A DNA stretch of 64,000 bases from Gammaproteobacteria bacterium (GTDB taxonomy: Bacteria > Pseudomonadota > Gammaproteobacteria > JABABF01): contig OZ250153.1 of NCBI GenBank assembly GCA_965237805.1, forward strand, positions 928,001 to 992,000, in the 5' to 3' direction. The notes under the pieces are model-generated. The model was not told the DNA's origin, did no database searches, and saw only the letters and a list, made by a program, of their open reading frames with translations. Each line of letters begins with the position of its first letter. Within the stretch, counting starts at the first letter, position 1. This document shows, piece after piece, positions 1 to 64,000 of this stretch. Position numbers and translations under genes: made by a program.

Positions 1-2
1 GC

Positions 3-215
3 TTACTCGCTCGACCGGTAGTTTGCACACTCCTGCTGTATCTGTGGCAGCAGGCGATTGTCCAAGAAGGCGTTGATCTCGTCTCGGTGCGCGCACAGAA
101 TCCGGCATATGGCGATGCCCGGATTGAGCGGCCCCCGATGAAGCAGCATGCTGAGATTCTCCCACCAGATGCGCAACGCCCTCAGGCTGAATTTTGCCCC
201 ACCCAATACCACCAA
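3..215 (-). pseudogene. Possible decayed N-terminal fragment of a type III restriction-modification methyltransferase (Mod)
   Basis: Translation RILCAHRDEINAFLDNRLLPQIQQECANYRSSE* resembles, from memory, the N-terminus of large Mod proteins (..GIYRIMN.KR.EI..FL...LLPQV). It stops after about 70 codons at the window edge. Confidence 0.3.
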
Positions 216-278
216 CAGCCAATTTCCATAATCGATAGGCAGGCAAGCAGCGAGCTGCCCTCGACCCCCCTCCTCCCA

Positions 279-1868
279 TCAATCCAACACCTCCCCGCCA
301 CTCGCCCCCTCGACCAAGCGCCGCACGGCGCTGTAGTCCGGCTTCGCGACGACGGTGCGCGGCACTTTGTCCACCAATAACAAACGGTGCGGGCACTTGT
401 AGTCGGCTACCTGCGCCAAGCAGTGCTCCCGCAACTCCGCCAGCGTCGGTACTGTGCCGGGGCGGGCTTGCACCACCGCCGTCACCTGTTCTCCGAAGCG
501 CGGGTGCGGGCTACCGACTACGACGGTGTCGTAGACCGCCGGATGGCTCTTCAGTGCCACCTCCACCTCTTCGGGGAAGATCTTCTCGCCGCCGGAATTG
601 ATGCATGCCGAGCCGCGCCCCAATAGCTGGATGCTGCCGTCTGCCATCCGCCGAGCACGGTCCCCCGGCAAGGCCCAACGCCGTCCGGCGGCATCGGCAC
701 GGAAAGTGGCCGCCGTTTTCTGCTCGTCCCGGTAATAGCCGAGAGGGATGTGGCCGCTGATGGCCAACAACCCCTCGCCGCCTGGCGGCATCGGGTCCAG
801 CGTGTGCTCGTCGAGCACATCGGTGTCCTTCTTCATGTTGAAGTTGGCGCTGCTACCAGCACCGAGACTACCGGTCTCGGAAGCACCAAAAGTGTCGAGG
901 ATCATGATGTCGGGCAATTGTTGCTTGATCTTCTCGCACACTGGAGCCGTCAGCGATGCGCCGCCAGAGGCCCACGCAGCCAAGGAGCTGAGGTCGTAGT
1001 CACCGCACGCCAACTCTTCCACCAACGGTCGCGCCATGGCATCGCCGATCACCGTCAGCGAAACGGGGCGTTCGCGCTCAATCAGCCGCAACACTGCCTC
1101 GGCTGAGAAGCGCTCATCGCAGTAGAGCACACAGCAACCGCCGGACAACGCGGCGATCAGTGTGCTCCACTGGCCACCACCGTGCATCATCGGTGTGCAG
1201 GCAACGGCGACCAGCGGCGCGTTGCCGCACACCAAGCTGCCCAGTTCAGCGGGCGAGCTGATTGGCTCGCCGCCTGGATTGCCGCCCTGCAGGGCACCGA
1301 AGAAGATGTCCTCGTGGCGCCATATCACGCCCTTGGGCATGCCGGTAGTGCCGCCCGTGTAGAGGATATAGTGCGAATCACTACTGCGCAGTGGCAAGCC
1401 GTCGCGCGTCGACGGTGCAGCTGCCAAAGCCGCCTGCCACTCGGGATCCTCCGTCCCCGCCCCGCCGCTCTCATCGCTCAGCACCAAGCGCACCCTGAGG
1501 TCCGGTGCCACCTCAGCTACCAAGGCCGTGTAGCAATGCTCGTAGATCAATCCTTTGAGTTCAGCATTATCGAAGACATGGCGCAGCTCGGGAGCGGTGT
1601 AGCGGTAGTTGACATTGATCGGCACTAAATCGGCCTTGAAGCAGCCGATCATCGCCTCCACCCACTCGACGCGGTTGCGGGCATAGATGCCGACATGGTC
1701 GCCGGAGCCGAGGCCAGCGGAGAGCAGGTGTTGTGCACAGCGGGTAGCACGCTCGTCGAGCTCGGCGTAGCTGCGCCGCTCATCCTTAGCCACCAGCACC
1801 GTGCGTTCGGGCACGGCATCGGCCACTGCCTCATACAGCTCCGCCAAATGGTAGCAACGCGCGTTCAT
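279..1868 (-). CDS. Acyl-CoA synthetase, FadD19-like (steroid/long-chain acid CoA ligase)
   Basis: AMP-binding motif YILYTGGTTGMPKG, FGASETG, GRGSACINSGGEKIFPEEVE; N-terminal PINVNYRY typical of the FadD19 group. Confidence 0.85.
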   Translation of the reverse strand: MNARCYHLAELYEAVADAVPERTVLVAKDERRSYAELDERATRCAQHLLSAGLGSGDHVGIYARNRVEWVEAMIGCFKADLVPINVNYRYTAPELRHVFDNAELKGLIYEHCYTALVAEVAPDLRVRLVLSDESGGAGTEDPEWQAALAAAPSTRDGLPLRSSDSHYILYTGGTTGMPKGVIWRHEDIFFGALQGGNPGGEPISSPAELGSLVCGNAPLVAVACTPMMHGGGQWSTLIAALSGGCCVLYCDERFSAEAVLRLIERERPVSLTVIGDAMARPLVEELACGDYDLSSLAAWASGGASLTAPVCEKIKQQLPDIMILDTFGASETGSLGAGSSANFNMKKDTDVLDEHTLDPMPPGGEGLLAISGHIPLGYYRDEQKTAATFRADAAGRRWALPGDRARRMADGSIQLLGRGSACINSGGEKIFPEEVEVALKSHPAVYDTVVVGSPHPRFGEQVTAVVQARPGTVPTLAELREHCLAQVADYKCPHRLLLVDKVPRTVVAKPDYSAVRRLVEGASGGEVLD

Positions 1869-1930
1869 CGATTCATGCTCTCCTGCAATGCCCTAGAGGG
1901 CAGTGCGCCAACGCACACCACCGGGGAAGT

Positions 1931-2452
1931 TCAGCTCTGAGCCGCTTCAGCTGCCCGGGCGGCAAATAGGTTGCGGTGGAGTGTCAGACGACTGTCGTCG
2001 CGCTGCTCGATCTCCTCGAAGGTGCGCTCGTAGCCAGTGTGGTAGATGCGCCACTCACCGTCGTCCTCAAGACGATAGCGATCCTCGTAGAAGCCGTTGC
2101 CGCGCAGCGTGGTGTTGTCGTGCAGGTTGATCACCATGTCCTCCAGATACCAGATGCCGGTGGCCTCGGTATCACTCTGCAGGTGGATTTCCGGATGGTG
2201 CCCTTGGTGCAAGGTCAACATCTTCGGTCCGGTCATGAATTTGTCCAAGAACTCGAGGATGGCAGCACGACCGTTGTAGCTGTACTTGCCGCTGTCATAG
2301 CGGGCAACGCAGTCTTCAGTCAGGCAGGTGGCGAGCTCGTCCCACTCGTTGAGATCCAGCGTGCGGAAGTATTTATATTTGACCCGGCAAATGCGTTCTA
2401 TTGCCAGCAGTTCCTGTAGTGCGTCCATTTTTTCGTCCTCGGGCAGTGTCAC
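1931..2452 (-). CDS. NTF2/SnoaL-like protein, BaiE (bile-acid 7-alpha-dehydratase)-like
   Basis: IERICRVKYKYFRTLD...HQGHHPEI...ATGIWYLED...GFYEDRY pattern. Confidence 0.75.
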   Translation of the reverse strand: MTLPEDEKMDALQELLAIERICRVKYKYFRTLDLNEWDELATCLTEDCVARYDSGKYSYNGRAAILEFLDKFMTGPKMLTLHQGHHPEIHLQSDTEATGIWYLEDMVINLHDNTTLRGNGFYEDRYRLEDDGEWRIYHTGYERTFEEIEQRDDSRLTLHRNLFAARAAEAAQS

Positions 2453-2477
2453 GCTTTGTGTTCGAAGGTGCCGAAGC

Positions 2478-3311
2478 CTAGCCCCAGTTCTCGGGCCAAA
2501 TCTGGTGGCTGTCGTCGAAAACTGGGGCGCGCTTCTCGCGCCGTGCGCGCTTGGCTTCGTCCAAGTTTTTGGTGTTGCTCATCAGCAGCTGATTGCGATC
2601 TTCCAAGTCGATCGCAGCCTCTAAGCCGGGAACTTCCAGATTGCTCCAACACAGGCGCTTGGTCAACGTCACGCCGAGCGGGCTCAGGCGGGCGATGCCG
2701 CGCGCCACTTCCAGCGCTGCTTCTTCCAGCTCGTCGTCAGGAACAACACGCGAGACCAAGCCGACACGCTCGGCCTCATCTGCTTTCATAACGCGGCCAG
2801 TGAGCATGAATTCATTGGCGCGCGAAGCACCGATCAGCCGCGGTAGAATCCAGCTGGCTCCCAGCTCGGTGCTACTGAGTCCATTGACGATACCGGTGCT
2901 GTTGAAGAGGGCCGATTCGCCAGCAATGCGGATATCGCCACCGAGGGACAGGCACATGCCGCCACCGTAGGCCGGGCCGCGGACGGCGCAGATCACCGGT
3001 TGTGGCATGGCACGCAGGGCGGGCACAACGCGGGAGAAATGACGCACGGAGCGAAGGCTCAGCTGCGGGATCGTCAAGCCATCCATCCCCGGTGGTATCC
3101 CTTCGTGATCCAAATCCAAACCAGAGCAGAAAGCGCGGCCACTGCCGATGAGGATGGCCACCCAACACTGATTGTCTCGACCCACGACAGCACAAGCGTC
3201 GAACAAGTCCTGCATGAGTTCAGCGCTCATCGCATTGAGCTTTTCCGGCCGATTGAGACAGATGATGCGGATATGCTTTTCGGGGCTTGAAATCAAAACA
3301 GTGTCGGTCAT
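2478..3311 (-). CDS. Enoyl-CoA hydratase/isomerase (crotonase family)
   Basis: LNRPEKLNAM, GRAFCSGLDL, AVRGPAYGGG, LPRLIG motifs; ATG at 3311 chosen as start. Confidence 0.9.
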   Translation of the reverse strand: MTDTVLISSPEKHIRIICLNRPEKLNAMSAELMQDLFDACAVVGRDNQCWVAILIGSGRAFCSGLDLDHEGIPPGMDGLTIPQLSLRSVRHFSRVVPALRAMPQPVICAVRGPAYGGGMCLSLGGDIRIAGESALFNSTGIVNGLSSTELGASWILPRLIGASRANEFMLTGRVMKADEAERVGLVSRVVPDDELEEAALEVARGIARLSPLGVTLTKRLCWSNLEVPGLEAAIDLEDRNQLLMSNTKNLDEAKRARREKRAPVFDDSHQIWPENWG

Positions 3312-3333
3312 CAGTCTTTGGCCAGAACCTCCA

Positions 3334-3361
3334 GCGAGGGAAGTGGTCAATTAAAGCGTTT
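3334..3361 (+). promoter_or_regulatory. Putative ECF-sigma promoter upstream of the EF-hand genes
   Basis: GCGAGGGA-N14-GCGTTT, about 60 bp before ATG 3421; matches the motif upstream of the ECF sigma gene (8309-8337). Confidence 0.5.
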
Positions 3362-3420
3362 ATGTAGTTTACAATGCCACCGCTCCGTCCGTAGCGTTTT
3401 CCGTCAGCGGACAATCACCA

Positions 3421-4086
3421 ATGCCCCCAAAAAGCCCATTGCATGCACCGTCCCGCCCCGCATTGTCGATGGCAGCTATGGTGCTGGGGGCGGCGTCCCT
3501 GCTGGTGTTGACAACCGGGCCGGTAGCGCAGGCCGTTGGTCGCAGCTCCCATGTGAATCTATATACCGATAAGCATGGCCACATGCACCACCCCGCCGAC
3601 CTCAACAGCGACCAACAAGTCAGCCGCGACGAGGCGGTCAGCTTCGCCCGCAAACGCTTCGCCGAGCTGGACAGCGATGGCAACGGCTACTTAGATCGTG
3701 AGGATCTGAACGAATGGGGCCAGCAAAAGAACTACCGTGGCCTGCAGCAACTGGGCGGTCAGCTGTTCCTGCGGATGGATCTAAACAGCGATGGTACCGT
3801 CTCAGTTGAAGAAGCCGTCGCGACCGAGCTAGAGCGCCACCAAGATATTGACCAAAACCACGATGGCTTGCTCTCAGTCAAGGAGCACCGCGCACACAAA
3901 CGGGTGCGCCACATCAGGCGCGCCAGCGGCTTCTTTGACCGCGCCGACATCAATCACGATAACCAACTGTCGCGCCAAGAGCTGCAAGGCGCACTGCAAC
4001 AAATGCGGGAACGCCGCAATTATTGGGGTATCGGGACGGCTTGGGCCCACGACCAGGAGGGGGCCGATGGCCCACCAGAGCACTAA
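3421..4086 (+). CDS. Secreted EF-hand calcium-binding protein (five EF-hand loops), paralog 1
   Basis: Hydrophobic signal peptide ending AQA; loops DLNSDQQVSRDE, DSDGNGYLDRED, DLNSDGTVSVEE, DQNHDGLLSVKE, DINHDNQLSRQE. Confidence 0.85.
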   Translation: MPPKSPLHAPSRPALSMAAMVLGAASLLVLTTGPVAQAVGRSSHVNLYTDKHGHMHHPADLNSDQQVSRDEAVSFARKRFAELDSDGNGYLDREDLNEWGQQKNYRGLQQLGGQLFLRMDLNSDGTVSVEEAVATELERHQDIDQNHDGLLSVKEHRAHKRVRHIRRASGFFDRADINHDNQLSRQELQGALQQMRERRNYWGIGTAWAHDQEGADGPPEH

Positions 4087-4177
4087 ACCAAGCCCATGGG
4101 CTACTTTGTCCAGAGCTGCGCAGGTGGCACACAGCCTGCGTTATCTGCTAGTCACCACAAAACAGACATCCGGAGGG

Positions 4178-4825
4178 ATGAGTAGCGTGATGCAATCACA
4201 ACCCACCACACACTATTTTCCCCGCTTCACCGCGCTGTCGATAGCAACAATGGTGACGGGCATTGTGCTCGGTGCCGTGCTGATATCGCTGGCACCCACG
4301 ACGCAATCCGCCACGTCCCTCCAAGATCGGCAAATGGATGGCCGAGGCCACTTCACCCACCCTGCCGATCAAAACGCCGACCGCCAAATCAGCCGCGATG
4401 AAGCGACTGACTTTGCCCGCCAACGCTTCGCCAAGCTCGACAGCGACGATAACGGCTATCTGGACAACGCCGACCTAGCAGGACAGCGCCGCCAGTGCCC
4501 TAAAAAAGGGAGGAGGCTATTACGGCGGATGGATCGCGACCAAGATGGGCAAGTCACCACAGAAGAAATGGTGTTGGGCGCGCTGGAACGCCATCAAAAG
4601 ATCGATGGTGATGGCGATGGCCAAGTCTCTGCCGAGGAGCGCTACCAACACCGCAAAATGCGGCACCAACAGCGCTCAGAACGCTTTTTCGAAGAGGCCG
4701 ACAGCAACGGCGATGGCCAGCTATCGCACGCAGAGCTGCGTAACGCTATGGAGCGGCGGCACCGACACCGCCGACCCGGTGGCACTGGTGCCCACCCCGA
4801 TAGTCCCATCTCCGGAGACCACTAA
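4178..4825 (+). CDS. Secreted EF-hand calcium-binding protein (five EF-hand loops), paralog 2
   Basis: GGAGG at 4172 (start could be 4178, 4187 or 4190); signal peptide; loops DQNADRQISRDE, DSDDNGYLDNAD, DRDQDGQVTTEE, DGDGDGQVSAEE, DSNGDGQLSHAE. Confidence 0.85.
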   Translation: MSSVMQSQPTTHYFPRFTALSIATMVTGIVLGAVLISLAPTTQSATSLQDRQMDGRGHFTHPADQNADRQISRDEATDFARQRFAKLDSDDNGYLDNADLAGQRRQCPKKGRRLLRRMDRDQDGQVTTEEMVLGALERHQKIDGDGDGQVSAEERYQHRKMRHQQRSERFFEEADSNGDGQLSHAELRNAMERRHRHRRPGGTGAHPDSPISGDH

Positions 4826-4924
4826 AAGCCCCTGTCAACCACCTCCATACAACTGCCGGGATCGGCTGTGGCAGCTCGCCACCGCCATCCCGCTCCGAGT
4901 TGCCGTCGGGTCGTGTCCCCCCTT

Positions 4925-6279
4925 TTATACACGGCTCGGCGGCACACCTAAACCATCGCTGGCCGCAGCGATAAAGCAAAAGTTCAATGCGCCTCCAGCG
5001 GGTGATTCAGCTCTCCCGGGCTGTGGGGAAGAAGCCAACAACTCGCCCCAGCGATGAGCCAGCTCGCCACTGTCTATGACCTGCAGCTCGCCAGCGCGCA
5101 CATGCTCGATGCCGTCTATCCAAACACGCTCCACTTGGCTCGAACTCGCAGCATCAACCAATTGCGTGACTGGGTCGTGTACCGGTTGGGTGCGCGGATG
5201 GTCGAAGTTCACCGCCACGATGTCTGCTTTTTTGCCCGGCTCCAAGCTGCCGATTTGATCGGCTAGCCCAAGGGCACGAGCACCGCCTATGGTGCCCAGC
5301 TGCAAGGCTTGGTCAGCACTCAGCAATACGTCGCCCACCGCGAAGGTGCGCGCGAGTAGCGCCGCCAAGCGAAGCTCGAACAGCATGTCCAAGCTGTCAT
5401 TGCTGGCGGGGCCGTCTGTGCCGATACCCACCCAACCCCGGCACCGAGTAGTGCGTCGAGGGCGCACACCCCGCTGGCCAGCTTCAGATTGGACAAAGGG
5501 CAGTGCAAGGCCTGCACTTGGTGTCGCGCTAACAAGACCCGCTCGGCATCGTCGAGATGCACCAGATGTGCGGCTTGCAGCCCGTGAACCAAGCCAGCGT
5601 CGGCGATCAGCTGCAAGGGCCGCTTGCCATGGCTGGCGACACTCTAAGCAATTTCCGCCTCGGTCTCATGCGCATGAATGTGCACACGCAGCCCCAGCTC
5701 GTCAGCGAGCACGGCCGGTCTCGGCCAGTTGGCCGGGGTCGACGGTGTAGACCGAATGCGGTGCCAAGGCGGGGGTGATCAGCGGGTGTCCGCGCCAAGC
5801 GGCGGCAAAGTCACGGCGCCACTGGTTGAGCACATTGATCAGCGGGCCACCGATCTGAGCTCGCAGGCCATTCTCGGCGGCGGCCTCGGGGAAAAATACA
5901 TGTCGGCAAAACAAGTTGTGCCAGACAGCAACATCTCGGCGCTGGCCAAGCGAGTGCCATCCCGAACGAAATCTGCATCGACCCAGCGTTGCTCCAGCGG
6001 CCAAATATAGTCCTCCAACCAGCGCTGTAAGACGGCATCGCTACCGATGCCGCGCAACAGGCTCATGGCGGCATGGGTGTGAGTGTTGACCAAGCCGGGG
6101 ATCAAGAGGTGGTGCGGCAGCTCCACATGGTGCGCCTGCGGATAGGCTTGGCGCGCGGTGGCGGCGGGCAACAGCGTTTGATCCGGTCGCCGTCAATCAA
6201 CAACGCACACCCCTCCAGTGCGCTCGCAGGACGGCAATACCGACACGATCCAGCGTGCGTACAGGAGGGTCTGTGACAT
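4925..6279 (-). pseudogene. mtaD: Pseudogene of TRZ/ATZ-family amidohydrolase (MTA/SAH deaminase-like)
   Basis: Consecutive fragments in different frames: [46 protein letters not shown]...EIA*, HCPLSNLKLASG, GTDGPASND, GSLEPGKKAD. Several frameshifts and one in-frame TAG. Confidence 0.85.
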
Positions 6280-6340
6280 GGTGCGCTATCGTCCTGCCTA
6301 AGGCGATGGGCGGGCAGTGCCCTCGGATCAATCGGCGGCC

Positions 6341-6367
6341 ATGCTCCTAGGCTGATGCTCCTAGGCT
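6341..6367. repeat. 13-bp tandem direct repeat ATGCTCCTAGGCT duplicating the GST stop codon
   Basis: Copies at 6341-6353 and 6355-6367. Confidence 0.8.
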
Positions 6368-6993
6368 TGGTCTTCGGCCAGCGTCGTGGCCACTGCTGGC
6401 CGCGAGACCACGCGACCGCGCCAAGCGAATAGCTTGGGCAACCCTTCCAACGGCTCGCCTGGACGAACAAAGGGGATGAACTGCAGGAAGGCGAGCAGCT
6501 GGATATCAGCCACCGTGAAGCGCGAGCCCGCCAAGAAATCGCCGTTCAACTGCGCCTCGAACCACTTAAGGCCATCTTGCGCCACCGCCTTGATGCCCTC
6601 AGCACCCTCGGGGACGATCCGGATGTGCTGGCCCATCATTGCGGCGAACTCGCCGTAGCAGAAGCTGTGGGTCAGCGGCTCGGTGAATAGCAGGGTGACG
6701 CGGCGCGACCACATCAACGCCTCGGCCCGCTCTTCCGGGGTACTACCAAACAACGGCGGACTGGGTTGCAGCTCCTCCAAATAGCTGCAGATGGCGGTGG
6801 TCTCAGTGATGGCGAGGCCACTGTCCAAGACCAGTGCCGGACTCTGGCCGACCGGGTTGATTTTGAGATACTCTTCGCCACGCGATTCCTGCTTCATGAC
6901 ATCGAGCTGGTGGCGCGGCACTGCCATGCCCTTCTCGGCGATGAAAATACGCACAACCATCGGGTTGGGGCCTAAAGACTGATAGAGTTTCAT
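6361..6993 (-). CDS. Glutathione S-transferase family protein
   Basis: GPNPMVVRIFIAEKG, INPVGQSPALVLD, ITETTAICSYLEE, FTVADI. Confidence 0.9.
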   Translation of the reverse strand: MKLYQSLGPNPMVVRIFIAEKGMAVPRHQLDVMKQESRGEEYLKINPVGQSPALVLDSGLAITETTAICSYLEELQPSPPLFGSTPEERAEALMWSRRVTLLFTEPLTHSFCYGEFAAMMGQHIRIVPEGAEGIKAVAQDGLKWFEAQLNGDFLAGSRFTVADIQLLAFLQFIPFVRPGEPLEGLPKLFAWRGRVVSRPAVATTLAEDQA

Positions 6994-7069
6994 CCCTTGG
7001 CTTGCCTAAAGCGATCCGATCGGATGCCCAGTATACAATCCGTCAGAATGCACTATCGGACAAATCGCC

Positions 7070-7636
7070 GTGCCACAGGAGCCGCTCCAGCTCACCGGAC
7101 ACTGGCTCGAGAGCGCCAGGCGCTATCCGTCACCGAATTGCGCACCACGCCCGCACGACGAGGAGCCGAGCTTGCTGGTGATACACGGCATCAGCCTACC
7201 GCCGGGGGAATTCGGCGGCGGTCATGTTCAGCGCCTGTTCTGCAACGCGCTCGATTGTGCCGAACACCCCACCTTTGTCACGCTGAGCGAGCTGCGGGTC
7301 TCGGCGCACCTGCTGATCGAGCGCAATGGCCGCCTATCTCAGTTCGTGCCCTTCGACTGCGCGGCGTGGCACGCCGGAGAATCCTGTTTCGCCGGGCGCA
7401 GACAATGCAATGATTTCAGCATCGGCATCGAGCTGGAGGGCACCGACGACCAAGCCTACGAGGCTCGGCAATACGAGATTTTGGGCGCTGTCGCCAAGCT
7501 GTTGATGCGCCACTATCCGCAAATCACCCCGGCGCGCATCACCGGCCACTCCGACATCGCCCCAGAGCGCAAGACCGATCCCGGCCCAGCCTTCGAGTGG
7601 CAACAGTTGTGGCGCCACATGGAGCTGCCCCAATGA
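7070..7636 (+). CDS. ampD: 1,6-anhydro-N-acetylmuramyl-L-alanine amidase
   Basis: SPN..RP, LLVIHGISLPPGEFGG, VSAHLLIER, AWHAG, CNDFSIGIELEG, GHSDIAPERKTDPG. Confidence 0.95.
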   Translation: MPQEPLQLTGHWLESARRYPSPNCAPRPHDEEPSLLVIHGISLPPGEFGGGHVQRLFCNALDCAEHPTFVTLSELRVSAHLLIERNGRLSQFVPFDCAAWHAGESCFAGRRQCNDFSIGIELEGTDDQAYEARQYEILGAVAKLLMRHYPQITPARITGHSDIAPERKTDPGPAFEWQQLWRHMELPQ

Positions 7637-7672
7637 AGGTGCTCGGCAGTCCTGAGCCCGCCGGTAGTCCTG

Positions 7673-8233
7673 TCAGCGCCGCCGCTCGCGCCAGAGAATC
7701 TCGCGCTCATCTCGACGCGCACCGATGCGGCGCGCCAACACAAACAGCAAATCGCTGAGGCGGTTCAAATAGTGCAACAGCACTACAGGCACCGCCTCTA
7801 CCGCACGCAGGGCAACCAGCCGCCGTTCGGCACGCCGACACACAGTGCGTGCCAAATGGCAGCGTGCCACCGCTTCGCTACCACCCGGTAGCACAAAGTT
7901 GGCCAAGGGATCTTGCCCCTCCATGTGCCGCTCCAGCGCTTGCTCCAGCGCCTTGATGTGGCGCGGGCCAACCCGGGGTGGTGCCCCGCCAGACGGCATG
8001 CACAGTTCGCCGCCGAGGTCGAACAGGTCTTGCTGGATGTCCTCCAAAAGTACCGTCAACTCGTCATCGACCACCAGCGCGGCACCGAGCAACCCAATCA
8101 CGCTGTTCAGCTCGTCCAGCTCGCCGAGCAGTTCGACGCGCGGCGAGTCCTTGCCGATACGCCGACCGTCACCGAGGCCAGTGCTACCATCATCGCCCGT
8201 GCGGGTAACAATTTTTGAGAGTCGCTTGCCCAT
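7673..8233 (-). CDS. ATP:cob(I)alamin adenosyltransferase, PduO type
   Basis: KIVTRTGDDGSTGLGDG, DELNS, ARTVCRRAER, YLNRLSDLLFVLAR. Confidence 0.93.
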   Translation of the reverse strand: MGKRLSKIVTRTGDDGSTGLGDGRRIGKDSPRVELLGELDELNSVIGLLGAALVVDDELTVLLEDIQQDLFDLGGELCMPSGGAPPRVGPRHIKALEQALERHMEGQDPLANFVLPGGSEAVARCHLARTVCRRAERRLVALRAVEAVPVVLLHYLNRLSDLLFVLARRIGARRDEREILWRERRR

Positions 8234-8308
8234 GCCATCGGTCGGAATCTGACCATATCACCAAACACGCCCCATTCTACCTTCCAACCGCAGGGTGCCT
8301 GACAGCTG

Positions 8309-8337
8309 GCGAGGGATGCACAAGTACAATTGCGTAT
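8309..8337 (+). promoter_or_regulatory. Putative autoregulatory ECF-sigma promoter
   Basis: GCGAGGGA-N15-GCGTAT immediately upstream of the ECF sigma ATGs at 8348/8360. Confidence 0.5.
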
Positions 8338-8347
8338 ATATGGTGTT

Positions 8348-9001
8348 ATGATTGTTGCCATGGCCTCCCCTGCAGTCGATCTGTTATCTCTGTTGGCGAC
8401 GATACGCCCCCCCGCTGGGGCGCCGGAGCATGTGGCGCCCAATAGTGACATCGCATTGATGGACGCCGTGCGCGACGGCGACCAACAGGCTTTTACCACG
8501 TTGGTGCAGCGCTATCACGACGCGATCTACCGAATCGCTTGGCGTACCTTGTTAGACAGCGAGGCGGCACGCGATGCGACGCAGGAAGTCTTCATGAAAT
8601 TGTGGCGGCGACCGACCTGGCAACACAGCGGCGGTGCCTCGTTGCGTACATGGCTATGCCGCGTGGCACTAAATGCGGCGATTGATGCCCGCCGCCGCCG
8701 CCGCCCGACCGTAGATCTACCGGAAGTGGATTTCCCCAACCCGTCGACCGAGCATGGCCAGGACGAACAGCTGCAGACAGAATGGCGTCGTCAGCTCGTG
8801 CATCGCTTGGTGGCTGAGTTACCCGACCGCTGGCGCGAGGTGCTCGTGCTGTATTATTTTGAACAGATGTCTCATCAGGAAACTGCGCAAGTGCTTGGCA
8901 TCTCAGCTAAAGCAGTGGAGTCAGCGGTGGCTCGCGCACGGCAAGCTTTGCGGCAGTCGCTGAAGAGCAAAGGCTTACATGGGGAAATTCTGTTATCATG
9001 A
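8348..9001 (+). CDS. ECF RNA polymerase sigma factor
   Basis: Region 2 (GDQQAFTTLVQRY, ARDATQEVFMKLW, LRTWLCRVALN) and region 4 (LPDRWREVLVL...ETAQVLGIS); start uncertain (8348 or 8360). Confidence 0.93.
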   Translation: MIVAMASPAVDLLSLLATIRPPAGAPEHVAPNSDIALMDAVRDGDQQAFTTLVQRYHDAIYRIAWRTLLDSEAARDATQEVFMKLWRRPTWQHSGGASLRTWLCRVALNAAIDARRRRRPTVDLPEVDFPNPSTEHGQDEQLQTEWRRQLVHRLVAELPDRWREVLVLYYFEQMSHQETAQVLGISAKAVESAVARARQALRQSLKSKGLHGEILLS

Positions 9002-9393
9002 GCACTATGAAAACCAACCACAAAGCAGCTGCGCAAGCGACAGCAGACACCGCCAATGGCGGCATCACTCTGCGCGAGTTCGCATCGGTGCCATCCCCGT
9101 CGCCGAAATGGACTTCGACGATGATCGCCCAAGTGATCGCCAACCCACAGCTACACGGGTCTCGGCTGATGCTCACCGTGGAGTGGCTGCAGGAACAGTG
9201 GAGTCAATTCCGCTCGCAACAGGTGGTGGTGGTGGTGCAGCCACGGCTGGCGATGGCTGGTACCATGGCCGCCGTCTTCCTAGCGGTGGTCATGTGGCAC
9301 AGTTCAAGCCAGTGGTCGATAGCAGACAATCTGGAATATTTTGCCTCGACGCTGATAAGCGATGAGATTTACGACTTGGATTGGAGCAACTGA
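8998..9393 (+). CDS. Putative single-pass anti-sigma factor
   Basis: ATGA overlap with the sigma stop; one hydrophobic segment (LAMAGTMAAVFLAVVMW) and a short acidic C-terminal tail. Confidence 0.6.
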   Translation: MSTMKTNHKAAAQATADTANGGITLREFASVPSPSPKWTSTMIAQVIANPQLHGSRLMLTVEWLQEQWSQFRSQQVVVVVQPRLAMAGTMAAVFLAVVMWHSSSQWSIADNLEYFASTLISDEIYDLDWSN

Positions 9394-9404
9394 GCGACAG
9401 GTAT

Positions 9405-9436
9405 ATGCGGCATAGGTCTAGGGTTAGACGCCGCAT
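9405..9436 (+). terminator. Hairpin after the sigma/anti-sigma operon
   Basis: ATGCGGC...GTCTA-gggt-TAGAC-GCCGCAT stem; no U-tract. Confidence 0.35.
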
Positions 9437-9518
9437 CACATCCATTCGGCCTATTGCTATATTAAAGCTTAGCGCAACCATGGCGTAGACGCTGACTCCG
9501 AGACGAGCAGCATAGGCG

Positions 9519-10076
9519 ATGTTGGATCTGACACACCAATTGCTGGTCGCCGCCCCGTCGATGCCCGACTCCAATTTTTCCCGCACTGTCACCTACGTAC
9601 TCGAGCACAACAAGGACGGTGCCGTCGGCTTGATCATCAACCAGCTGAGTCCACGCTGTCTGCGGCATCTGTTCGCGCATGTTGACATCGAATGCCGAGA
9701 CGAGCGCATTGCCGCGCGCCACTATCAGATCGGCGGGCCAGTTGGCTTGGAGCAGGGATTCATCCTATTTCACCCCTACAGCGGCCAGCCCGACACCATG
9801 CAAATCGACGCCGATATCGGACTCAGCTGCTCACACCAAATGCTCAACGCCATCGCACAGGGCGGGGGGCCCCAAGAGACTCTGATCATGCTCGGCTATG
9901 CCGGTTGGCAAGCGGGTCAGTTGGAGTATGAATTTGCTGCCAACGGCTGGCTCAACTGCCAAGCGAGCCAAGATCTGCTGTTCGAGTTGCCGCTGGAGCA
10001 GCGTTGGGAGACGGCCTTGGAACGGGCTGGCGTGCCATCGCCACTCAACTTTGATGCCCAAACTGGCCACGCCTAG
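9519..10076 (+). CDS. yqgE: YqgE/AlgH family protein (UPF0301)
   Basis: LLVAAPSMPDSNFSRTV, GGPV, LGYAGWQAGQLE, C-terminal TGHA. Confidence 0.92.
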   Translation: MLDLTHQLLVAAPSMPDSNFSRTVTYVLEHNKDGAVGLIINQLSPRCLRHLFAHVDIECRDERIAARHYQIGGPVGLEQGFILFHPYSGQPDTMQIDADIGLSCSHQMLNAIAQGGGPQETLIMLGYAGWQAGQLEYEFAANGWLNCQASQDLLFELPLEQRWETALERAGVPSPLNFDAQTGHA

Positions 10077-10109
10077 CTGCGACAGCGCACCCAGTAGCTC
10101 CCGGTCGCC

Positions 10110-11402
10110 TCAGCCGCGCCCCAATGCCCGGTAGTCCAGCCCGGCAGCGCACATAGCGGCTTCGTCGAACAGGCGCACGGCATCGTAGACCACGCGCGGC
10201 GGGGCCATTGCCTCAGACAACGCCCGTAGCTCGATCGTGGTGAATTCAGGGTTGGCGTTCAACACCAGCAACATATCGGCACCGCGGGCGGCGACGATCG
10301 CGTCGTCATAGCGCACCACCCCCAACGGCAAGGCGCTGTTCTGGGCTGTGGGATCGCAGACACGCACCGATAGCCCGGCTTCAGCCAAGGCGCGAACCAC
10401 CAGCAGAGCCGGGCTGTGGCGCAGGTCGTCAGTGCCCGCTTTAAAACTGAGCCCCCACACCGCCACCGGGCCGTCGGCCCCAACCTCGTCGCGCAACTGG
10501 CACAAGCTGCGGGGCAACTGCTCAATGCGGCGTTCATTGGAATTGACGATCGCCTCGATGGCGGTTGCATCGAGACCCGCCTCTCTACTGGCCTCACTCA
10601 GTATGCGGCCATCTTTAGGCAAGCAGCTGCCACCAAAGCCGGGACCAGCTTGCAGATAATCAGGCCCAATGCGTGCATCCATGCCAGCAATCTTGGACAC
10701 CTCGTCGATGTCGCCCGTGACCGCGTCACATAGCGCGGCCACCTCATTGATGACGCTGATGCGGGCGGCGAGTAGCAGATTGGAAGCCAATTTGGACAAC
10801 TCGGCGCTGGCTGTGCGGCAAAACAGCATCGGCGACTCTTGGCCGACGGCTCGGTTGCGCTTGAGTAACGGCGCGTAGACATCGTGCAGGTGCTGCCGTG
10901 CCACCTCTTCTTCGGCACCGATGACGATGCGGGAGGGTCGGCGACAGTCCTCCAACGCGTGCCCTTGGCGCAAGAATTCAGGGCAACAAGCCACATAGAG
11001 CGTTTTGTCCAGCTGCTCAATCCGTTGTGTCAACCGTGCGCAGGTGCCGGGCGGCACGGTGGATTTAACCACGATCACAGCACCGGGAAGCAGTGTGGCA
11101 GAGGCCTCTTGGACAATCTGCCACAAAGTTTCATCGGCCTCTGTCAGGGTGACAGCGATGCACAGCAGGGCTGCTTCCCGTGACGCTGAAGCGATGTCGC
11201 TGTGCAGCTGCAAGATGCCTTCTTGAAGTGCTGTTTGCAAGGCTTCCCGAACACCGGGCTCCCTGAGCGCCGGCCGACCCTCGGCCAGCGCGGCAAAGCG
11301 CTCCGGGTCAATCTCACAACAGTGCACCTCATGGCGCAACTCGGTCAAGTTCAAAGCATTGCTGAGACCGACATAGCCAGCGCCTATAACCGCGATTCTC
11401 AT
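10110..11402 (-). CDS. ugd: UDP-glucose/GDP-mannose 6-dehydrogenase
   Basis: GAGYVG, KSTVPPGT, PEFLRQG, GPGFGGSCLPKD, GLSFKAGTDDLR. Confidence 0.9.
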   Translation of the reverse strand: MRIAVIGAGYVGLSNALNLTELRHEVHCCEIDPERFAALAEGRPALREPGVREALQTALQEGILQLHSDIASASREAALLCIAVTLTEADETLWQIVQEASATLLPGAVIVVKSTVPPGTCARLTQRIEQLDKTLYVACCPEFLRQGHALEDCRRPSRIVIGAEEEVARQHLHDVYAPLLKRNRAVGQESPMLFCRTASAELSKLASNLLLAARISVINEVAALCDAVTGDIDEVSKIAGMDARIGPDYLQAGPGFGGSCLPKDGRILSEASREAGLDATAIEAIVNSNERRIEQLPRSLCQLRDEVGADGPVAVWGLSFKAGTDDLRHSPALLVVRALAEAGLSVRVCDPTAQNSALPLGVVRYDDAIVAARGADMLLVLNANPEFTTIELRALSEAMAPPRVVYDAVRLFDEAAMCAAGLDYRALGRG

Positions 11403-11416
11403 GGTGGCAAAATGAC

Positions 11417-12517
11417 TCAGCTATCGGATTGGGACAACAACGCCGCATTGCGCCATTCATAGGCTTCGCTGAGCGGGAAGCGCATCCCGATCTCGACGAT
11501 AAAGCGTGTCACGCGCCTCTCATTGTATAGGCAATGTGCGCGCTGTTGCGCGGCGCGAGCCGCCGCCCGCAACGCGTCATCGTGTTGCATATAGTGGCGC
11601 ACCAGTCGGCGCAGCTCGTCGATATCTTTGAAGCGGGGCACTTCCGTTGCCGGGAACAGCCGCTCCAATTGCGGCACTGGTGGCGACAACGCCAACACGC
11701 CGTTGCCAGTCAGCTGGATCAGTCGGTCAGAACTGTAGAGTGGGATCGAATCGGTGATGCTGTTGTAGTTGATGCCGATGCGGCTGGTGCCCAAGGTCTG
11801 TACATAGTGCCGCCCGTACAGCCACTGGCCGTCGGCGTGGCCACCGTAGAGGCCGAGCCGCAACTCGTCTGCCAATGGCCGCAACTGCGCGGCCAGCGCC
11901 CGCTGGCGTGCGGTGCCGCCACTGGCGAAAAACAAGTCCAGCTTGGGTGAGGGGTTCTCGCAGGCGCTCTCGGTCTCTATGCTGGCATCACAGGGGTTAG
12001 GCAGGTAGTGGATACGCTCGGTCGCCCGCGGCGGGTTGCCGAGCAGTTCAGCAGCCGTCGTCGGGTGTGAAGTGGTGAACAGGGCATTTAGCAGCTCCAG
12101 CCGTGATCTCAGCAACTGGATCTTAGGCAGCGTCAGCTGATCCACCCACCACTGGAGCAGTGGCGTCTCGGGGTGGTCTTCTCGCAGCGCCACCAAGGTG
12201 GCAACAGACAGCAGCTCGGTATGGCCGAGTAGGATCAACTGGGGGCGATGGCTGCGCGCCGCCGCCAGCACATGGCGTTGCAACGCTCGCCGGCCCCAGA
12301 CCTTGCTGCCGAAAACCGCTGCGTGGCGAGCCAAGTCGCGGTATGAGAGCTGGTAGACATGGTGGCCGTTGCGCACCAAGCCATTGCTGATTTTGTGATC
12401 GACCGAATAATAGCGCCCCGCCAGCTGGTCTTGGGGTCTGCCGCGGCGTGGCGACAGGCGCATCCGGGGCAATTGGGCGAAATTGGCGATGTGCAAAATG
12501 CGTAGCGACGGGGTCAT
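11417..12517 (-). CDS. Glycosyltransferase (GT-B, CgeB/Glyco_trans_1_2-like)
   Basis: KISNGLVRNGH, PNPCDASIE, LYSSDRLIQLTGNG; lies in the glycan cluster; start at MTPSLRILH inferred. Confidence 0.7.
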   Translation of the reverse strand: MTPSLRILHIANFAQLPRMRLSPRRGRPQDQLAGRYYSVDHKISNGLVRNGHHVYQLSYRDLARHAAVFGSKVWGRRALQRHVLAAARSHRPQLILLGHTELLSVATLVALREDHPETPLLQWWVDQLTLPKIQLLRSRLELLNALFTTSHPTTAAELLGNPPRATERIHYLPNPCDASIETESACENPSPKLDLFFASGGTARQRALAAQLRPLADELRLGLYGGHADGQWLYGRHYVQTLGTSRIGINYNSITDSIPLYSSDRLIQLTGNGVLALSPPVPQLERLFPATEVPRFKDIDELRRLVRHYMQHDDALRAAARAAQQRAHCLYNERRVTRFIVEIGMRFPLSEAYEWRNAALLSQSDS

Positions 12518-12521
12518 CGGC

Positions 12522-13634
12522 CTATGCATCTGTAGCCGTGTCGTCGCGACACCCCAAGACAGCACGGTAGACGGCCAAATTGGCTGCAACCATGGCTGGC
12601 AGGGTGAAGCCACCTGCTATCACCCAGCGGCGATCAGGAGGCGGCAACGCCACCGCACGCGACAGGCAGTCTGCCAGCGCCGCTACATCGCCCGGCGGAA
12701 ACAGCAAGCCGTTGACGCCATGCTTGATGAGGTCGAGCACACCGCCGTGGGCGGATGCCACCACCGGACGCTCCATGGCCAGCGCCTCGGCGACGACGCG
12801 CCCAAAAGCCTCAGGTTTGCGCGATGGCAGCACAACAACATCCGCCAGTGCATAGTAGGCGCGAATATCGGCTTGATGGCCGAGGAAACGAGTCGCCTCG
12901 GCCACGCCCAGCGCAACGGCGAGACGACGCAGGCGGCGCGTCTCGCGCACACTGCCACGACCGATGAACACGGCACTCCACGCCAGCCCCCGGCTACGCA
13001 CCGCAGCTAGGGCGCGCAACAACAGCTCCTGCGCCTTGGTCGCCGACAGGCGAGCGGCACACAGCGCGATGCGCTCCTCGCGCCCACAACCCAGCGCAGC
13101 GCGCAGCTCCTCCACTCGATGCGGCGCGACTTGACCGGGATCAAAATAGGCACAGTCCACACCGCGCGGTATGACGGTCATCCGCTCGTCGGCCACACCA
13201 TAATGACGCCTTAGGTGTTCGCGCACGGCGTTGCTGGGGCAGATCAGCCGCTGACCGCGGGTCATGATGCGGCTATAGGCATTGACGCGATTGATGCCGT
13301 GCACGGTGGTGACCACTGGCAGTGCGAGGCGGCGATTGGCCCAAGCTACCAGCCAAGCTGGCAGGCGACTGCGCACGTGTAGCAGCTGCGGGAGGAGCTG
13401 ACGCAACACGCATTCCAAAGCCCTTGCGCGCTGCGGGAAGCTGAATGGGTTTTTGCTGGCAACCGGTTGTTGGCAGTGACGGCCACCGTCGGCTTCGATC
13501 CGCTTGACATAGCTGCCACCGCTCGATATGACAATACTCTCGACACCGTGTTTGACCAGCTCGCGATTGAGCTCGACGACGCCGCGCTCGACACCGCCAC
13601 CCTCCAACGCTGGCAACAATTGCACGATGCGCAC
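12522..13634 (-). CDS. GT4 family glycosyltransferase
   Basis: QLLPALEGGGVERG, VTTVHG, PEAFGRVVAEALAMERPVVAS; GTG start inferred. Confidence 0.9.
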   Translation of the reverse strand: MRIVQLLPALEGGGVERGVVELNRELVKHGVESIVISSGGSYVKRIEADGGRHCQQPVASKNPFSFPQRARALECVLRQLLPQLLHVRSRLPAWLVAWANRRLALPVVTTVHGINRVNAYSRIMTRGQRLICPSNAVREHLRRHYGVADERMTVIPRGVDCAYFDPGQVAPHRVEELRAALGCGREERIALCAARLSATKAQELLLRALAAVRSRGLAWSAVFIGRGSVRETRRLRRLAVALGVAEATRFLGHQADIRAYYALADVVVLPSRKPEAFGRVVAEALAMERPVVASAHGGVLDLIKHGVNGLLFPPGDVAALADCLSRAVALPPPDRRWVIAGGFTLPAMVAANLAVYRAVLGCRDDTATDA

Positions 13635-13868
13635 GACGATCAGCCGCACATAGACGGAGGCGGCGCACGCCACCAGAGCGAGCACCCGACCATAGTGCGC
13701 CGCGACAGGCGGCAACAGGAGACAGAAATGCCCACCATCACCCCATTGTATGCGGGGCACTCAGCGCCACTTAGGCTGCTCGCAGCTGCCATATAATCGC
13801 GTTGCAACATGATGCTGTTCGGGTAGCGCCCACTATGGGCATCGCCAACTGTAGCGCGGGGAAACGAT

Positions 13869-14777
13869 ATGCCCGAAGATGCGCGACCAGCGACGCCCCA
13901 AAACATCCTGCTGTTCAAACTGGGTGCCTTGGGTGATGTGATTCTCAGCATGCCCACCATGCGCCGGATCCGCCTGTATTATCGCACTCCGCAGGCGCGG
14001 ATCACCGTTTTGACCTCGCCGCCTTATGCCGAGCTGTTCCGGCGCTGCCCCTATGTCGACGAGGTCTGGCTCGATCCACGCAAACCCATATGGCGCTTTC
14101 ACCACTTCGTGGCGGTGGCGCGGCAGCTCAAATATGGCGGCTTCGATGCGCTGTATGACCTGCAGGGCAATCGTCACACGCGACGCTATCACCGCTGGGC
14201 TCTGGGCACCCTCCCCTATTGCCACAACCCCACCGAGCGCGAGCTGCCGCTACCCCAACCACCCCCGGCATCAATCGACCTATCGCCGTGGATCGCCGAC
14301 GATGTGCAGACCATTTTGCACCGCCATCGGATCGGCGACGGCTTCGTGCTATTGATACCCGGCAGCTCGGCACGCAACGCGCACAAGCGGTGGCCGTTTT
14401 TCGATTCGCTCGCGAAACGCCTGCGGGCAGATGGATGGCAGCTCGTCACGGCACCAGGGCCGGATGACATCGCATGCTGCCGAGCGTTGCCCGCCACGAT
14501 GTTGCTGGACGGTGGGCACCCGCTCAGCCTCTTCCAATTGGCCGGGCTGTGCGCACACGCAAGCCTAGTAGTCGGCAATGACACCGGCCCCACGCATCTC
14601 GCCGTCCACTGCGGTGCTGCAAGCGTGGTGTTGTACGGTGTGCCGGGCATGGCCGAACGCATCGGCACCGCGCAGCACAGTGCTGCCATCGAGGCGGTGG
14701 GCATCAAGTCGATATCACCCGCCGAAGTCCACCGTGCCGCCAGCCGTGCGCTCTCTTCCTACCCAGAACCGGCGTAG
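13869..14777 (+). CDS. GT9 family (ADP-heptose:LPS heptosyltransferase-like) glycosyltransferase
   Basis: ILLFKLGALGDV, YDLQG, KRWP, VGNDTGPTHLA. Confidence 0.9.
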   Translation: MPEDARPATPQNILLFKLGALGDVILSMPTMRRIRLYYRTPQARITVLTSPPYAELFRRCPYVDEVWLDPRKPIWRFHHFVAVARQLKYGGFDALYDLQGNRHTRRYHRWALGTLPYCHNPTERELPLPQPPPASIDLSPWIADDVQTILHRHRIGDGFVLLIPGSSARNAHKRWPFFDSLAKRLRADGWQLVTAPGPDDIACCRALPATMLLDGGHPLSLFQLAGLCAHASLVVGNDTGPTHLAVHCGAASVVLYGVPGMAERIGTAQHSAAIEAVGIKSISPAEVHRAASRALSSYPEPA

Positions 14778-15157
14778 AGTTTTTCTTCGACGATCGCGGA
14801 GCCGCTGAGGCGGTCAATGTCGCGTTTAAGCGCCGAACGGCGATCGTTGGCAGTGTAGATGGCACGGGCTGTGGCGATGAAAGTCGCGCCAAAATCCCCG
14901 GCTGCATCGCAGCGGCGTATATCGTCTTCGAGCTGCCACAACTCGGCATTGACCACATGCAGTTGCGCGGCCATCTCCCGCAGCGATGCCGAATCGGGCA
15001 AGGCCGCATCGCGCACCGCACACAGCCGCTCCATCTCGCGCCGCACATTGGCCTGTCGACCCGGCTCCGCGATGCGCTCGGATTTGATCCCCAAGATGGT
15101 GATCTTGTCGATCAATTCGCCAGCCCCGACTTCGACCCTAATCGTTTGGCTCATCAT
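14759..15157 (-). CDS. DUF6165 family protein
   Basis: GELIDKITIL.IK, N..LW.LED.IR, ARAIY..ND.R..LKR.I, EEKLY pattern. Confidence 0.8.
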   Translation of the reverse strand: MMSQTIRVEVGAGELIDKITILGIKSERIAEPGRQANVRREMERLCAVRDAALPDSASLREMAAQLHVVNAELWQLEDDIRRCDAAGDFGATFIATARAIYTANDRRSALKRDIDRLSGSAIVEEKLYAGSG

Positions 15158-16060
15158 TCAATCCTGCAAGGAGAGAATTTTCCAAGCGTGTTGCCGCTTG
15201 TAGTACTCAACCGCCCGCTCGCGCACCGCTTTGAAGTCGCCACCCGCCTTGGACGAAGCGTGGGTCGTGCTGGCGACGCGCCCGCTATCGACCTCGCAAC
15301 TCCACAAGGCTGGCTGTTCTGGTGGATGGGGTGGCACCCAAGTCTTGAGCGCGCCGTGTACTTGGGCCATGCAGCTCAGGTGCATGTCTTCTGCATTGCG
15401 ATAGCTATAGGGGGGCTCGCACCACATTAGCTTGGCGTGGCAGCTGCGCATGAACCAGCTGTGACCGACAAAATCCACTTCCGTCGCCACCGGGTGGTGC
15501 TCACCATTCCAGCCGACGTTGCGAAAGCCAAGACGGTAGTAATTTTGGGACGGCAAGATGACACCAGCGCCACCGAGAATGCCGTCATGACCAGCCGCTA
15601 TCATAGCGAGGCAGTTCTCGAACCACCGCGAGCCAGGAAAGATATCGTCATCGATCACAGCAACATATTCTGTCTGCGCCAACACGGCCATGCTGAAACG
15701 ACCAAAAAAAGACCAATTGTGGTTGGAGACGATCAAGCGATCGCACTGATCAGAGAGATCCTGAACCGATGGGGCACCCGGGCAGGCATTGTGCCAAATC
15801 CATATCTGCTGCGGGGGCACACTCTGCCGCCGCAGCGCCTCCAATTGCTGGGGCAGCCAGTGTAGCCGTCGAAATGCCGACAAAATAACCGTGATGCCAG
15901 CAGGATCCAAAGCGTCTCCGCTACTGGTTCTGGCAAAGCGAATCCTGCGCTGCGCCACTTTGAGGGCGCGGCTGCCGTGCCACGCCCGCAGGCGCAACCA
16001 CAGCCCCCTAGGTGAGTAGCGATGGGTTCCGGGAGGACGTTTTTTGAACAGTGCCACCAT
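15158..16060 (-). CDS. GT2/GT-A glycosyltransferase
   Basis: ITVILSAFRR, FFGRF, DDD motif (VIDDDIFPG), VDFVGHSWF, EDMHLS. Confidence 0.75.
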   Translation of the reverse strand: MVALFKKRPPGTHRYSPRGLWLRLRAWHGSRALKVAQRRIRFARTSSGDALDPAGITVILSAFRRLHWLPQQLEALRRQSVPPQQIWIWHNACPGAPSVQDLSDQCDRLIVSNHNWSFFGRFSMAVLAQTEYVAVIDDDIFPGSRWFENCLAMIAAGHDGILGGAGVILPSQNYYRLGFRNVGWNGEHHPVATEVDFVGHSWFMRSCHAKLMWCEPPYSYRNAEDMHLSCMAQVHGALKTWVPPHPPEQPALWSCEVDSGRVASTTHASSKAGGDFKAVRERAVEYYKRQHAWKILSLQD

Positions 16061-16081
16061 GCTCCATGCCTCGGCAGGCCT

Positions 16082-17215
16082 TCAATCCCGTAGCGCCTGC
16101 GCGACCAAGGCGGCAATGCGTTCGGCAGCGTGGCCATCACCATAGGGATTGGGCGCGGCCGCCATCGCCCGATATTCTAAGGTGCTGTCCAAGAGTAGCC
16201 CGATGGCAGCACCGATAGCACTGGCATCGGTGCCGATCAGGCGCGCAGCACCGGTATCCAGCACTTCCTGTCGCTCGCTGACAGTGCGCATCACCAGCAC
16301 CGGCTTGTCCAGCGATGGTGCCTCTTCTTGGATACCGCCGCTATCTGTCAGCACCAAATAACAGCCACGCAGCAAATAGATGAAAGTTGGGTAGTCCAGT
16401 GCTGGCAACAGCTTGATATTCGGTTCATCGGCCAGTGCCGCACGCACCGGTTGCTGCACTTGAGGGTTGGCGTGTAGAGGCCAGACCAAGTCCAGCTCCC
16501 GGCGCGAGCGCGCCAAATCGATCAAGCCTTGGCAAATCGCTTGTAGCGTGCTGCCGAAATGCTCGCGGCGGTGGCTGGTCACCACCACAAAGCGCCGTCC
16601 GGTATCGGGGTCATAGCCCGCTGCCCGTAATCCTGCGGCCAAAGTGACGCGCAACGACTCATCCCTATCGAGCCGCCGCACTGTGTCAAGCAGACAATCG
16701 ACAACCGTATTGCCGGTGATGTGCACCGCACCGTCCACCCCCTCTGCGCGCAACTGCTCGGCGTTGGCGGAGGTGGGGGCGAAGTGCAATGTGGCGAGAC
16801 GGGAGAGCAGGATGCGCTGCAACTCCTCCGGCCACGGTGCCTCGCGACTACCGCTACGCAGCCCGGCTTCCACATGCGCCACCGGAATGTGCTCGTAGAA
16901 AGCCGCAAGTGCCGTCGCCAATGCGGTGGTGGTGTCGCCCTGCACCACCACCAGATCTGGTGCGTACTGCCGCAGACTGCGCTGCAGCTGCTCGAGTATG
17001 GCAGCTGCGAGACGCGCCAAACTCAGATCAACAACATCCAGCTCTAAGTCGACCGGCAGCTCCAGCCACCCCAGCATTTGTGCGACGAGCTCCCGGTGCT
17101 GGCCGCTCAGGCAGACGGTGACGCGCAGCCCGTCCAACCGCCGCATGGCGTGTACCAAAGGAGCGAGTTTGACTGCCTCGGGGCGGGTGCCGATAGCGAT
17201 GAAGACATGCTTCAC
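16082..17215 (-). CDS. wecB: UDP-N-acetylglucosamine 2-epimerase (non-hydrolysing)
   Basis: GTRPEAVKLAP, VQGDTTT, HVEAGLRS, TDSGGIQEEAP, NPYGDG. Confidence 0.95.
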   Translation of the reverse strand: MKHVFIAIGTRPEAVKLAPLVHAMRRLDGLRVTVCLSGQHRELVAQMLGWLELPVDLELDVVDLSLARLAAAILEQLQRSLRQYAPDLVVVQGDTTTALATALAAFYEHIPVAHVEAGLRSGSREAPWPEELQRILLSRLATLHFAPTSANAEQLRAEGVDGAVHITGNTVVDCLLDTVRRLDRDESLRVTLAAGLRAAGYDPDTGRRFVVVTSHRREHFGSTLQAICQGLIDLARSRRELDLVWPLHANPQVQQPVRAALADEPNIKLLPALDYPTFIYLLRGCYLVLTDSGGIQEEAPSLDKPVLVMRTVSERQEVLDTGAARLIGTDASAIGAAIGLLLDSTLEYRAMAAAPNPYGDGHAAERIAALVAQALRD

Positions 17216-17244
17216 ATGAGCTACGCCCGCGCCGAGCACCACAG

Positions 17245-18132
17245 CTAGCTGGGAGGCACGGCGGTGCCATCGACCGCCACCACCCGCATCGACAGATCGA
17301 TGGCTCGGCAGTGTTTGGTCAGTGCGCCGACCGAGATGCTGTCTACCCCGGTGGCGGCGACGGCTCGCAGCTGCTCGACATCAATACCGCCCGAGGCCTC
17401 AAGTCGGATACGCCCACCGCAACACCGCACCGCCTCCGCCAGCTCGGCCAGCGAAAAGTTATCCAGCAAGGCGCAGTCCGCCGCTGCCTCCACCGCTGCG
17501 CACAACTGCTCGGCAGTTTCCACTTCCACCGTCACATCCACTGCGGGGAAGCGCTGCCGTGCTGCACGCACTGCCGTGCCGATCTCATCCAGCACCGCCA
17601 AATGATTCTCTTTGAGCAAAATGCCATCGTAAAGACCGAGGCGGTGGTTGTCGCCGCCACCACAGCGCACGGCGTATTTCTGCGCCAGTCTCAAACCGGG
17701 CAAGGTCTTGCGGGTGTCGAGTAGACGCACGGCCAAGCCCTCGAGTTCCCGCGACAGCCGGTGACAACTCGTGGCCGTGCCGGACAGCAATTGCAGGAAA
17801 TTCAGCGCCGTGCGCTCGGCGCTGAGCAGGGCTCGCGCCGAGCCGCGCACCGTGCCGAGCAACGCTGGTGCCATCAGCACCGTACCATCGTCGTGGTGCC
17901 AGTGGCAATCCACCGTCGCATCCAGTTGGCAGAAAGCCGCCTCGACCCACGGCAAACCGCAAAGCACCATCGGCTCGCGGCTACGTATCTCGGCGCACAG
18001 CTGCCGTTGCGCGGGCACCAGCTCGCTGCTCAAATCACCGCTACCCAGATCCTCCGCCAAGGCCGCGGCCACCGCCTCGGCGATGTCACTGTCAGCTGGC
18101 AGCGCTGAGGCCTGCGATTCAGCACGGCTCAC
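17245..18132 (-). CDS. nadC: Quinolinate phosphoribosyltransferase
   Basis: ALAEDLG.GD, ERTALNFLQ, LDTRKTLPGLR, NHRLGLYD, EASGG, SVGALTK. Confidence 0.95.
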   Translation of the reverse strand: MSRAESQASALPADSDIAEAVAAALAEDLGSGDLSSELVPAQRQLCAEIRSREPMVLCGLPWVEAAFCQLDATVDCHWHHDDGTVLMAPALLGTVRGSARALLSAERTALNFLQLLSGTATSCHRLSRELEGLAVRLLDTRKTLPGLRLAQKYAVRCGGGDNHRLGLYDGILLKENHLAVLDEIGTAVRAARQRFPAVDVTVEVETAEQLCAAVEAAADCALLDNFSLAELAEAVRCCGGRIRLEASGGIDVEQLRAVAATGVDSISVGALTKHCRAIDLSMRVVAVDGTAVPPS

Positions 18133-18135
18133 GGT

Positions 18136-18999
18136 TCAGCCACTCTCGGCACCCGCTTTGAGCTGCCCCATCAGCTGCTCCACCGCATCGTCGACCTGCA
18201 GGTGCAAATCCAGCGCCACGCCCCGCTGCGCCAAGGCGTGGCGCAGCAGGCCTAGCACCGGTGGCCGCACATGGCAGCGCGCCAACACCTCGGGCTGTGC
18301 AAATATCTCGCGCGGCGTACCACAGGCAACACAGCAACCGCCAGCGCTCAGCAGGTAGATGGTGTCGGCCAAAGTGGCGACCGTCTCAACATCGTGTATC
18401 GACATGATGATCGTGGTGCCGTGCTCGCGATTCAGCTGTTCGAGCAACACCACCAAATCATGGGTGCACAGCGGATCGATATCGGCGAAGGGCTCGTCCA
18501 GCACCAGCAGATCTGGCTCTAGGGCCAGCGCCCCGGCGATGGCAACTTTGGCTTTGTGGCCACCGCTCAGGTAGTGCGGCACGCGGTCTGCCAAATCTTC
18601 AATGTGCAGCTGCTCAAGCAGTTCGTCGACGCGGCGACGCAGCTGCGCCTCAGCTAACCCAGCGCTGCGCAGCGACAAGCCGATGTCCTCGCGCACAGTG
18701 GGGGCCAAAATCTGCCGTTCAGGGTTTTGTAGAACGGTGCCAATACGACGGCGCAGACGGCGGAAATCGCGCACCGGATGGTGCCCCAACACCTCAATGC
18801 CAGTCTGCTTCGTATTGCCGTAGAGACCGGACAGATGCATCAACAGAGTCGTTTTGCCAGAGCCGTTGCTCCCGAGCAGGGCGACTTTTTCACCCCGGCG
18901 CACCTGCAAATCCAAGTTTTCGAAATAGAGTTCGGTGCCGTCCTCATGACGGAAACGGAAAGCTTGGACGCTGACCGCCAACGGTTCTACTGTCATCAT
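18136..18999 (-). CDS. cbiO: ECF Co/Ni transporter ATPase (CbiO/NikO)
   Basis: Walker A GSNGSGKTT, QNPERQI, LSGG signature, LVLDEP; ATGA overlap with cbiQ. Confidence 0.85.
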   Translation of the reverse strand: MMTVEPLAVSVQAFRFRHEDGTELYFENLDLQVRRGEKVALLGSNGSGKTTLLMHLSGLYGNTKQTGIEVLGHHPVRDFRRLRRRIGTVLQNPERQILAPTVREDIGLSLRSAGLAEAQLRRRVDELLEQLHIEDLADRVPHYLSGGHKAKVAIAGALALEPDLLVLDEPFADIDPLCTHDLVVLLEQLNREHGTTIIMSIHDVETVATLADTIYLLSAGGCCVACGTPREIFAQPEVLARCHVRPPVLGLLRHALAQRGVALDLHLQVDDAVEQLMGQLKAGAESG

Positions 19000-19697
19000 C
19001 CGCCTCCACGCCACAACACATTGATCGCCAAGGTGGCCGCCAGCGCTGCAGCGGCCACTGCCACCGCTAGCCAACCGGCCAGCGACGTACCGCGTTGCCG
19101 GGGATTGTAGGCCAGAGCGCCACCATCGACACCGCGCAGGCGCATCACGCTGTACTGCTCCTCGGCCAGATCAAAGCCGCGCACTATGAACAGCGCCATG
19201 GCGGCGGGCAGGTTGCGGCTACCGCGCAGCCGGAGCGCCGTGCGGATATCGTCGAGCAGACTCAGCATTAAGAATAAGGCGCGGTAGCAAAGTAGCAGGC
19301 TCTGGCGCAACAGCGGCGGTAGCCAGCGGCCACCGACAGCAATCAGCTCCGGGTAGGGAGTGGTGGCAATCAGCAACACCGCCACCAATGTGCTGGACAG
19401 GGTGCGCAACAGCAGCAAAACGCTGGTCGTGGCCAACTCCAGCCCACCGCTCCATGTCACCAACAGCACGAACATGGTCGGATAGAGCGAGACCAAGAAC
19501 AGGATCCGCAAAGGGCAGCGGCTGGTGTGCGCCAGCGCCAACAACGCCATGTAGAGCAACAGCACAGGCACCACATGGTCGGCGCTGATGGCGGCGGCCA
19601 ACAGGAACACAGCGGCGAGCAGCTTGTACCCGGTGGGCAGACGGTGCAAGACGCTGTCCCCAACGTACGCAAAGTGGTCGATCAGGGCTAGCTTCAT
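18996..19697 (-). CDS. cbiQ: ECF transporter transmembrane T component (CbiQ/NikQ)
   Basis: S.LHRLP..K, ATTPYP, two LRG motifs; hydrophobic. Confidence 0.8.
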   Translation of the reverse strand: MKLALIDHFAYVGDSVLHRLPTGYKLLAAVFLLAAAISADHVVPVLLLYMALLALAHTSRCPLRILFLVSLYPTMFVLLVTWSGGLELATTSVLLLLRTLSSTLVAVLLIATTPYPELIAVGGRWLPPLLRQSLLLCYRALFLMLSLLDDIRTALRLRGSRNLPAAMALFIVRGFDLAEEQYSVMRLRGVDGGALAYNPRQRGTSLAGWLAVAVAAAALAATLAINVLWRGGG

Positions 19698-19762
19698 ATC
19701 GTTGCCAGCGCACCGCTACGGCACGCTGCCGATTGTGTCTGCGACTCTAGAGACAACCGCAC

Positions 19763-20521
19763 TCAGCCCCCCGGCAGCGGCGCGTCGCCATCGGGGAAAT
19801 AAGCGAGCAAGTTGGGGCGCACTCGGTGTACATAGTGGAGGACGAAAGCATTGATCGCCATCTCCAACGGCCATAGTAGCAGGGCGACGAGCAACACCAA
19901 GCGGATGAGGGGGTTGCGCGAGCCGCGCTCCGCGCCGAGCCCCGCTTCGGCATGTGCAGCTGCCAGCGGATCTTCGTGTGCCGAGTGCTGGACGTGCTCA
20001 TAGTGATGCTGAGCAGGCGGGCGTGCCTGACCGATATCGATCCCGATCCCGGCACCCAGAACAACAACACAGACCCCAGCGGAGGTGGCCAAGGCCAGCA
20101 CCGTAGCCAGTGCAGCCGCCGCACGCACAGCTTGCGGCCAGTGCCGCCGCACGGCTTGGAACAGAAAATAGCCCACTACCGGCTCGATTCCGGTGATCAG
20201 GCCGTTCAAGCCCACCAGCGTTAGACCGCCGTGTCCGAATAGCGCCAACAGCAAGGAAGCCGAGAAGGCGGTCAAGAAGCCCAGCGCTGGCCCCAACAGC
20301 ACTCCCGACAGCACCAGCAGGTTGAAGTGGTAGAAGGCGAACTGCACCGACATCGCCAACACGACAACGGCGGTGACAACGCCGAGTAGCGCCACGCGCC
20401 GCAGCTCGCCCCGGCGCACAACATAGTGGCTGGCGAGGTAGAGCAAGGCGATTTCGACCAGCCAAGCCAAGGCGGCAAACCACACTGGGAACAGACCGTC
20501 TGGCAGATGCAGATGCGACAT
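19763..20521 (-). CDS. cbiM: ECF Co/Ni transporter S component (CbiM/NikM)
   Basis: N-terminal MSHLHLPDG metal-binding motif, FGHGGLT..GLN; His-rich loop. Confidence 0.82.
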   Translation of the reverse strand: MSHLHLPDGLFPVWFAALAWLVEIALLYLASHYVVRRGELRRVALLGVVTAVVVLAMSVQFAFYHFNLLVLSGVLLGPALGFLTAFSASLLLALFGHGGLTLVGLNGLITGIEPVVGYFLFQAVRRHWPQAVRAAAALATVLALATSAGVCVVVLGAGIGIDIGQARPPAQHHYEHVQHSAHEDPLAAAHAEAGLGAERGSRNPLIRLVLLVALLLWPLEMAINAFVLHYVHRVRPNLLAYFPDGDAPLPGG

Positions 20522-20572
20522 GGCGCTACCGGGGCACTCAAGTTGGCTGCACTATAGCGAAGCTGTCAATAG

Positions 20573-22453
<1,881 letters not shown>

Positions 22454-22455
22454 CG

Positions 22456-23532
22456 ATGGGGGATGGCATGCGCGTTGGCATCGCTGGTGCTGGCCTCATG
22501 GGGCGGCTGCTGGCGTGGCGCCTGCTGCGCTGTGGCTGCCGAGTGCAACTCTACGATGCCGACCAGCCTGCGGGACGAGCCAGCGCTGGCATGACCGCCG
22601 CTGGCATGTTGGCAGCGGTCGGCGAGGCGGCCGATGGAGAAGCGGCTGTGGCGGCTCTGGGACGCGGCGCGGTCACTGCATGGCGCGGCTTGTTGGCAGA
22701 GCTCGATGCCGATGGTGCGCCCCCTGTGTGGTTGCAGGATCACGGCAGCCTAGTGGTGGCTCATGTGGCCGATGCCAACGAATTGGAGCGCCTGCGCCAA
22801 CGGCTGGCCGTACGCGTCGAAGCCGGGCGGTTCGATGTGTTGGACGCAGCGGCGCTGGGCGAGCTGGAGCCCGAATTGGCAAATCGCTTCGATCGCGGGC
22901 TGTTCCTGCCGGAAGAGGGTTGCCTCGACAATCGCCAGCTGTTGGTAGCGCTGGAATCTGCCATCCGCCGCCTAGGGGGCGAGTGGTTCGCCGGCACGCC
23001 GGTGGAAGCACTCTCGCCGGGGCGGTTGCGCTGTGCTGATGGCTGGCACCATTTTGATCTGGCGGTGGATTGCCGTGGTGCCGGTGCGGTCGGGCAGTGG
23101 TCGGGCCTGCGCGCCGTGCGCGGCGAGCTGCTGCGCATCGTAGCACCCGAATTGCGACTGTCGCGGCCAGTGCGTTTGGCTCATCCGCGCTATCAGCTGT
23201 ACATCGCCCCGCGCAGCGGCGATGCCTATGTGGTTGGAGCCACCGAGATCGAGAGCGCTGCGGACAGTGCGGTGACCGTGCGCTCTGCACTGGAATTGCT
23301 ATCGGCACTGTTCAGCCTGCACCCCGCTTTTGCAGAAGCCGAGCTGGTCGAGTTGAACGCTGCCTGCCGGGCGGCCTTCAGCGACCAGCTGCCGCGGGTG
23401 GAGGCCGAAGCTGGGCTGCTGCGCATCAACGGACTCTACCGTCACGGCTTCCTGCTGGCACCGGCGCTGCTGAACAAAGCCTTGGCCACGCTGCCGCTAC
23501 CGCAGCCGGTGCCGCTGGCGGTCGCCTCATAA
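22456..23532 (+). CDS. thiO: Glycine oxidase (thiazole synthesis)
   Basis: GAGLMGR, AAGML, GATEIES, NGLYRHGFL; thi operon context. Confidence 0.88.
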   Translation: MGDGMRVGIAGAGLMGRLLAWRLLRCGCRVQLYDADQPAGRASAGMTAAGMLAAVGEAADGEAAVAALGRGAVTAWRGLLAELDADGAPPVWLQDHGSLVVAHVADANELERLRQRLAVRVEAGRFDVLDAAALGELEPELANRFDRGLFLPEEGCLDNRQLLVALESAIRRLGGEWFAGTPVEALSPGRLRCADGWHHFDLAVDCRGAGAVGQWSGLRAVRGELLRIVAPELRLSRPVRLAHPRYQLYIAPRSGDAYVVGATEIESAADSAVTVRSALELLSALFSLHPAFAEAELVELNAACRAAFSDQLPRVEAEAGLLRINGLYRHGFLLAPALLNKALATLPLPQPVPLAVAS

Positions 23533-23536
23533 CACC

Positions 23537-23737
23537 GTGCGTATCCATATCAACGGCACTGTCTGCGAGCTGGTGTCCCCGTGTCCGCTGGCACAGCTGA
23601 TCGAGTCGCGCCACGGCATTGATGCCGAAGTCGCGGTGGCACTGAACGGGGATTTCGTGCCCCGCGCCGAGTGGCCCCGCCGCCAGCTGCGCGCCGAGGA
23701 CTGCGTCGATGTGGTCGCACCGGCAGAGGGGGGCTGA
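23537..23737 (+). CDS. thiS: Sulfur carrier protein
   Basis: 66 aa, AVALNGDFVPR, C-terminal GG. Confidence 0.93.
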   Translation: MRIHINGTVCELVSPCPLAQLIESRHGIDAEVAVALNGDFVPRAEWPRRQLRAEDCVDVVAPAEGG

Positions 23738-23740
23738 GCA

Positions 23741-24577
23741 ATGGCAACGCTGGCAGACAGCTGGACGCTCTACGGCAAAACACTGCAAAGCCGCCTGTTG
23801 CTCGGCACAGCACGCTACCCCTCACTCGACAGCCTCGGCGCGGCCGTGCGCGCCTCCGGGGCTCAAATCCTGACTGTCTCGTTGCGCCGACAGGCGCCGG
23901 AACGCAGCGGCGGACGCTCGTTGTGGCAGTTTCTGCAAGGCCTCGAGCGACAGCTGTTGCCGAACACCGCTGGCTGCCACAGTGTGAAGGAAGCGCTGGC
24001 GCTGGCCGAGATGGCGCGCGAGCTATTCGCCACCGACTGGATCAAGCTGGAAGTCATCGGCGACGACTACAACCTGCAGCCCGATCCACTAGCCACGGTG
24101 GAAGCGGCACGCGAGCTGGTGCGGAGCGGCTTCTGCGTCTTTCCATACTGCACCGAGGACTTGGTGCTCGCGCAACGCCTGTTGGAGGCAGGCTGTGAGG
24201 TGCTGATGCCGTGGGGCGCACCGATCGGCACTGGCCGTGGCCTGCTCAACCCCTATGCGCTGAGCACACTGCGCGAGCGCCTGCCCGAGGCGACGCTGAT
24301 CATTGATGCTGGCATCGGCCTGCCATCCGATGCGACACGAGCCATGGAAATGGGCTATGACGGCGTGTTGCTGAACACAGCGGTGGCCATGGCGGGCGAT
24401 CCGGAAGCGATGGCCGCCGCCTTTGCTGCCGCTGTGATCGCCGGTCGAGGTGCGCGGCGCGCCGAACCGATGCCGCCGCGCCAGACAGCGGTGCCAAGTA
24501 CACCGACCTTGGGCACACCGTTCTGGCATCAGGACGGACGCGCCGTCCGCGGTGGCGATGGCGGCGGCAAATCGTGA
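23741..24577 (+). CDS. thiG: Thiazole synthase
   Basis: [43 protein letters not shown]. Confidence 0.97.
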
Positions 24578-26175
24578 ACACCGCTGGCGAGCCCCCCGTC
24601 ATCTGGGTGGTGGCTGGCTCTGACTGTAGTGGTGGTGCCGGCCTGCAGGCGGATGTGATCGCCTGTGCCGACTTCGGCTGCCATGCCTGCCCGGTGCTGA
24701 GCGCGGTGACAGCACAGAGCATGGACACATTGCGGGCAGTGTATCCCCTCGATGCCGAGCAGTTGAGGAGTCAATTGTCGGCGCTGGCCACGACGATGCC
24801 ACCGCGGGCGATCAAGCTCGGCATGCTGGGCGGTGCCGACACGCTGGGCGTGATCACCGATTTCCTAGACAATGACAAGACTTTCGTGGTCTGTGATCCA
24901 GTGCTAACGACCAGTGGCGGCGACCCCCTGATCGACACTCAGGGCATCGCGGCCATGCGCCATCAATTGCTGCCCAAGGTGGATTTGCTGACGCCAAATC
25001 TGCAGGAACTCAAACGGCTGTCGGGGCGTCAGAAAATCGCTCACCCGCAGGATATCGAAGAAGCCGCCAAGATCTTGCTCGGCTTCGGCGCCAAATCGGT
25101 GTTGGTCAAGGGCGGACATCTGCAGCTGGGCGGCGATGCAGATTTTTGCTGTGACTACTGGACCGACGGCATCGATCCCCACTGGTCGCGCAGCCCCCGT
25201 ATCGACACCGCACGGCAGCGGGGCACCGGTTGCACTCTGGCCTCAGCGGTGGCAGCAGCCAAGGCCCGCGGCCACCCATTGCGCGATGCGATGGTGCTGG
25301 CTCGTATGTACCTGAACCGCCGTCTCGGCGCGGGGCGAGGCACACAGCAGCTCGGTGCCCTGCCTTTGCACGACGGCGGCGAGAGTTTGGCCGAACTGCC
25401 GACGGTACACGATGAATACCCCAGTGCCTCGACCCCAAAATTTGCCGTCTGTCCCAGACGCCCAATAGCGTTGTACCCGGTAGTGGACAGCGCCAAGTGG
25501 GTCGAGCGCCTATTCCGGCTCGGTGTGCCCACCGTGCAGCTGCGCATCAAGAGCGGTGCGCGCAAGGGGATTGCGGCTGAAGTGGCACGCTCCGTGGCAC
25601 TGGCTCGACGCCACAGCGCCAAGCTGATCGTCAACGACTACTGGCGCATGGCCATTGAAGTGGGGGCGTGGGGAGTGCATCTGGGACAATCCGATTTGGC
25701 TGCCGCCGACTTGGACGCGATGGCGGTGGCTGGCCTGCGCTTGGGCGTCAGCGTCCACGGTTGGCACGAGTTGGCACGCGCCCATGCGGTGGCACCCAGC
25801 TACATCGCCATCGGGGCCATCTTCGAGACCACTAGCAAGGAGCTGCCGACCGCCCCGCAGGGGCTCGAGCGACTGGCACGCTGGTGCCGCCTGCTCAAGG
25901 GTCATTATCCGGTGGTGGCGATCGGTGGCATCGCGGCGGACAATGCACTGGAGGTGCTGGATGCTGGTGCCGACGGTATCGCTATGATCAGCGCCATCAT
26001 CGGCACCGACGATTGGGCAGCCGCCACGCGCCATCTGTTGCGGCTGAGCGGTGGCGCGGCACCGACGAGCAGCGGGCGACGCGGCAGGCTGAACCAGCGG
26101 ACACCACGGAGTAAACCGCCTTCGAGGCACCGCATCACAGCCTCATTCAGGGGGTGTCGTAGCCCATCGGATTAG
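24574..26175 (+). CDS. thiDE: Bifunctional HMP kinase/HMP-P kinase and thiamine-phosphate synthase (ThiD-ThiE fusion)
   Basis: [26 protein letters not shown], followed by LYPVVDS, VNDYW, GVHLGQ.D, VAIGGI. Confidence 0.9.
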
Positions 26176-27172
26176 CCTGTTGCCAGCGCCAATGGTCCCG
26201 CGCCATCTGCTCCAAACCATATTCGGCGCGCCAATCCAGTTCGCGCTCGGCACGCGACACATCGGCGTAGATGGCGGCGATGTCGCCGGGACGTCGAGCT
26301 CGTACCTGCTGCGGCAGGGGGTGTCCGCAAGCGCGCTCGCAAGCGGCGATGACCTCGCGCACCGAATAGCCGCGACCGGTGCCCAGATTCCAGGTATGTA
26401 CCCCAGCTGCCTGCGACGCGTCGGCCAGCACCTCCAGCGCCCGCACATGTGCTGCGGCCAGATCCCAGACATGGATGTAATCGCGCACAGCAGTGCCGTC
26501 AGGCGTCGGGTAGTCGTCGCCGAATATGCTCAGCTCGGGCAGGCGTCCAGCGGCGACCTGGACGATGCGCGGCAAAAGATTGGCAGGTTCCCCACGCGGA
26601 TCTTCGCCGATGTTGCCGCTGGGATGGGCGCCGATGGGATTGAAATAGCGCAACAAAGCGGTGCGCCAACCGGGCTCGGCGACGGCAAGATCCCGCAACA
26701 GCTGCTCGATCAAGTATTTTGACCAACCGTAGGGATTGCTCGCTCCGGTCGGCGCCGATTCGTCGACTGGCACAGAACGCGGCTCGCCGTAGACCATGGC
26801 GGAAGAGCTGAACACCAGTGTTCGCAGACCAACCCGCTCCATCGCACGACACAGGTTGATCGTCCCGCGCAGGTTGACTTCGTAGTAGCGCAAGGGCTGC
26901 GCCACCGAGTCGGCCACCGCCTTGAGCCCGGCCAAGTGGATGACGCCATCATATGCACCCTCCTGCAACAGTGCCGCCAGCGCCTCGGCATCGAGCAGAT
27001 CCAATTCGACACACTGCGGGCGGCGACCGCTGAGCGCGGCGATGCGCGCGATCACTGCCGGATTGCTGTTGGCAAAGTTGTCCACCACCGTGGTCTCGTG
27101 GCCAGCGTCGAGCAGGGCGGCCACCACATGGCTACCGATGTAGCCAGCCCCGCCAGTTATCAGGATACGCAC
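26147..27172 (-). CDS. galE: UDP-glucose 4-epimerase
   Basis: TGGAGYIGSH, NPYGWSK, LRYFNPIGAH, DGTAVRDYIHV, RRPGD. Confidence 0.95.
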   Translation of the reverse strand: MRILITGGAGYIGSHVVAALLDAGHETTVVDNFANSNPAVIARIAALSGRRPQCVELDLLDAEALAALLQEGAYDGVIHLAGLKAVADSVAQPLRYYEVNLRGTINLCRAMERVGLRTLVFSSSAMVYGEPRSVPVDESAPTGASNPYGWSKYLIEQLLRDLAVAEPGWRTALLRYFNPIGAHPSGNIGEDPRGEPANLLPRIVQVAAGRLPELSIFGDDYPTPDGTAVRDYIHVWDLAAAHVRALEVLADASQAAGVHTWNLGTGRGYSVREVIAACERACGHPLPQQVRARRPGDIAAIYADVSRAERELDWRAEYGLEQMARDHWRWQQANPMGYDTP

Positions 27173-27189
27173 GCTGTGCCGACAGTGAT

Positions 27190-28386
27190 TCAGCTGCCCG
27201 ACGAGGGGCGGTCAAAACCATACATTGCGCGGTAGTCGGCAAATTCTCTTTCGATCCACGCGGCGTCGAGGCCAAATTCCTCAAGGCTGTACTCATGCTT
27301 GGCGCGCAATTCGCGCCGGTTGGCCTCACGCCAAGCCTCCATCTCCCGTTGCGCCTCTGCGCCCAACTCCAACCCCAAATGTTGATAAATCTTCTGGCTC
27401 ACCGCCATCGGATCGGAGATCGTCTCGTGGTAATCGATGTCGATAAAGCGGTCGGCGGGCAACTGTTCGCGCATACGCATCGCCCGGCGCAGGAAGTCAC
27501 GGCAACGCAGGCCCCACACTTGGACGATCTCCGAGCGATCTGGGTCGGGCATGTGCGCCGCCCAGCCGGAATAGATCATGCTGGCGAAAGAGGGGATCGT
27601 CTGCATCGGGTCGCGGTGGCTCTGCACCAGCGTGGCATCGGGGAAAACACGCATGATTTCGGCGATGCGCCCTAAATGCTCAGGCGATTTCAATACCCAG
27701 CGCTGGCCGCGATCGCCGCGACGACGCTTCTGCCACTGCAGGAATTTGAGCATCTTCTCCAGATAGCGGTACCCCAGCTCGTGGTCGGCACCGCGCTCCC
27801 AGCGGTCGTACGACGGGACATTGCACATCGACTGCGGCATGCCGCTCATAAAAGCGTGCTCAAGCAGCATGATCTCCTCGTCCGGACCGACCGGATCCAT
27901 CGGGTGGATGGCATCGAGCCCAGGGTAGTTCTCGAGCATGAAGCGCACTTCTTCCTCGGCGCGGGGGATACGCGGGTCAATCTCTTCCGCCTCGCTGCCC
28001 GGCAGCGGCACCGGGTAGCGACACTCATACCACAGCACAGCGAGGACTTCGGGATCGCTGGCCAACAGGCGATGCAACATCGTCGTGCCGGTGCGCGGCA
28101 AAGCGGCGATGAACACCGGAGCCTCGATGCGCTCGTCGAGAATCTCGGGATATCGCCGGAACCAGTCCTCGGCGTAGAGACGGTTTGCCAACAGGCCGAC
28201 AATGCGCTCGGCCAACACCGCCCGACCCGCCTCGTGGACACCGGACTCCTCGTCGATGGATCGCAGCAGCAGTTTCAGCGGCTCGATGAAGTCCTCCTGA
28301 GCGGCACCGAAGTCGTCACAGCCACTGCGCTGGCGGGCAGCGGCCAGCATCGCATCCAGTTCAAAGTTCGGCACACTGTCGTTCAT
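27190..28386 (-). CDS. Sulfotransferase family protein
   Basis: PAPS-binding ALPRTGTTMLH, WVLKSPEH, HRDP. Confidence 0.88.
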   Translation of the reverse strand: MNDSVPNFELDAMLAAARQRSGCDDFGAAQEDFIEPLKLLLRSIDEESGVHEAGRAVLAERIVGLLANRLYAEDWFRRYPEILDERIEAPVFIAALPRTGTTMLHRLLASDPEVLAVLWYECRYPVPLPGSEAEEIDPRIPRAEEEVRFMLENYPGLDAIHPMDPVGPDEEIMLLEHAFMSGMPQSMCNVPSYDRWERGADHELGYRYLEKMLKFLQWQKRRRGDRGQRWVLKSPEHLGRIAEIMRVFPDATLVQSHRDPMQTIPSFASMIYSGWAAHMPDPDRSEIVQVWGLRCRDFLRRAMRMREQLPADRFIDIDYHETISDPMAVSQKIYQHLGLELGAEAQREMEAWREANRRELRAKHEYSLEEFGLDAAWIEREFADYRAMYGFDRPSSGS

Positions 28387-28413
28387 CGCGACACCATCCG
28401 CCCAAACCGCACC

Positions 28414-29547
28414 CTAGGCGGCACCGGCCAAACTGTCCACCGCCACGACCTGGGTCTGCGGATGAGTAATGTCGTCGCGGTCGACCAGGCCGATCCAGCG
28501 GAATAGCATGGTGCCGCAGTCGTGCCCGGTGGTGCTGAGCCAGTTGGGCACACCGGGATCGCGGTGGGCGACAACAAAGCGCACACTGCCGTCGGCATTC
28601 TGCGTGGCGGTGAACTTATTCAGGTGGATACGGTGGTAGCGATAATCCAGCGATTCCAGCCAATAGTTGCAGAGCTGAAAATTCCAGTAGTCGCAATCTG
28701 GCACGCGATCCAGATCGACCACCAGCGCCTCGTCTGGTGCCAGCTGCCAGTAGGAGTTGTAATAGAGGATGTTGGGATCACCGCCGACGCGCTGGCAGAG
28801 CTCCTGATCTTCCAGCGGCAGGCGATTGGTATTTTCCTGATAGCGCGCCGACCAATCGCAAAATAGCCGCACCGTGCCGTCGAAGAATTTGCGGGCCGCC
28901 TCGAGATTGCTGCCGAACACGGCGGCATCAAGCGGTGCCGGTGCCGACCCGGCGTCCAAGCATTCGATGTCGATGTCGGCCAATTGCTCGCGGTCGCGAT
29001 GGGCGAAGGTCTGGCGGATCAGCAGGGCCTGGGTCTGCTCGGTGATCGGCAACCAATTGCCCTCGCGACGCTCTCTGCTGACACGGATCTCAAAGTTGCC
29101 GTCGGCATCGATCTCCAGATCGCCATTGTCGAGGAAGCCGGTGCTGAGCATGGTGCCGTCCTCACCGTAATTGCTGCCTTGGGAGAGAAAGCTGAGGTAG
29201 TGAACCGTGTTGCGTCGACCGTGGATACGGTACTCATGGTGCCCATCCACCACACATTTCTGGTAGCAGTTGTCGGGGTTATCGCCACCGATCTTGATGA
29301 TTTCGTCGCTGGGACGGTAGATCACCGGGAACTGGGGATCGTTGAATTCGACGAAGGTCTCCAGCGCCGTGCGGGCAATGCGAGCCACATAGCGGTAGCC
29401 CTCCGCCCGATCCAGTGGGCTGGACGCCGCCTCGCTACGCTGCACCTGGCGACCGGTCTCCCGCAACTGATCGCAGAATGCCTCCCACAAACTGCCGTCC
29501 ACCACGGCGCGTTCCAGCGCCTGCCGGTCGGGTGTCTGTGTCACCAT
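28414..29547 (-). CDS. DUF1214 domain-containing protein
   Basis: AEGYRY, GGDNPDNCY, YWNFQLCNYWLESLDY, VVAHRDPGVPNWLST.GH..G...RW. Confidence 0.82.
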   Translation of the reverse strand: MVTQTPDRQALERAVVDGSLWEAFCDQLRETGRQVQRSEAASSPLDRAEGYRYVARIARTALETFVEFNDPQFPVIYRPSDEIIKIGGDNPDNCYQKCVVDGHHEYRIHGRRNTVHYLSFLSQGSNYGEDGTMLSTGFLDNGDLEIDADGNFEIRVSRERREGNWLPITEQTQALLIRQTFAHRDREQLADIDIECLDAGSAPAPLDAAVFGSNLEAARKFFDGTVRLFCDWSARYQENTNRLPLEDQELCQRVGGDPNILYYNSYWQLAPDEALVVDLDRVPDCDYWNFQLCNYWLESLDYRYHRIHLNKFTATQNADGSVRFVVAHRDPGVPNWLSTTGHDCGTMLFRWIGLVDRDDITHPQTQVVAVDSLAGAA

Positions 29548-29718
29548 AGCTCTGTGCTTCCAACTGCCATGCCGCCCCAAGCCCAAGAAAGACACAAGCT
29601 GCGCCTGTATGAAGTGTATACTACGATATTGGTAGCGACTTGTAGCTGCCATGGTCATCATTGGGCGCGCCCATCGCCACAGTGGCTTGAGAGTTGTTTC
29701 TGAAAGAGGTTCTAAACA

Positions 29719-30831
29719 ATGCCCAAGCAGATGACAGCAGCCGTGCTGGAAGCCTCAAAGCAAAAATTCAGTCTGTCCGACAATGTCGAGATCATCGACC
29801 CCCGTGCTGGCGAAGTGCGGGTGCGAGTCAAGCACTGTGGCGTCTGCCACTCTGACCTCAGCGTGGCGGACGGCGTATTTGCGACCGAACAGCCAATCAT
29901 CTTGGGGCATGAAGCAGCTGGCACTGTCGATGCGGTCGGCCCCGGCGTCACCCACCTCGCCCCCGGCGATTCGGTGGTGCTATCACCTGCCCCACCCTGC
30001 GGGCACTGCTACTACTGCCAGCGCGACGAACAGAGCCTGTGTGTGGACTCCATCAGCCTGATGACCCACGCCCTGCCCTCAGGCGACACCGGGCTGTCTC
30101 GGGATGGTGCCCCCGTGTTGCGCGGCGTCGGCGTCGGCGCTTTCGCCGAATATGCGATCACCACCACCCACGGCGCGGTCAAGGTGCCAGCCGATGTGCC
30201 ACTGGATGTCGCCTGCGTCATCGGCTGCGCCATGCAGACCGGTGTCGGCGCGGTGTTCAACATCGCCCGCATGGAACCCGGCGCGACAGCGCTGATTATG
30301 GGCCTGGGCGGTATCGGCTTGGCCGCAGTGCAGGGAGCCGTGTTGGCCGGAGCCTCGCGGCTAATCGTCTCGGATCCGATCGCCGAACGACGCGAGTTGG
30401 CGGGCAGTTTCGGTGCCACCCATCTGCTGGATCCCAAACATGACGATGTGGTGGCTTGTGTGCGCGAGCTCACCGGCGGCATCGGCGTCGACTACGCTTT
30501 TGAAACCGCTGGTGTCGGCGCTCTGTTACAGCTCGGGCACGACGCGATCCGCAATGGCGGGACGCTGGTCTGTGTCGGCGCACCGCCACTGGATGCCACG
30601 CTGAAGATCGAACCGGCCGCGCTATTCGTCACTTCCCAAAAACGCATCCTCGGTTGCCTGCTCGGCGGTAGCAATTCACCCTATGAAATCCCACGGCTGA
30701 TCGGACTGTGGCGCACCGGGCGCTTGAATCTCGAGGCAATGATCACCCGGCGGCGCCCACTGGCCGAAATCGCTCACGCCTTTGATGATCTGCGACAGGG
30801 CATCGGCGTGCGCACCGTGCTGAATATCTGA
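29719..30831 (+). CDS. Zn-dependent alcohol dehydrogenase (MDR)
   Basis: CHSD, LGHEAAG, CGHCYYC, GCAMQTG.GA, GLGGIG. Confidence 0.92.
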   Translation: MPKQMTAAVLEASKQKFSLSDNVEIIDPRAGEVRVRVKHCGVCHSDLSVADGVFATEQPIILGHEAAGTVDAVGPGVTHLAPGDSVVLSPAPPCGHCYYCQRDEQSLCVDSISLMTHALPSGDTGLSRDGAPVLRGVGVGAFAEYAITTTHGAVKVPADVPLDVACVIGCAMQTGVGAVFNIARMEPGATALIMGLGGIGLAAVQGAVLAGASRLIVSDPIAERRELAGSFGATHLLDPKHDDVVACVRELTGGIGVDYAFETAGVGALLQLGHDAIRNGGTLVCVGAPPLDATLKIEPAALFVTSQKRILGCLLGGSNSPYEIPRLIGLWRTGRLNLEAMITRRRPLAEIAHAFDDLRQGIGVRTVLNI

Positions 30832-30857
30832 ACAGAGAGACGACTGGAGCTTGCGCC

Positions 30858-32285
30858 ATGCATACAAAACAGCTGAAGTCTAATGGTGGGTGCCGACTCA
30901 CACTGGCGGCAGCCACGGTCGCAGCGCTGACCATGACGGCCACGCTGAGCGCCCCGGCACAGGCGGCGCGCGGCTATATCAGCTTGGGCATCGGGCTATC
31001 CGATGTGCTCGATCAGAAGATCAGCAGCTGTACGCGGCAGACAGCCAATCTCGCCACGATCAGCTGCGCGCCAAATACCGACACCGAGCCCGCGCCTGTC
31101 GCCACACTGGCCGGTGGCCTGCTGTTCGGGCATTTCAGTGCCGAATTGGCGTACACCAATCGACGCGCCATACTGCGTGATGCAGGTGGTGACAGCTCGA
31201 CGAGTCCGTTCTACGGCCTGCAGATGCACGAGCTATTTGCCAACGGCTATTTCCACTTTGCTATCGGCTCGCGCTTGCGCCCCTATATTGGCTTCGGCTT
31301 GGGCTTCGGCGATTTTCGCATCAAAGCGAATGGCACCATCGATAATGCCGGTAACACCGTCCTCTACGATGCCATCTACGACGACTCCCTGTTCGGCTTT
31401 CAGGGTCTGCTGGGCGTCGATGTCCAGCTGAGCCCCAACAGCATCATCGGTCTCGGGCTGCGCTTCACCTCTTTCAGCGGCGCGGATGTGGCCCCCTCGC
31501 TGTGGACAACCTCCTCCACCCCCCTTGTGGCATCCTTCACCTCCAGCTTCAAAGACTTGGATTTCGTCAACGTCACACTGGACTACAGCTACCACTTCGA
31601 TTTCGACTATTTTTCCAAACCGTCGGATAAAAACAAATGGATCAGTGCTCCGGATGCCCCCGAGCGCGACCGTTTTGGCTTTTACCTGCAGACGGCGATC
31701 CCCTATATGTACGCCCCCGGCAAGCTGGACGTCACCCAGCAGGTCGGCAACATAGCGAGCACCCTGAGCTTCAACAGTTTGGGTGGCGCCCTCGGCACCG
31801 GCATCGGACTCGGTGTCCATATCGGCGCACTACGACTCGAAGTCAGCTATGATTTCCGCCAATACACCAACCGCGACCCGAGCTTTCAAGTCGGTTGCAC
31901 CAACTGCATCACCAGTCTGGGCGACTACACTGTGCAGGAGTATATGGCGCTGGCGTATTGGGACTTCAAACCGTTGCTTTTAGGTGCCACACCGCTGGCA
32001 CCCTATATCGGTGCTGGCTTTGGCGTCGCCGACACCGAGACCAGCTTTCTGGCACTCGGCGCGGATGCGGGTAGCGCGAATGGCTATGGCGCAGACAAAG
32101 ATGCAGTGGCCACGGCGCGCCTGAGCGCCGGTCTGAGCTACCCGATTGATGAGCGCGTCAATCTGGGGATGGAAATGCGTTTCTCTTGGTACGATAAGGC
32201 CAACTTCGTTGGTGGCAACTTCTCCCTCGCGGTAGAAGAGCAGTTCCACTTTGGAACGGCGGTGGTGTTGCGCTATCAGTTCTAA
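30858..32285 (+). CDS. Outer-membrane protein with two tandem OmpA/Opa-like beta-barrel domains
   Basis: Signal peptide (AQA); two PYIG(F/A)G(L/F)G motifs; aromatic barrel ends YSYHF (internal) and RYQF (C-terminal). Confidence 0.72.
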   Translation: MHTKQLKSNGGCRLTLAAATVAALTMTATLSAPAQAARGYISLGIGLSDVLDQKISSCTRQTANLATISCAPNTDTEPAPVATLAGGLLFGHFSAELAYTNRRAILRDAGGDSSTSPFYGLQMHELFANGYFHFAIGSRLRPYIGFGLGFGDFRIKANGTIDNAGNTVLYDAIYDDSLFGFQGLLGVDVQLSPNSIIGLGLRFTSFSGADVAPSLWTTSSTPLVASFTSSFKDLDFVNVTLDYSYHFDFDYFSKPSDKNKWISAPDAPERDRFGFYLQTAIPYMYAPGKLDVTQQVGNIASTLSFNSLGGALGTGIGLGVHIGALRLEVSYDFRQYTNRDPSFQVGCTNCITSLGDYTVQEYMALAYWDFKPLLLGATPLAPYIGAGFGVADTETSFLALGADAGSANGYGADKDAVATARLSAGLSYPIDERVNLGMEMRFSWYDKANFVGGNFSLAVEEQFHFGTAVVLRYQF

Positions 32286-32339
32286 TCTCCACGGCGTCTG
32301 GGAGGCGACAATCGTGCCCGCTAAACCAATGGCAACGCG

Positions 32340-33545
32340 GTGTGGCATCGGTGCACCACCGCGCCTGCACCCGCCGTCTTGAGCGAAGCCGAGCCGACAT
32401 TTCCGGAGTTTCTCCCCCTCCCAGATAGCGAGGCGGCCGCCGCCGTGCGGCGCTTGGCCGATGCACACATTGTGCGCTTTGCCCTGCTGAGCGGTCTCCA
32501 CCCCAAATGGCCACGCCTCTTGCGCTGGTTGCTGTCGCGTCACAACGCCGTGTTGCTGCGCCATCAACTGCGCGCCATCGACACCGTGGCCGCCTTTCAA
32601 AATCAGGTGGCAAACTGGTTGCACCGTGCGCTCGCGCACAGCGCAGATGAGATCAGCGACAGCGGCTTCAGCGAACTGGAGCTGGATCGCCCGACCCTGT
32701 TCGTCGGCAATCACCGCGACATTGCCCTCGACGGTGTGCTGCTCGACCTGACCTTGCTCAAATACGGTGCCCAAACGGTGCGCCTCGCCATCGGCGACAA
32801 CCTATTCCACCCACCGCTAATGGCCGACTTCTTCCGCATCAACCGCGGTTTCAGCGTCCAGCGGGAAGCCACCAGCCGCCGCCAAGCAATGCGCCACATG
32901 GCCGCCATATCCTCCTATATCCGCACTTCGCTGTCCGACGGCATCTCGGTATGGATCGCCCAGAACAGCGGGCGCGCCAAAGACGGCATGGACCGAACCA
33001 CCCCCTCGCTGCTATACATGCTCACTCAGGCCTGGCGGCCACTGCCTTTCCCCGACATCATCCGCCAGCTGCGCGTCGTGCCCGTCGCCTGCTCCTATGA
33101 ATACGATCCCTGCACGGCAGAAAAGGCGCAGGCCTGTCTGGTAGCCGAGCAGAGTGCTGGCGGGCGCGCAATGCCCACAGCTGGCAGCAGCGCACCGGAG
33201 CTGCTCAAAGGACTGAGCGGCCACAAGGGGCGCATCCATATCGCCGCCGGCACGGCACTCGACGGGGAATACGCCGATCAGGCAGAAGCCGCCGCCGCCA
33301 TCGACCGCCAGATCCACCGCTTGTTCAGACTCTATCCGCAAAATATCATCGCCGCCCAACAGCTCGAGGGCGCGGCTTGGCCCGAGGATTTCCGCGATGT
33401 CTTCGATCCCGAAGCACCGCAAGCAGTCACGGACAGAACTATTTTTGAGCGCCATATGGCGGCGTTGGCGGCGGAGCTGCACCCCTATGCCCTGCGGGCC
33501 TTAGCTAATCCGGTGATCAACGCCCGCATCGCCAACCGCGATTAG
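32340..33545 (+). CDS. Acylglycerophosphate acyltransferase-like protein
   Basis: NHRDIALD (HX4D), AIGDNL, WIAQ..GRAKDG.D.T, SYEYDPC. Confidence 0.85.
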   Translation: MWHRCTTAPAPAVLSEAEPTFPEFLPLPDSEAAAAVRRLADAHIVRFALLSGLHPKWPRLLRWLLSRHNAVLLRHQLRAIDTVAAFQNQVANWLHRALAHSADEISDSGFSELELDRPTLFVGNHRDIALDGVLLDLTLLKYGAQTVRLAIGDNLFHPPLMADFFRINRGFSVQREATSRRQAMRHMAAISSYIRTSLSDGISVWIAQNSGRAKDGMDRTTPSLLYMLTQAWRPLPFPDIIRQLRVVPVACSYEYDPCTAEKAQACLVAEQSAGGRAMPTAGSSAPELLKGLSGHKGRIHIAAGTALDGEYADQAEAAAAIDRQIHRLFRLYPQNIIAAQQLEGAAWPEDFRDVFDPEAPQAVTDRTIFERHMAALAAELHPYALRALANPVINARIANRD

Positions 33546-33622
33546 CGGTACAAGCAGCTCAGCTGCCCCGGCAGCATGCTACGCTAAAGCGCAGGCACCA
33601 CCGCTAGAACAGGTGTTGCGAC

Positions 33623-34411
33623 ATGGTGTATGAAATCCCCACCGAGGCAATCGCCGCCGAGCGGCGGCGCCACCGCATCCTCAGCGAATTGCTGGACGAC
33701 CGCACTGGCGCACAGTTTGATCACGCTGGCTTGGCAAGTGGCTGGTGCTGCCTTGAAATTGGCTGCGGCGGCGGCTCGGTGGCGGCGATGCTGGCCGACC
33801 GGGTCGGTGCCGACGGTGAGGTGTTGGCGGTCGACATCAATCTGAGGCTGAGCGATGAATTCTTGCCCGAAGTGCCACCACAGCTGAGCCTGCGCGAATA
33901 CAACATCGAAGAGGGACCGCCCCAATTAGCACATTTTGACTTGGTGCACGCCCGCGCTTTGCTGGAACATTTGGTCGACCCCGCCACCAGCCTGCGGCAT
34001 ATGTATCAAAGCCTGCGACCGGGCGGGCATCTCGCCGTTTCCGGTAGCGATTGGTCGCTGTTCGACCAACAAGACCTGCCCGATCCATTTGGAGCACTCA
34101 TGGCGCAGATGCACCGTCTGGTAGAGCTGCAGGAAAACAGCCATCAACGGCGCATGGGCGCGAAGCTGCTACCGATGCTGAACGAGCTCGGCTTTGTCGA
34201 TATCCACGCCGAAGGGCATGTCTGGCTGATGCGCGGCGGGCAGCCCAGCGCTGAATGGTTCATACAGGCCTTGGAATGGGCACTGCCTGACTTGACGAGC
34301 CAAGGGCTGGTGGACGGCGAGCTGGCGACTCGTGCGCTGGCTCAAGCACGGGAGCCAGACTTCACGATCCTCTCGCCGGTACACCTCGCCGTCAACGCGA
34401 GGCGTCCATAG
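33623..34411 (+). CDS. Class I SAM-dependent methyltransferase
   Basis: CLEIGCGGG, FDLVHARALLEH, LRPGG. Confidence 0.88.
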   Translation: MVYEIPTEAIAAERRRHRILSELLDDRTGAQFDHAGLASGWCCLEIGCGGGSVAAMLADRVGADGEVLAVDINLRLSDEFLPEVPPQLSLREYNIEEGPPQLAHFDLVHARALLEHLVDPATSLRHMYQSLRPGGHLAVSGSDWSLFDQQDLPDPFGALMAQMHRLVELQENSHQRRMGAKLLPMLNELGFVDIHAEGHVWLMRGGQPSAEWFIQALEWALPDLTSQGLVDGELATRALAQAREPDFTILSPVHLAVNARRP

Positions 34412-34414
34412 CGA

Positions 34415-34442
34415 CCCGCGTCTAGGCCCGCGTCTAGGCCCG
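34415..34442. repeat. 12-bp tandem repeat CCCGCGTCTAGG (2 copies plus CCCG) duplicating the DUF349 stop codon
   Basis: Copies at 34415-34426 and 34427-34438. Confidence 0.8.
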
Positions 34443-37244
34443 AGGCCGCCGTCGGCGCGGCTTCTTGCGCGCTGGCACATCAGCCCGTTTCGCTATTGCT
34501 GCCAGTGCTTTGCGCTGGTGTTCCGCAACGGCACCGAGCTGTTGCTCAAGCGCCTCGACGGCGGCAGCGAAGCGCCCTGCCAAGGCCTTTTCGGTCTCCG
34601 GGTCGGCAACCGGCCCACACAGCCACTCACGGCGCAACGCATCCACTTGGCCACGGCTGATCTGCCCACTTTTGAGCCCCTGATGCTGCATGTTTTGCAG
34701 CTGATAGGTGGTGCGCAATTCGCTGTCCTCAGGCGGGGAATCGATAGCGGCCAACAGCTCGGCGCGGATACAGGCAAGGTGCCGCTCCTGCGGCGGCACA
34801 GCGGGCTCCCCAGCCATGGCAGCCGCCCAGCGGTGCTGCATGGCCTGGTGTAGCTTGGGCGGCAAATCGATGCCGCTGGACCACTGCGAAGCCAGCTCCT
34901 CGCCCAGTGTGGTGCGCTCTGCTGGCTCAGCACCCTCGAGACACAGACATAAATCGGCCCGACGACCGAGCTCCTCGCGCTCTGTCTGCATGCGCTGCCG
35001 CGCCGTGTGTCGCTGGCGGCGTTCAGCACACTGCTCGTACTCACGCCGCAGCTTGGCAGCTGCGTCGCCAGCGATGTGCTCCTCGGCGAGCAGGGCATCG
35101 GCCTCTTGGCATAACTGCTGGTAGCGCTCTGCCGCCGCCGTCGGCTCCAACGCTCGCAAGGCGGCGGTCAAATCGCGCAGCTTGCCCTGCTGTTCGGCAC
35201 GCTCGCGCTGACGGCGCAGCCGGGCATCCTCGGCACCGGCAAAAAAAGTGTCCATAACCGCTTGGAAGGCCTGTGCTTGCTGCGGGTCGTCCTCGGCCAT
35301 CAAGGTCTTGAAATGATGTTGCATCAGCTTGGCTTTTTGCGCATCTTTGGGGGCGACCAAAGCCTGTGCCTGCGCGATCAACTGTTGTCGCTGTCGATGG
35401 AGTGCGGCGCGTGCGGGCTCGAGGTGCTGGTCCAGCTCGGCACACAGCTGCCGATAGCGCTGCTCCACCGCCTCCCTCTGCTCCTTCGGCACCGGCCCCG
35501 ACCGCTGCCACTGACTGTCAACGCGCTGCAACAGCGCCATCGTCTCCTGCCAATCCGGACGCTCCGGATCGATCTGTCCAAGCCACTCGGCGAGCTGTGC
35601 ACACAGTTTTTGGCGCTGCTGGAGATTCTGTTCACGCTGCGCCCGTTCGCGTTCGAAGAAGGCCGCACAGGGCTCAAAAGCACGCTCGGAGAGGCTGCGA
35701 AAACGCTGCCACAAATCCTCATCGCCAACCCGACCCAGCGACTGCCACTGCTGTTGCAACGCCTTGATGCGTGCCGCCTTGGCCCTGGGATGCATGTCCT
35801 CCCGAGCCAGCCGCTCCATCTCGTCACAGAGGGCGATGTATTTGGGCTGGGCGGCAAAATCGCGCCAGCCACTCAATTCTTCCAAACGCTTCTTGGCCCC
35901 CTCCAAAGCCTGCATGCTGCGCTGCCTGGCCCGCTCGCCCAGCTGGGACAGCTGTTCGGCTTCGGTTCGCCGCAACAAGGCGGTCGCTTGGCGCAAACTC
36001 CCTCTGCGCAACAGGCCATGCAGGCGCTTGACCGCCGTCTCGATCTTCGCCTCCACGACCCGCTCGGCCTGCTCCAAGTGCCGACAACACTTGCGCTGGC
36101 GTTTGATCGCACCGTGCAACTCCACCAGCACACTCGGCTCAGCAAAGGCTGGCGGCCATGCGAGCTGCTGCTGTAACTCCTCCAAGCGCTCACTGCGCTG
36201 ACTGGCGACCAGCAAGGATTCGTCGAGCTCGGGCTCGGCCAAGAGCTGCTCCAACTGCGGCTGTTTGGCCACCACCGAATCGACTGCGGCACAGAAGCTG
36301 TCGACTTGGACAAGCAGCTGCTGCCAGCGCTGTCCCAAAGCATCGTCGGGTGCCACTTCCTCGGCGAGGGCTCCGGCCCATAGCGCCTCCTGCTCTCGCA
36401 ACACGCAACGCAACGCCACCGTGTCCAGCAGCGGTGGCTCGACGGCGCTGAGCCCCGGCCGCACGGGCCCAACACGCAATGGGACCAAGGCCTCCTCCAG
36501 CAACTCGCAACAACGCTGCATCTGCAACGGCAATTCGACTGCACGGCGGTGATCCTCCACCCGCTCTTCGCAGCGCCGTTGCGCGCGCGTCGCGCGTTGG
36601 TGCAACTCGGCCGAGGCACCGTCGGCTTGGTGCTGCCATTTGCGCAGGCGATGCGCCAGCTGATGGCCATAGCTGGCATGCCACGGCGCTTGCGCCAGCA
36701 CCTCCAGCGCGGCGCAACTCTGCTCCCGCCCCTGCCACTGGTCCTGCTGACGGCGCTCCTCGTCGGCTCGCTTTTCCAGTCGAGCTCGCACCGCACGCGC
36801 AACTCGCCGGTCGCGCTGAATCGCGCTCTTGAGCACTGTGCCAAGCAATGTGGTATCGGTGATGCTTTGGGCCGCGCTGAGGCGGGTGCCACCATCTTCG
36901 GCCTCAACTGCTATCACCGCCAACGCGGCGTCATCCGCCGTTGCCGCCAAGCGCGCCACCGCCTCTCTCTGCTGTGACGGCTCGGCATGATAGAGCGCAC
37001 TCAGCAAGTCGCCCACACCGCCGCCGTCGATCAGCTCGCGCAACCGCACGCGCAACGCTTGGCGAATGCGCTCTGGTGCTATGGGTTCCGCCCGCAACAG
37101 GGCATGCAACAACTCTGGCTGAGACTGCTCGGCCAATCGCCGTGCCAACGGCAGCCCATCGCCCTGCTGCGCGGCAGCGAGATCGAGTTCCTCTCGCAGG
37201 CCAGCGAGGACAGCGGGCACCGTCGCCTGATCATCCATCGCCAA
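34434..37244 (-). CDS. DUF349 domain-containing coiled-coil protein
   Basis: WRDFAAQPK...LC, IKALQQQWQSLG, LWQRFR...AFEPC, W...GPVP repeats. Confidence 0.8.
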   Translation of the reverse strand: MAMDDQATVPAVLAGLREELDLAAAQQGDGLPLARRLAEQSQPELLHALLRAEPIAPERIRQALRVRLRELIDGGGVGDLLSALYHAEPSQQREAVARLAATADDAALAVIAVEAEDGGTRLSAAQSITDTTLLGTVLKSAIQRDRRVARAVRARLEKRADEERRQQDQWQGREQSCAALEVLAQAPWHASYGHQLAHRLRKWQHQADGASAELHQRATRAQRRCEERVEDHRRAVELPLQMQRCCELLEEALVPLRVGPVRPGLSAVEPPLLDTVALRCVLREQEALWAGALAEEVAPDDALGQRWQQLLVQVDSFCAAVDSVVAKQPQLEQLLAEPELDESLLVASQRSERLEELQQQLAWPPAFAEPSVLVELHGAIKRQRKCCRHLEQAERVVEAKIETAVKRLHGLLRRGSLRQATALLRRTEAEQLSQLGERARQRSMQALEGAKKRLEELSGWRDFAAQPKYIALCDEMERLAREDMHPRAKAARIKALQQQWQSLGRVGDEDLWQRFRSLSERAFEPCAAFFERERAQREQNLQQRQKLCAQLAEWLGQIDPERPDWQETMALLQRVDSQWQRSGPVPKEQREAVEQRYRQLCAELDQHLEPARAALHRQRQQLIAQAQALVAPKDAQKAKLMQHHFKTLMAEDDPQQAQAFQAVMDTFFAGAEDARLRRQRERAEQQGKLRDLTAALRALEPTAAAERYQQLCQEADALLAEEHIAGDAAAKLRREYEQCAERRQRHTARQRMQTEREELGRRADLCLCLEGAEPAERTTLGEELASQWSSGIDLPPKLHQAMQHRWAAAMAGEPAVPPQERHLACIRAELLAAIDSPPEDSELRTTYQLQNMQHQGLKSGQISRGQVDALRREWLCGPVADPETEKALAGRFAAAVEALEQQLGAVAEHQRKALAAIAKRADVPARKKPRRRRPRA

Positions 37245-37385
37245 GGCTCTGTCTTATGCTTGAGGCCATGGGATTCGCCGATACCTGCGGCGGGAGCCAC
37301 GTGCCCCGATTGTCAACCCGCCATCACATGCAGGTCGATCCTCCGCTATTCTAGCACTGGGAAAGGCGCTGAGCGGCTGGGGCCA

Positions 37386-39479
37386 ATGCTTGAGACCATA
37401 GTTGAGACCATGAACGATGCCTACCGCCAGTGGCTCGCTGGCATGGGCTTCTCGGAACGCCCCGAGCAGCTGCGGATGATGCGCAGCATTGCCAGCGCGC
37501 TGTTGCGAGTCGACGGCTCACCGCCGCTGAGCGCTATCGAAGCGCCGTCCGGCACTGGCAAGACTGTCGCCTATCTGCACGCGGCCATCCCACTGGCACG
37601 CGCACTCGGCAAGCAGGTGGTGGTGTCGACCTCAACTATCACGCTGCAGGAGCAACTGATGCACAAGGATCTGCCATCACTGTGCGAACACAGCGGCTTG
37701 GCTTTCGACTACGCACTAGTCAAGGGACGGCGGCGCTACTTATGCCGTGCGCGCTTTGAGCAGAACGCCGGGCTTGACGACGCTGCGCCGCAGGGCGATT
37801 TCGATTTGGAAAAATCACCACCGGCCGCTGGGACACGCACACTCTATCGGGAGCTGCGAGCGGCCTTGGACAGCGGCGAATGGGATGGCGACAGAGATCA
37901 CTGGCCGGGAAATACGGCGATGCCAGAGCGGGACTGGTTGGCGGTGACCAGCAGCAGTGCCGAATGCCCCGGGCATCGTTGCGGACACTTCCAAGACTGT
38001 TGCCTCTACGCCGCTCGACAGCAGGCATCCCACGTGCTGTGCCGGATCACCAACCACGACTTGCTATTGGCCGATCTGATGCTGGGTGGCGGCGTACTGT
38101 TGCCTGCGCCCGAGCAGACCATCTACATCATCGATGAAGCGCACCGGCTGGGTGACAAGCTGTGCAACAGCATGAGCTGTCATGTCGGGCTGGAAACCAG
38201 TGCACAGTGGATCGACAGCTGTGATGCCTACCTCGGCCGCTGCTCAGAGCAGCCGCTGTCCGGAGTCGCCTTGGCCAGTGACTTGCAACAGAAATTGGCG
38301 CAGGCCGGTACGCACTTGGCCAGCTTGCGGCAAACATTGACCGCGTTGCGCACCCAACTCGCCAAGCAGTTGCGGGCGAATCGCTCGGTGGTGGTGCTGG
38401 AGCAGATAGCACCGGAGCTGGCGGCACTGGCCAAGCGTGCGAGCTCTCACTACAGCCACATGGCCGAGCTGCTCGGCGCGGCGCGCGATGCCTGTGGTGC
38501 GGCAGTGGCCAATGCGCGTGGCGCGGCGGCCGAGATCGAGCGGCGCTACCGCGAGCTGGGCAACTTGCTGAGCCACGCCGAAACAGCGCAGGCGCTGTGG
38601 CACCGCTACGCTGAAGCCGACGAGGAGGATCAGCCGCCATGGGCGCGGTGGCTACAATGGGAGGGTTCCTCGCTGGCGCAGATCTCGGCGGCTCCGGTGC
38701 GCGGCGGCCAGCTGTTGCGCAATCAGCTGTGGTCGCGCTGTGCCGGGGCCGCGCTGAGCGCGGCCACACTGACAGCGCTCGGGCGCTTCGATCTGCTCTG
38801 CGCCCAGACCGGTCTGCCCACAGACAGCGCTTTCGATTGCTTGCCGCAGGTCTTCGACCACCAGCGGGCGGCCTCTCTGCATATCCCACAACGCGGCTTC
38901 GACCCGCGCGAGGCGGCGCGGCACAGCCGCGAGGTCTCGGTCCTACTGGCCCGGCTGTTGCCACAGCAAAGCGGCGGCAGCTTGGTGCTGTGCGCCTCGC
39001 ACCACCAACTGACCGAGTTGGTGGCGGCACTGCCCAGCCCACTGCGGGCGCTTGCTCTGGTGCAGGGGGAGGGACTGAGCCGCAGCCAGCTGCTAGTGCA
39101 GCACCGCCAAGCGGTGGACGCAGGTCGCCGTAGCGTGCTGTTCGGTCTGGCCAGCTTCGCCGAGGGCGTGGATCTGCCCGGCGACTACTGCCGTTTGGTC
39201 GTGCTGACCAAATTGCCCTTCGCCCCGCCAGACGATCCGATCACTCAGACGCTATCGCGCTGGATAGAACGCAGCGGTGGGAGCAGCTTTGAGGAGGTGG
39301 CTCTGCCTGAGGCGTCGCGGCGCTTAGTGCAGGCCTGCGGGCGCCTGCTGCGCGCTGAAGACGACAGCGGGCGCATCGCCTGCTTGGACAGCCGACTCCA
39401 CACTAGCACTTACGGCGCACGCCTGCTCGCCACGTTGCCGCCCTACAGGCTCGCTACGCTGGAAGCGTTGTGGGCGTAG
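37386..39479 (+). CDS. dinG: ATP-dependent DNA helicase DinG
   Basis: EAPSGTGKT, KGRRRYLC, Fe-S cysteines, IDEAH, SFAEGVDLPG, QACGRLLR; start 37386 inferred. Confidence 0.9.
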   Translation: MLETIVETMNDAYRQWLAGMGFSERPEQLRMMRSIASALLRVDGSPPLSAIEAPSGTGKTVAYLHAAIPLARALGKQVVVSTSTITLQEQLMHKDLPSLCEHSGLAFDYALVKGRRRYLCRARFEQNAGLDDAAPQGDFDLEKSPPAAGTRTLYRELRAALDSGEWDGDRDHWPGNTAMPERDWLAVTSSSAECPGHRCGHFQDCCLYAARQQASHVLCRITNHDLLLADLMLGGGVLLPAPEQTIYIIDEAHRLGDKLCNSMSCHVGLETSAQWIDSCDAYLGRCSEQPLSGVALASDLQQKLAQAGTHLASLRQTLTALRTQLAKQLRANRSVVVLEQIAPELAALAKRASSHYSHMAELLGAARDACGAAVANARGAAAEIERRYRELGNLLSHAETAQALWHRYAEADEEDQPPWARWLQWEGSSLAQISAAPVRGGQLLRNQLWSRCAGAALSAATLTALGRFDLLCAQTGLPTDSAFDCLPQVFDHQRAASLHIPQRGFDPREAARHSREVSVLLARLLPQQSGGSLVLCASHHQLTELVAALPSPLRALALVQGEGLSRSQLLVQHRQAVDAGRRSVLFGLASFAEGVDLPGDYCRLVVLTKLPFAPPDDPITQTLSRWIERSGGSSFEEVALPEASRRLVQACGRLLRAEDDSGRIACLDSRLHTSTYGARLLATLPPYRLATLEALWA

Positions 39480-39494
39480 CACAAAGCGCGGTGG

Positions 39495-39959
39495 CTAAAA
39501 GCGGCGGTGGAACTTCTCGGGATTGGCCCAGTGCTCGGAGCTGTTCCAACGGCGCTTCGGGTTGTAGTGGCGAGCATCGTAGCGGTAGACCTCGCCCGGT
39601 TGCCCCAACTCACGCAGACGCTCCAAGCCCAAGGCATAGAAATCGCACTGCGACCACGAAATGAGAGACTCAGTCTCGGTTTCCAAGAGATAGAAGAGAT
39701 GGCTGTGAAAATCGCGCAGGCGGGCGAGCAGGCGTTCGCCGTGAGGGCGCTCCACACCACCGAGTTGATTGATCAGCAACACCAGATCAAAACGTCCACT
39801 CAAGTCACTCAGCTGCGATGCCGTGGCCAGCGAGTACAGCGCGTGGTCATCCGCCCGCCCCCACTGCTCGAGCACCGGCAATGGCTGGGCACTAAAACAA
39901 AGTAGCGAATGCGGCCGGTGGTGCCGCAGCAACCCTTCTAGCCAGTCGTCCAGAGCCAA
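39495..39959 (-). CDS. DUF6231 family protein
   Basis: C-terminal YN.KR.WN...WANPE.F motif. Confidence 0.7.
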   Translation of the reverse strand: MALDDWLEGLLRHHRPHSLLCFSAQPLPVLEQWGRADDHALYSLATASQLSDLSGRFDLVLLINQLGGVERPHGERLLARLRDFHSHLFYLLETETESLISWSQCDFYALGLERLRELGQPGEVYRYDARHYNPKRRWNSSEHWANPEKFHRRF

Positions 39960-39961
39960 GG

Positions 39962-40897
39962 TCAGCGGACGATGGCTGGGTGCGGCTCCCTAGGATCGCC
40001 AAACAGGGGGCGGTGCGAGACCGGCGCTTTGCCGTCGATGTCCAAGATGCCGTACTCGGCACCCAACTCGGCACTGATGAAGGTGCGCCCAGACTTCGCC
40101 ATGCGCTCCGGGTCGCGGTAGAGTGCGGCGATGACGCGCCCGGTGAATTGCGGCCATTCAGCGAGCGGCTCCAGCTCGGCGTAGGCCTCTGGCTTTTCCT
40201 TGAAGACACGCTCGGTGCGCTCGGTGTGCAACAGGCCGAGCCACAGCGAGGCGCTGGCGACATCGTGCTCGCGCAGATCGACGGCCATATCGGCAGCGAA
40301 TTTATCGACCCCCGCTTTCTGTGCACCATAGGCCGGGCCATGCATATAGCAAGCGCCGCCGAAGGAAGAAGTAAAACAGATCAACCCCTCGCGACGTGCC
40401 ACCATCAACGGTGCCGCATAGTAGCTGGCGACATAGGCTGAACGCAGGCCGACATCGAGGATGTCGACCAAGGCCAAGGATTTTTCCCAGAATGGGGCGG
40501 CTTCGATCAGCTGATCATGGATGTCGGTGGCATTGTTGACCAAGATGTCTAGGCACCCCCCCGATTCGTCGGCGACGCGCTCGAATAGTGCGCTCACTTG
40601 GGTGTCGTCGGCGTGATCGCAAGCCACGGCCACACCGGTGCCAGAGCCGGTAGCACTGATTTCATCAGCAGTAGCGCCGATGGTGCCGGGCAGTGAGGCC
40701 ACGCCCTCCTCGACCGTGCGCCCGGTCACATAGACGGTGGCACCAGCAGCACCCAGCGCCAAGGCGATGCCACGCCCAGCACCGCGGCTGGCACCGGTCA
40801 CCACACAGATGCAACCGACCAACTGCTGTTCGGTGGTGGACGAATTGTCCTCTGCGCTCATATCATCGCCTGCGGCAATGCGATCCCTGCCCTCCAT
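39962..40897 (-). CDS. Short-chain dehydrogenase/reductase
   Basis: TGASRGAGRG, LDILVNNA, YGAQK. Confidence 0.9.
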   Translation of the reverse strand: MEGRDRIAAGDDMSAEDNSSTTEQQLVGCICVVTGASRGAGRGIALALGAAGATVYVTGRTVEEGVASLPGTIGATADEISATGSGTGVAVACDHADDTQVSALFERVADESGGCLDILVNNATDIHDQLIEAAPFWEKSLALVDILDVGLRSAYVASYYAAPLMVARREGLICFTSSFGGACYMHGPAYGAQKAGVDKFAADMAVDLREHDVASASLWLGLLHTERTERVFKEKPEAYAELEPLAEWPQFTGRVIAALYRDPERMAKSGRTFISAELGAEYGILDIDGKAPVSHRPLFGDPREPHPAIVR

Positions 40898-40922
40898 GAT
40901 AACGGGAGCAGCGCGATGGCGG

Positions 40923-41465
40923 TCAGAGCGGCGGCGCGGTGCTGAGCGGCCATTGCATCAATGCGGTATGGCGGGCCCCCTCCGGGCGCAGCTCACTCTG
41001 GTACAGGGTGACGGCATGGCAGTCCAGCGACGGCAACGTCTGCGGTGACGGTAGTAGCGGCACCACCGCACCACGGCGCAGGCGAGCCAGCGTGATGTGG
41101 CCGCGGAAGCGCCGCCGCGGTGCTGGCAGGCCAGCGCGGTAAGCTGCGCCGCGCAGCGCCGCGGCCAAAGCCTCCAGCACATTCGGCGTAGCGGCCATCA
41201 CCGCCACCACTTGGGGGCGGGCAGTTGACGGAAACAACGCCGGACCGCTGAGCGGCACCGCACAGGAGTGGTGTCGCGCAATGACCTGCTCCGCGCAATA
41301 CATCAGTCGCTCGAGCTGTTGTGCCGGAGCGACTTCGATGAAGTGCAAAGTCAGGTGCAGCTGAGCTGGCGGCACCACACGCAGCGCGCCACCCAGCTCC
41401 GTCGCCAGCGCCGCCAGACGGCAGCGCAACACATCGTCGGGGACGACGGCAAAAAACAGACGCAT
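40923..41465 (-). CDS. thpR: RNA 2',3'-cyclic phosphodiesterase (2H family)
   Basis: MRLFFA start and two HxT motifs (HLTL, HITL). Confidence 0.88.
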   Translation of the reverse strand: MRLFFAVVPDDVLRCRLAALATELGGALRVVPPAQLHLTLHFIEVAPAQQLERLMYCAEQVIARHHSCAVPLSGPALFPSTARPQVVAVMAATPNVLEALAAALRGAAYRAGLPAPRRRFRGHITLARLRRGAVVPLLPSPQTLPSLDCHAVTLYQSELRPEGARHTALMQWPLSTAPPL

Positions 41466-41564
41466 GGCCTAAGTATAAGACGCTCGCCCCGCGCTACTGG
41501 CAACGGCTCCCGCACGACACCCAGCGACTATACTTCGCATCTCATAGCCCCCACGCCCATAAAT

Positions 41565-42830
41565 ATGAGCAAAAGCGACACCGCGCCCGTTCACCTCGAA
41601 GATTTGGATGCCCCCCAATTGGCCCCCGAACTGCGCCAAATGATGGCGGAGATGGTGGCCGCCTCCCCACACGCTGTCTACACCGAGCAGGCGGTGTTGG
41701 ATACTGCGCGCGAGCAGACCGGACTGGATGACTTCGGCGACGAATCCTTCCGCGTGCAGCTGCGCAAAGCGCTGGCAGCGATGGATGGCGATGACGGCCA
41801 GAGTGCTTTTGGCCGTCTGAGCAACTTCAATCTCATCGTGCGCAATGTCGCCAACCGACTACGCTTAGAGCAGCTAATCAGTCAGCATCCGGAGATCGAG
41901 CAGCTCAGCATCGACCGCCCGATCATCATCGCTGGATTGCCGCGTAGCGGCACCACCCATATGCACAACCTGTTGGGTGAGGATCCGCACTCGCGCTACC
42001 TGCCCTACTGGGAATCGATGGAGCCAGTGCCACCGCCAGAGGATCAAGCGGCAGCAGGCACGGAGGATCCGCGCATCACGCGCTGCCGCGAGGCCTTGGC
42101 AATGCAGGATGCGGTGCTGCCCTATTTCCGTAATATGCACGAGATGGTGCCAGAGCACGCCCATGAGGAGATCGAACTGGCGATGATGAACTGCTCCTCC
42201 ATGTTGTTTGAGACCTACGCCATGGTGCCGTCGTGGCGCGATTACTATCTGAGTTGCGATCAGGGTCCCAGCTACCGCTATATGCTGCGCGCCCTCAAGG
42301 CCGTGCAATGGCAGCGCGGCCCCAATGCTTGGGTGTTGAAGTCACCGCAGCACATCGAGCAACTGCCGACGCTGGCCGAAACCTTTCCCGATGCCACTTT
42401 TGTCTTGCCACACCGCGACCCGGTGGCAATCGTGGTGTCGCTGTCGACCATGCTGTCCTATACCTTCCGCCTGAGCCGCGACCCGGTGCGCCCGCAGGAG
42501 GTCGCTGCTTACTGGAGCGACCGCTTGCTACGCATGATCACGGCCTGTGTCCGCGACCACGACAAACTGCCACCTGCACGCGTCGTGGATGTGAACTTCG
42601 ACGACTTCATGGCCGACCCGATAGCGTTGATGGAGCGCATTTACCAAACGGCTGGGCGCGAGCTGAATGCCGAGTCCCGCCAAGCGCTGGAATCGTACCA
42701 AGCCAGCCACCAGCGCGGCCGCTTTGGCCGCGTCATCTACGACCCCGAGGCGCTGGGTTTGGATATCTCTAAGATGCGCGAGGATTTTCGCTTTTATATG
42801 GAACGCTTCGGACTACGCGAAGAATATTGA
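41565..42830 (+). CDS. Sulfotransferase family protein
   Basis: GLPRSGTTHMH, WVLKSPQH, HRDP; start 41565 inferred. Confidence 0.88.
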   Translation: MSKSDTAPVHLEDLDAPQLAPELRQMMAEMVAASPHAVYTEQAVLDTAREQTGLDDFGDESFRVQLRKALAAMDGDDGQSAFGRLSNFNLIVRNVANRLRLEQLISQHPEIEQLSIDRPIIIAGLPRSGTTHMHNLLGEDPHSRYLPYWESMEPVPPPEDQAAAGTEDPRITRCREALAMQDAVLPYFRNMHEMVPEHAHEEIELAMMNCSSMLFETYAMVPSWRDYYLSCDQGPSYRYMLRALKAVQWQRGPNAWVLKSPQHIEQLPTLAETFPDATFVLPHRDPVAIVVSLSTMLSYTFRLSRDPVRPQEVAAYWSDRLLRMITACVRDHDKLPPARVVDVNFDDFMADPIALMERIYQTAGRELNAESRQALESYQASHQRGRFGRVIYDPEALGLDISKMREDFRFYMERFGLREEY

Positions 42831-42834
42831 CGGC

Positions 42835-43587
42835 ATGGGATCGACCGCCGCCGCCACTGCGCCACCGCCGACACCTTCGCCGGAACAGTTGCTTGGCTTG
42901 GACGACAGCCATGTGCTGTCGGCCAGTGCCTTGCCCGGCCTCGGCGTGCCGCTGCATCCGGCGGCCGGGCGAGCTTTTCTGCGGTTGCGCACGGCGGCCA
43001 CCGCCGCTGGCTTCGATTTGTGTGCGCTCAGCGGACACCGCTCTTTTGCCCGCCAGTTGGCAATTGTCAACGACAAGGCCAACGGCCAGCGTGCGCTATT
43101 GGATGCCGACGAGCGACCGCTGAACAGCGCCAGCCTGCCCCCGCCCCAGCGCCTGCGTGCGCTGTTGCGCTGGTCGGCACTGCCCGGTGCCTCGCGGCAC
43201 CACTGGGGCAGCGAAACCGATGTCTGCGATGCCGCCGCACCGCCACAGGCGGGCTGCAAGCCACTGACGCTGGCCGAGGCAGAGGGCCCCTCGGCCGCGC
43301 TCCACGCTTGGTTGGATAGCCGTATCGCCGCAGATGATGCCGAGGACTTTGTGCGGCCCTATGCCGCCACCAAACTCGGCACCGACATCGCTACCGAGCC
43401 GTGGCATCTGAGCTACGCGCCGCTGTCATCGCGCTGCGGTGCCGCGCTCGCCGAGACTGGCGGCACGGGTCTGCGCAACTTGCTGGCAGTCTCAGATTTT
43501 GCGCTACGCGATGTATTGCTCTCCGACTGGGAGCAGCTCTACCTCGACTTCGTGGTACCGCACTGGTGCCCGCCGGATCAATCGTAG
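42835..43587 (+). CDS. M15 family D-Ala-D-Ala carboxypeptidase (VanY-like)
   Basis: SGHRSFARQ, SALPGASRHHWG..TD, EPWHLSY. Confidence 0.85.
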   Translation: MGSTAAATAPPPTPSPEQLLGLDDSHVLSASALPGLGVPLHPAAGRAFLRLRTAATAAGFDLCALSGHRSFARQLAIVNDKANGQRALLDADERPLNSASLPPPQRLRALLRWSALPGASRHHWGSETDVCDAAAPPQAGCKPLTLAEAEGPSAALHAWLDSRIAADDAEDFVRPYAATKLGTDIATEPWHLSYAPLSSRCGAALAETGGTGLRNLLAVSDFALRDVLLSDWEQLYLDFVVPHWCPPDQS

Positions 43588-43650
43588 CGAAACCCGAGGC
43601 CGCACAACAGGCGGGTGGCCAAGCGGCGACCGTGCGACGCAGCCCGGCGC

Positions 43651-44064
43651 TCAGCTGCCCTCGAACATGCCGAGATCGTGCATATACTTGGTGTCCATCA
43701 TTTCCCAGACCTCGACAATCTGGCCATCACGAACCGTGAAGCGGAACATGTATTCGTTGCGGTAATCGCGCCCGGCACCCGTCTTAGCGGTCATCTCGAA
43801 ATGGGCGAAGGCGCTTTCCCCGTCGGCCACCACGACCCACAGATTGACCGACAAGGTGCTGAGATCGAACATGCCTACGCCGAGGCCCAGCATTTCCATA
43901 ATCGCCTGCTTTCCCGCAAAGGCGCTACCGAAGCGGTGATATGGCGGCAGGTGCCAGAGTGCATCTTCGGACATATCCGCCAAGAAATCGCCTCCGATAT
44001 TACCGCTCAAGGCGTCAAAATAGCGTTGCACCACGCGACGCGTATCCTCTGTATCGCTCATCAT
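43651..44064 (-). CDS. NTF2/SnoaL-like protein
   Basis: YRNEYMFRFTVRDGQIVEVWEMMDT. Confidence 0.8.
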   Translation of the reverse strand: MMSDTEDTRRVVQRYFDALSGNIGGDFLADMSEDALWHLPPYHRFGSAFAGKQAIMEMLGLGVGMFDLSTLSVNLWVVVADGESAFAHFEMTAKTGAGRDYRNEYMFRFTVRDGQIVEVWEMMDTKYMHDLGMFEGS

Positions 44065-44215
44065 TATTTCCCTAAGACACCAAGCTATTGCCGCAGTCTA
44101 GCACAGCACATCAGATGCAATAGCTGCGCAGCGGGCAGAGACGCCGTGTGGCCAGAAATTTTGCTTGACGGTTGCGATGGGCGACTTAAGTCATACCGCT
44201 ACGCGGTAAATTTGC

Positions 44216-44244
44216 TTGACGGTTACAGCAAATCGTATTAGAGT
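44216..44244 (+). promoter_or_regulatory. Sigma70-type promoter of nrdB
   Basis: TTGACG-N17-TAGAGT; the -35 lies in a 14-bp direct repeat also present at 44160-44173. Confidence 0.55.
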
Positions 44245-44486
44245 ATGTGGTTGTATCACACAATAATGAAAGTGTTATGGAGCGTGGTGAATGTTGTCGG
44301 TAGCGACGGCAATAAATATCCCTCTCCCGTCGACGACGGCGTTTTGCCGACGGTTCAAACACGCTGTGCTCTGCGCGCAAGAATCCCCCGACCAGCTGGC
44401 TCGCTGGCAAAAATCAAAAATACACGCTGGCTCGACCGACCGAGGTCGAGCCAGCACCACTGTTTCGGTATTGGAGAAATAAGGCG

Positions 44487-45650
44487 ATGACATTGAACTG
44501 GGAAGGACTAGAACGCGACCTCAGCCCCGCCACACCCCCGCCGGATTTGGCCGCTACAGTCAATGTGGCGGCGGTCGGCGAACGCTCGATGGCCGTGGGC
44601 AGCGCTGTCAGCGGCTTGGGGCCACTGGAGATGGGTGCCGGACGGGTGCGCGCCGAAGACAAGCGGATCATCAACAGCCGCGCCGATGTCAATCAATTGG
44701 TGCCGTTGCGCTACGACTGGGCGTGGCGCAAGTACCAAGAGGGCTGCGCCAACCACTGGATGCCACAAGAGATCAACATGGCCGCCGACATCGCCCTGTG
44801 GCGCGACCCGGCGGGGCTGAGCGACGACGAGCGCCAACTGGTCGAACGCAGTCTGGGCTTCTTCTCCACCGCCGATTCACTGGTGGCCAACAATCTGGTG
44901 CTGGCGGTCTACCGCCATATCACCAACCCCGAGTGCCGCCAGTACCTCCTGCGCCAAGCATTCGAGGAGGCCATTCACACCCACGCCTACCAGTACTGCA
45001 TCGAATCCTTGGACATGGATCAGAGCGCGGTCTTCAACATGTACCGCGAGGTGCCGTCAATCGCAGACAAGGCTTCGTGGGCACTGGAATACACCCAGGA
45101 ATTGTCCAACCCCAACTTCTGTACCGGCACCCTGCAGGCCGATCAACTACTACTGCGCAACCTGATCGCCTTCTACGCTGTCTTGGAGGGCATCTTTTTC
45201 TACTGTGGCTTCTCGCAAATCCTATCGCTGGGGCGACGTAACAAGATGGTCGGCGTCGCCGGACAATTTCTCTACATCCTGCGCGACGAATCGATGCATC
45301 TGAACTTCGGCATTGATGTGATCAACCAGATCAAACGCGAAAACCCCTATCTGTGGACCCCAGAATTCCAGCGCGAGGCTAGCCGCATGATCATCGAGGG
45401 CACCGCACTCGAAGTGGCTTACGCCCGCGACTCGATGCCGCGCGGTGTCCTCGGCATGAATGCGGCCAGCATGGAGGAGTACCTGCACTTCATCGCCAAT
45501 CGCCGGCTCAGCCAGCTGGAGCTGCCGCAGCATTTCACCGCACAGAACCCCTACCCATGGCTGAGTGAGATGCTCGACAACCGCAAGTTGGAGAATTTCT
45601 TCGAAACGCGGGTCAAAGACTACCAAGTTGGCGGGGCATTGAACCGCTGA
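44487..45650 (+). CDS. nrdB: Ribonucleotide reductase class Ia beta subunit
   Basis: FFSTADSL (Asp ligand), EEAIHTHAY (radical Tyr present), EGIFFY, RDESMH, NFFETRV. Confidence 0.95.
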
Positions 45651-45734
45651 GCGAGCACACGCCACCCAGCGCAATTCCATTTGGTGCCGCGCTGTCAGCG
45701 GCTCCGCACCCGCAATTCAGGACCCCGTAGCGGT

Positions 45735-46475
45735 ATGGCCAAGTCGCCCATCGCCGACGACGAGCGCTTGGTGCATGCACTCGACCTGCCGACTGCCGAG
45801 CTGGCGCGCCGTCATGTACAGCGTCTCGGTGAGGCGGTGCGATTCTACAAAGTAGGGCTCGAACTATTTGTTGGTGGCGAGGGTACAGCGCTGGTCGACT
45901 GGCTCTTGGAGCGAGGGCTGAAGGTCTTTCTAGATCTCAAGTTTTACGATGTGCCGCGCACCGTGGCCGCCGCCGTGCGGCAGTTGCGCGGGAGAGGCAT
46001 CCATTTTCTCAGCGTGCACGGCAACGATGACATATTGCGCGCCGCCATAGAGGAGAAGGGCTCGACCGGCATCTTGGCGGTCACCGTGCTGACCAGCTTG
46101 GATCAAGGCGACCTCGCGCAACTGGGTTTGGACTGTGATCCAGCCGCCCTCGCGCTATCGCGAGCACAACGGGCACGAGCCATCGGCTGTGACGGTGTCG
46201 TCGCCTCAGCCCAAGAGGCTGCGGCTCTGCGCAGCGCGCTGGGTGATGATTGCTTGCTGTTCACCCCCGGCATCCGGCCGGCGCAGCAGCACGAACGGGA
46301 CGATCAAAAACGCACGGCAGACACTGCGGCCGCCATCGCGGCGGGAGCTGACTATATCGTCGTCGGGCGACCGATCCACGCCGCCGAGGATCCACTGGCC
46401 GCTGTCGCCGACATCCAAGCGCAGATCCGTGCAGCGCTGGCCGCCCGTCACTGCGACGAGACCAAGCTCAGCTGA
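45735..46475 (+). CDS. pyrF: Orotidine 5'-phosphate decarboxylase
   Basis: YKVGLEL, DLKFYDVPRTV, TPGIRP, VVGRPI. Confidence 0.95.
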   Translation: MAKSPIADDERLVHALDLPTAELARRHVQRLGEAVRFYKVGLELFVGGEGTALVDWLLERGLKVFLDLKFYDVPRTVAAAVRQLRGRGIHFLSVHGNDDILRAAIEEKGSTGILAVTVLTSLDQGDLAQLGLDCDPAALALSRAQRARAIGCDGVVASAQEAAALRSALGDDCLLFTPGIRPAQQHERDDQKRTADTAAAIAAGADYIVVGRPIHAAEDPLAAVADIQAQIRAALAARHCDETKLS

Positions 46476-46490
46476 GCCCAGCCGCCACCC

Positions 46491-49400
46491 TCACTGACAG
46501 GCCTCGCAGTCCGGCGCGTCCAACAGACAGGTAGCATCCGCACTGCTGCCGATTGCAACCGCATTCAACTCGCTGCGATCTACCGTGGCCTTCTCAGAGC
46601 TGGTCGCACCGCGCGAGCGCAGGTAATAGGTGGTCTTGATGCCCATCAGCCAAGCGTTGCAGTAAATCAATGACAGGGTGTTGAGGGAGATGTCTTTGGG
46701 CACATAGAGGTTCAGCGATTGCGACTGGTCGATCCACTTCTGCCGCCGCGATGCGGCCTCGATCAGCCACTGCGGCGAGACCTCGTGGGCAGTGGCGTAG
46801 AGGGTGCGCAAGGCCTCCGGCACGCGGTCGATTTTACGCAGGCTGCCCTCGTAGAACTTGAGGTCGTTGATCATCACCTCATCCCACAGCCCGAGCGATT
46901 TCAGTTCCCGCACCATATAGGAATTGATCACTGTGTATTGCCCAGAGAGGTTCGAGACCACATAGAGATTGCTGAAAGTGGGCTCGATCGACGGGCTGAC
47001 GCCGACGATGTTGGCGATGGTCGCCGTGGGGGCGATGGCCATCACATTGGAGTTGCGCATGCCTTGGCTCGTGACGCGCTCGCGCAGACTGTCCCAGTCC
47101 ATCGTCTGGCTGGTGTCGACCTCCAATTGATCATCAGAGCGCTGTTCGCGCAACAATTCCATCGAATCGATCGGCAGGATGCCCCGGCTCCACAAAGAGC
47201 CTTTGAAGCTCTCGTAGGCACCGCGCTCTAGCGCCAAATCCGAGGAGGTGCGAATGGCGAAGTAGCTGATCACCTCCATGGCGCGGTCGGCAAAATCCAC
47301 AGCTGCTTGGCTGGCGTACGGGATGCGCTGAAGCAACAAGGCATCCTGAAAGCCCATCATGCCCAAGCCCACCGGACGGTGACGACTGTTCGAGCGCTGC
47401 GCCGCCTGCACGGCGTAGTAATTGATGTCGATGACGTTGTCCAACATGCGCACCGCCGTCGTCACCGTGCGCTCGATCTTTTCGATATCCAAAACCAACG
47501 GCGCATCGCCCATCGGCGTCTCGCCCGCCTGCGGCTCGCGCAGGTGATTAGCCAAGTTCAGCGAGCCGAGATTGCACACCGCGATCTCTTCGGCATCCGT
47601 TTCGGCAGATGTGTTCAGCGTGATTTCGGTGCACAGATTCGAGGAGTGCACCACGCCGCAGTGCTGCTGCGGCGAGCGCAGGTTGCAGCTGTCCTTGAAA
47701 GTGACCCACGGCGTGCCAGTCTCAAACAGCTGGGTGATGATCTTGTGCCACAGATCCTCGGCTGGCAGCTTGCGGTGCTGCCCCATCTCGCCACGCTCGG
47801 CGCTCGCTTCGTACTCTTGATAGCGACGCTTGAAAGCAAGGCCGCACAGATCGTGCAAATCGGCCACCTCTTCGGGCGAGAACAGCGTCCAGTCGGCTTT
47901 TGCCATCACCCGTTCGAGGAATAGATCCGGAATCCACAGTGCCGTGAAGATGTCGTGTGTGCGACGGCGCTCATCGCCAGTGTTCTTGCGCAGCTCGAGA
48001 AAAGATTCCACATCCAAATGCCAAGGCTCTAAGTAAGCACACAGCGCACCGAGCCGCTTACCGCCTTGATCCACCGCCACCGCCGTGTCGTTGGCCACTT
48101 TGAGGAAAGGGATGATACCGCCAGAGCGTCCGTTGGTGCCGGCGATGCGCGCACCGATGGCCCGCACTGGTGTCCAGTCGTTGCCCAAGCCACCGGCCCA
48201 CTTCGACAGCATGGCGTTGTCCCGGATAGCTCCGAAGATACCATCCAAGTCGTCGGGTACCGTGCTCAGGAAGCATGAGGACAACTGCGGGTGCCTAGTG
48301 CCAGCATTGAACAGCGTCGGTGTCGAGCACATGTGGTCAAAGGAGGATAACAGCCGGTAGAAGTCCGCCGCACGCGCCGTACGCTCTTCCTCTTTCTCGT
48401 GCAGGGCGAGCCCCATGGCAACGCGCATCAGGAACAGCTGCGGCAGCTCGATGCGTCGGTCGGCGGCATCCTGCAGAAAATAACGATCGCAGAGGGTCTG
48501 CAGGCCGAAGATGGTAAATTGCAGATCCCGCTCTGGCGCCAGCTCCTGCCCCAGCTGCTGCAAATCGAAAGCCCGCAGTTCCGGGCTGAGCCTTTGCAAT
48601 TCGATGCCCCGCTCGACGAAAGCTGCCAAAGCGGCGGGATACAGCGCCGCTATCTGCTGCTGATCCACGCCGCCGAAACCGGCGCTGAGCGGGCTACGCG
48701 CCGACGACAGTTCCCCCTCCATGCCCAGCGCAACTAACACCTCCCGCCGCAGCTGGGAGAGCCGCAGTCGAGCGGCAACATAGCTGTAGTTGTTCTCCTG
48801 CTCGACCAAGGGACGAGCGCTGATAATCATCGCCTCGACCAAGTTGGCCTCTTCGATACCATCGTGGATTTCGCGCAACACACGCTCTAGCAACAACTCG
48901 GCACTGGTGTCCTCCAAGCCCGCGCAGGCCTCTTGCAGGCAGGCGACCAGTACGGCACGACCCAACGCCCGCCGTTGCCCGAGAGCATCCACCACTTCCA
49001 GCGGTCGCCGACCACCCTGCCCGTCATCTAGCCACTGGGCGGGTTCGTCTTCTGCCGCGCCCTTATCATCAGCCAGCGTCTCGCCGTCGTCCTGTTCCCA
49101 TTGCGCCTGCTGCTGCGCTTCGTGTTGCTTGCGTGTAATGGCGCGTTCTTCCCGGTAGAGCACATAGCGGCGCGCCACTTGGTGGTGGGCGCCACGCATC
49201 AACGCCAATTCCACCTGGTCTTGGATTTCCTCGATATCCAAAGCTCCGCCCGAAGGCAGGCGGCGCATAAAGATGGCCAGGATCTGCTGACTCAGCTGCT
49301 GCACCAACTCCCGCACCCGAGCCGAGCTGGCTGCCGCCTCGCCCTCGACGGCGAGAAACGCTTTGGTGATCGCAATAGCAACCTTGCTCTGATCGTAGGG

Positions 49401-49556
49401 CACCAAGCCCCCGTTGCGCTTGATGACCTGCAACAGGCCAGGCGTGGCATGAATATTTGCAATGGAGCTGCCCGCCTCCGCCTTATGTGATGCGACATCG
49501 GCTGGCGTGCTACCCAGCGTCGCTGCCGAGCCCGCAGGCACCATTTTTTCATCCAT
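46491..49556 (-). CDS. nrdA: Ribonucleotide reductase class Ia alpha subunit with ATP-cone(s)
   Basis: VIKRNG ATP-cone, STPTLFNAG, SSNLCTEI, APTATI, KTTYYLR, C-terminal CEACQ. Confidence 0.96.
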   Translation of the reverse strand: MDEKMVPAGSAATLGSTPADVASHKAEAGSSIANIHATPGLLQVIKRNGGLVPYDQSKVAIAITKAFLAVEGEAAASSARVRELVQQLSQQILAIFMRRLPSGGALDIEEIQDQVELALMRGAHHQVARRYVLYREERAITRKQHEAQQQAQWEQDDGETLADDKGAAEDEPAQWLDDGQGGRRPLEVVDALGQRRALGRAVLVACLQEACAGLEDTSAELLLERVLREIHDGIEEANLVEAMIISARPLVEQENNYSYVAARLRLSQLRREVLVALGMEGELSSARSPLSAGFGGVDQQQIAALYPAALAAFVERGIELQRLSPELRAFDLQQLGQELAPERDLQFTIFGLQTLCDRYFLQDAADRRIELPQLFLMRVAMGLALHEKEEERTARAADFYRLLSSFDHMCSTPTLFNAGTRHPQLSSCFLSTVPDDLDGIFGAIRDNAMLSKWAGGLGNDWTPVRAIGARIAGTNGRSGGIIPFLKVANDTAVAVDQGGKRLGALCAYLEPWHLDVESFLELRKNTGDERRRTHDIFTALWIPDLFLERVMAKADWTLFSPEEVADLHDLCGLAFKRRYQEYEASAERGEMGQHRKLPAEDLWHKIITQLFETGTPWVTFKDSCNLRSPQQHCGVVHSSNLCTEITLNTSAETDAEEIAVCNLGSLNLANHLREPQAGETPMGDAPLVLDIEKIERTVTTAVRMLDNVIDINYYAVQAAQRSNSRHRPVGLGMMGFQDALLLQRIPYASQAAVDFADRAMEVISYFAIRTSSDLALERGAYESFKGSLWSRGILPIDSMELLREQRSDDQLEVDTSQTMDWDSLRERVTSQGMRNSNVMAIAPTATIANIVGVSPSIEPTFSNLYVVSNLSGQYTVINSYMVRELKSLGLWDEVMINDLKFYEGSLRKIDRVPEALRTLYATAHEVSPQWLIEAASRRQKWIDQSQSLNLYVPKDISLNTLSLIYCNAWLMGIKTTYYLRSRGATSSEKATVDRSELNAVAIGSSADATCLLDAPDCEACQ

Positions 49557-49969
49557 ATCCGGTATGAAACCCCCTGCAATTAGCGAAACTGATTGCGATG
49601 ACTTTGAGCTCCCCCATGAAGCCGCGCAATATCTGAAATGCAAAACAGCAAATCAGTTGCGAGCCTAACATATTTTCTGGAGCTCTGCCGATGCCGCCAA
49701 AGGAATGCTTGGGGGAACAGCAAAAGCACCCATCCCCCGACGCGCCAATCGTGGGCCAGCCTCATCGCGTCAAATAAAGTGATTATTTATTAGGTATTTA
49801 CGCTTTGTCCGCCAAATTTTAACCGCTGTGGGGCGATGCGCAGACCACCCGCTATCCAGATAGATGCCAGCTGGAAAATGTCGCGACTTGAGGAGGTATA
49901 AATAATATTGATGCAAGTGCTTTAGTCGAAAATATTTTGGCACTTTGACAACTATAATTTGGCCTCATC

Positions 49970-50929
49970 TCAGCGCTTGCCGCCAGGGTTTCCGGGCAAC
50001 AAAAACTCCAGCAAAGCTTTTTGCGCATGCAGGCGATTCTCCGCCTCGTCCCAGACGACGCTGTCGGGGGCATCGATCAGCTCTGCCGCCACCTCCTCGC
50101 CACGGTGCGCTGGCAGGCAGTGCATGAAGAGCGCATCCGCTTCGGCCAAGGCCATCAGCTTGGGCCCCACGCAGTAGGAGGCCAGACTGCTCTGGGACCG
50201 CTCAGCCTCCCGGTCTTGACCCAGCGATGTCCAGACATCGGTCACCAGCAGCGCGGCACCGCACGCCGCCACCTGCGGGTCCCGCACCAGCTCGGCACCG
50301 GGACAAGCAGCTAGGGCTGCCGCATCCGGCTCGTGACCCTCGGGCGCGGCGATACGCAGCCCAAAGCCGAGCAGGCGGCTGGCCTGCAACCAAGTATGGC
50401 AGACATTGTTGCCATCCCCGATCCAAGCCACGACGCGCCCTGCGATGTCACCGCGGTGTTCGCAATAGGTCTGTAGATCGGCCAATAGTTGGCAGGGGTG
50501 ATAGCGCTTGGTCAGGCCGTTGATCACTGGCACGGTGGCGGCAGCTGCCAAACGCTCAAGCAGCTCGTGTTCCAAGGTGCGCACGACTAGTGCATCGACA
50601 TAGCGCGACAGGACTCTGGCGGTATCTTCCGGTGACTCGCCACGCTCCAGCTGCAGTTCGGAGGCGTTCAGAGACAGCGGCTTGCCGCCTAATTCGGCGA
50701 TGCCAACTTCGAATGAGACGCGGGTGCGGGTCGAGGGCTGGTCAAAAAGCAGGGCGACGCTACGGTCGGCCAAGGGCTGTGGTGCCCTAGGATCGCCTCT
50801 CAGTGTCTTCCACTCGCGACCGCGTGCGATCAGCCCCTGCAGCTCGGCCGCACTCAGATCGTCCAGCGACAGCAGATGGCGCACAGCTTCCGGCACTGCT
50901 GACGGACTAGCTGTCACCGTCGGGAGCAT
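49970..50929 (-). CDS. argF: Ornithine carbamoyltransferase
   Basis: STRTRVSFE, HPCQLLAD, FMHCLPAHRGEEV, AENRLH. Confidence 0.95.
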   Translation of the reverse strand: MLPTVTASPSAVPEAVRHLLSLDDLSAAELQGLIARGREWKTLRGDPRAPQPLADRSVALLFDQPSTRTRVSFEVGIAELGGKPLSLNASELQLERGESPEDTARVLSRYVDALVVRTLEHELLERLAAAATVPVINGLTKRYHPCQLLADLQTYCEHRGDIAGRVVAWIGDGNNVCHTWLQASRLLGFGLRIAAPEGHEPDAAALAACPGAELVRDPQVAACGAALLVTDVWTSLGQDREAERSQSSLASYCVGPKLMALAEADALFMHCLPAHRGEEVAAELIDAPDSVVWDEAENRLHAQKALLEFLLPGNPGGKR

Positions 50930-52142
50930 GGCCGAGATGCCCCCGCACCAAGCGGATCACCCGCTCGACCAAATCCTCAGCCTCTGCGTCGCTGAGAATC
51001 AGCGGCGGCAGCAGCCGCAACACCGAGTCGGCCGTGACATTGACCAGCAAACCTGCCGCCAGCGCCTCACCGACCAAATTCCCGCAGGGCCGCTCCAGCT
51101 GTATGCCGATCATCAGGCCGGCACCGCGGATCTCGCGCACCCCGAGCAGGCCGCCGAGACCGATCTGCAACGCAGCCTGTAGCCGCGCCCCCAGCTCGGC
51201 CGCCCGTGCGCACAGACCCTCCTGCTCGATGGTGTCGACAACGGCCAGTGCCGCCGCACAGGCCAGCGGGTTGCCACCAAAGGTGGAGCCGTGGTCGCCC
51301 GCGGCCAGCAATTCGGTGGCCGCCGCCGCGACCATACAGGCACCGATGGGGACACCGTTGCCGAGGCCCTTGGCCGTGGTCAGCACATCCGGGCGCACAT
51401 CCTCGCCATGGCAGGCATACCAGTGGCCGGTACGACCGTTGCCGCTCTGCACTTCGTCCAGCATCAGCAACCACTGATGCCGGTCGCAGAGCTCGCGCAA
51501 GCCGCGCAGATAACCCGCTGGCGGCAGCTGAATGCCAGCCTCGCCCTGCACCGGCTCGACCAGAACAGCCGCTACTTCCGGGCGGGTCTCGGCGATACGC
51601 TGCACCGCATCGAGATCGCCGAAAGGGGCGCGCACAAAGCCCTCGACCAGCGCGCCGAAACCGCTTTGGATGCGGCGCTGCCCCGAGGCGCTGAGGGTGG
51701 CCAAGCTGCGCCCGTGGAAAGCATTTTCCATGACGATGATTTGTGGCTGGCGGAAGCCGCGGCGGACTCCGTGACGGCGCGCCAGCTTGATCGCCGCCTC
51801 ATTGGCTTCAGAACCGGAATTGCAGAAAAAGACGCGCTCCATGCCAGCGACGGCACACAGCCGCCGCGAGAGCGTTTCCTGCGCTTCGATCTGGTAGAGA
51901 TTAGAGCAATGCAACAGGCGAGCGGCCTGCGCGCCCAGCGCCTCGCTTAGCGCCGGATGGGCGTGCCCCAAACCACAGACGGCAATACCACTGAGGGCAT
52001 CCAGCCAGGCCCGACCCTCGGCATCGTAGAGCCACGCCCCAATGCCGTGGCTAAAGCGCACCGGCAGGCGTGCGTAGACTGGCACCAAGTGGTCCGTGGC
52101 TGGAGGCCCCGGGATGGCCCGTGCGACATTGGCATGCTTCAT
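50907..52142 (-). CDS. argD: Acetylornithine aminotransferase
   Basis: FFCNSGSEANE, EPVQGEAG, DEVQSG.GRTG, AKGLGNG, HGSTFGGNP; directly upstream of argF. Confidence 0.92.
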   Translation of the reverse strand: MKHANVARAIPGPPATDHLVPVYARLPVRFSHGIGAWLYDAEGRAWLDALSGIAVCGLGHAHPALSEALGAQAARLLHCSNLYQIEAQETLSRRLCAVAGMERVFFCNSGSEANEAAIKLARRHGVRRGFRQPQIIVMENAFHGRSLATLSASGQRRIQSGFGALVEGFVRAPFGDLDAVQRIAETRPEVAAVLVEPVQGEAGIQLPPAGYLRGLRELCDRHQWLLMLDEVQSGNGRTGHWYACHGEDVRPDVLTTAKGLGNGVPIGACMVAAAATELLAAGDHGSTFGGNPLACAAALAVVDTIEQEGLCARAAELGARLQAALQIGLGGLLGVREIRGAGLMIGIQLERPCGNLVGEALAAGLLVNVTADSVLRLLPPLILSDAEAEDLVERVIRLVRGHLGHAPDGDS

Positions 52143-52317
52143 GGGATCGGCGGCAGAGCGCGGCAAGGGGGAGACATTCTAGAGACCCCCAGTACAAAAG
52201 TAAACCAGAGCCCCGCGCTACCGCAAAAATCTTTGCCCATCAGCGGACAGCTGCAGGCTTTGCGATATATAATGTGCGGATGCCATTTTCACCACAGATA
52301 AGGCGGCTGAGGAGGCC

Positions 52318-52695
52318 ATGACCAGCGCACCGTCGGCAGCGGCAGAGATCGGCGATACCGAGGTCACCCACCGTATCGAGCAGCAATTGCGGGATCATCA
52401 GATTCTGCTGTATATGAAAGGCTCGCCCCACCAGCCCCGTTGCGGTTTTTCGGGGCGCGTCATCGAAATTTTAGTTGAGATCGGGCAGCGTTTCGCTTTT
52501 GTCGACATCCTCGACAATCCGGACATCCGCCGAGTGTTGCCCGACTTTGCCCAGTGGCCCACTTTCCCCCAGTTGTGGCTGGAAGGTGAATTGATCGGCG
52601 GCTGCGACATCGTCGAAGAGCTGCACCGCAAGGGTGAGTTGCGCTCGAAGATCGAGCGTGCAGCAACAACAGAAACAGCCCCCTCCGCTCAATAG
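52318..52695 (+). CDS. grxD: Monothiol glutaredoxin Grx4
   Basis: MKG.P..P.CGFS, WPTFPQL, GGCDI. Confidence 0.95.
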   Translation: MTSAPSAAAEIGDTEVTHRIEQQLRDHQILLYMKGSPHQPRCGFSGRVIEILVEIGQRFAFVDILDNPDIRRVLPDFAQWPTFPQLWLEGELIGGCDIVEELHRKGELRSKIERAATTETAPSAQ

Positions 52696-52728
52696 CCTAG
52701 CCAACCTGCCCCACCAGCACGGCAGCTA

Positions 52729-54636
52729 ATGGCACTGGCGATATCGACTTTTAGCAAGGACACGGGTGGTGCCACCCTGTTTAAAGCCCTCGGCCACCCC
52801 TTGGCGGTCGACGCGGCGCTCAATGTGCGTGGGAAACTGTCTGCCGCCCGCCATCCCGTCGCCTACGACCCACACGGCGTACTGCCAGAATTCGATGCGC
52901 TCTACCCCTTGGGCGGTGCCGCCCCACGCCAGCTATTTGTGCAGGATATGGAACAGATCGGGCAGCGCCGCTCCGGCTGTGTGACCGAGGCAGTGACGGC
53001 GCTGCCTGACAGCGGGGCAGATTTGCTGTTTGTCCCCAGCTTCGATAGCAAAGCGGAGCTGGCGGCGATCGGCCAGCGACTGCCCAGCGACTGCGCAGTG
53101 GTGACACTGGATTCCCTGCGCCTGCCAGAGCGGATGCTGAGCGACCCGAGCAACTACCTGTCGCCGATCAATTTTGCCACCAACCTGCTGTGGTTCCGCG
53201 ACGGTGATGGCGGCCATATGCGCCTGAACACAGTCAATTACTGGGGTCTGTACGGTGCCGAGCGCACTTGGCTCTGGTGCCGTCTATTCGATGCCGACGG
53301 CGCGGTGTTGGCCGAATTCGAACAAGCCGCCGGACCGACTGGAGCGAGCATCATCATCGACAGCCAAGCCGTGCGCAAAAGGCATCGACTCGGCGATTTC
53401 TGTGGACAGATCTTGATCCATGTGGTCGGTGCCGCTGGCCACGATATCGTCAAATACACGCTGGATGAATACGGTGACGAGACCGGGCGGCTGTCCTGCA
53501 CCCACGACGCCAATGCGTGGCCCGCCATGCGCTACGCTGGCCTGCCAGCACCCCGAGCGGGGGAACGCCTGTTGCTGTGGGTGCAAAATGCGCATCCGAC
53601 ACCCATCCCAAGCGGCGCAATAGGCTGCAACCGGATGGGGCGGGACGACGACATCCGTCACTACAACGAAGAGATTCCACCCTTTGGCACCCGCGCCATC
53701 GATGTCGGCGAGCTGTGGAGCGAGCTGTGTTGGCCGCAGCAACTGGAAGTGCGGGCGGGTCGCCATGTCGTGCGTCCGCGCTACGAGTTGTTGCAACGAG
53801 AGTCCCACCGCCGCCACTGCAGCCACATCAATATCGAACGCGATGACCTGAGCGCCAATGTGCGGCGCGACACATTGACACGCTGGGCCGGCAAGGGCTA
53901 TCTGCTACCGGCACCCGTGTTGCCGACGACCGAATTCCAAAGTGAATGCCTCCCCACGCCCATGTCACTAGCACAGCACGAGTTGCCGTTGCGGGCACTG
54001 GTCTACGACAGCGGCGGGCAGCTGGTGGCCGAGCACTCCCTCGGACGGCTACCGCGCGACCATGCCGCCACACTGGATTTGGGGGGCTTGGCCAGCGATG
54101 CCCTCGCCGAGGCTTGCGGCCATGTCGAGCTGTGCTATGAGCCGGCGCTGGACGGGGATGTCGACGGCTGGCTACACGCCTTGTTCCGCTACACACTGCG
54201 TGCCAGCAACCACGTGGCCGAAACCAGTTTTGGGGCGCATCTGTTCAACCACCCCTTGGTCTACCGCGATGAACCGCAGTCCTATCGCGGCCCAGCACCC
54301 GGCTTGACGACGCGGCTCTACCTGCGCCTCGCCCCGGCACCCGCACAGACTTTTTGCCAACTGATCTACCCCATCAGCGAGCGATGGCATGATCACAGCG
54401 CCACCGCGCTGTCGCTGTTCGACGGCGGTGGCCATGAGGTGGCCCGCCATTCCCTACAGATCCCCGCCAGTGGTTCAGCGCTGCTCTGTATGGCGCAGCT
54501 ATTCGATGACGATCAGCGGCGGGCGGCGGGCGACCGGGCTTGGCTGCAGGTGCGGGACACCAGCTGCCGACTGTTTGGTTATCAATGGACGCGTGCGGGC
54601 GATGCCTTCGCCTTGGATCACCTGTTCGGCTTTTGA
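52729..54636 (+). CDS. Conserved hypothetical protein (635 aa) with internally repeated modules
   Basis: Long ORF with normal codon usage; no family recognised; three copies of an (F/Y)DxxGxx(L/V)A motif. Confidence 0.75.
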   Translation: MALAISTFSKDTGGATLFKALGHPLAVDAALNVRGKLSAARHPVAYDPHGVLPEFDALYPLGGAAPRQLFVQDMEQIGQRRSGCVTEAVTALPDSGADLLFVPSFDSKAELAAIGQRLPSDCAVVTLDSLRLPERMLSDPSNYLSPINFATNLLWFRDGDGGHMRLNTVNYWGLYGAERTWLWCRLFDADGAVLAEFEQAAGPTGASIIIDSQAVRKRHRLGDFCGQILIHVVGAAGHDIVKYTLDEYGDETGRLSCTHDANAWPAMRYAGLPAPRAGERLLLWVQNAHPTPIPSGAIGCNRMGRDDDIRHYNEEIPPFGTRAIDVGELWSELCWPQQLEVRAGRHVVRPRYELLQRESHRRHCSHINIERDDLSANVRRDTLTRWAGKGYLLPAPVLPTTEFQSECLPTPMSLAQHELPLRALVYDSGGQLVAEHSLGRLPRDHAATLDLGGLASDALAEACGHVELCYEPALDGDVDGWLHALFRYTLRASNHVAETSFGAHLFNHPLVYRDEPQSYRGPAPGLTTRLYLRLAPAPAQTFCQLIYPISERWHDHSATALSLFDGGGHEVARHSLQIPASGSALLCMAQLFDDDQRRAAGDRAWLQVRDTSCRLFGYQWTRAGDAFALDHLFGF

Positions 54637-54656
54637 TGCTGGCCGGACGATCTGTT

Positions 54657-54684
54657 TTGAGTCGAGAACTGGCCGTTCTATAAT
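54657..54684 (+). promoter_or_regulatory. Sigma70-type promoter of the ELM1-like gene
   Basis: TTGAGT-N16-TATAAT; the spacer holds the inverted repeat AGAAC-N5-GTTCT. Confidence 0.45.
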
Positions 54685-54793
54685 GATGGCCGCGGGCGAA
54701 AACGGTATGTGCCGATATTGGTCATAGTCGTTCTGGCCTAGCGACCAGCGCCTCGGCGCTCAGACCCGCCGCCTCTCTGCCAAGCTCTGACTG

Positions 54794-55804
54794 ATGGTGC
54801 AGCTCGCAAAGACTGCCAAGCCCAAGATCTTGGGCATCAGCGAGGACAAAATGGGCATGTCGGTTCAGGTGGAGGGCTTGGCGAATGCCGTGGCCACCGT
54901 GGCCGGAGGCATCGCCCACCACAGCTCCTTGCCCCCGCTACCGTTGCACCAACGTGCGCCCCTGCTACGGCGCTGGATGCAGCAGCCCAAAGCGCTGATC
55001 GCCGAGCACTCCGACGCGACGATGATCGTCGGCTGCGGCAATGCGGTGGCACCCCTTGTGCAGGCCTTCGGGGCGGCGACTGGCGCGTTCACCGTGTGGA
55101 TCCAGCGGCCACCGCCAGACGTGAAAAAATTCGATTCGGTGGTTGTTCCGCAACACGATCAAATGGTGGGGGACGACGTGCTGAGCACCATCGGCGCGGT
55201 GAACGCGCTATTGCCTGAGGAACTTGCCGACCGCGAAAAAGTGGCACCGCACACGCTGCGGAAGTTGGCGCATCCACGCCTGCTACTATTGATCGGCGGT
55301 TCCAATCGTGCCTATGCGATGAATGCCGCTGTATGCGAGGCGCTGGTAGGGGAGTGCGTCCGGGCAGTGCGCCGAATCGGCGGCTCGCTAATGATCACGA
55401 GTTCCCGGCGCACAGATCCACAAAGCAGCGCCTACCTGCGAGGCATCCAAGCACCGGACATCTACCAGTGGCACCAAGGTGACTCAGGTGACAACCCCTA
55501 TTTGGATTTCTTGGCCTTGGCCGATGTCGCCGCTGTCACCGTGGACTCGGTGAACATGATCAGCGAGGCCAGTACCGCCCAATTACCCGTGCTGCTGTTG
55601 CCCCTGCCAACCGTCCGCGGCAAGCGGGGTGCCTCGGCACATCGCCGCATCGCCGCCTTTCACCAAAACATGCAAGAGCGCGATTTGGCGCGCCCTTGGC
55701 TGGGGTGGATGGAGCGCTGGGATGTGCCCGGCCTCAATGAGACCAAGCGGGCAGCAGAATGGGTGTGGCGACGCTATCTAGGATCACCAAAGCGGAGCGA
55801 TTAG
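54794..55804 (+). CDS. ELM1/GtrOC1 family putative glycosyltransferase
   Basis: FD.VVVPQHD, LLIGGSN, ITSSRRT, NPYLDFLA.AD, VT.DSVNMISEA. Confidence 0.85.
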   Translation: MVQLAKTAKPKILGISEDKMGMSVQVEGLANAVATVAGGIAHHSSLPPLPLHQRAPLLRRWMQQPKALIAEHSDATMIVGCGNAVAPLVQAFGAATGAFTVWIQRPPPDVKKFDSVVVPQHDQMVGDDVLSTIGAVNALLPEELADREKVAPHTLRKLAHPRLLLLIGGSNRAYAMNAAVCEALVGECVRAVRRIGGSLMITSSRRTDPQSSAYLRGIQAPDIYQWHQGDSGDNPYLDFLALADVAAVTVDSVNMISEASTAQLPVLLLPLPTVRGKRGASAHRRIAAFHQNMQERDLARPWLGWMERWDVPGLNETKRAAEWVWRRYLGSPKRSD

Positions 55805-55806
55805 AC

Positions 55807-55827
55807 ACCCCCCACCCCCCACCCCCC
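55807..55827. repeat. (ACCCCCC)x3 tract; G6TG6TG6 on the minus strand
   Basis: Read directly from the 35-bp gap between convergent genes. Confidence 0.85.
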
Positions 55828-55839
55828 GGTCCGCCGCCT

Positions 55840-56289
55840 TCAATCATCCTTGTAGAAGTCTTCTTCGCTGTAGTTGGCGAGACGCTCCAGCCACCATTGC
55901 GGCGCATTGCCCATCAGGGTCTGGAGATCAAAATAATCACTCCAGCGCGTGATCTTGCCATCCTCGACCCGCTGCATTGAGACAAAAGGCAGGGAGACGA
56001 CCTCGCCAGTGTGGAAATGCCAGTCCTCAACGTGCTCGGTGACCACATTGCCGCCCTCGTCGGAGACGATGGTCTTCAGATGGTGCACATGGTCATCGAT
56101 GACCTCCAGACCAATTTTGAGGCGCTTAGCGATGGCCTTCGGCCCGCGGGCACCATTGTCTGGAGCCGGGACATCCTCGTAGAGGGCATCCTCGGAGAAA
56201 AAGGCCCCGACGGCATCGTAATCCCGCTCCCCGTAAAGCGTGTTCCAGAAACGGATGATGAGTTCTTTGTTCTGTTCTGCGACGCTCAT
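55840..56289 (-). CDS. Limonene-1,2-epoxide hydrolase/SnoaL-like protein
   Basis: YEDVP, VVTEHVEDW, LPFVS, GKITRWSDYFD; GAGGA RBS before ATG 56289. Confidence 0.8.
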   Translation of the reverse strand: MSVAEQNKELIIRFWNTLYGERDYDAVGAFFSEDALYEDVPAPDNGARGPKAIAKRLKIGLEVIDDHVHHLKTIVSDEGGNVVTEHVEDWHFHTGEVVSLPFVSMQRVEDGKITRWSDYFDLQTLMGNAPQWWLERLANYSEEDFYKDD

Positions 56290-56435
56290 GATGTCCTCAT
56301 GTTGAGCAGATTCCAAATCGTATTCTAGAGCATGATGCCAGCCAAGCCCCCGCACGATGGCACCGTATAATCTGGCGGTGAGTTGCTCGGAGCAGCAGAA
56401 GCCACTCCGCCCACCAGCTGCCGTGTATCGCTCCA

Positions 56436-57092
56436 TTGACTGATCCCACCCTGACCCTAGTCATCGGCAACTACAACTACTCGTCGTGGTCCCTGCGGCC
56501 TTGGTTCTTCCTGCGCCAAGCTGGCATCCCTTTCCAGACCGAGCGTATCCCGCTCAATTGCCCTGCCAGTGAGCAGGCGCTGGCGGTGTTGCCCTCCAAC
56601 CACACAGTGCCGATACTGCGCGACGGCGCGCTGGAAGTGTGGGACTCGCTGGCTATCCTCGAACACATCGCCGAGCGCCACCCCGAGGCGCGGGCTTGGC
56701 CGACCGAGCCCGAGAAGCGCGCGCTGGCGCGCTCGGTCGCCGCCGAGATGCATGCCTCTTTTCACCGCCTGCGCCGCCAGCTGCCGATGAATTGCCGCCG
56801 TGCGCCGTGCGCCGTGCCACTCAGCCCAGAGGTCGAGGCCGATGTGCAGCGTATCCGCTCTATCTGGCGCAGCTGCCTTGAGCGTTGCGATGGCGATTGG
56901 TTGTGCGGCGATTTCAGCATCGCCGATGCGATGTACGCCCCGGTGGCCTCACGCTTTCACAGCTACGATGTGGTACTGGACGCGAGGAGCCGCGCCTGGG
57001 TCGATCGGGTGCTGGCCCTGCCGGCAATGCGGCAATGGTACGCCGCCGCCCATGCCGAAAGCGAGCGCATCGAGCTATTTGAGCGGCCCTGA
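56436..57092 (+). CDS. Glutathione S-transferase family protein
   Basis: GNYNYSSWSLRPW, VWDSLAILE, AEMHASF, FSIADAMYAPV. Confidence 0.92.
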   Translation: MTDPTLTLVIGNYNYSSWSLRPWFFLRQAGIPFQTERIPLNCPASEQALAVLPSNHTVPILRDGALEVWDSLAILEHIAERHPEARAWPTEPEKRALARSVAAEMHASFHRLRRQLPMNCRRAPCAVPLSPEVEADVQRIRSIWRSCLERCDGDWLCGDFSIADAMYAPVASRFHSYDVVLDARSRAWVDRVLALPAMRQWYAAAHAESERIELFERP

Positions 57093-57110
57093 GATCACCG
57101 CAGGGTGATC
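57093..57110. terminator. Hairpin between convergent genes
   Basis: GATCACC-gcag-GGTGATC. Confidence 0.35.
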
Positions 57111-57160
57111 GGCGCTGGGCCGATGGCATGGTAGCGCCAACGCCCGGTCGCTCGGCTGGG

Positions 57161-58396
57161 CTAGAGCGATGGCGGCGACGGCCGCAAGGCCCAAGTCTCG
57201 CCTAGGGCCAGCGCACGGAACGCATCGGCTGGCAGTTCAGCGGCGGCTGCGGCGCTGGCCAAGTCGCGGGGCGGGGCATCGATCGCCTCGCCGGATAGTT
57301 GGAAGGTGCCCCAATGGATGCCAATGGCACGCCGGGCACCGATGTCTTGGAAGATCTGCACCGCATCTGCCGGATCGACATGCATCGCCTGCATGAATTG
57401 GCGCGGCAGATAGACCCCGATGGGAATCAGCGCCAAATCCGGTGCCACGAGGCGCTCGGCGATGGTGCGGAACAGGGAGTCGTCATAGCCGGTGTCACCG
57501 CCGAACCACAGTGTGAAATCATCGATGCGCACATGCCATGAGCTCCACAGGCGCCGGTTGCGATCCCGTAGCCAGCGTCCGCCCCAATGCTGCGCTGGCG
57601 TCGCCACCGCCGTCACTTCGGCCTCACCCTGCTGGTGGCGGCTCTGCTGCCACCAGTCCAGCTCGACGATGCGCTCCGCCGCGATCCCCGCTTGACGCAG
57701 CCAGTCAGCAATGCCTAGCGGCACCAGCCACAACGGCGTATCGCCGAGGGCCCGCACCGTCTTCAAATCCAGATGATCGTAGTGGTCGTGGGAGATCAAC
57801 ACGAAGTGCGGTGCTGGCAACTCCCGCAGCGGTGCGGGCGGCGGAAAAGTGCGCTTGGGGCCGAGGAAAGGCAGGGGCGAGCAGCGCTCTGAGAACATCG
57901 GATCGGTCATCAGGTTGACACTCCGGTACTGCACCAGCACCGTGGAGTGCCCGAGCCAAGTCGCCTGCGGGGCCTCACCCGGGGTGGCCAGTGCGACGGG
58001 ATCCAAGTCGTGGCGCGGTAGCAGATGCTCTTGACCCTCCCAACTGGAGAATTTGCTACGCTCCCGCCGCCATGCCTTAGCACCGTCCCACAGCCGTCGC
58101 CGGGAATCCGGCCCGGACAGCTGGATGGCACCGGAGTCGGGGTCGTATTGATGCAGGTTGCGAAAGCCGCCCTCTGCTCGATGGTGCGCTGGCGCAGCAT
58201 CCGCAGCGCCCTCTGCAGCGCTCATCACAGCTGGCACCGACAGCGCGACCAGCAGACACAAGACCAGCGGCAACTGCCCGCGCTCAGGTGGCATCGCCGA
58301 CAACACAGCGCTGCCGAGAGGGCATACATCGAGCACTTTGAGCGACCCTGAGACAGCTGAGGACTCCCTCCTGATCCGGCTGAACTGAGTGGCCAT
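57161..58396 (-). CDS. MBL-fold metallo-hydrolase, NAPE-PLD/RomA-like, probably exported
   Basis: TWLGHST, TDPMFS, SHDHYDHLD, GDTGY, IHWGTF; signal-like segment after Met at 58294 (alternative start). Confidence 0.88.
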   Translation of the reverse strand: MATQFSRIRRESSAVSGSLKVLDVCPLGSAVLSAMPPERGQLPLVLCLLVALSVPAVMSAAEGAADAAPAHHRAEGGFRNLHQYDPDSGAIQLSGPDSRRRLWDGAKAWRRERSKFSSWEGQEHLLPRHDLDPVALATPGEAPQATWLGHSTVLVQYRSVNLMTDPMFSERCSPLPFLGPKRTFPPPAPLRELPAPHFVLISHDHYDHLDLKTVRALGDTPLWLVPLGIADWLRQAGIAAERIVELDWWQQSRHQQGEAEVTAVATPAQHWGGRWLRDRNRRLWSSWHVRIDDFTLWFGGDTGYDDSLFRTIAERLVAPDLALIPIGVYLPRQFMQAMHVDPADAVQIFQDIGARRAIGIHWGTFQLSGEAIDAPPRDLASAAAAAELPADAFRALALGETWALRPSPPSL

Positions 58397-58411
58397 CCGC
58401 TCGGGATCGGC

Positions 58412-58603
58412 CTAGTGTGCCAGCGCGGCATCGGCACCATCCGCTGCGAGATCCATGGATAGCGCCGACAGCGTGGCCGACAGGCACAGCGGCAACTGCC
58501 AACACACAGGCGCAGTCGGGATCGGCTGCAAGAAACACACCGCCGCGAAACTCTGCGGCTTTGATGCTGGCACGGTACCGTCGATGGATGCCGTAGCGCT
58601 CAT
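58412..58603 (-). pseudogene. Short ORF: truncated duplicate of the MBL hydrolase N-terminus, in frame with it across a TAG
   Basis: QLPLCLSATLSALSMDLAADGADAALAH* versus QLPLVLCLLVALSVPAVMSAAEGAADAAPAHH; ATGA overlap with the pyrC stop. Confidence 0.55.
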
Positions 58604-59637
58604 GCCACCTCCGCCCGCCACGCCAGCTCCTCGCCAGCCGCCAACGGCACCAGCTCCTCGCCAGCCATATCCAAACTCTTCGGCAGCTGCCAGCTGCGGC
58701 GGTGCAGCTCGATGTACCCGGTATTCAACGGCAGGCCGTAGAAGTCGGCCCCGCGACGACTGGCGAAATCCTCGAGCTGATCCAAAGCTCCGGCCTGCTC
58801 AAAGACAGTGGCGTAAAACTCCAATGCCGCTGGTGCGGTATAACAGCCCGCGCAACCGCAGGCCGCCTCTTTATCGCCACGGCGGTGCGGTGCCGAGTCG
58901 GTGCCAAGGAAAAAGCGCCGATCGCTACCAGTGGCGGCGGCGACCAGCGCCTGACGATCGCTTTCGCGCTGGAGCAAGGGGCGGCAGAAGTAGTGCGCTC
59001 GCAAACCGTCGCCGAGCAGCGCATTGCGGTTGTGCAACAGGTGATGCGCCGTGATGGTGGCCGCCAGTGTCGGCGGACCGGCGCGCACAAAGTCCACAGC
59101 ATAGGCTGTGGAAATATGCTCGACGACGACACGCAGAGCCGGGAAACGGCTCATCGCCGGTGCCAGCTCCCGCTCGATGAAATGCTGCTCGCGATCGAAG
59201 GCATCGAGCGTCGGATCCGGCGACTCAGCGTGCACCGACAGCACCAACCCGACCTCCTGCATCGCCTCAAGCACCGGATAGACATCCTCGGCGCGGCGCA
59301 CGCCAGCGTCGGCACCGGTGGTGACGCCAGCGGGATACCATTTGATCGCTTGGATCAGGCCGCTCTCGCGGGCGGTCGCAATCTCCGCCACCGAGCTCTG
59401 CGCGCTGAGGTAGAGCGTCATCAGCGGCTCGAAATCGCAGCCGTTCGCGGCTTCCAAGATGCGTGTTCGGTAAGCGCGTGCCAGCGCCGTCGTCGTCACC
59501 GGCTGCTCTAAATTCGGCATCACCAGCGCGCGGGCAAAACAGCGGGCGGCATCGGGCACCGTACGATTCAAAGCCGCTCCATCGCGCAAGTGCACATGCC
59601 AATCGTCCGGGCAGATCATGTGGAGGACATTGCTCAT
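58600..59637 (-). CDS. pyrC: Dihydroorotase (type II)
   Basis: [35 protein letters not shown]. Confidence 0.95.
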
Positions 59638-59726
59638 GGCAGGGCAGATTACCATATAGCCCAAGCTGGCTGACGCACAGCGTGATGTCGCCGCTTGTTA
59701 GTCCTCCATCTACCCCCGCAACACAG

Positions 59727-60944
59727 ATGTCCACAAAGCCCCCACGCAAAGTCGTTCTGGCCTATTCCGGTGGCTTGGACACCGCCGTGATTCTGCGTTG
59801 GCTACAACGGGAATACGGTGCCGAGGTCATCACCTTCACCGCCGACATCGGGCAGGGCGAGGAAACCGAGGATGCCCGCCGCCGGGCGCAAGCAATGGGC
59901 GTGGAGCGCATCCATGTCAAGGATCTGCGCGAGGAGTTCTGCCGTGATTTCGTGTTTCCAATGCTGCGCGCCAACGCCTTGTACGAGGGCGAGTACCTGC
60001 TCGGCACCGCCATCGCGCGCCCCCTAATCGCACGCCATTTGGTCGAAATTGCTCGCGCTGAGGGTGCCGATGCCATCGCCCACGGTGCCACCGGCAAGGG
60101 CAACGACCAAGTGCGCTTCGAGTTGGGGGTGGCGGCGCTGGCACCAGATCTGCACGTGGTGGCACCGTGGCGCGAGTGGGGCATCCGCTCCCGCCAGCAG
60201 CTGTTGGACTACTGCGCCCAGCACGATATCACCGTCAAGACGCGCCCAGCTGGCAAAGCACCGTACTCGATGGATGCCAACCTGCTGCACGTGTCCTATG
60301 AGGGCGGCGAGCTGGAAGACCCGTGGCAGCCGCCGCCGGAGCAGATGTGGCGACGGACCAAGGCACCGGAGCAGGCACCGGAGCAAGCGCTGGAGCTGGA
60401 AATTGAATTCGAGGGCGGCGACCCAGTGGCGGTGGCGGGCGAGCGGGCGAGCCCGGCCACCCTGTTAGAGCGCCTCAACCAGTTGGGTGGCGAACACGGT
60501 ATCGGCCGCGCCGACTTGGTGGAAAACCGCTATGTGGGCATCAAATCGCGCGGCTGCTACGAGACTCCGGGGGGCACCCTGTTACTGCGTGCGCGGCGTG
60601 CGATCGAATCGCTGACACTGGACCGCCAGGCGGCACATCTCAAAGACGAGCTGATGCCACGCTACGCCGAGTTGATCTACAACGGCTACTGGTGGTCACC
60701 AGAGCGGCGCATGCTACAGGCGGCGATCGACGCATCACAGGAAGGGGTCGACGGCAGCGTGCGCCTGCGGCTCTATCGGGGCGGCGTGCAAGTGATCGGT
60801 CGCCGCTCCCAGAATGGCCTCTACGATGAGCGGCTGGCTACTTTTGGCGATGACCGAGACGGCTACGACCAGCGCGATGCTGGCGGCTTCATCCGGCTGT
60901 CCGGTCTGCGCCTGCGCTCGGCGGCTCGACGCGGCGAGCGCTGA
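59727..60944 (+). CDS. argG: Argininosuccinate synthase
   Basis: [41 protein letters not shown]. Confidence 0.97.
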
Positions 60945-60997
60945 TCACGCGCACCCCCACGGGTAGACATTCGGGCAGCTGTGACCCAACGCGATCA

Positions 60998-61026
60998 TTG
61001 ACACCGTCTGCACCCTGTAGTAATCT
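60998..61026 (+). promoter_or_regulatory. Sigma70-type promoter of the kshA-kshA-hsaC cluster
   Basis: TTGACA-N17-TAATCT. Confidence 0.55.
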
Positions 61027-61121
61027 GAAATTGTGCAGTTGGCTTGCCATAGCGTGGCAACCGAACTGGGATTGCCAGCCACATTGACTGGTGCGTAGCG
61101 AGATGAGGAAAGCAAGCAACC

Positions 61122-62156
61122 ATGGCCAGAAACCGAGAACCCCGCCGCATCATCGCGGCTCCCATCGAAGAGCGTTACGCACGCGGTTGGCATTGCCTCG
61201 GGCTCGCCTCGGACTACACCGAAACCCCCAAGCTGCTCAAGAACTTCGGCACCGAGCTCGCGGTCTACCGGGGCGAGGACGGCCAAGTGCACATCCTCGA
61301 TGCCTTCTGCCCGCATATGGGCGGCAATCTGTCGCTGGGTGAGGTCTGCGGCAACTCGCTGGTCTGCCCTTTCCACCACTGGAGCTGGGGGGCGGACGGG
61401 GTCTGCGACAACATCCCCTACGCCAAGAAGATCCCACCGGAAGCGGTGATCCGCTCGTGGCCAGCGGTGGAGGAGAACAAGCTGCTGTTCGTCTGGCACG
61501 ACCACGAGGGCAATCCGCCCCTCCCCGAGCAGAAAATTGAACGCATCGAGGATTGTTTTTCAGACGATTGGACTGACTGGCAGGTGGGGCATCAGGTCAT
61601 CCACACCAACTGCCGCGAGCTGATCGACAACATGGGGGATGCCGCCCACTTCGGCCCGGTGCACGGTGCGCCCTGCAATGGCTTCACCAACACCGCCGAC
61701 GGCCACAAATACACCCAAATGATGAAGGGTAGCAGCGAGAGCCTGTCCGAGGGGGAGCTGGTTAGCACGGCCATCTACTACGGTCCGGCCTACATGAACA
61801 CCTATATGACCGGTCAGCTCCGCGGTGTTGAGATAGCCTCACGGCTGTTGGTGACCCATGTGCCGATCGATGTCGACAGCTTCGATCTGCGTTTCGGTGT
61901 CATCGTCAAAAAAATCTCGGGTGGGAGCGATGCCGAAAACGAGGCGATGGCACAGCAATATGTCGATCTGAATAATATTGCCTTTGGCCAAGATGTCGAT
62001 ATCTGGCACACCAAACGGCGTGTCGACAACCCGGTGCTGTGCGACGGCGACGGCCCGATCCACATGGTGCGCAAGTGGTATAGCCAGTTCTACATGGACA
62101 TCGACAAGGTGCCCAAGGCGCTACAGAGCAAAAAGGAATTCGTGCTAGACATCTAG
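61122..62156 (+). CDS. kshA: 3-ketosteroid 9-alpha-hydroxylase oxygenase subunit, copy 1
   Basis: RYARGWHCLG, Rieske CPH...CPFH, NCRELIDN..D..HF...H, QDVDIW, DGDGP. Confidence 0.88.
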   Translation: MARNREPRRIIAAPIEERYARGWHCLGLASDYTETPKLLKNFGTELAVYRGEDGQVHILDAFCPHMGGNLSLGEVCGNSLVCPFHHWSWGADGVCDNIPYAKKIPPEAVIRSWPAVEENKLLFVWHDHEGNPPLPEQKIERIEDCFSDDWTDWQVGHQVIHTNCRELIDNMGDAAHFGPVHGAPCNGFTNTADGHKYTQMMKGSSESLSEGELVSTAIYYGPAYMNTYMTGQLRGVEIASRLLVTHVPIDVDSFDLRFGVIVKKISGGSDAENEAMAQQYVDLNNIAFGQDVDIWHTKRRVDNPVLCDGDGPIHMVRKWYSQFYMDIDKVPKALQSKKEFVLDI

Positions 62157-62564
62157 CGCCCGCTTGGGGCCCGGGAACAGCCTTGGCGGCGCGGCGTGCG
62201 GCAAAACACGGGGAAAGCAAGTCATGGCCCGGAACCGAGAACCCCGCCGCATCATCGCAGCTCCCATCGAAGAGCGTTACGCACGCGGTTGGCATTGCCT
62301 CGGGCTCGCCTCGGACCACACCGAAACCCCCAAGCTGCTCAAGAACTTCGGCACCGAGCTCGCGGTCTACCGGGGCGAGGACGGCCAAGTGCACATCCTC
62401 GATGCCTTCTGCCCGCATATGGGCGGCAATCTGTCGCTGGGTGAGGTCTGCGGCAACTCGCTGGTCTGCCCTTTCCACCACTGGAGCTGGGGGGCGGACG
62501 GGGTCTGCGACAACATCCCCTACGCCAAGAAGATCCCACCGGAAGCGGTGATCCGCTCGTGGCC
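61133..62564 (+). repeat. Near-identical ~330-bp direct repeat (61133-61462 and 62235-62564) encoding the KshA Rieske domains
   Basis: Offset 1102 bp; 61216-61462 is identical to 62318-62564; two mismatches seen upstream of that. Confidence 0.9.
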
Positions 62565-63252
62565 GACGATAGAAGAGAACCATCTGCTGTTCGTCTGGCA
62601 CGACCACGAGGGCGGCCCGCCCCTCCCCGAGCAGAAAATCGAACGCATCGACGAGTGCTTCTCCGACGACTGGACTGACTGGCAGTTGGGGTATCAGGTC
62701 ATCCATACCAACTGCCGCGAGCTGATCGACAACATGGGGGATGCCGCCCATTTCGGCCCGGTTCACGATGCCCCCTGCAACGACTTCAGCCTCACTGCCG
62801 ATGGCCACAAGCTCACTCAGGTGATGAAAGGTAGCAGCGAGCATTTGGGCGATTCGCTGGTCAGCATCGCCACCTACGCTGGCCCAGCCTACAGCATGAG
62901 CTACATGAGCTCCAACATGGACGGTGTCGAGCTGGTTTCGCGCCTGCTGGTCTCGCATATGCCCATTGATATCGACAGCTTCGAGCTGCGTTTCGGGGTC
63001 ATCGTCCGCAAGATCCCGGGGATGGCCGATGCCGATTGCGCGGCGATGATGCAGCAATACACCGACCTGAACAACAAGGCTTTCGGCCAAGATGTCGACA
63101 TCTGGCACAGCAAGCAGCGCGTCGACAACCCCTTGCTGTGCGATGGTGACGGCCCGATCCACATGGTGCGCAAGTGGTACAGCCAGTTCTACATGGATAT
63201 CGATCAGTTGCCAGAATCTCTACAGGGCAAAAAAGAATACGTGCAGTGCTAA
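62224..63252 (+). CDS. kshA: 3-ketosteroid 9-alpha-hydroxylase oxygenase subunit, copy 2
   Basis: Same motifs as copy 1; ATG 62224 matches the copy 1 start. Confidence 0.88.
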   Translation: MARNREPRRIIAAPIEERYARGWHCLGLASDHTETPKLLKNFGTELAVYRGEDGQVHILDAFCPHMGGNLSLGEVCGNSLVCPFHHWSWGADGVCDNIPYAKKIPPEAVIRSWPTIEENHLLFVWHDHEGGPPLPEQKIERIDECFSDDWTDWQLGYQVIHTNCRELIDNMGDAAHFGPVHDAPCNDFSLTADGHKLTQVMKGSSEHLGDSLVSIATYAGPAYSMSYMSSNMDGVELVSRLLVSHMPIDIDSFELRFGVIVRKIPGMADADCAAMMQQYTDLNNKAFGQDVDIWHSKQRVDNPLLCDGDGPIHMVRKWYSQFYMDIDQLPESLQGKKEYVQC

Positions 63253-63355
63253 GCAACCAGCCACTGCCGGTGGCCGCGCATCGCGCGGTGCTAGGCACGG
63301 CAACTGTATGTGGCACAGCAATCGATCAGGGAAGGAAGGCCCGAACGAAACACAA

Positions 63356-64000
63356 ATGAAAATTCACAGCTTGGGCTATGCCCGCATAGAATCCGCCGAC
63401 CCCTCTCGCTGGCGCGACTTCGCCACCGAGGTGCTCGGCCTGATGGAGGTGCAAGGCCCCGACTCGGCGCAGGGCACCGTCTACCTGAAGATGGATGAGC
63501 GCCCATGGCGCATCGCCATCTGTCCGGGTAGCGAGGAGCGGCTGATCTGTGCTGGCTGGGAGATCGCCAACAGAGACGACTTTGCCAATGTTGCCCCTTG
63601 GCTGAGCACGCAGGGCATCGATGCCACAAGCGGCTCGGCGGAAGAGTGCCAAGAACGCGGCGTGCGCGACTTGTTGCGCTGCCAAGACCCGGCGGGCAAC
63701 CACTTGGAGCTGTATTGGGGCGGTGCCCTCGACTTCGCCCCCTTCGTCTCGCCGCTGGGTGTATCGCGCTTTGTCACCGGCGATGAGGGTGCTCTGGGCT
63801 TCGGCCACATCGTGTTGCCCGCTGGCGATCTCGAACTCACCCACCGCTTCTACCGCGAACTCGGTTTTGGTGACAGCGACTACATGGAAGTGCCCAACCC
63901 TCAGACCGGCGGTGCCGACGGCATCCGTTTCATGCACGCCGACAACGCCAGGCACCACAGCGTGGCACTCTACGGCGTGCCCGCTTGGCCCGGCGGCTGC
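63356..64000 (+). CDS. hsaC: Extradiol (meta-cleavage) dioxygenase, HsaC/TesB/BphC family; runs off the window edge
   Basis: Absent from the ORF track; my translation MKIHSLGYARIES...W..FATEVLGLM...YLKMDER..RI...DPAGNHLEL...GFGHIVL...RHHSVAL; follows kshA. Confidence 0.85.
   Translation, partial: MKIHSLGYARIESADPSRWRDFATEVLGLMEVQGPDSAQGTVYLKMDERPWRIAICPGSEERLICAGWEIANRDDFANVAPWLSTQGIDATSGSAEECQERGVRDLLRCQDPAGNHLELYWGGALDFAPFVSPLGVSRFVTGDEGALGFGHIVLPAGDLELTHRFYRELGFGDSDYMEVPNPQTGGADGIRFMHADNARHHSVALYGVPAWPGGC

Follow-up and report, generated by a model that had tools for sequence, protein, structure and literature searches.

Periplasmic EF-hand proteins are common in bacteria, and few have been explained. 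That they are coupled to ECF sigma factors is documented to date by a database note, on group ECF290s2, and one recent genetic study. In the ECF Hub description of ECF290s2, the sigma gene is preceded at -1 by an EF-hand gene and followed at +1 by a one-TM anti-sigma factor that lacks a Pfam domain and, at +2, by a heavy-metal-resistance protein (Casas-Pastor et al. 2021, PMC7826278). In Caulobacter vibrioides, SigV is described as influencing transcription of the EF-hand gene cabp, with CaBP feeding back on sigV; sigV expression goes up when CaBP is overexpressed, and a membrane link in the form of an anti-sigma factor is postulated (PMC13171946, 2026). The nearest characterised relative of the sigma factor studied here is CnrH, of the CnrYXH system on Cupriavidus metallidurans pMOL28, for which primer extension is reported to place the cnr start sites 24-25 nt before the genes (PMC9045368).

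We analysed a 64-kb stretch (the window) of a 1.73-Mb replicon, in which the coupling is visible through a shared, phylogenetically footprinted promoter (the footprint lying at the sigma promoter) and not through adjacency, and in which the locus lacks the usual CnrX-like partner. Our main reading, to which we give a probability of about 0.65, is that an ECF20-lineage sigma/anti-sigma pair drives its own operon and an EF-hand operon from CnrH-type promoters. The first-pass annotation had offered this as a candidate for an undescribed system. That claim does not hold, since the layout is catalogued as ECF290s2 (PMC7826278) and an EF-hand/ECF loop has been studied in Caulobacter (PMC13171946). 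What sets the locus apart is that it carries a duplicated pair of EF-hand genes, which lie apart from the sigma gene and have a candidate promoter of their own. The features are as follows.

3334..3361, + strand: candidate ECF promoter of the EF-hand operon; GCGAGGGA at 3334-3341 (-35 region), 14-nt spacer, GCGTTT at 3356-3361 (-10 region)
3421..4086, + strand: EFh1, 221 aa, five EF-hand loops at residues 60, 84, 120, 144, and 176 (Pfam EF-hand_1/5/6/7, loop scan)
4190..4825, + strand: EFh2, 211 aa, five EF-hand loops at residues 60, 84, 115, 139, and 171 (Pfam, loop scan)
8309..8337, + strand: candidate autoregulatory ECF promoter of the sigma/anti-sigma operon; GCGAGGGA at 8309-8316, 15-nt spacer, GCGTAT at 8332-8337
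8348..9001, + strand: ECF sigma gene (Pfam PF04542 and PF08281)
8998..9393, + strand: putative anti-sigma factor, 131 aa (role from position and architecture)

Sigma factor and putative anti-sigma partner

The identification of gene 8348-9001 as an ECF (group IV) sigma-70 factor was borne out by both Pfam domains, r2 (PF04542, residues 52-119) and r4_2 (PF08281, residues 149-201), and by a score of 110.5 bits on TIGR02937 (cut-off 42.9). The best NCBIfam model was NF004113 (157.6 bits, under its cut-off of 208), as it was for all six other scanned members of the branch, CnrH among them, but not for an outgroup. The window sigma is 30% identical to CnrH and falls in a well-supported 11-row clade with CnrH and the sigmas linked to EF-hand and PF13801 genes. 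An 87-row tree served as a proxy for the group HMMs of the ECF Hub. In it, one branch (ultrafast bootstrap 99, SH-aLRT 91) united CnrH with the window clade and with a 6-row clade that holds all three EF-hand-linked sigmas. Inside the clade, the grouping of the window sigma with CnrH was weak (87/48, long branch), and the window clade stood next to the 6-row clade whose context is ECF290s2-like and not within it. We read the pair as one of the old ECF20 lineage, near the ECF290 and CnrH/ECF291 groups; by context, the window sigma is not a CnrH (ECF291) system.

The start of the downstream ORF overlaps the sigma stop codon (ATGA). Hydropathy gave a single TM segment (82-101), as expected of the single-pass anti-sigma factor that had been proposed, with the N-terminal part predicted in the cytoplasm and a conserved tail of 30-31 residues in the periplasm. 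Neither Pfam nor NCBIfam matched this protein, and its only relatives were P0124 (60% identity) and ORF 2922-3308 of the orthologous locus L001, each beside a sigma ortholog, so that the family appears to be confined to a small clade. The tail was the best conserved part, with 27 of 31 residues identical to P0124. In ESM Atlas the nearest clusters were unnamed Pseudomonadota proteins of 137-149 aa, and the named leads, DUF3619 (0.89) and zf-HC2 (0.88), both fell under the evidence level; an AF2 model built from three sequences was too poor to use (mean pLDDT 45.7). Position and architecture point to an anti-sigma function for ORF 8998-9393. The window anti-sigma resembles that of CnrYXH in its small size, its single membrane pass, and its short periplasmic tail, but it stands at +1, versus -2 in cnr, and BLASTP found no similarity to CnrY (E 0.12). 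Furthermore, its family profile showed no homology to the +1 proteins of three ECF290s2-type loci, L005, L006, and L012 (hhalign probability 1.2%).

That no CnrX-like gene follows the anti-sigma gene had been observed already, and the +2 gene proved to be AlgH-like (PF02622). PF13801 (CnrX-like) matched none of the 61 window ORFs scanned, and a PF13801 gene is also absent after the anti-sigma gene of L001, where the gene order is the same; the window covers 64 kb of the 1.73-Mb replicon, elsewhere on which such a gene may lie. A narrow HMM from three PF13801 proteins matched only those three among 12,031 six-frame ORFs (window plus 80 loci) and was too insensitive to be of use. The locus has no RND efflux operon nearby, its gene order is not that of ECF291, which has CnrX (PF13801) at -1 and a metal-efflux operon downstream, and its candidate targets encode EF-hand proteins, which further distinguishes it from CnrYXH.

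Candidate promoter boxes ahead of the two operons

Both motif copies reported in the first-pass annotation, at 3334-3361 and 8309-8337, were exact on re-reading. They lie about 5 kb apart on the + strand, each directed toward the next gene. The EF-hand site (core GGGAA-N14-CGTTT) is intergenic, between a divergent enoyl-CoA hydratase gene (ATG 3311) and EFh1 (ATG 3421), and its -10 box ends about 60 nt (59-60) before the EFh1 ATG. The sigma site (core GGGAT-N15-CGTAT) is likewise intergenic, with the cobalamin adenosyltransferase gene on one side and the sigma gene, at which it points, on the other; its -10 box ends 10 nt before the ATG.

The CnrH promoter had been given earlier as having a GAGGG-type -35 and a CGTAT -10, and this is what pMOL28 DNA carries: cnrCp reads CCGAGGGGAAG-N13-CCGTATAG and cnrYp reads GGGGGAGT-N12-CGTATAAG. 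cnrCp can also be written GAGGGGAA-N14-CGTATA, and the core readings are GGGAA-N14-CGTAT (cnrCp) and GGGAG-N13-CGTAT (cnrYp). The window boxes are of this type, GAGGG(G)A(A), 14-15 nt, CGTAT, and the sigma-4.2 helices are similar as well (VLGISAKAVES versus VLGLSVKAVEG). The locus also connects the CnrH-type promoter (GAGGGA/CGTAT) with a sigma that has no nickel/cobalt resistance genes as its setting. The -35 box reported for ECF290 is, by contrast, ACGG (PMC7826278).

With both strands searched, the strict pattern GCGAGGGA-N14/15-GCGT had two matches in the window, whereas 100 dinucleotide shuffles gave a mean of 0.10, with at least two matches in 2 of 100. The first-order Markov expectation was 0.046 per window, dropping to 0.003 if GCGT[AT]T was required, and to about 0.0015 when the count was limited to non-coding positions lying 5-150 nt ahead of a gene on the same strand (3.2% of all strand positions, by a rough gene map); all of these figures refer to a motif whose extent was set only after both copies had been seen. 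No further copy of both boxes occurred in the 64 kb at ≤1 mismatch. Two 2-mismatch candidates were dropped, one at 41405-41377(-) within a - strand ThpR/LigT-like ORF and one at 27995-27968(-) within a sulfotransferase gene. The relaxed core GAGGGA-N13-16-CGT was not enriched in the window (3 found versus 1.74 expected, with 26 of 100 shuffles reaching 3). Across 81 other loci (1,256,781 bp), the strict pattern matched twice, at the orthologous sigma promoter of L001 and in L041, where the match carries GCGTGC and is apparently a chance site.

L001 encodes a sigma factor 64% identical to that of the window, in the same gene order, and at 2244-2272 both boxes are identical to the window sigma site while 11 of the 15 spacer positions differ. 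This footprint rests on one orthologous sigma gene, and because L001 ends before the EF-hand region, box conservation covers the sigma promoter only. The CAATT remarked on earlier is present in both window spacers but not in the L001 spacer (TAGGCGACGCTGGTT); it is therefore probably incidental, and was rejected as a spacer element. No sigma-70-like promoter was detected ahead of either operon, including on the + strand from 3200 to the EF-hand genes, and Rfam matched nothing in the window.

An alternative is that the sigma factor is autoregulated only, with 3334-3361 resembling its promoter by coincidence or as a decayed copy, and with another sigma factor or regulator in charge of the EF-hand operon. 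The chance frequency of the relaxed core, the single unrelated strict match in 1.26 Mb of other loci, the restriction of ortholog support to the sigma promoter, and the differences between the EF-hand site and the sigma promoter (spacers of 14 and 15 nt, -10 boxes GCGTTT and GCGTAT, respectively) would fit this. We nevertheless consider it unlikely, given the approximately 0.0015 strict matches expected in promoter-competent positions, the lack of a detected sigma-70-like promoter, and the nature of the gene that is fronted, EF-hand genes being the one class that recurs beside related sigmas.

ECF cascades exist, and a different ECF sigma encoded elsewhere might instead recognise the boxes and control both the sigma gene and the EF-hand operon, by cross-talk or as a cascade. 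Only 64 kb of the 1.73-Mb contig is in view, and a dependence on SigT is reported for sigV and cabp alike in Caulobacter (PMC13171946). However, no second sigma gene was found among the window ORFs scanned, and the boxes match the promoter type of CnrH. They also stand directly before the sigma gene and are conserved with it in L001, the usual signature of autoregulation, which makes control by another sigma very improbable. On the preferred reading, the recognition of both boxes by the window sigma, and transcription start sites at the two candidate promoters, are what we infer from the boxes.

EF-hand linkage and the proposed circuit

Upstream of the sigma gene, 3.5 kb of DNA with four unrelated genes separates it from the end of the EF-hand genes, and its -1 gene is the divergent cobalamin adenosyltransferase. 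The proposed co-occurrence of EF-hand genes with sigma homologs was seen as a recurring neighbourhood: among 80 related loci there are three (L005, L006, and L012) in which the gene immediately before the sigma gene encodes a secreted EF-hand protein, each in the order EF-hand, sigma, one-TM protein, PF13801 protein. These three, with the exact ECF290s2 layout, are the nearest non-orthologous relatives of the window sigma with DNA context (35-41% sigma identity). A recognisable ECF-type motif preceded the EF-hand gene in one of them, L005 (GGAAT-N14-CGTCT).

Like ECF290s2 (PMC7826278), the window system is proteobacterial, comes from the old ECF20 group, ties an EF-hand gene to the sigma, has CGT in the -10 box, and encodes a one-TM anti-sigma without a Pfam domain at +1. 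It differs in that the EF-hand genes are not at -1 but approximately 3.5 kb upstream with their own promoter copy, number two, and encode His-rich proteins with five loops each rather than four; in having AlgH and not PF13801 at +2; and in an anti-sigma unrelated in sequence to the +1 proteins of such loci. In the published description of CaBP-SigV, a Sec-type secreted EF-hand protein is coupled genetically to an ECF sigma, with mutual regulation and an ECF-type promoter each (PMC13171946), an arrangement that, by that description, the proposed window circuit would resemble. Unlike the window proteins, CaBP is reported to have 133 aa and three EF-hands; cabp abuts sigV and contains the sigV promoter, and the Caulobacter boxes are given as GGAAA-N13-CGTTCA (PMC13171946).

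The sigma, anti-sigma, and EF-hand genes stand under one rare motif and therefore probably form one envelope-stress circuit, of an already catalogued kind. The earlier proposal of a single circuit is in this respect supported, by the shared boxes, their conservation in L001, the CnrH-type match, and the recurrent EF-hand neighbours, and a sigma-driven EF-hand regulon is likely; it is only the novelty of its kind that falls away. In the proposed mechanism, the one-TM anti-sigma would hold the sigma at the membrane in the resting state, and a periplasmic cue, perhaps calcium, pH, or metal status by analogy with relatives, would free it. The released sigma would transcribe its own two-gene operon from the CnrH-type promoter (GAGGGA, about 15 nt, CGTAT), with an mRNA that is probably leaderless or nearly so, and the two-gene five-EF-hand operon from the second promoter copy 5 kb away, yielding more sigma and more EF-hand proteins. 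The whole is compact, four genes (sigma, anti-sigma, and a pair for EF-hand proteins) behind two short promoters, and a version rebuilt in a laboratory host could address how calcium or metal status is relayed to an ECF anti-sigma factor.

Ortholog contigs may point the same way. EF-hand orthologs P0129 and P0130 lie on a 15,045-bp contig equal in size to that of sigma ortholog P0002 and anti-sigma P0124, and EF-hand ortholog P0127 lies on a 53,340-bp contig equal in size to that of sigma ortholog P0003, suggesting that the genes are co-located. Unrelated neighbour genes are also syntenic among these close relatives (L001), which weakens the co-location argument.

Properties of the EF-hand proteins

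As had been claimed, each protein carries five EF-hands, with five canonical 12-residue loops (D at 1, D/N/S at 3, D/N/S/G at 5, D/E at 12, helices flanking), and PF00036 scores were 61.7 and 63.6 bits (cut-off 25.4). EFh1 has a hydrophobic N-terminal segment at residues 13-36 by hydropathy; its start codon is uncertain, since the database copy P0121 begins 19 residues later. Its AF2 model showed a helix-loop-helix pattern with a core pLDDT of about 70-87. EFh2 is a paralogue (44% identity) with a hydrophobic N-terminal segment at 13-38. Both are putative EF-hand calcium-binding proteins, with metal binding predicted from sequence, and their N termini suggest export, as secreted or membrane-anchored proteins. 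The 103-nt gap between the genes has no motif copy of its own, and EFh2 is therefore probably co-transcribed with EFh1.

The EF-hand proteins might be the periplasmic sensor and not mere output, binding or releasing the anti-sigma tail when loaded with Ca2+ or metal, in a self-amplifying loop. PF13801 stands at +2 in L005, L006, and L012 but is missing among the 61 window ORFs and after the L001 anti-sigma; the tail is the part of the anti-sigma most conserved with P0124; and both proteins are His-rich (14 His in EFh1, 11 in EFh2). CaBP overexpression likewise raises sigV in Caulobacter, with a membrane link postulated (PMC13171946). Conversely, a PF13801 gene may sit beyond the window, and buffering of calcium, or protection of the envelope as output, would suit the EF-hand proteins just as well; a sensory role seems improbable. 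The fuller form of the idea, that in this lineage the regulon's own EF-hand products have replaced the CnrX-type sensor by binding, in dependence on Ca2+ or metal, the tail of a new anti-sigma family, output thus doubling as sensor, is similarly doubtful. If it is true, the Caulobacter CaBP-SigV loop would gain the membrane link that has been postulated for it; should the EF-hand genes serve as output alone, the preferred sigma-driven arrangement is an ordinary small ECF regulon.

Two named families were rejected. Lanmodulin (LanM) loops are marked by Pro at loop position 2; no loop here has it, and NF053806 scored 37.6 and 49.8 bits versus a cut-off of 135. In Foldseek, the EFh1 model matched 8fns (lanmodulin) locally (TM-score 0.65 on the target over 100 columns, E 2e-3), and its search against PDB gave 0 matches at E ≤ 1e-3, only generic calmodulin-like matches and this local one. 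The XopAW type III effector model, NF041410, scored 49.4 and 62.3 bits versus a cut-off of 120, a match that reflects generic EF-hand similarity. A word-indexed search with EFh1 recovered itself and one weak match, missing its paralogue EFh2, while an exhaustive profile search found three full-length relatives.

Candidate promoter boxes shared by two operons

Two operons in the window, one encoding tandem EF-hand proteins and the other an ECF sigma factor with its putative anti-sigma partner, are each preceded by a copy of the same two-box motif, at exactly the positions and on the strand reported in the first-pass annotation. The features concerned are as follows.

3334-3361, plus strand: candidate promoter of the EF-hand operon, GCGAGGGA-N14-GCGTTT (from sequence reading)
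3421-4086, plus strand: EFh1, first EF-hand gene
4190-4825, plus strand: EFh2, second EF-hand gene
8309-8337, plus strand: candidate promoter of the sigma operon, GCGAGGGA-N15-GCGTAT (from sequence reading)
8348-9001, plus strand: ECF sigma gene
8998-9393, plus strand: candidate anti-sigma gene, overlapping the sigma stop codon, 131 aa (from position and architecture)

The strict pattern, GCGAGGGA-N14/15-GCGT, matched these two sites and no others in the window. On average, shuffled sequences (n = 100) contained 0.10 matches, with two or more in 2 of 100, and the first-order Markov expectation was 0.046 per window, or 0.003 with the -10 box fixed as GCGT[AT]T, all for a motif whose extent was picked with both copies already known. 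Promoter-competent positions (non-coding, 5-150 nt ahead of a gene on the same strand) made up 3.2% of strand positions on a rough gene map, and about 0.0015 sites would be expected within them. The pattern was found twice in the 1.26 Mb of loci fetched around related sigma genes, once as the orthologous sigma promoter; the other match, with a different -10 box, is apparently a chance site. The motif had been expected to be commoner than chance, which held for the strict form but not for the relaxed core GAGGGA-N13-16-CGT, which showed no enrichment in the window (3 observed versus 1.74 expected). Two extra sites from a scan allowing two mismatches both lay within coding regions and were rejected. 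The shared motif is a real observation, beyond chance. A simple scan of the plus strand ahead of either operon found no sigma-70-like promoter.

A scan of species genomes yielded 80 loci, among which L001 carried the sole ortholog of the window sigma (64% identity). Its gene order is that of the window from the amidohydrolase through past AlgH, and its sequence stops short of the expected EF-hand gene region. Upstream of its sigma gene stands GCGAGGGA-N15-GCGTAT, with a spacer that differs from that of the window at 11 of 15 positions. Retained boxes around a changed spacer are, at the sequence level, the classic footprint of two functional boxes. The CAATT noted earlier is indeed common to both window spacers, but is not conserved in the L001 spacer. 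In both the window (8332-8350) and L001 (2267-2286), only 10-11 nt separate the end of the sigma promoter's -10 box from the conserved ATG, and neither interval contains a Shine-Dalgarno sequence, which makes a leaderless or near-leaderless sigma mRNA probable.

Encoded proteins and their relatives

EFh1 and EFh2 are paralogues (44% identity), both rich in histidine, with a hydrophobic segment at the N-terminus and the five canonical EF-hand loops originally counted. The structure model of EFh1 (mean pLDDT 65, core approximately 70-87) matched only generic EF-hand structures. Lanmodulin and XopAW were rejected as assignments for both proteins, with scores under the family cut-offs. An exhaustive profile search recovered three full-length relatives, two on a contig of 15,045 bp (one per paralogue type) and one on a contig of 53,340 bp. 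The contigs carrying sigma orthologs have matching lengths, 15,045 bp for P0002 (accompanied by the anti-sigma relative P0124) and 53,340 bp for P0003, and from these equal sizes we infer that EF-hand and sigma genes are co-located there. The EFh1 ortholog, P0129, is 56% identical to EFh1 across the whole alignment; it is well conserved apart from roughly the first 50 residues, which cannot be aligned to the other four family members, and this divergent N-terminus may represent a frameshift or wrong start in the metagenome gene call.

Among 1,849 candidates, 520 sigma relatives were identified at E <= 1e-3, only three of them close (73, 65, and 64% identity); the next reached at most 41%. The candidate anti-sigma has a single hydrophobic segment (residues 82-101), as the single-pass protein described at first should have, followed by a tail of ~30 residues. 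It matched no protein family model, and its only relatives were P0124 and an ORF in L001, both beside sigma orthologs. The periplasmic tail (residues 101-131; 9298-9393; pattern WSxADNLxYFA...YxLD) is its best conserved part: it shares 27 of 31 residues with P0124, against 60% identity overall, a possible sign of a conserved partner or protease site in the periplasm.

The gene after the anti-sigma is AlgH, and no PF13801 (CnrX/ZraP-type) protein was detected among 61 scanned window ORFs (9 + 52, each >=90 aa, from a 62-ORF greedy map minus three spurious ORFs plus one), bearing out the earlier remark that no CnrX-like gene follows. Between the EF-hand and sigma operons lie a fragmented amidohydrolase, a GST, an AmpD-like amidase, and a cobalamin adenosyltransferase. 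The amidohydrolase (PF01979; 4925-6280, minus strand) is split into at least three frames (ORFs 4925-5467, 5320-5616, and 5839-6171) and therefore looks like a pseudogene; the N-terminal part of its L001 counterpart is intact as far as the contig end.

CnrH, catalogued ECF groups, and the proposed circuit

The promoter type initially described for CnrH was confirmed in the sequence of pMOL28, where cnrCp reads CCGAGGGGAAG-N13-CCGTATAG and cnrYp reads GGGGGAGT-N12-CGTATAAG. The core of cnrCp, GGGAA-N14-CGTAT, aligns with GGGAA-N14-CGTTT at the window EF-hand site, and the sigma promoters of the window and L001 share the core GGGAT-N15-CGTAT. Transcription starts are reported 24-25 nt ahead of cnrY and cnrC (PMC9045368), and the CCGTATA box was, according to PMC13492112, confirmed earlier by run-off transcription. 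The published ECF291 motifs, TCTCC/TACGCA in the ECF Hub supplement (PMC7826278) and ATACGC/CCCTCA in Table 4 of PMC13492112, both look like the reverse complement of the actual cnrCp/cnrYp boxes, GAGGGGAA / CGTATA (cnr region, L081, 440-490 and 1820-1860), so the database entry may give the motif as read from the other strand.

The sigma-4.2 helix of the window protein (VLGISAKAVES) is closer to that of CnrH (VLGLSVKAVEG) than to those of the EF-hand-linked loci L005, L006, and L012, a likeness that fits a common -35 box but is only suggestive. Judged by gene context, the window does not encode a CnrH system: the locus lacks a CnrY-like protein, CnrX, and an efflux operon, and the window sigma is 30% identical to CnrH.

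A maximum-likelihood tree of 87 rows combined the window sigma and CnrH with those of the 80 loci and five database proteins; P0004, almost the same sequence as L001, was left out, as were all other database matches. The window clade, CnrH, and a six-row clade (support 98/90) formed one starred branch (support 99/91), with the remaining 75 loci outside it. NF004113 was the best NCBIfam model for the window sigma and for each of the six other branch members scanned, always under the cut-off, and was not the best for the one outgroup sigma scanned. The proposed co-occurrence of sigma relatives with EF-hand genes was borne out in part: a regular-expression scan of the 80 loci, for ORFs with at least two EF-hand loops, found it in three (L005, L006, and L012), all in the six-row clade, but not in L002 of the same clade. 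In each of these three, a secreted EF-hand protein with four loops is encoded first, then the sigma, a one-TM protein lacking any Pfam domain, and a PF13801 protein.

The link between EF-hand proteins and this sigma branch is already in print. Casas-Pastor et al. [quoted passage not shown] In a full-text literature search, the name 'ECF290' appeared in PMC7826278 alone. In Caulobacter, the gene for a periplasmic three-EF-hand protein immediately precedes the ECF gene sigV, and the two are reported to regulate each other and to respond to calcium depletion and acid, with a postulated membrane link (PMC13171946, 2026). The window system, first presented as a candidate for an undescribed system, is a variant of this known, catalogued kind. 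Several features set it apart: the locus is split and its promoter duplicated; the EF-hand proteins come as a pair, each His-rich and with five loops; no CnrX-like gene is present at the locus; and the anti-sigma has relatives in this small clade alone.

The most likely mechanism, at odds of about two to one, is that the sigma would autoregulate and use the second promoter copy to drive the EF-hand operon, with the one-TM protein acting as anti-sigma and a periplasmic cue freeing the sigma. The predicted regulon is reasonable and gains support from the one promoter footprint, the CnrH-type boxes, and the recurrent gene linkage; of the circuit initially proposed, this part is likely, but its kind is not new. 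The EF-hand proteins may act either as output (calcium buffering or envelope protection) or in sensing. The absence of PF13801 from the locus, the conserved anti-sigma tail, and, by analogy, the Caulobacter feedback keep the sensor idea alive.

Other genes in the window

A cell-surface polysaccharide/LPS gene cluster occupies 10110-17242 and 26147-28386 and includes UDP-glucose dehydrogenase, several glycosyltransferases, a heptosyltransferase-like gene, and UDP-GlcNAc 2-epimerase. The window also has two sulfotransferase genes (PF13469), at 27190-28386 (minus strand) and 41268-42830 (plus strand). The 5' end of the latter, in which the sulfotransferase domain does not start until residue 218, is overlapped by a minus-strand ORF from 41465 (41200-41480; MRLFFAVVPDD...), presumably a ThpR/LigT 2',3'-cyclic phosphodiesterase given its HLTLHF motif. 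ORFs 19219-19713 (minus strand), 37430-39042, and 43615-44241 (plus strand) had no Pfam matches and a third-position GC of 0.43-0.58, versus ~0.7-0.8 elsewhere, and may be foreign or non-coding.
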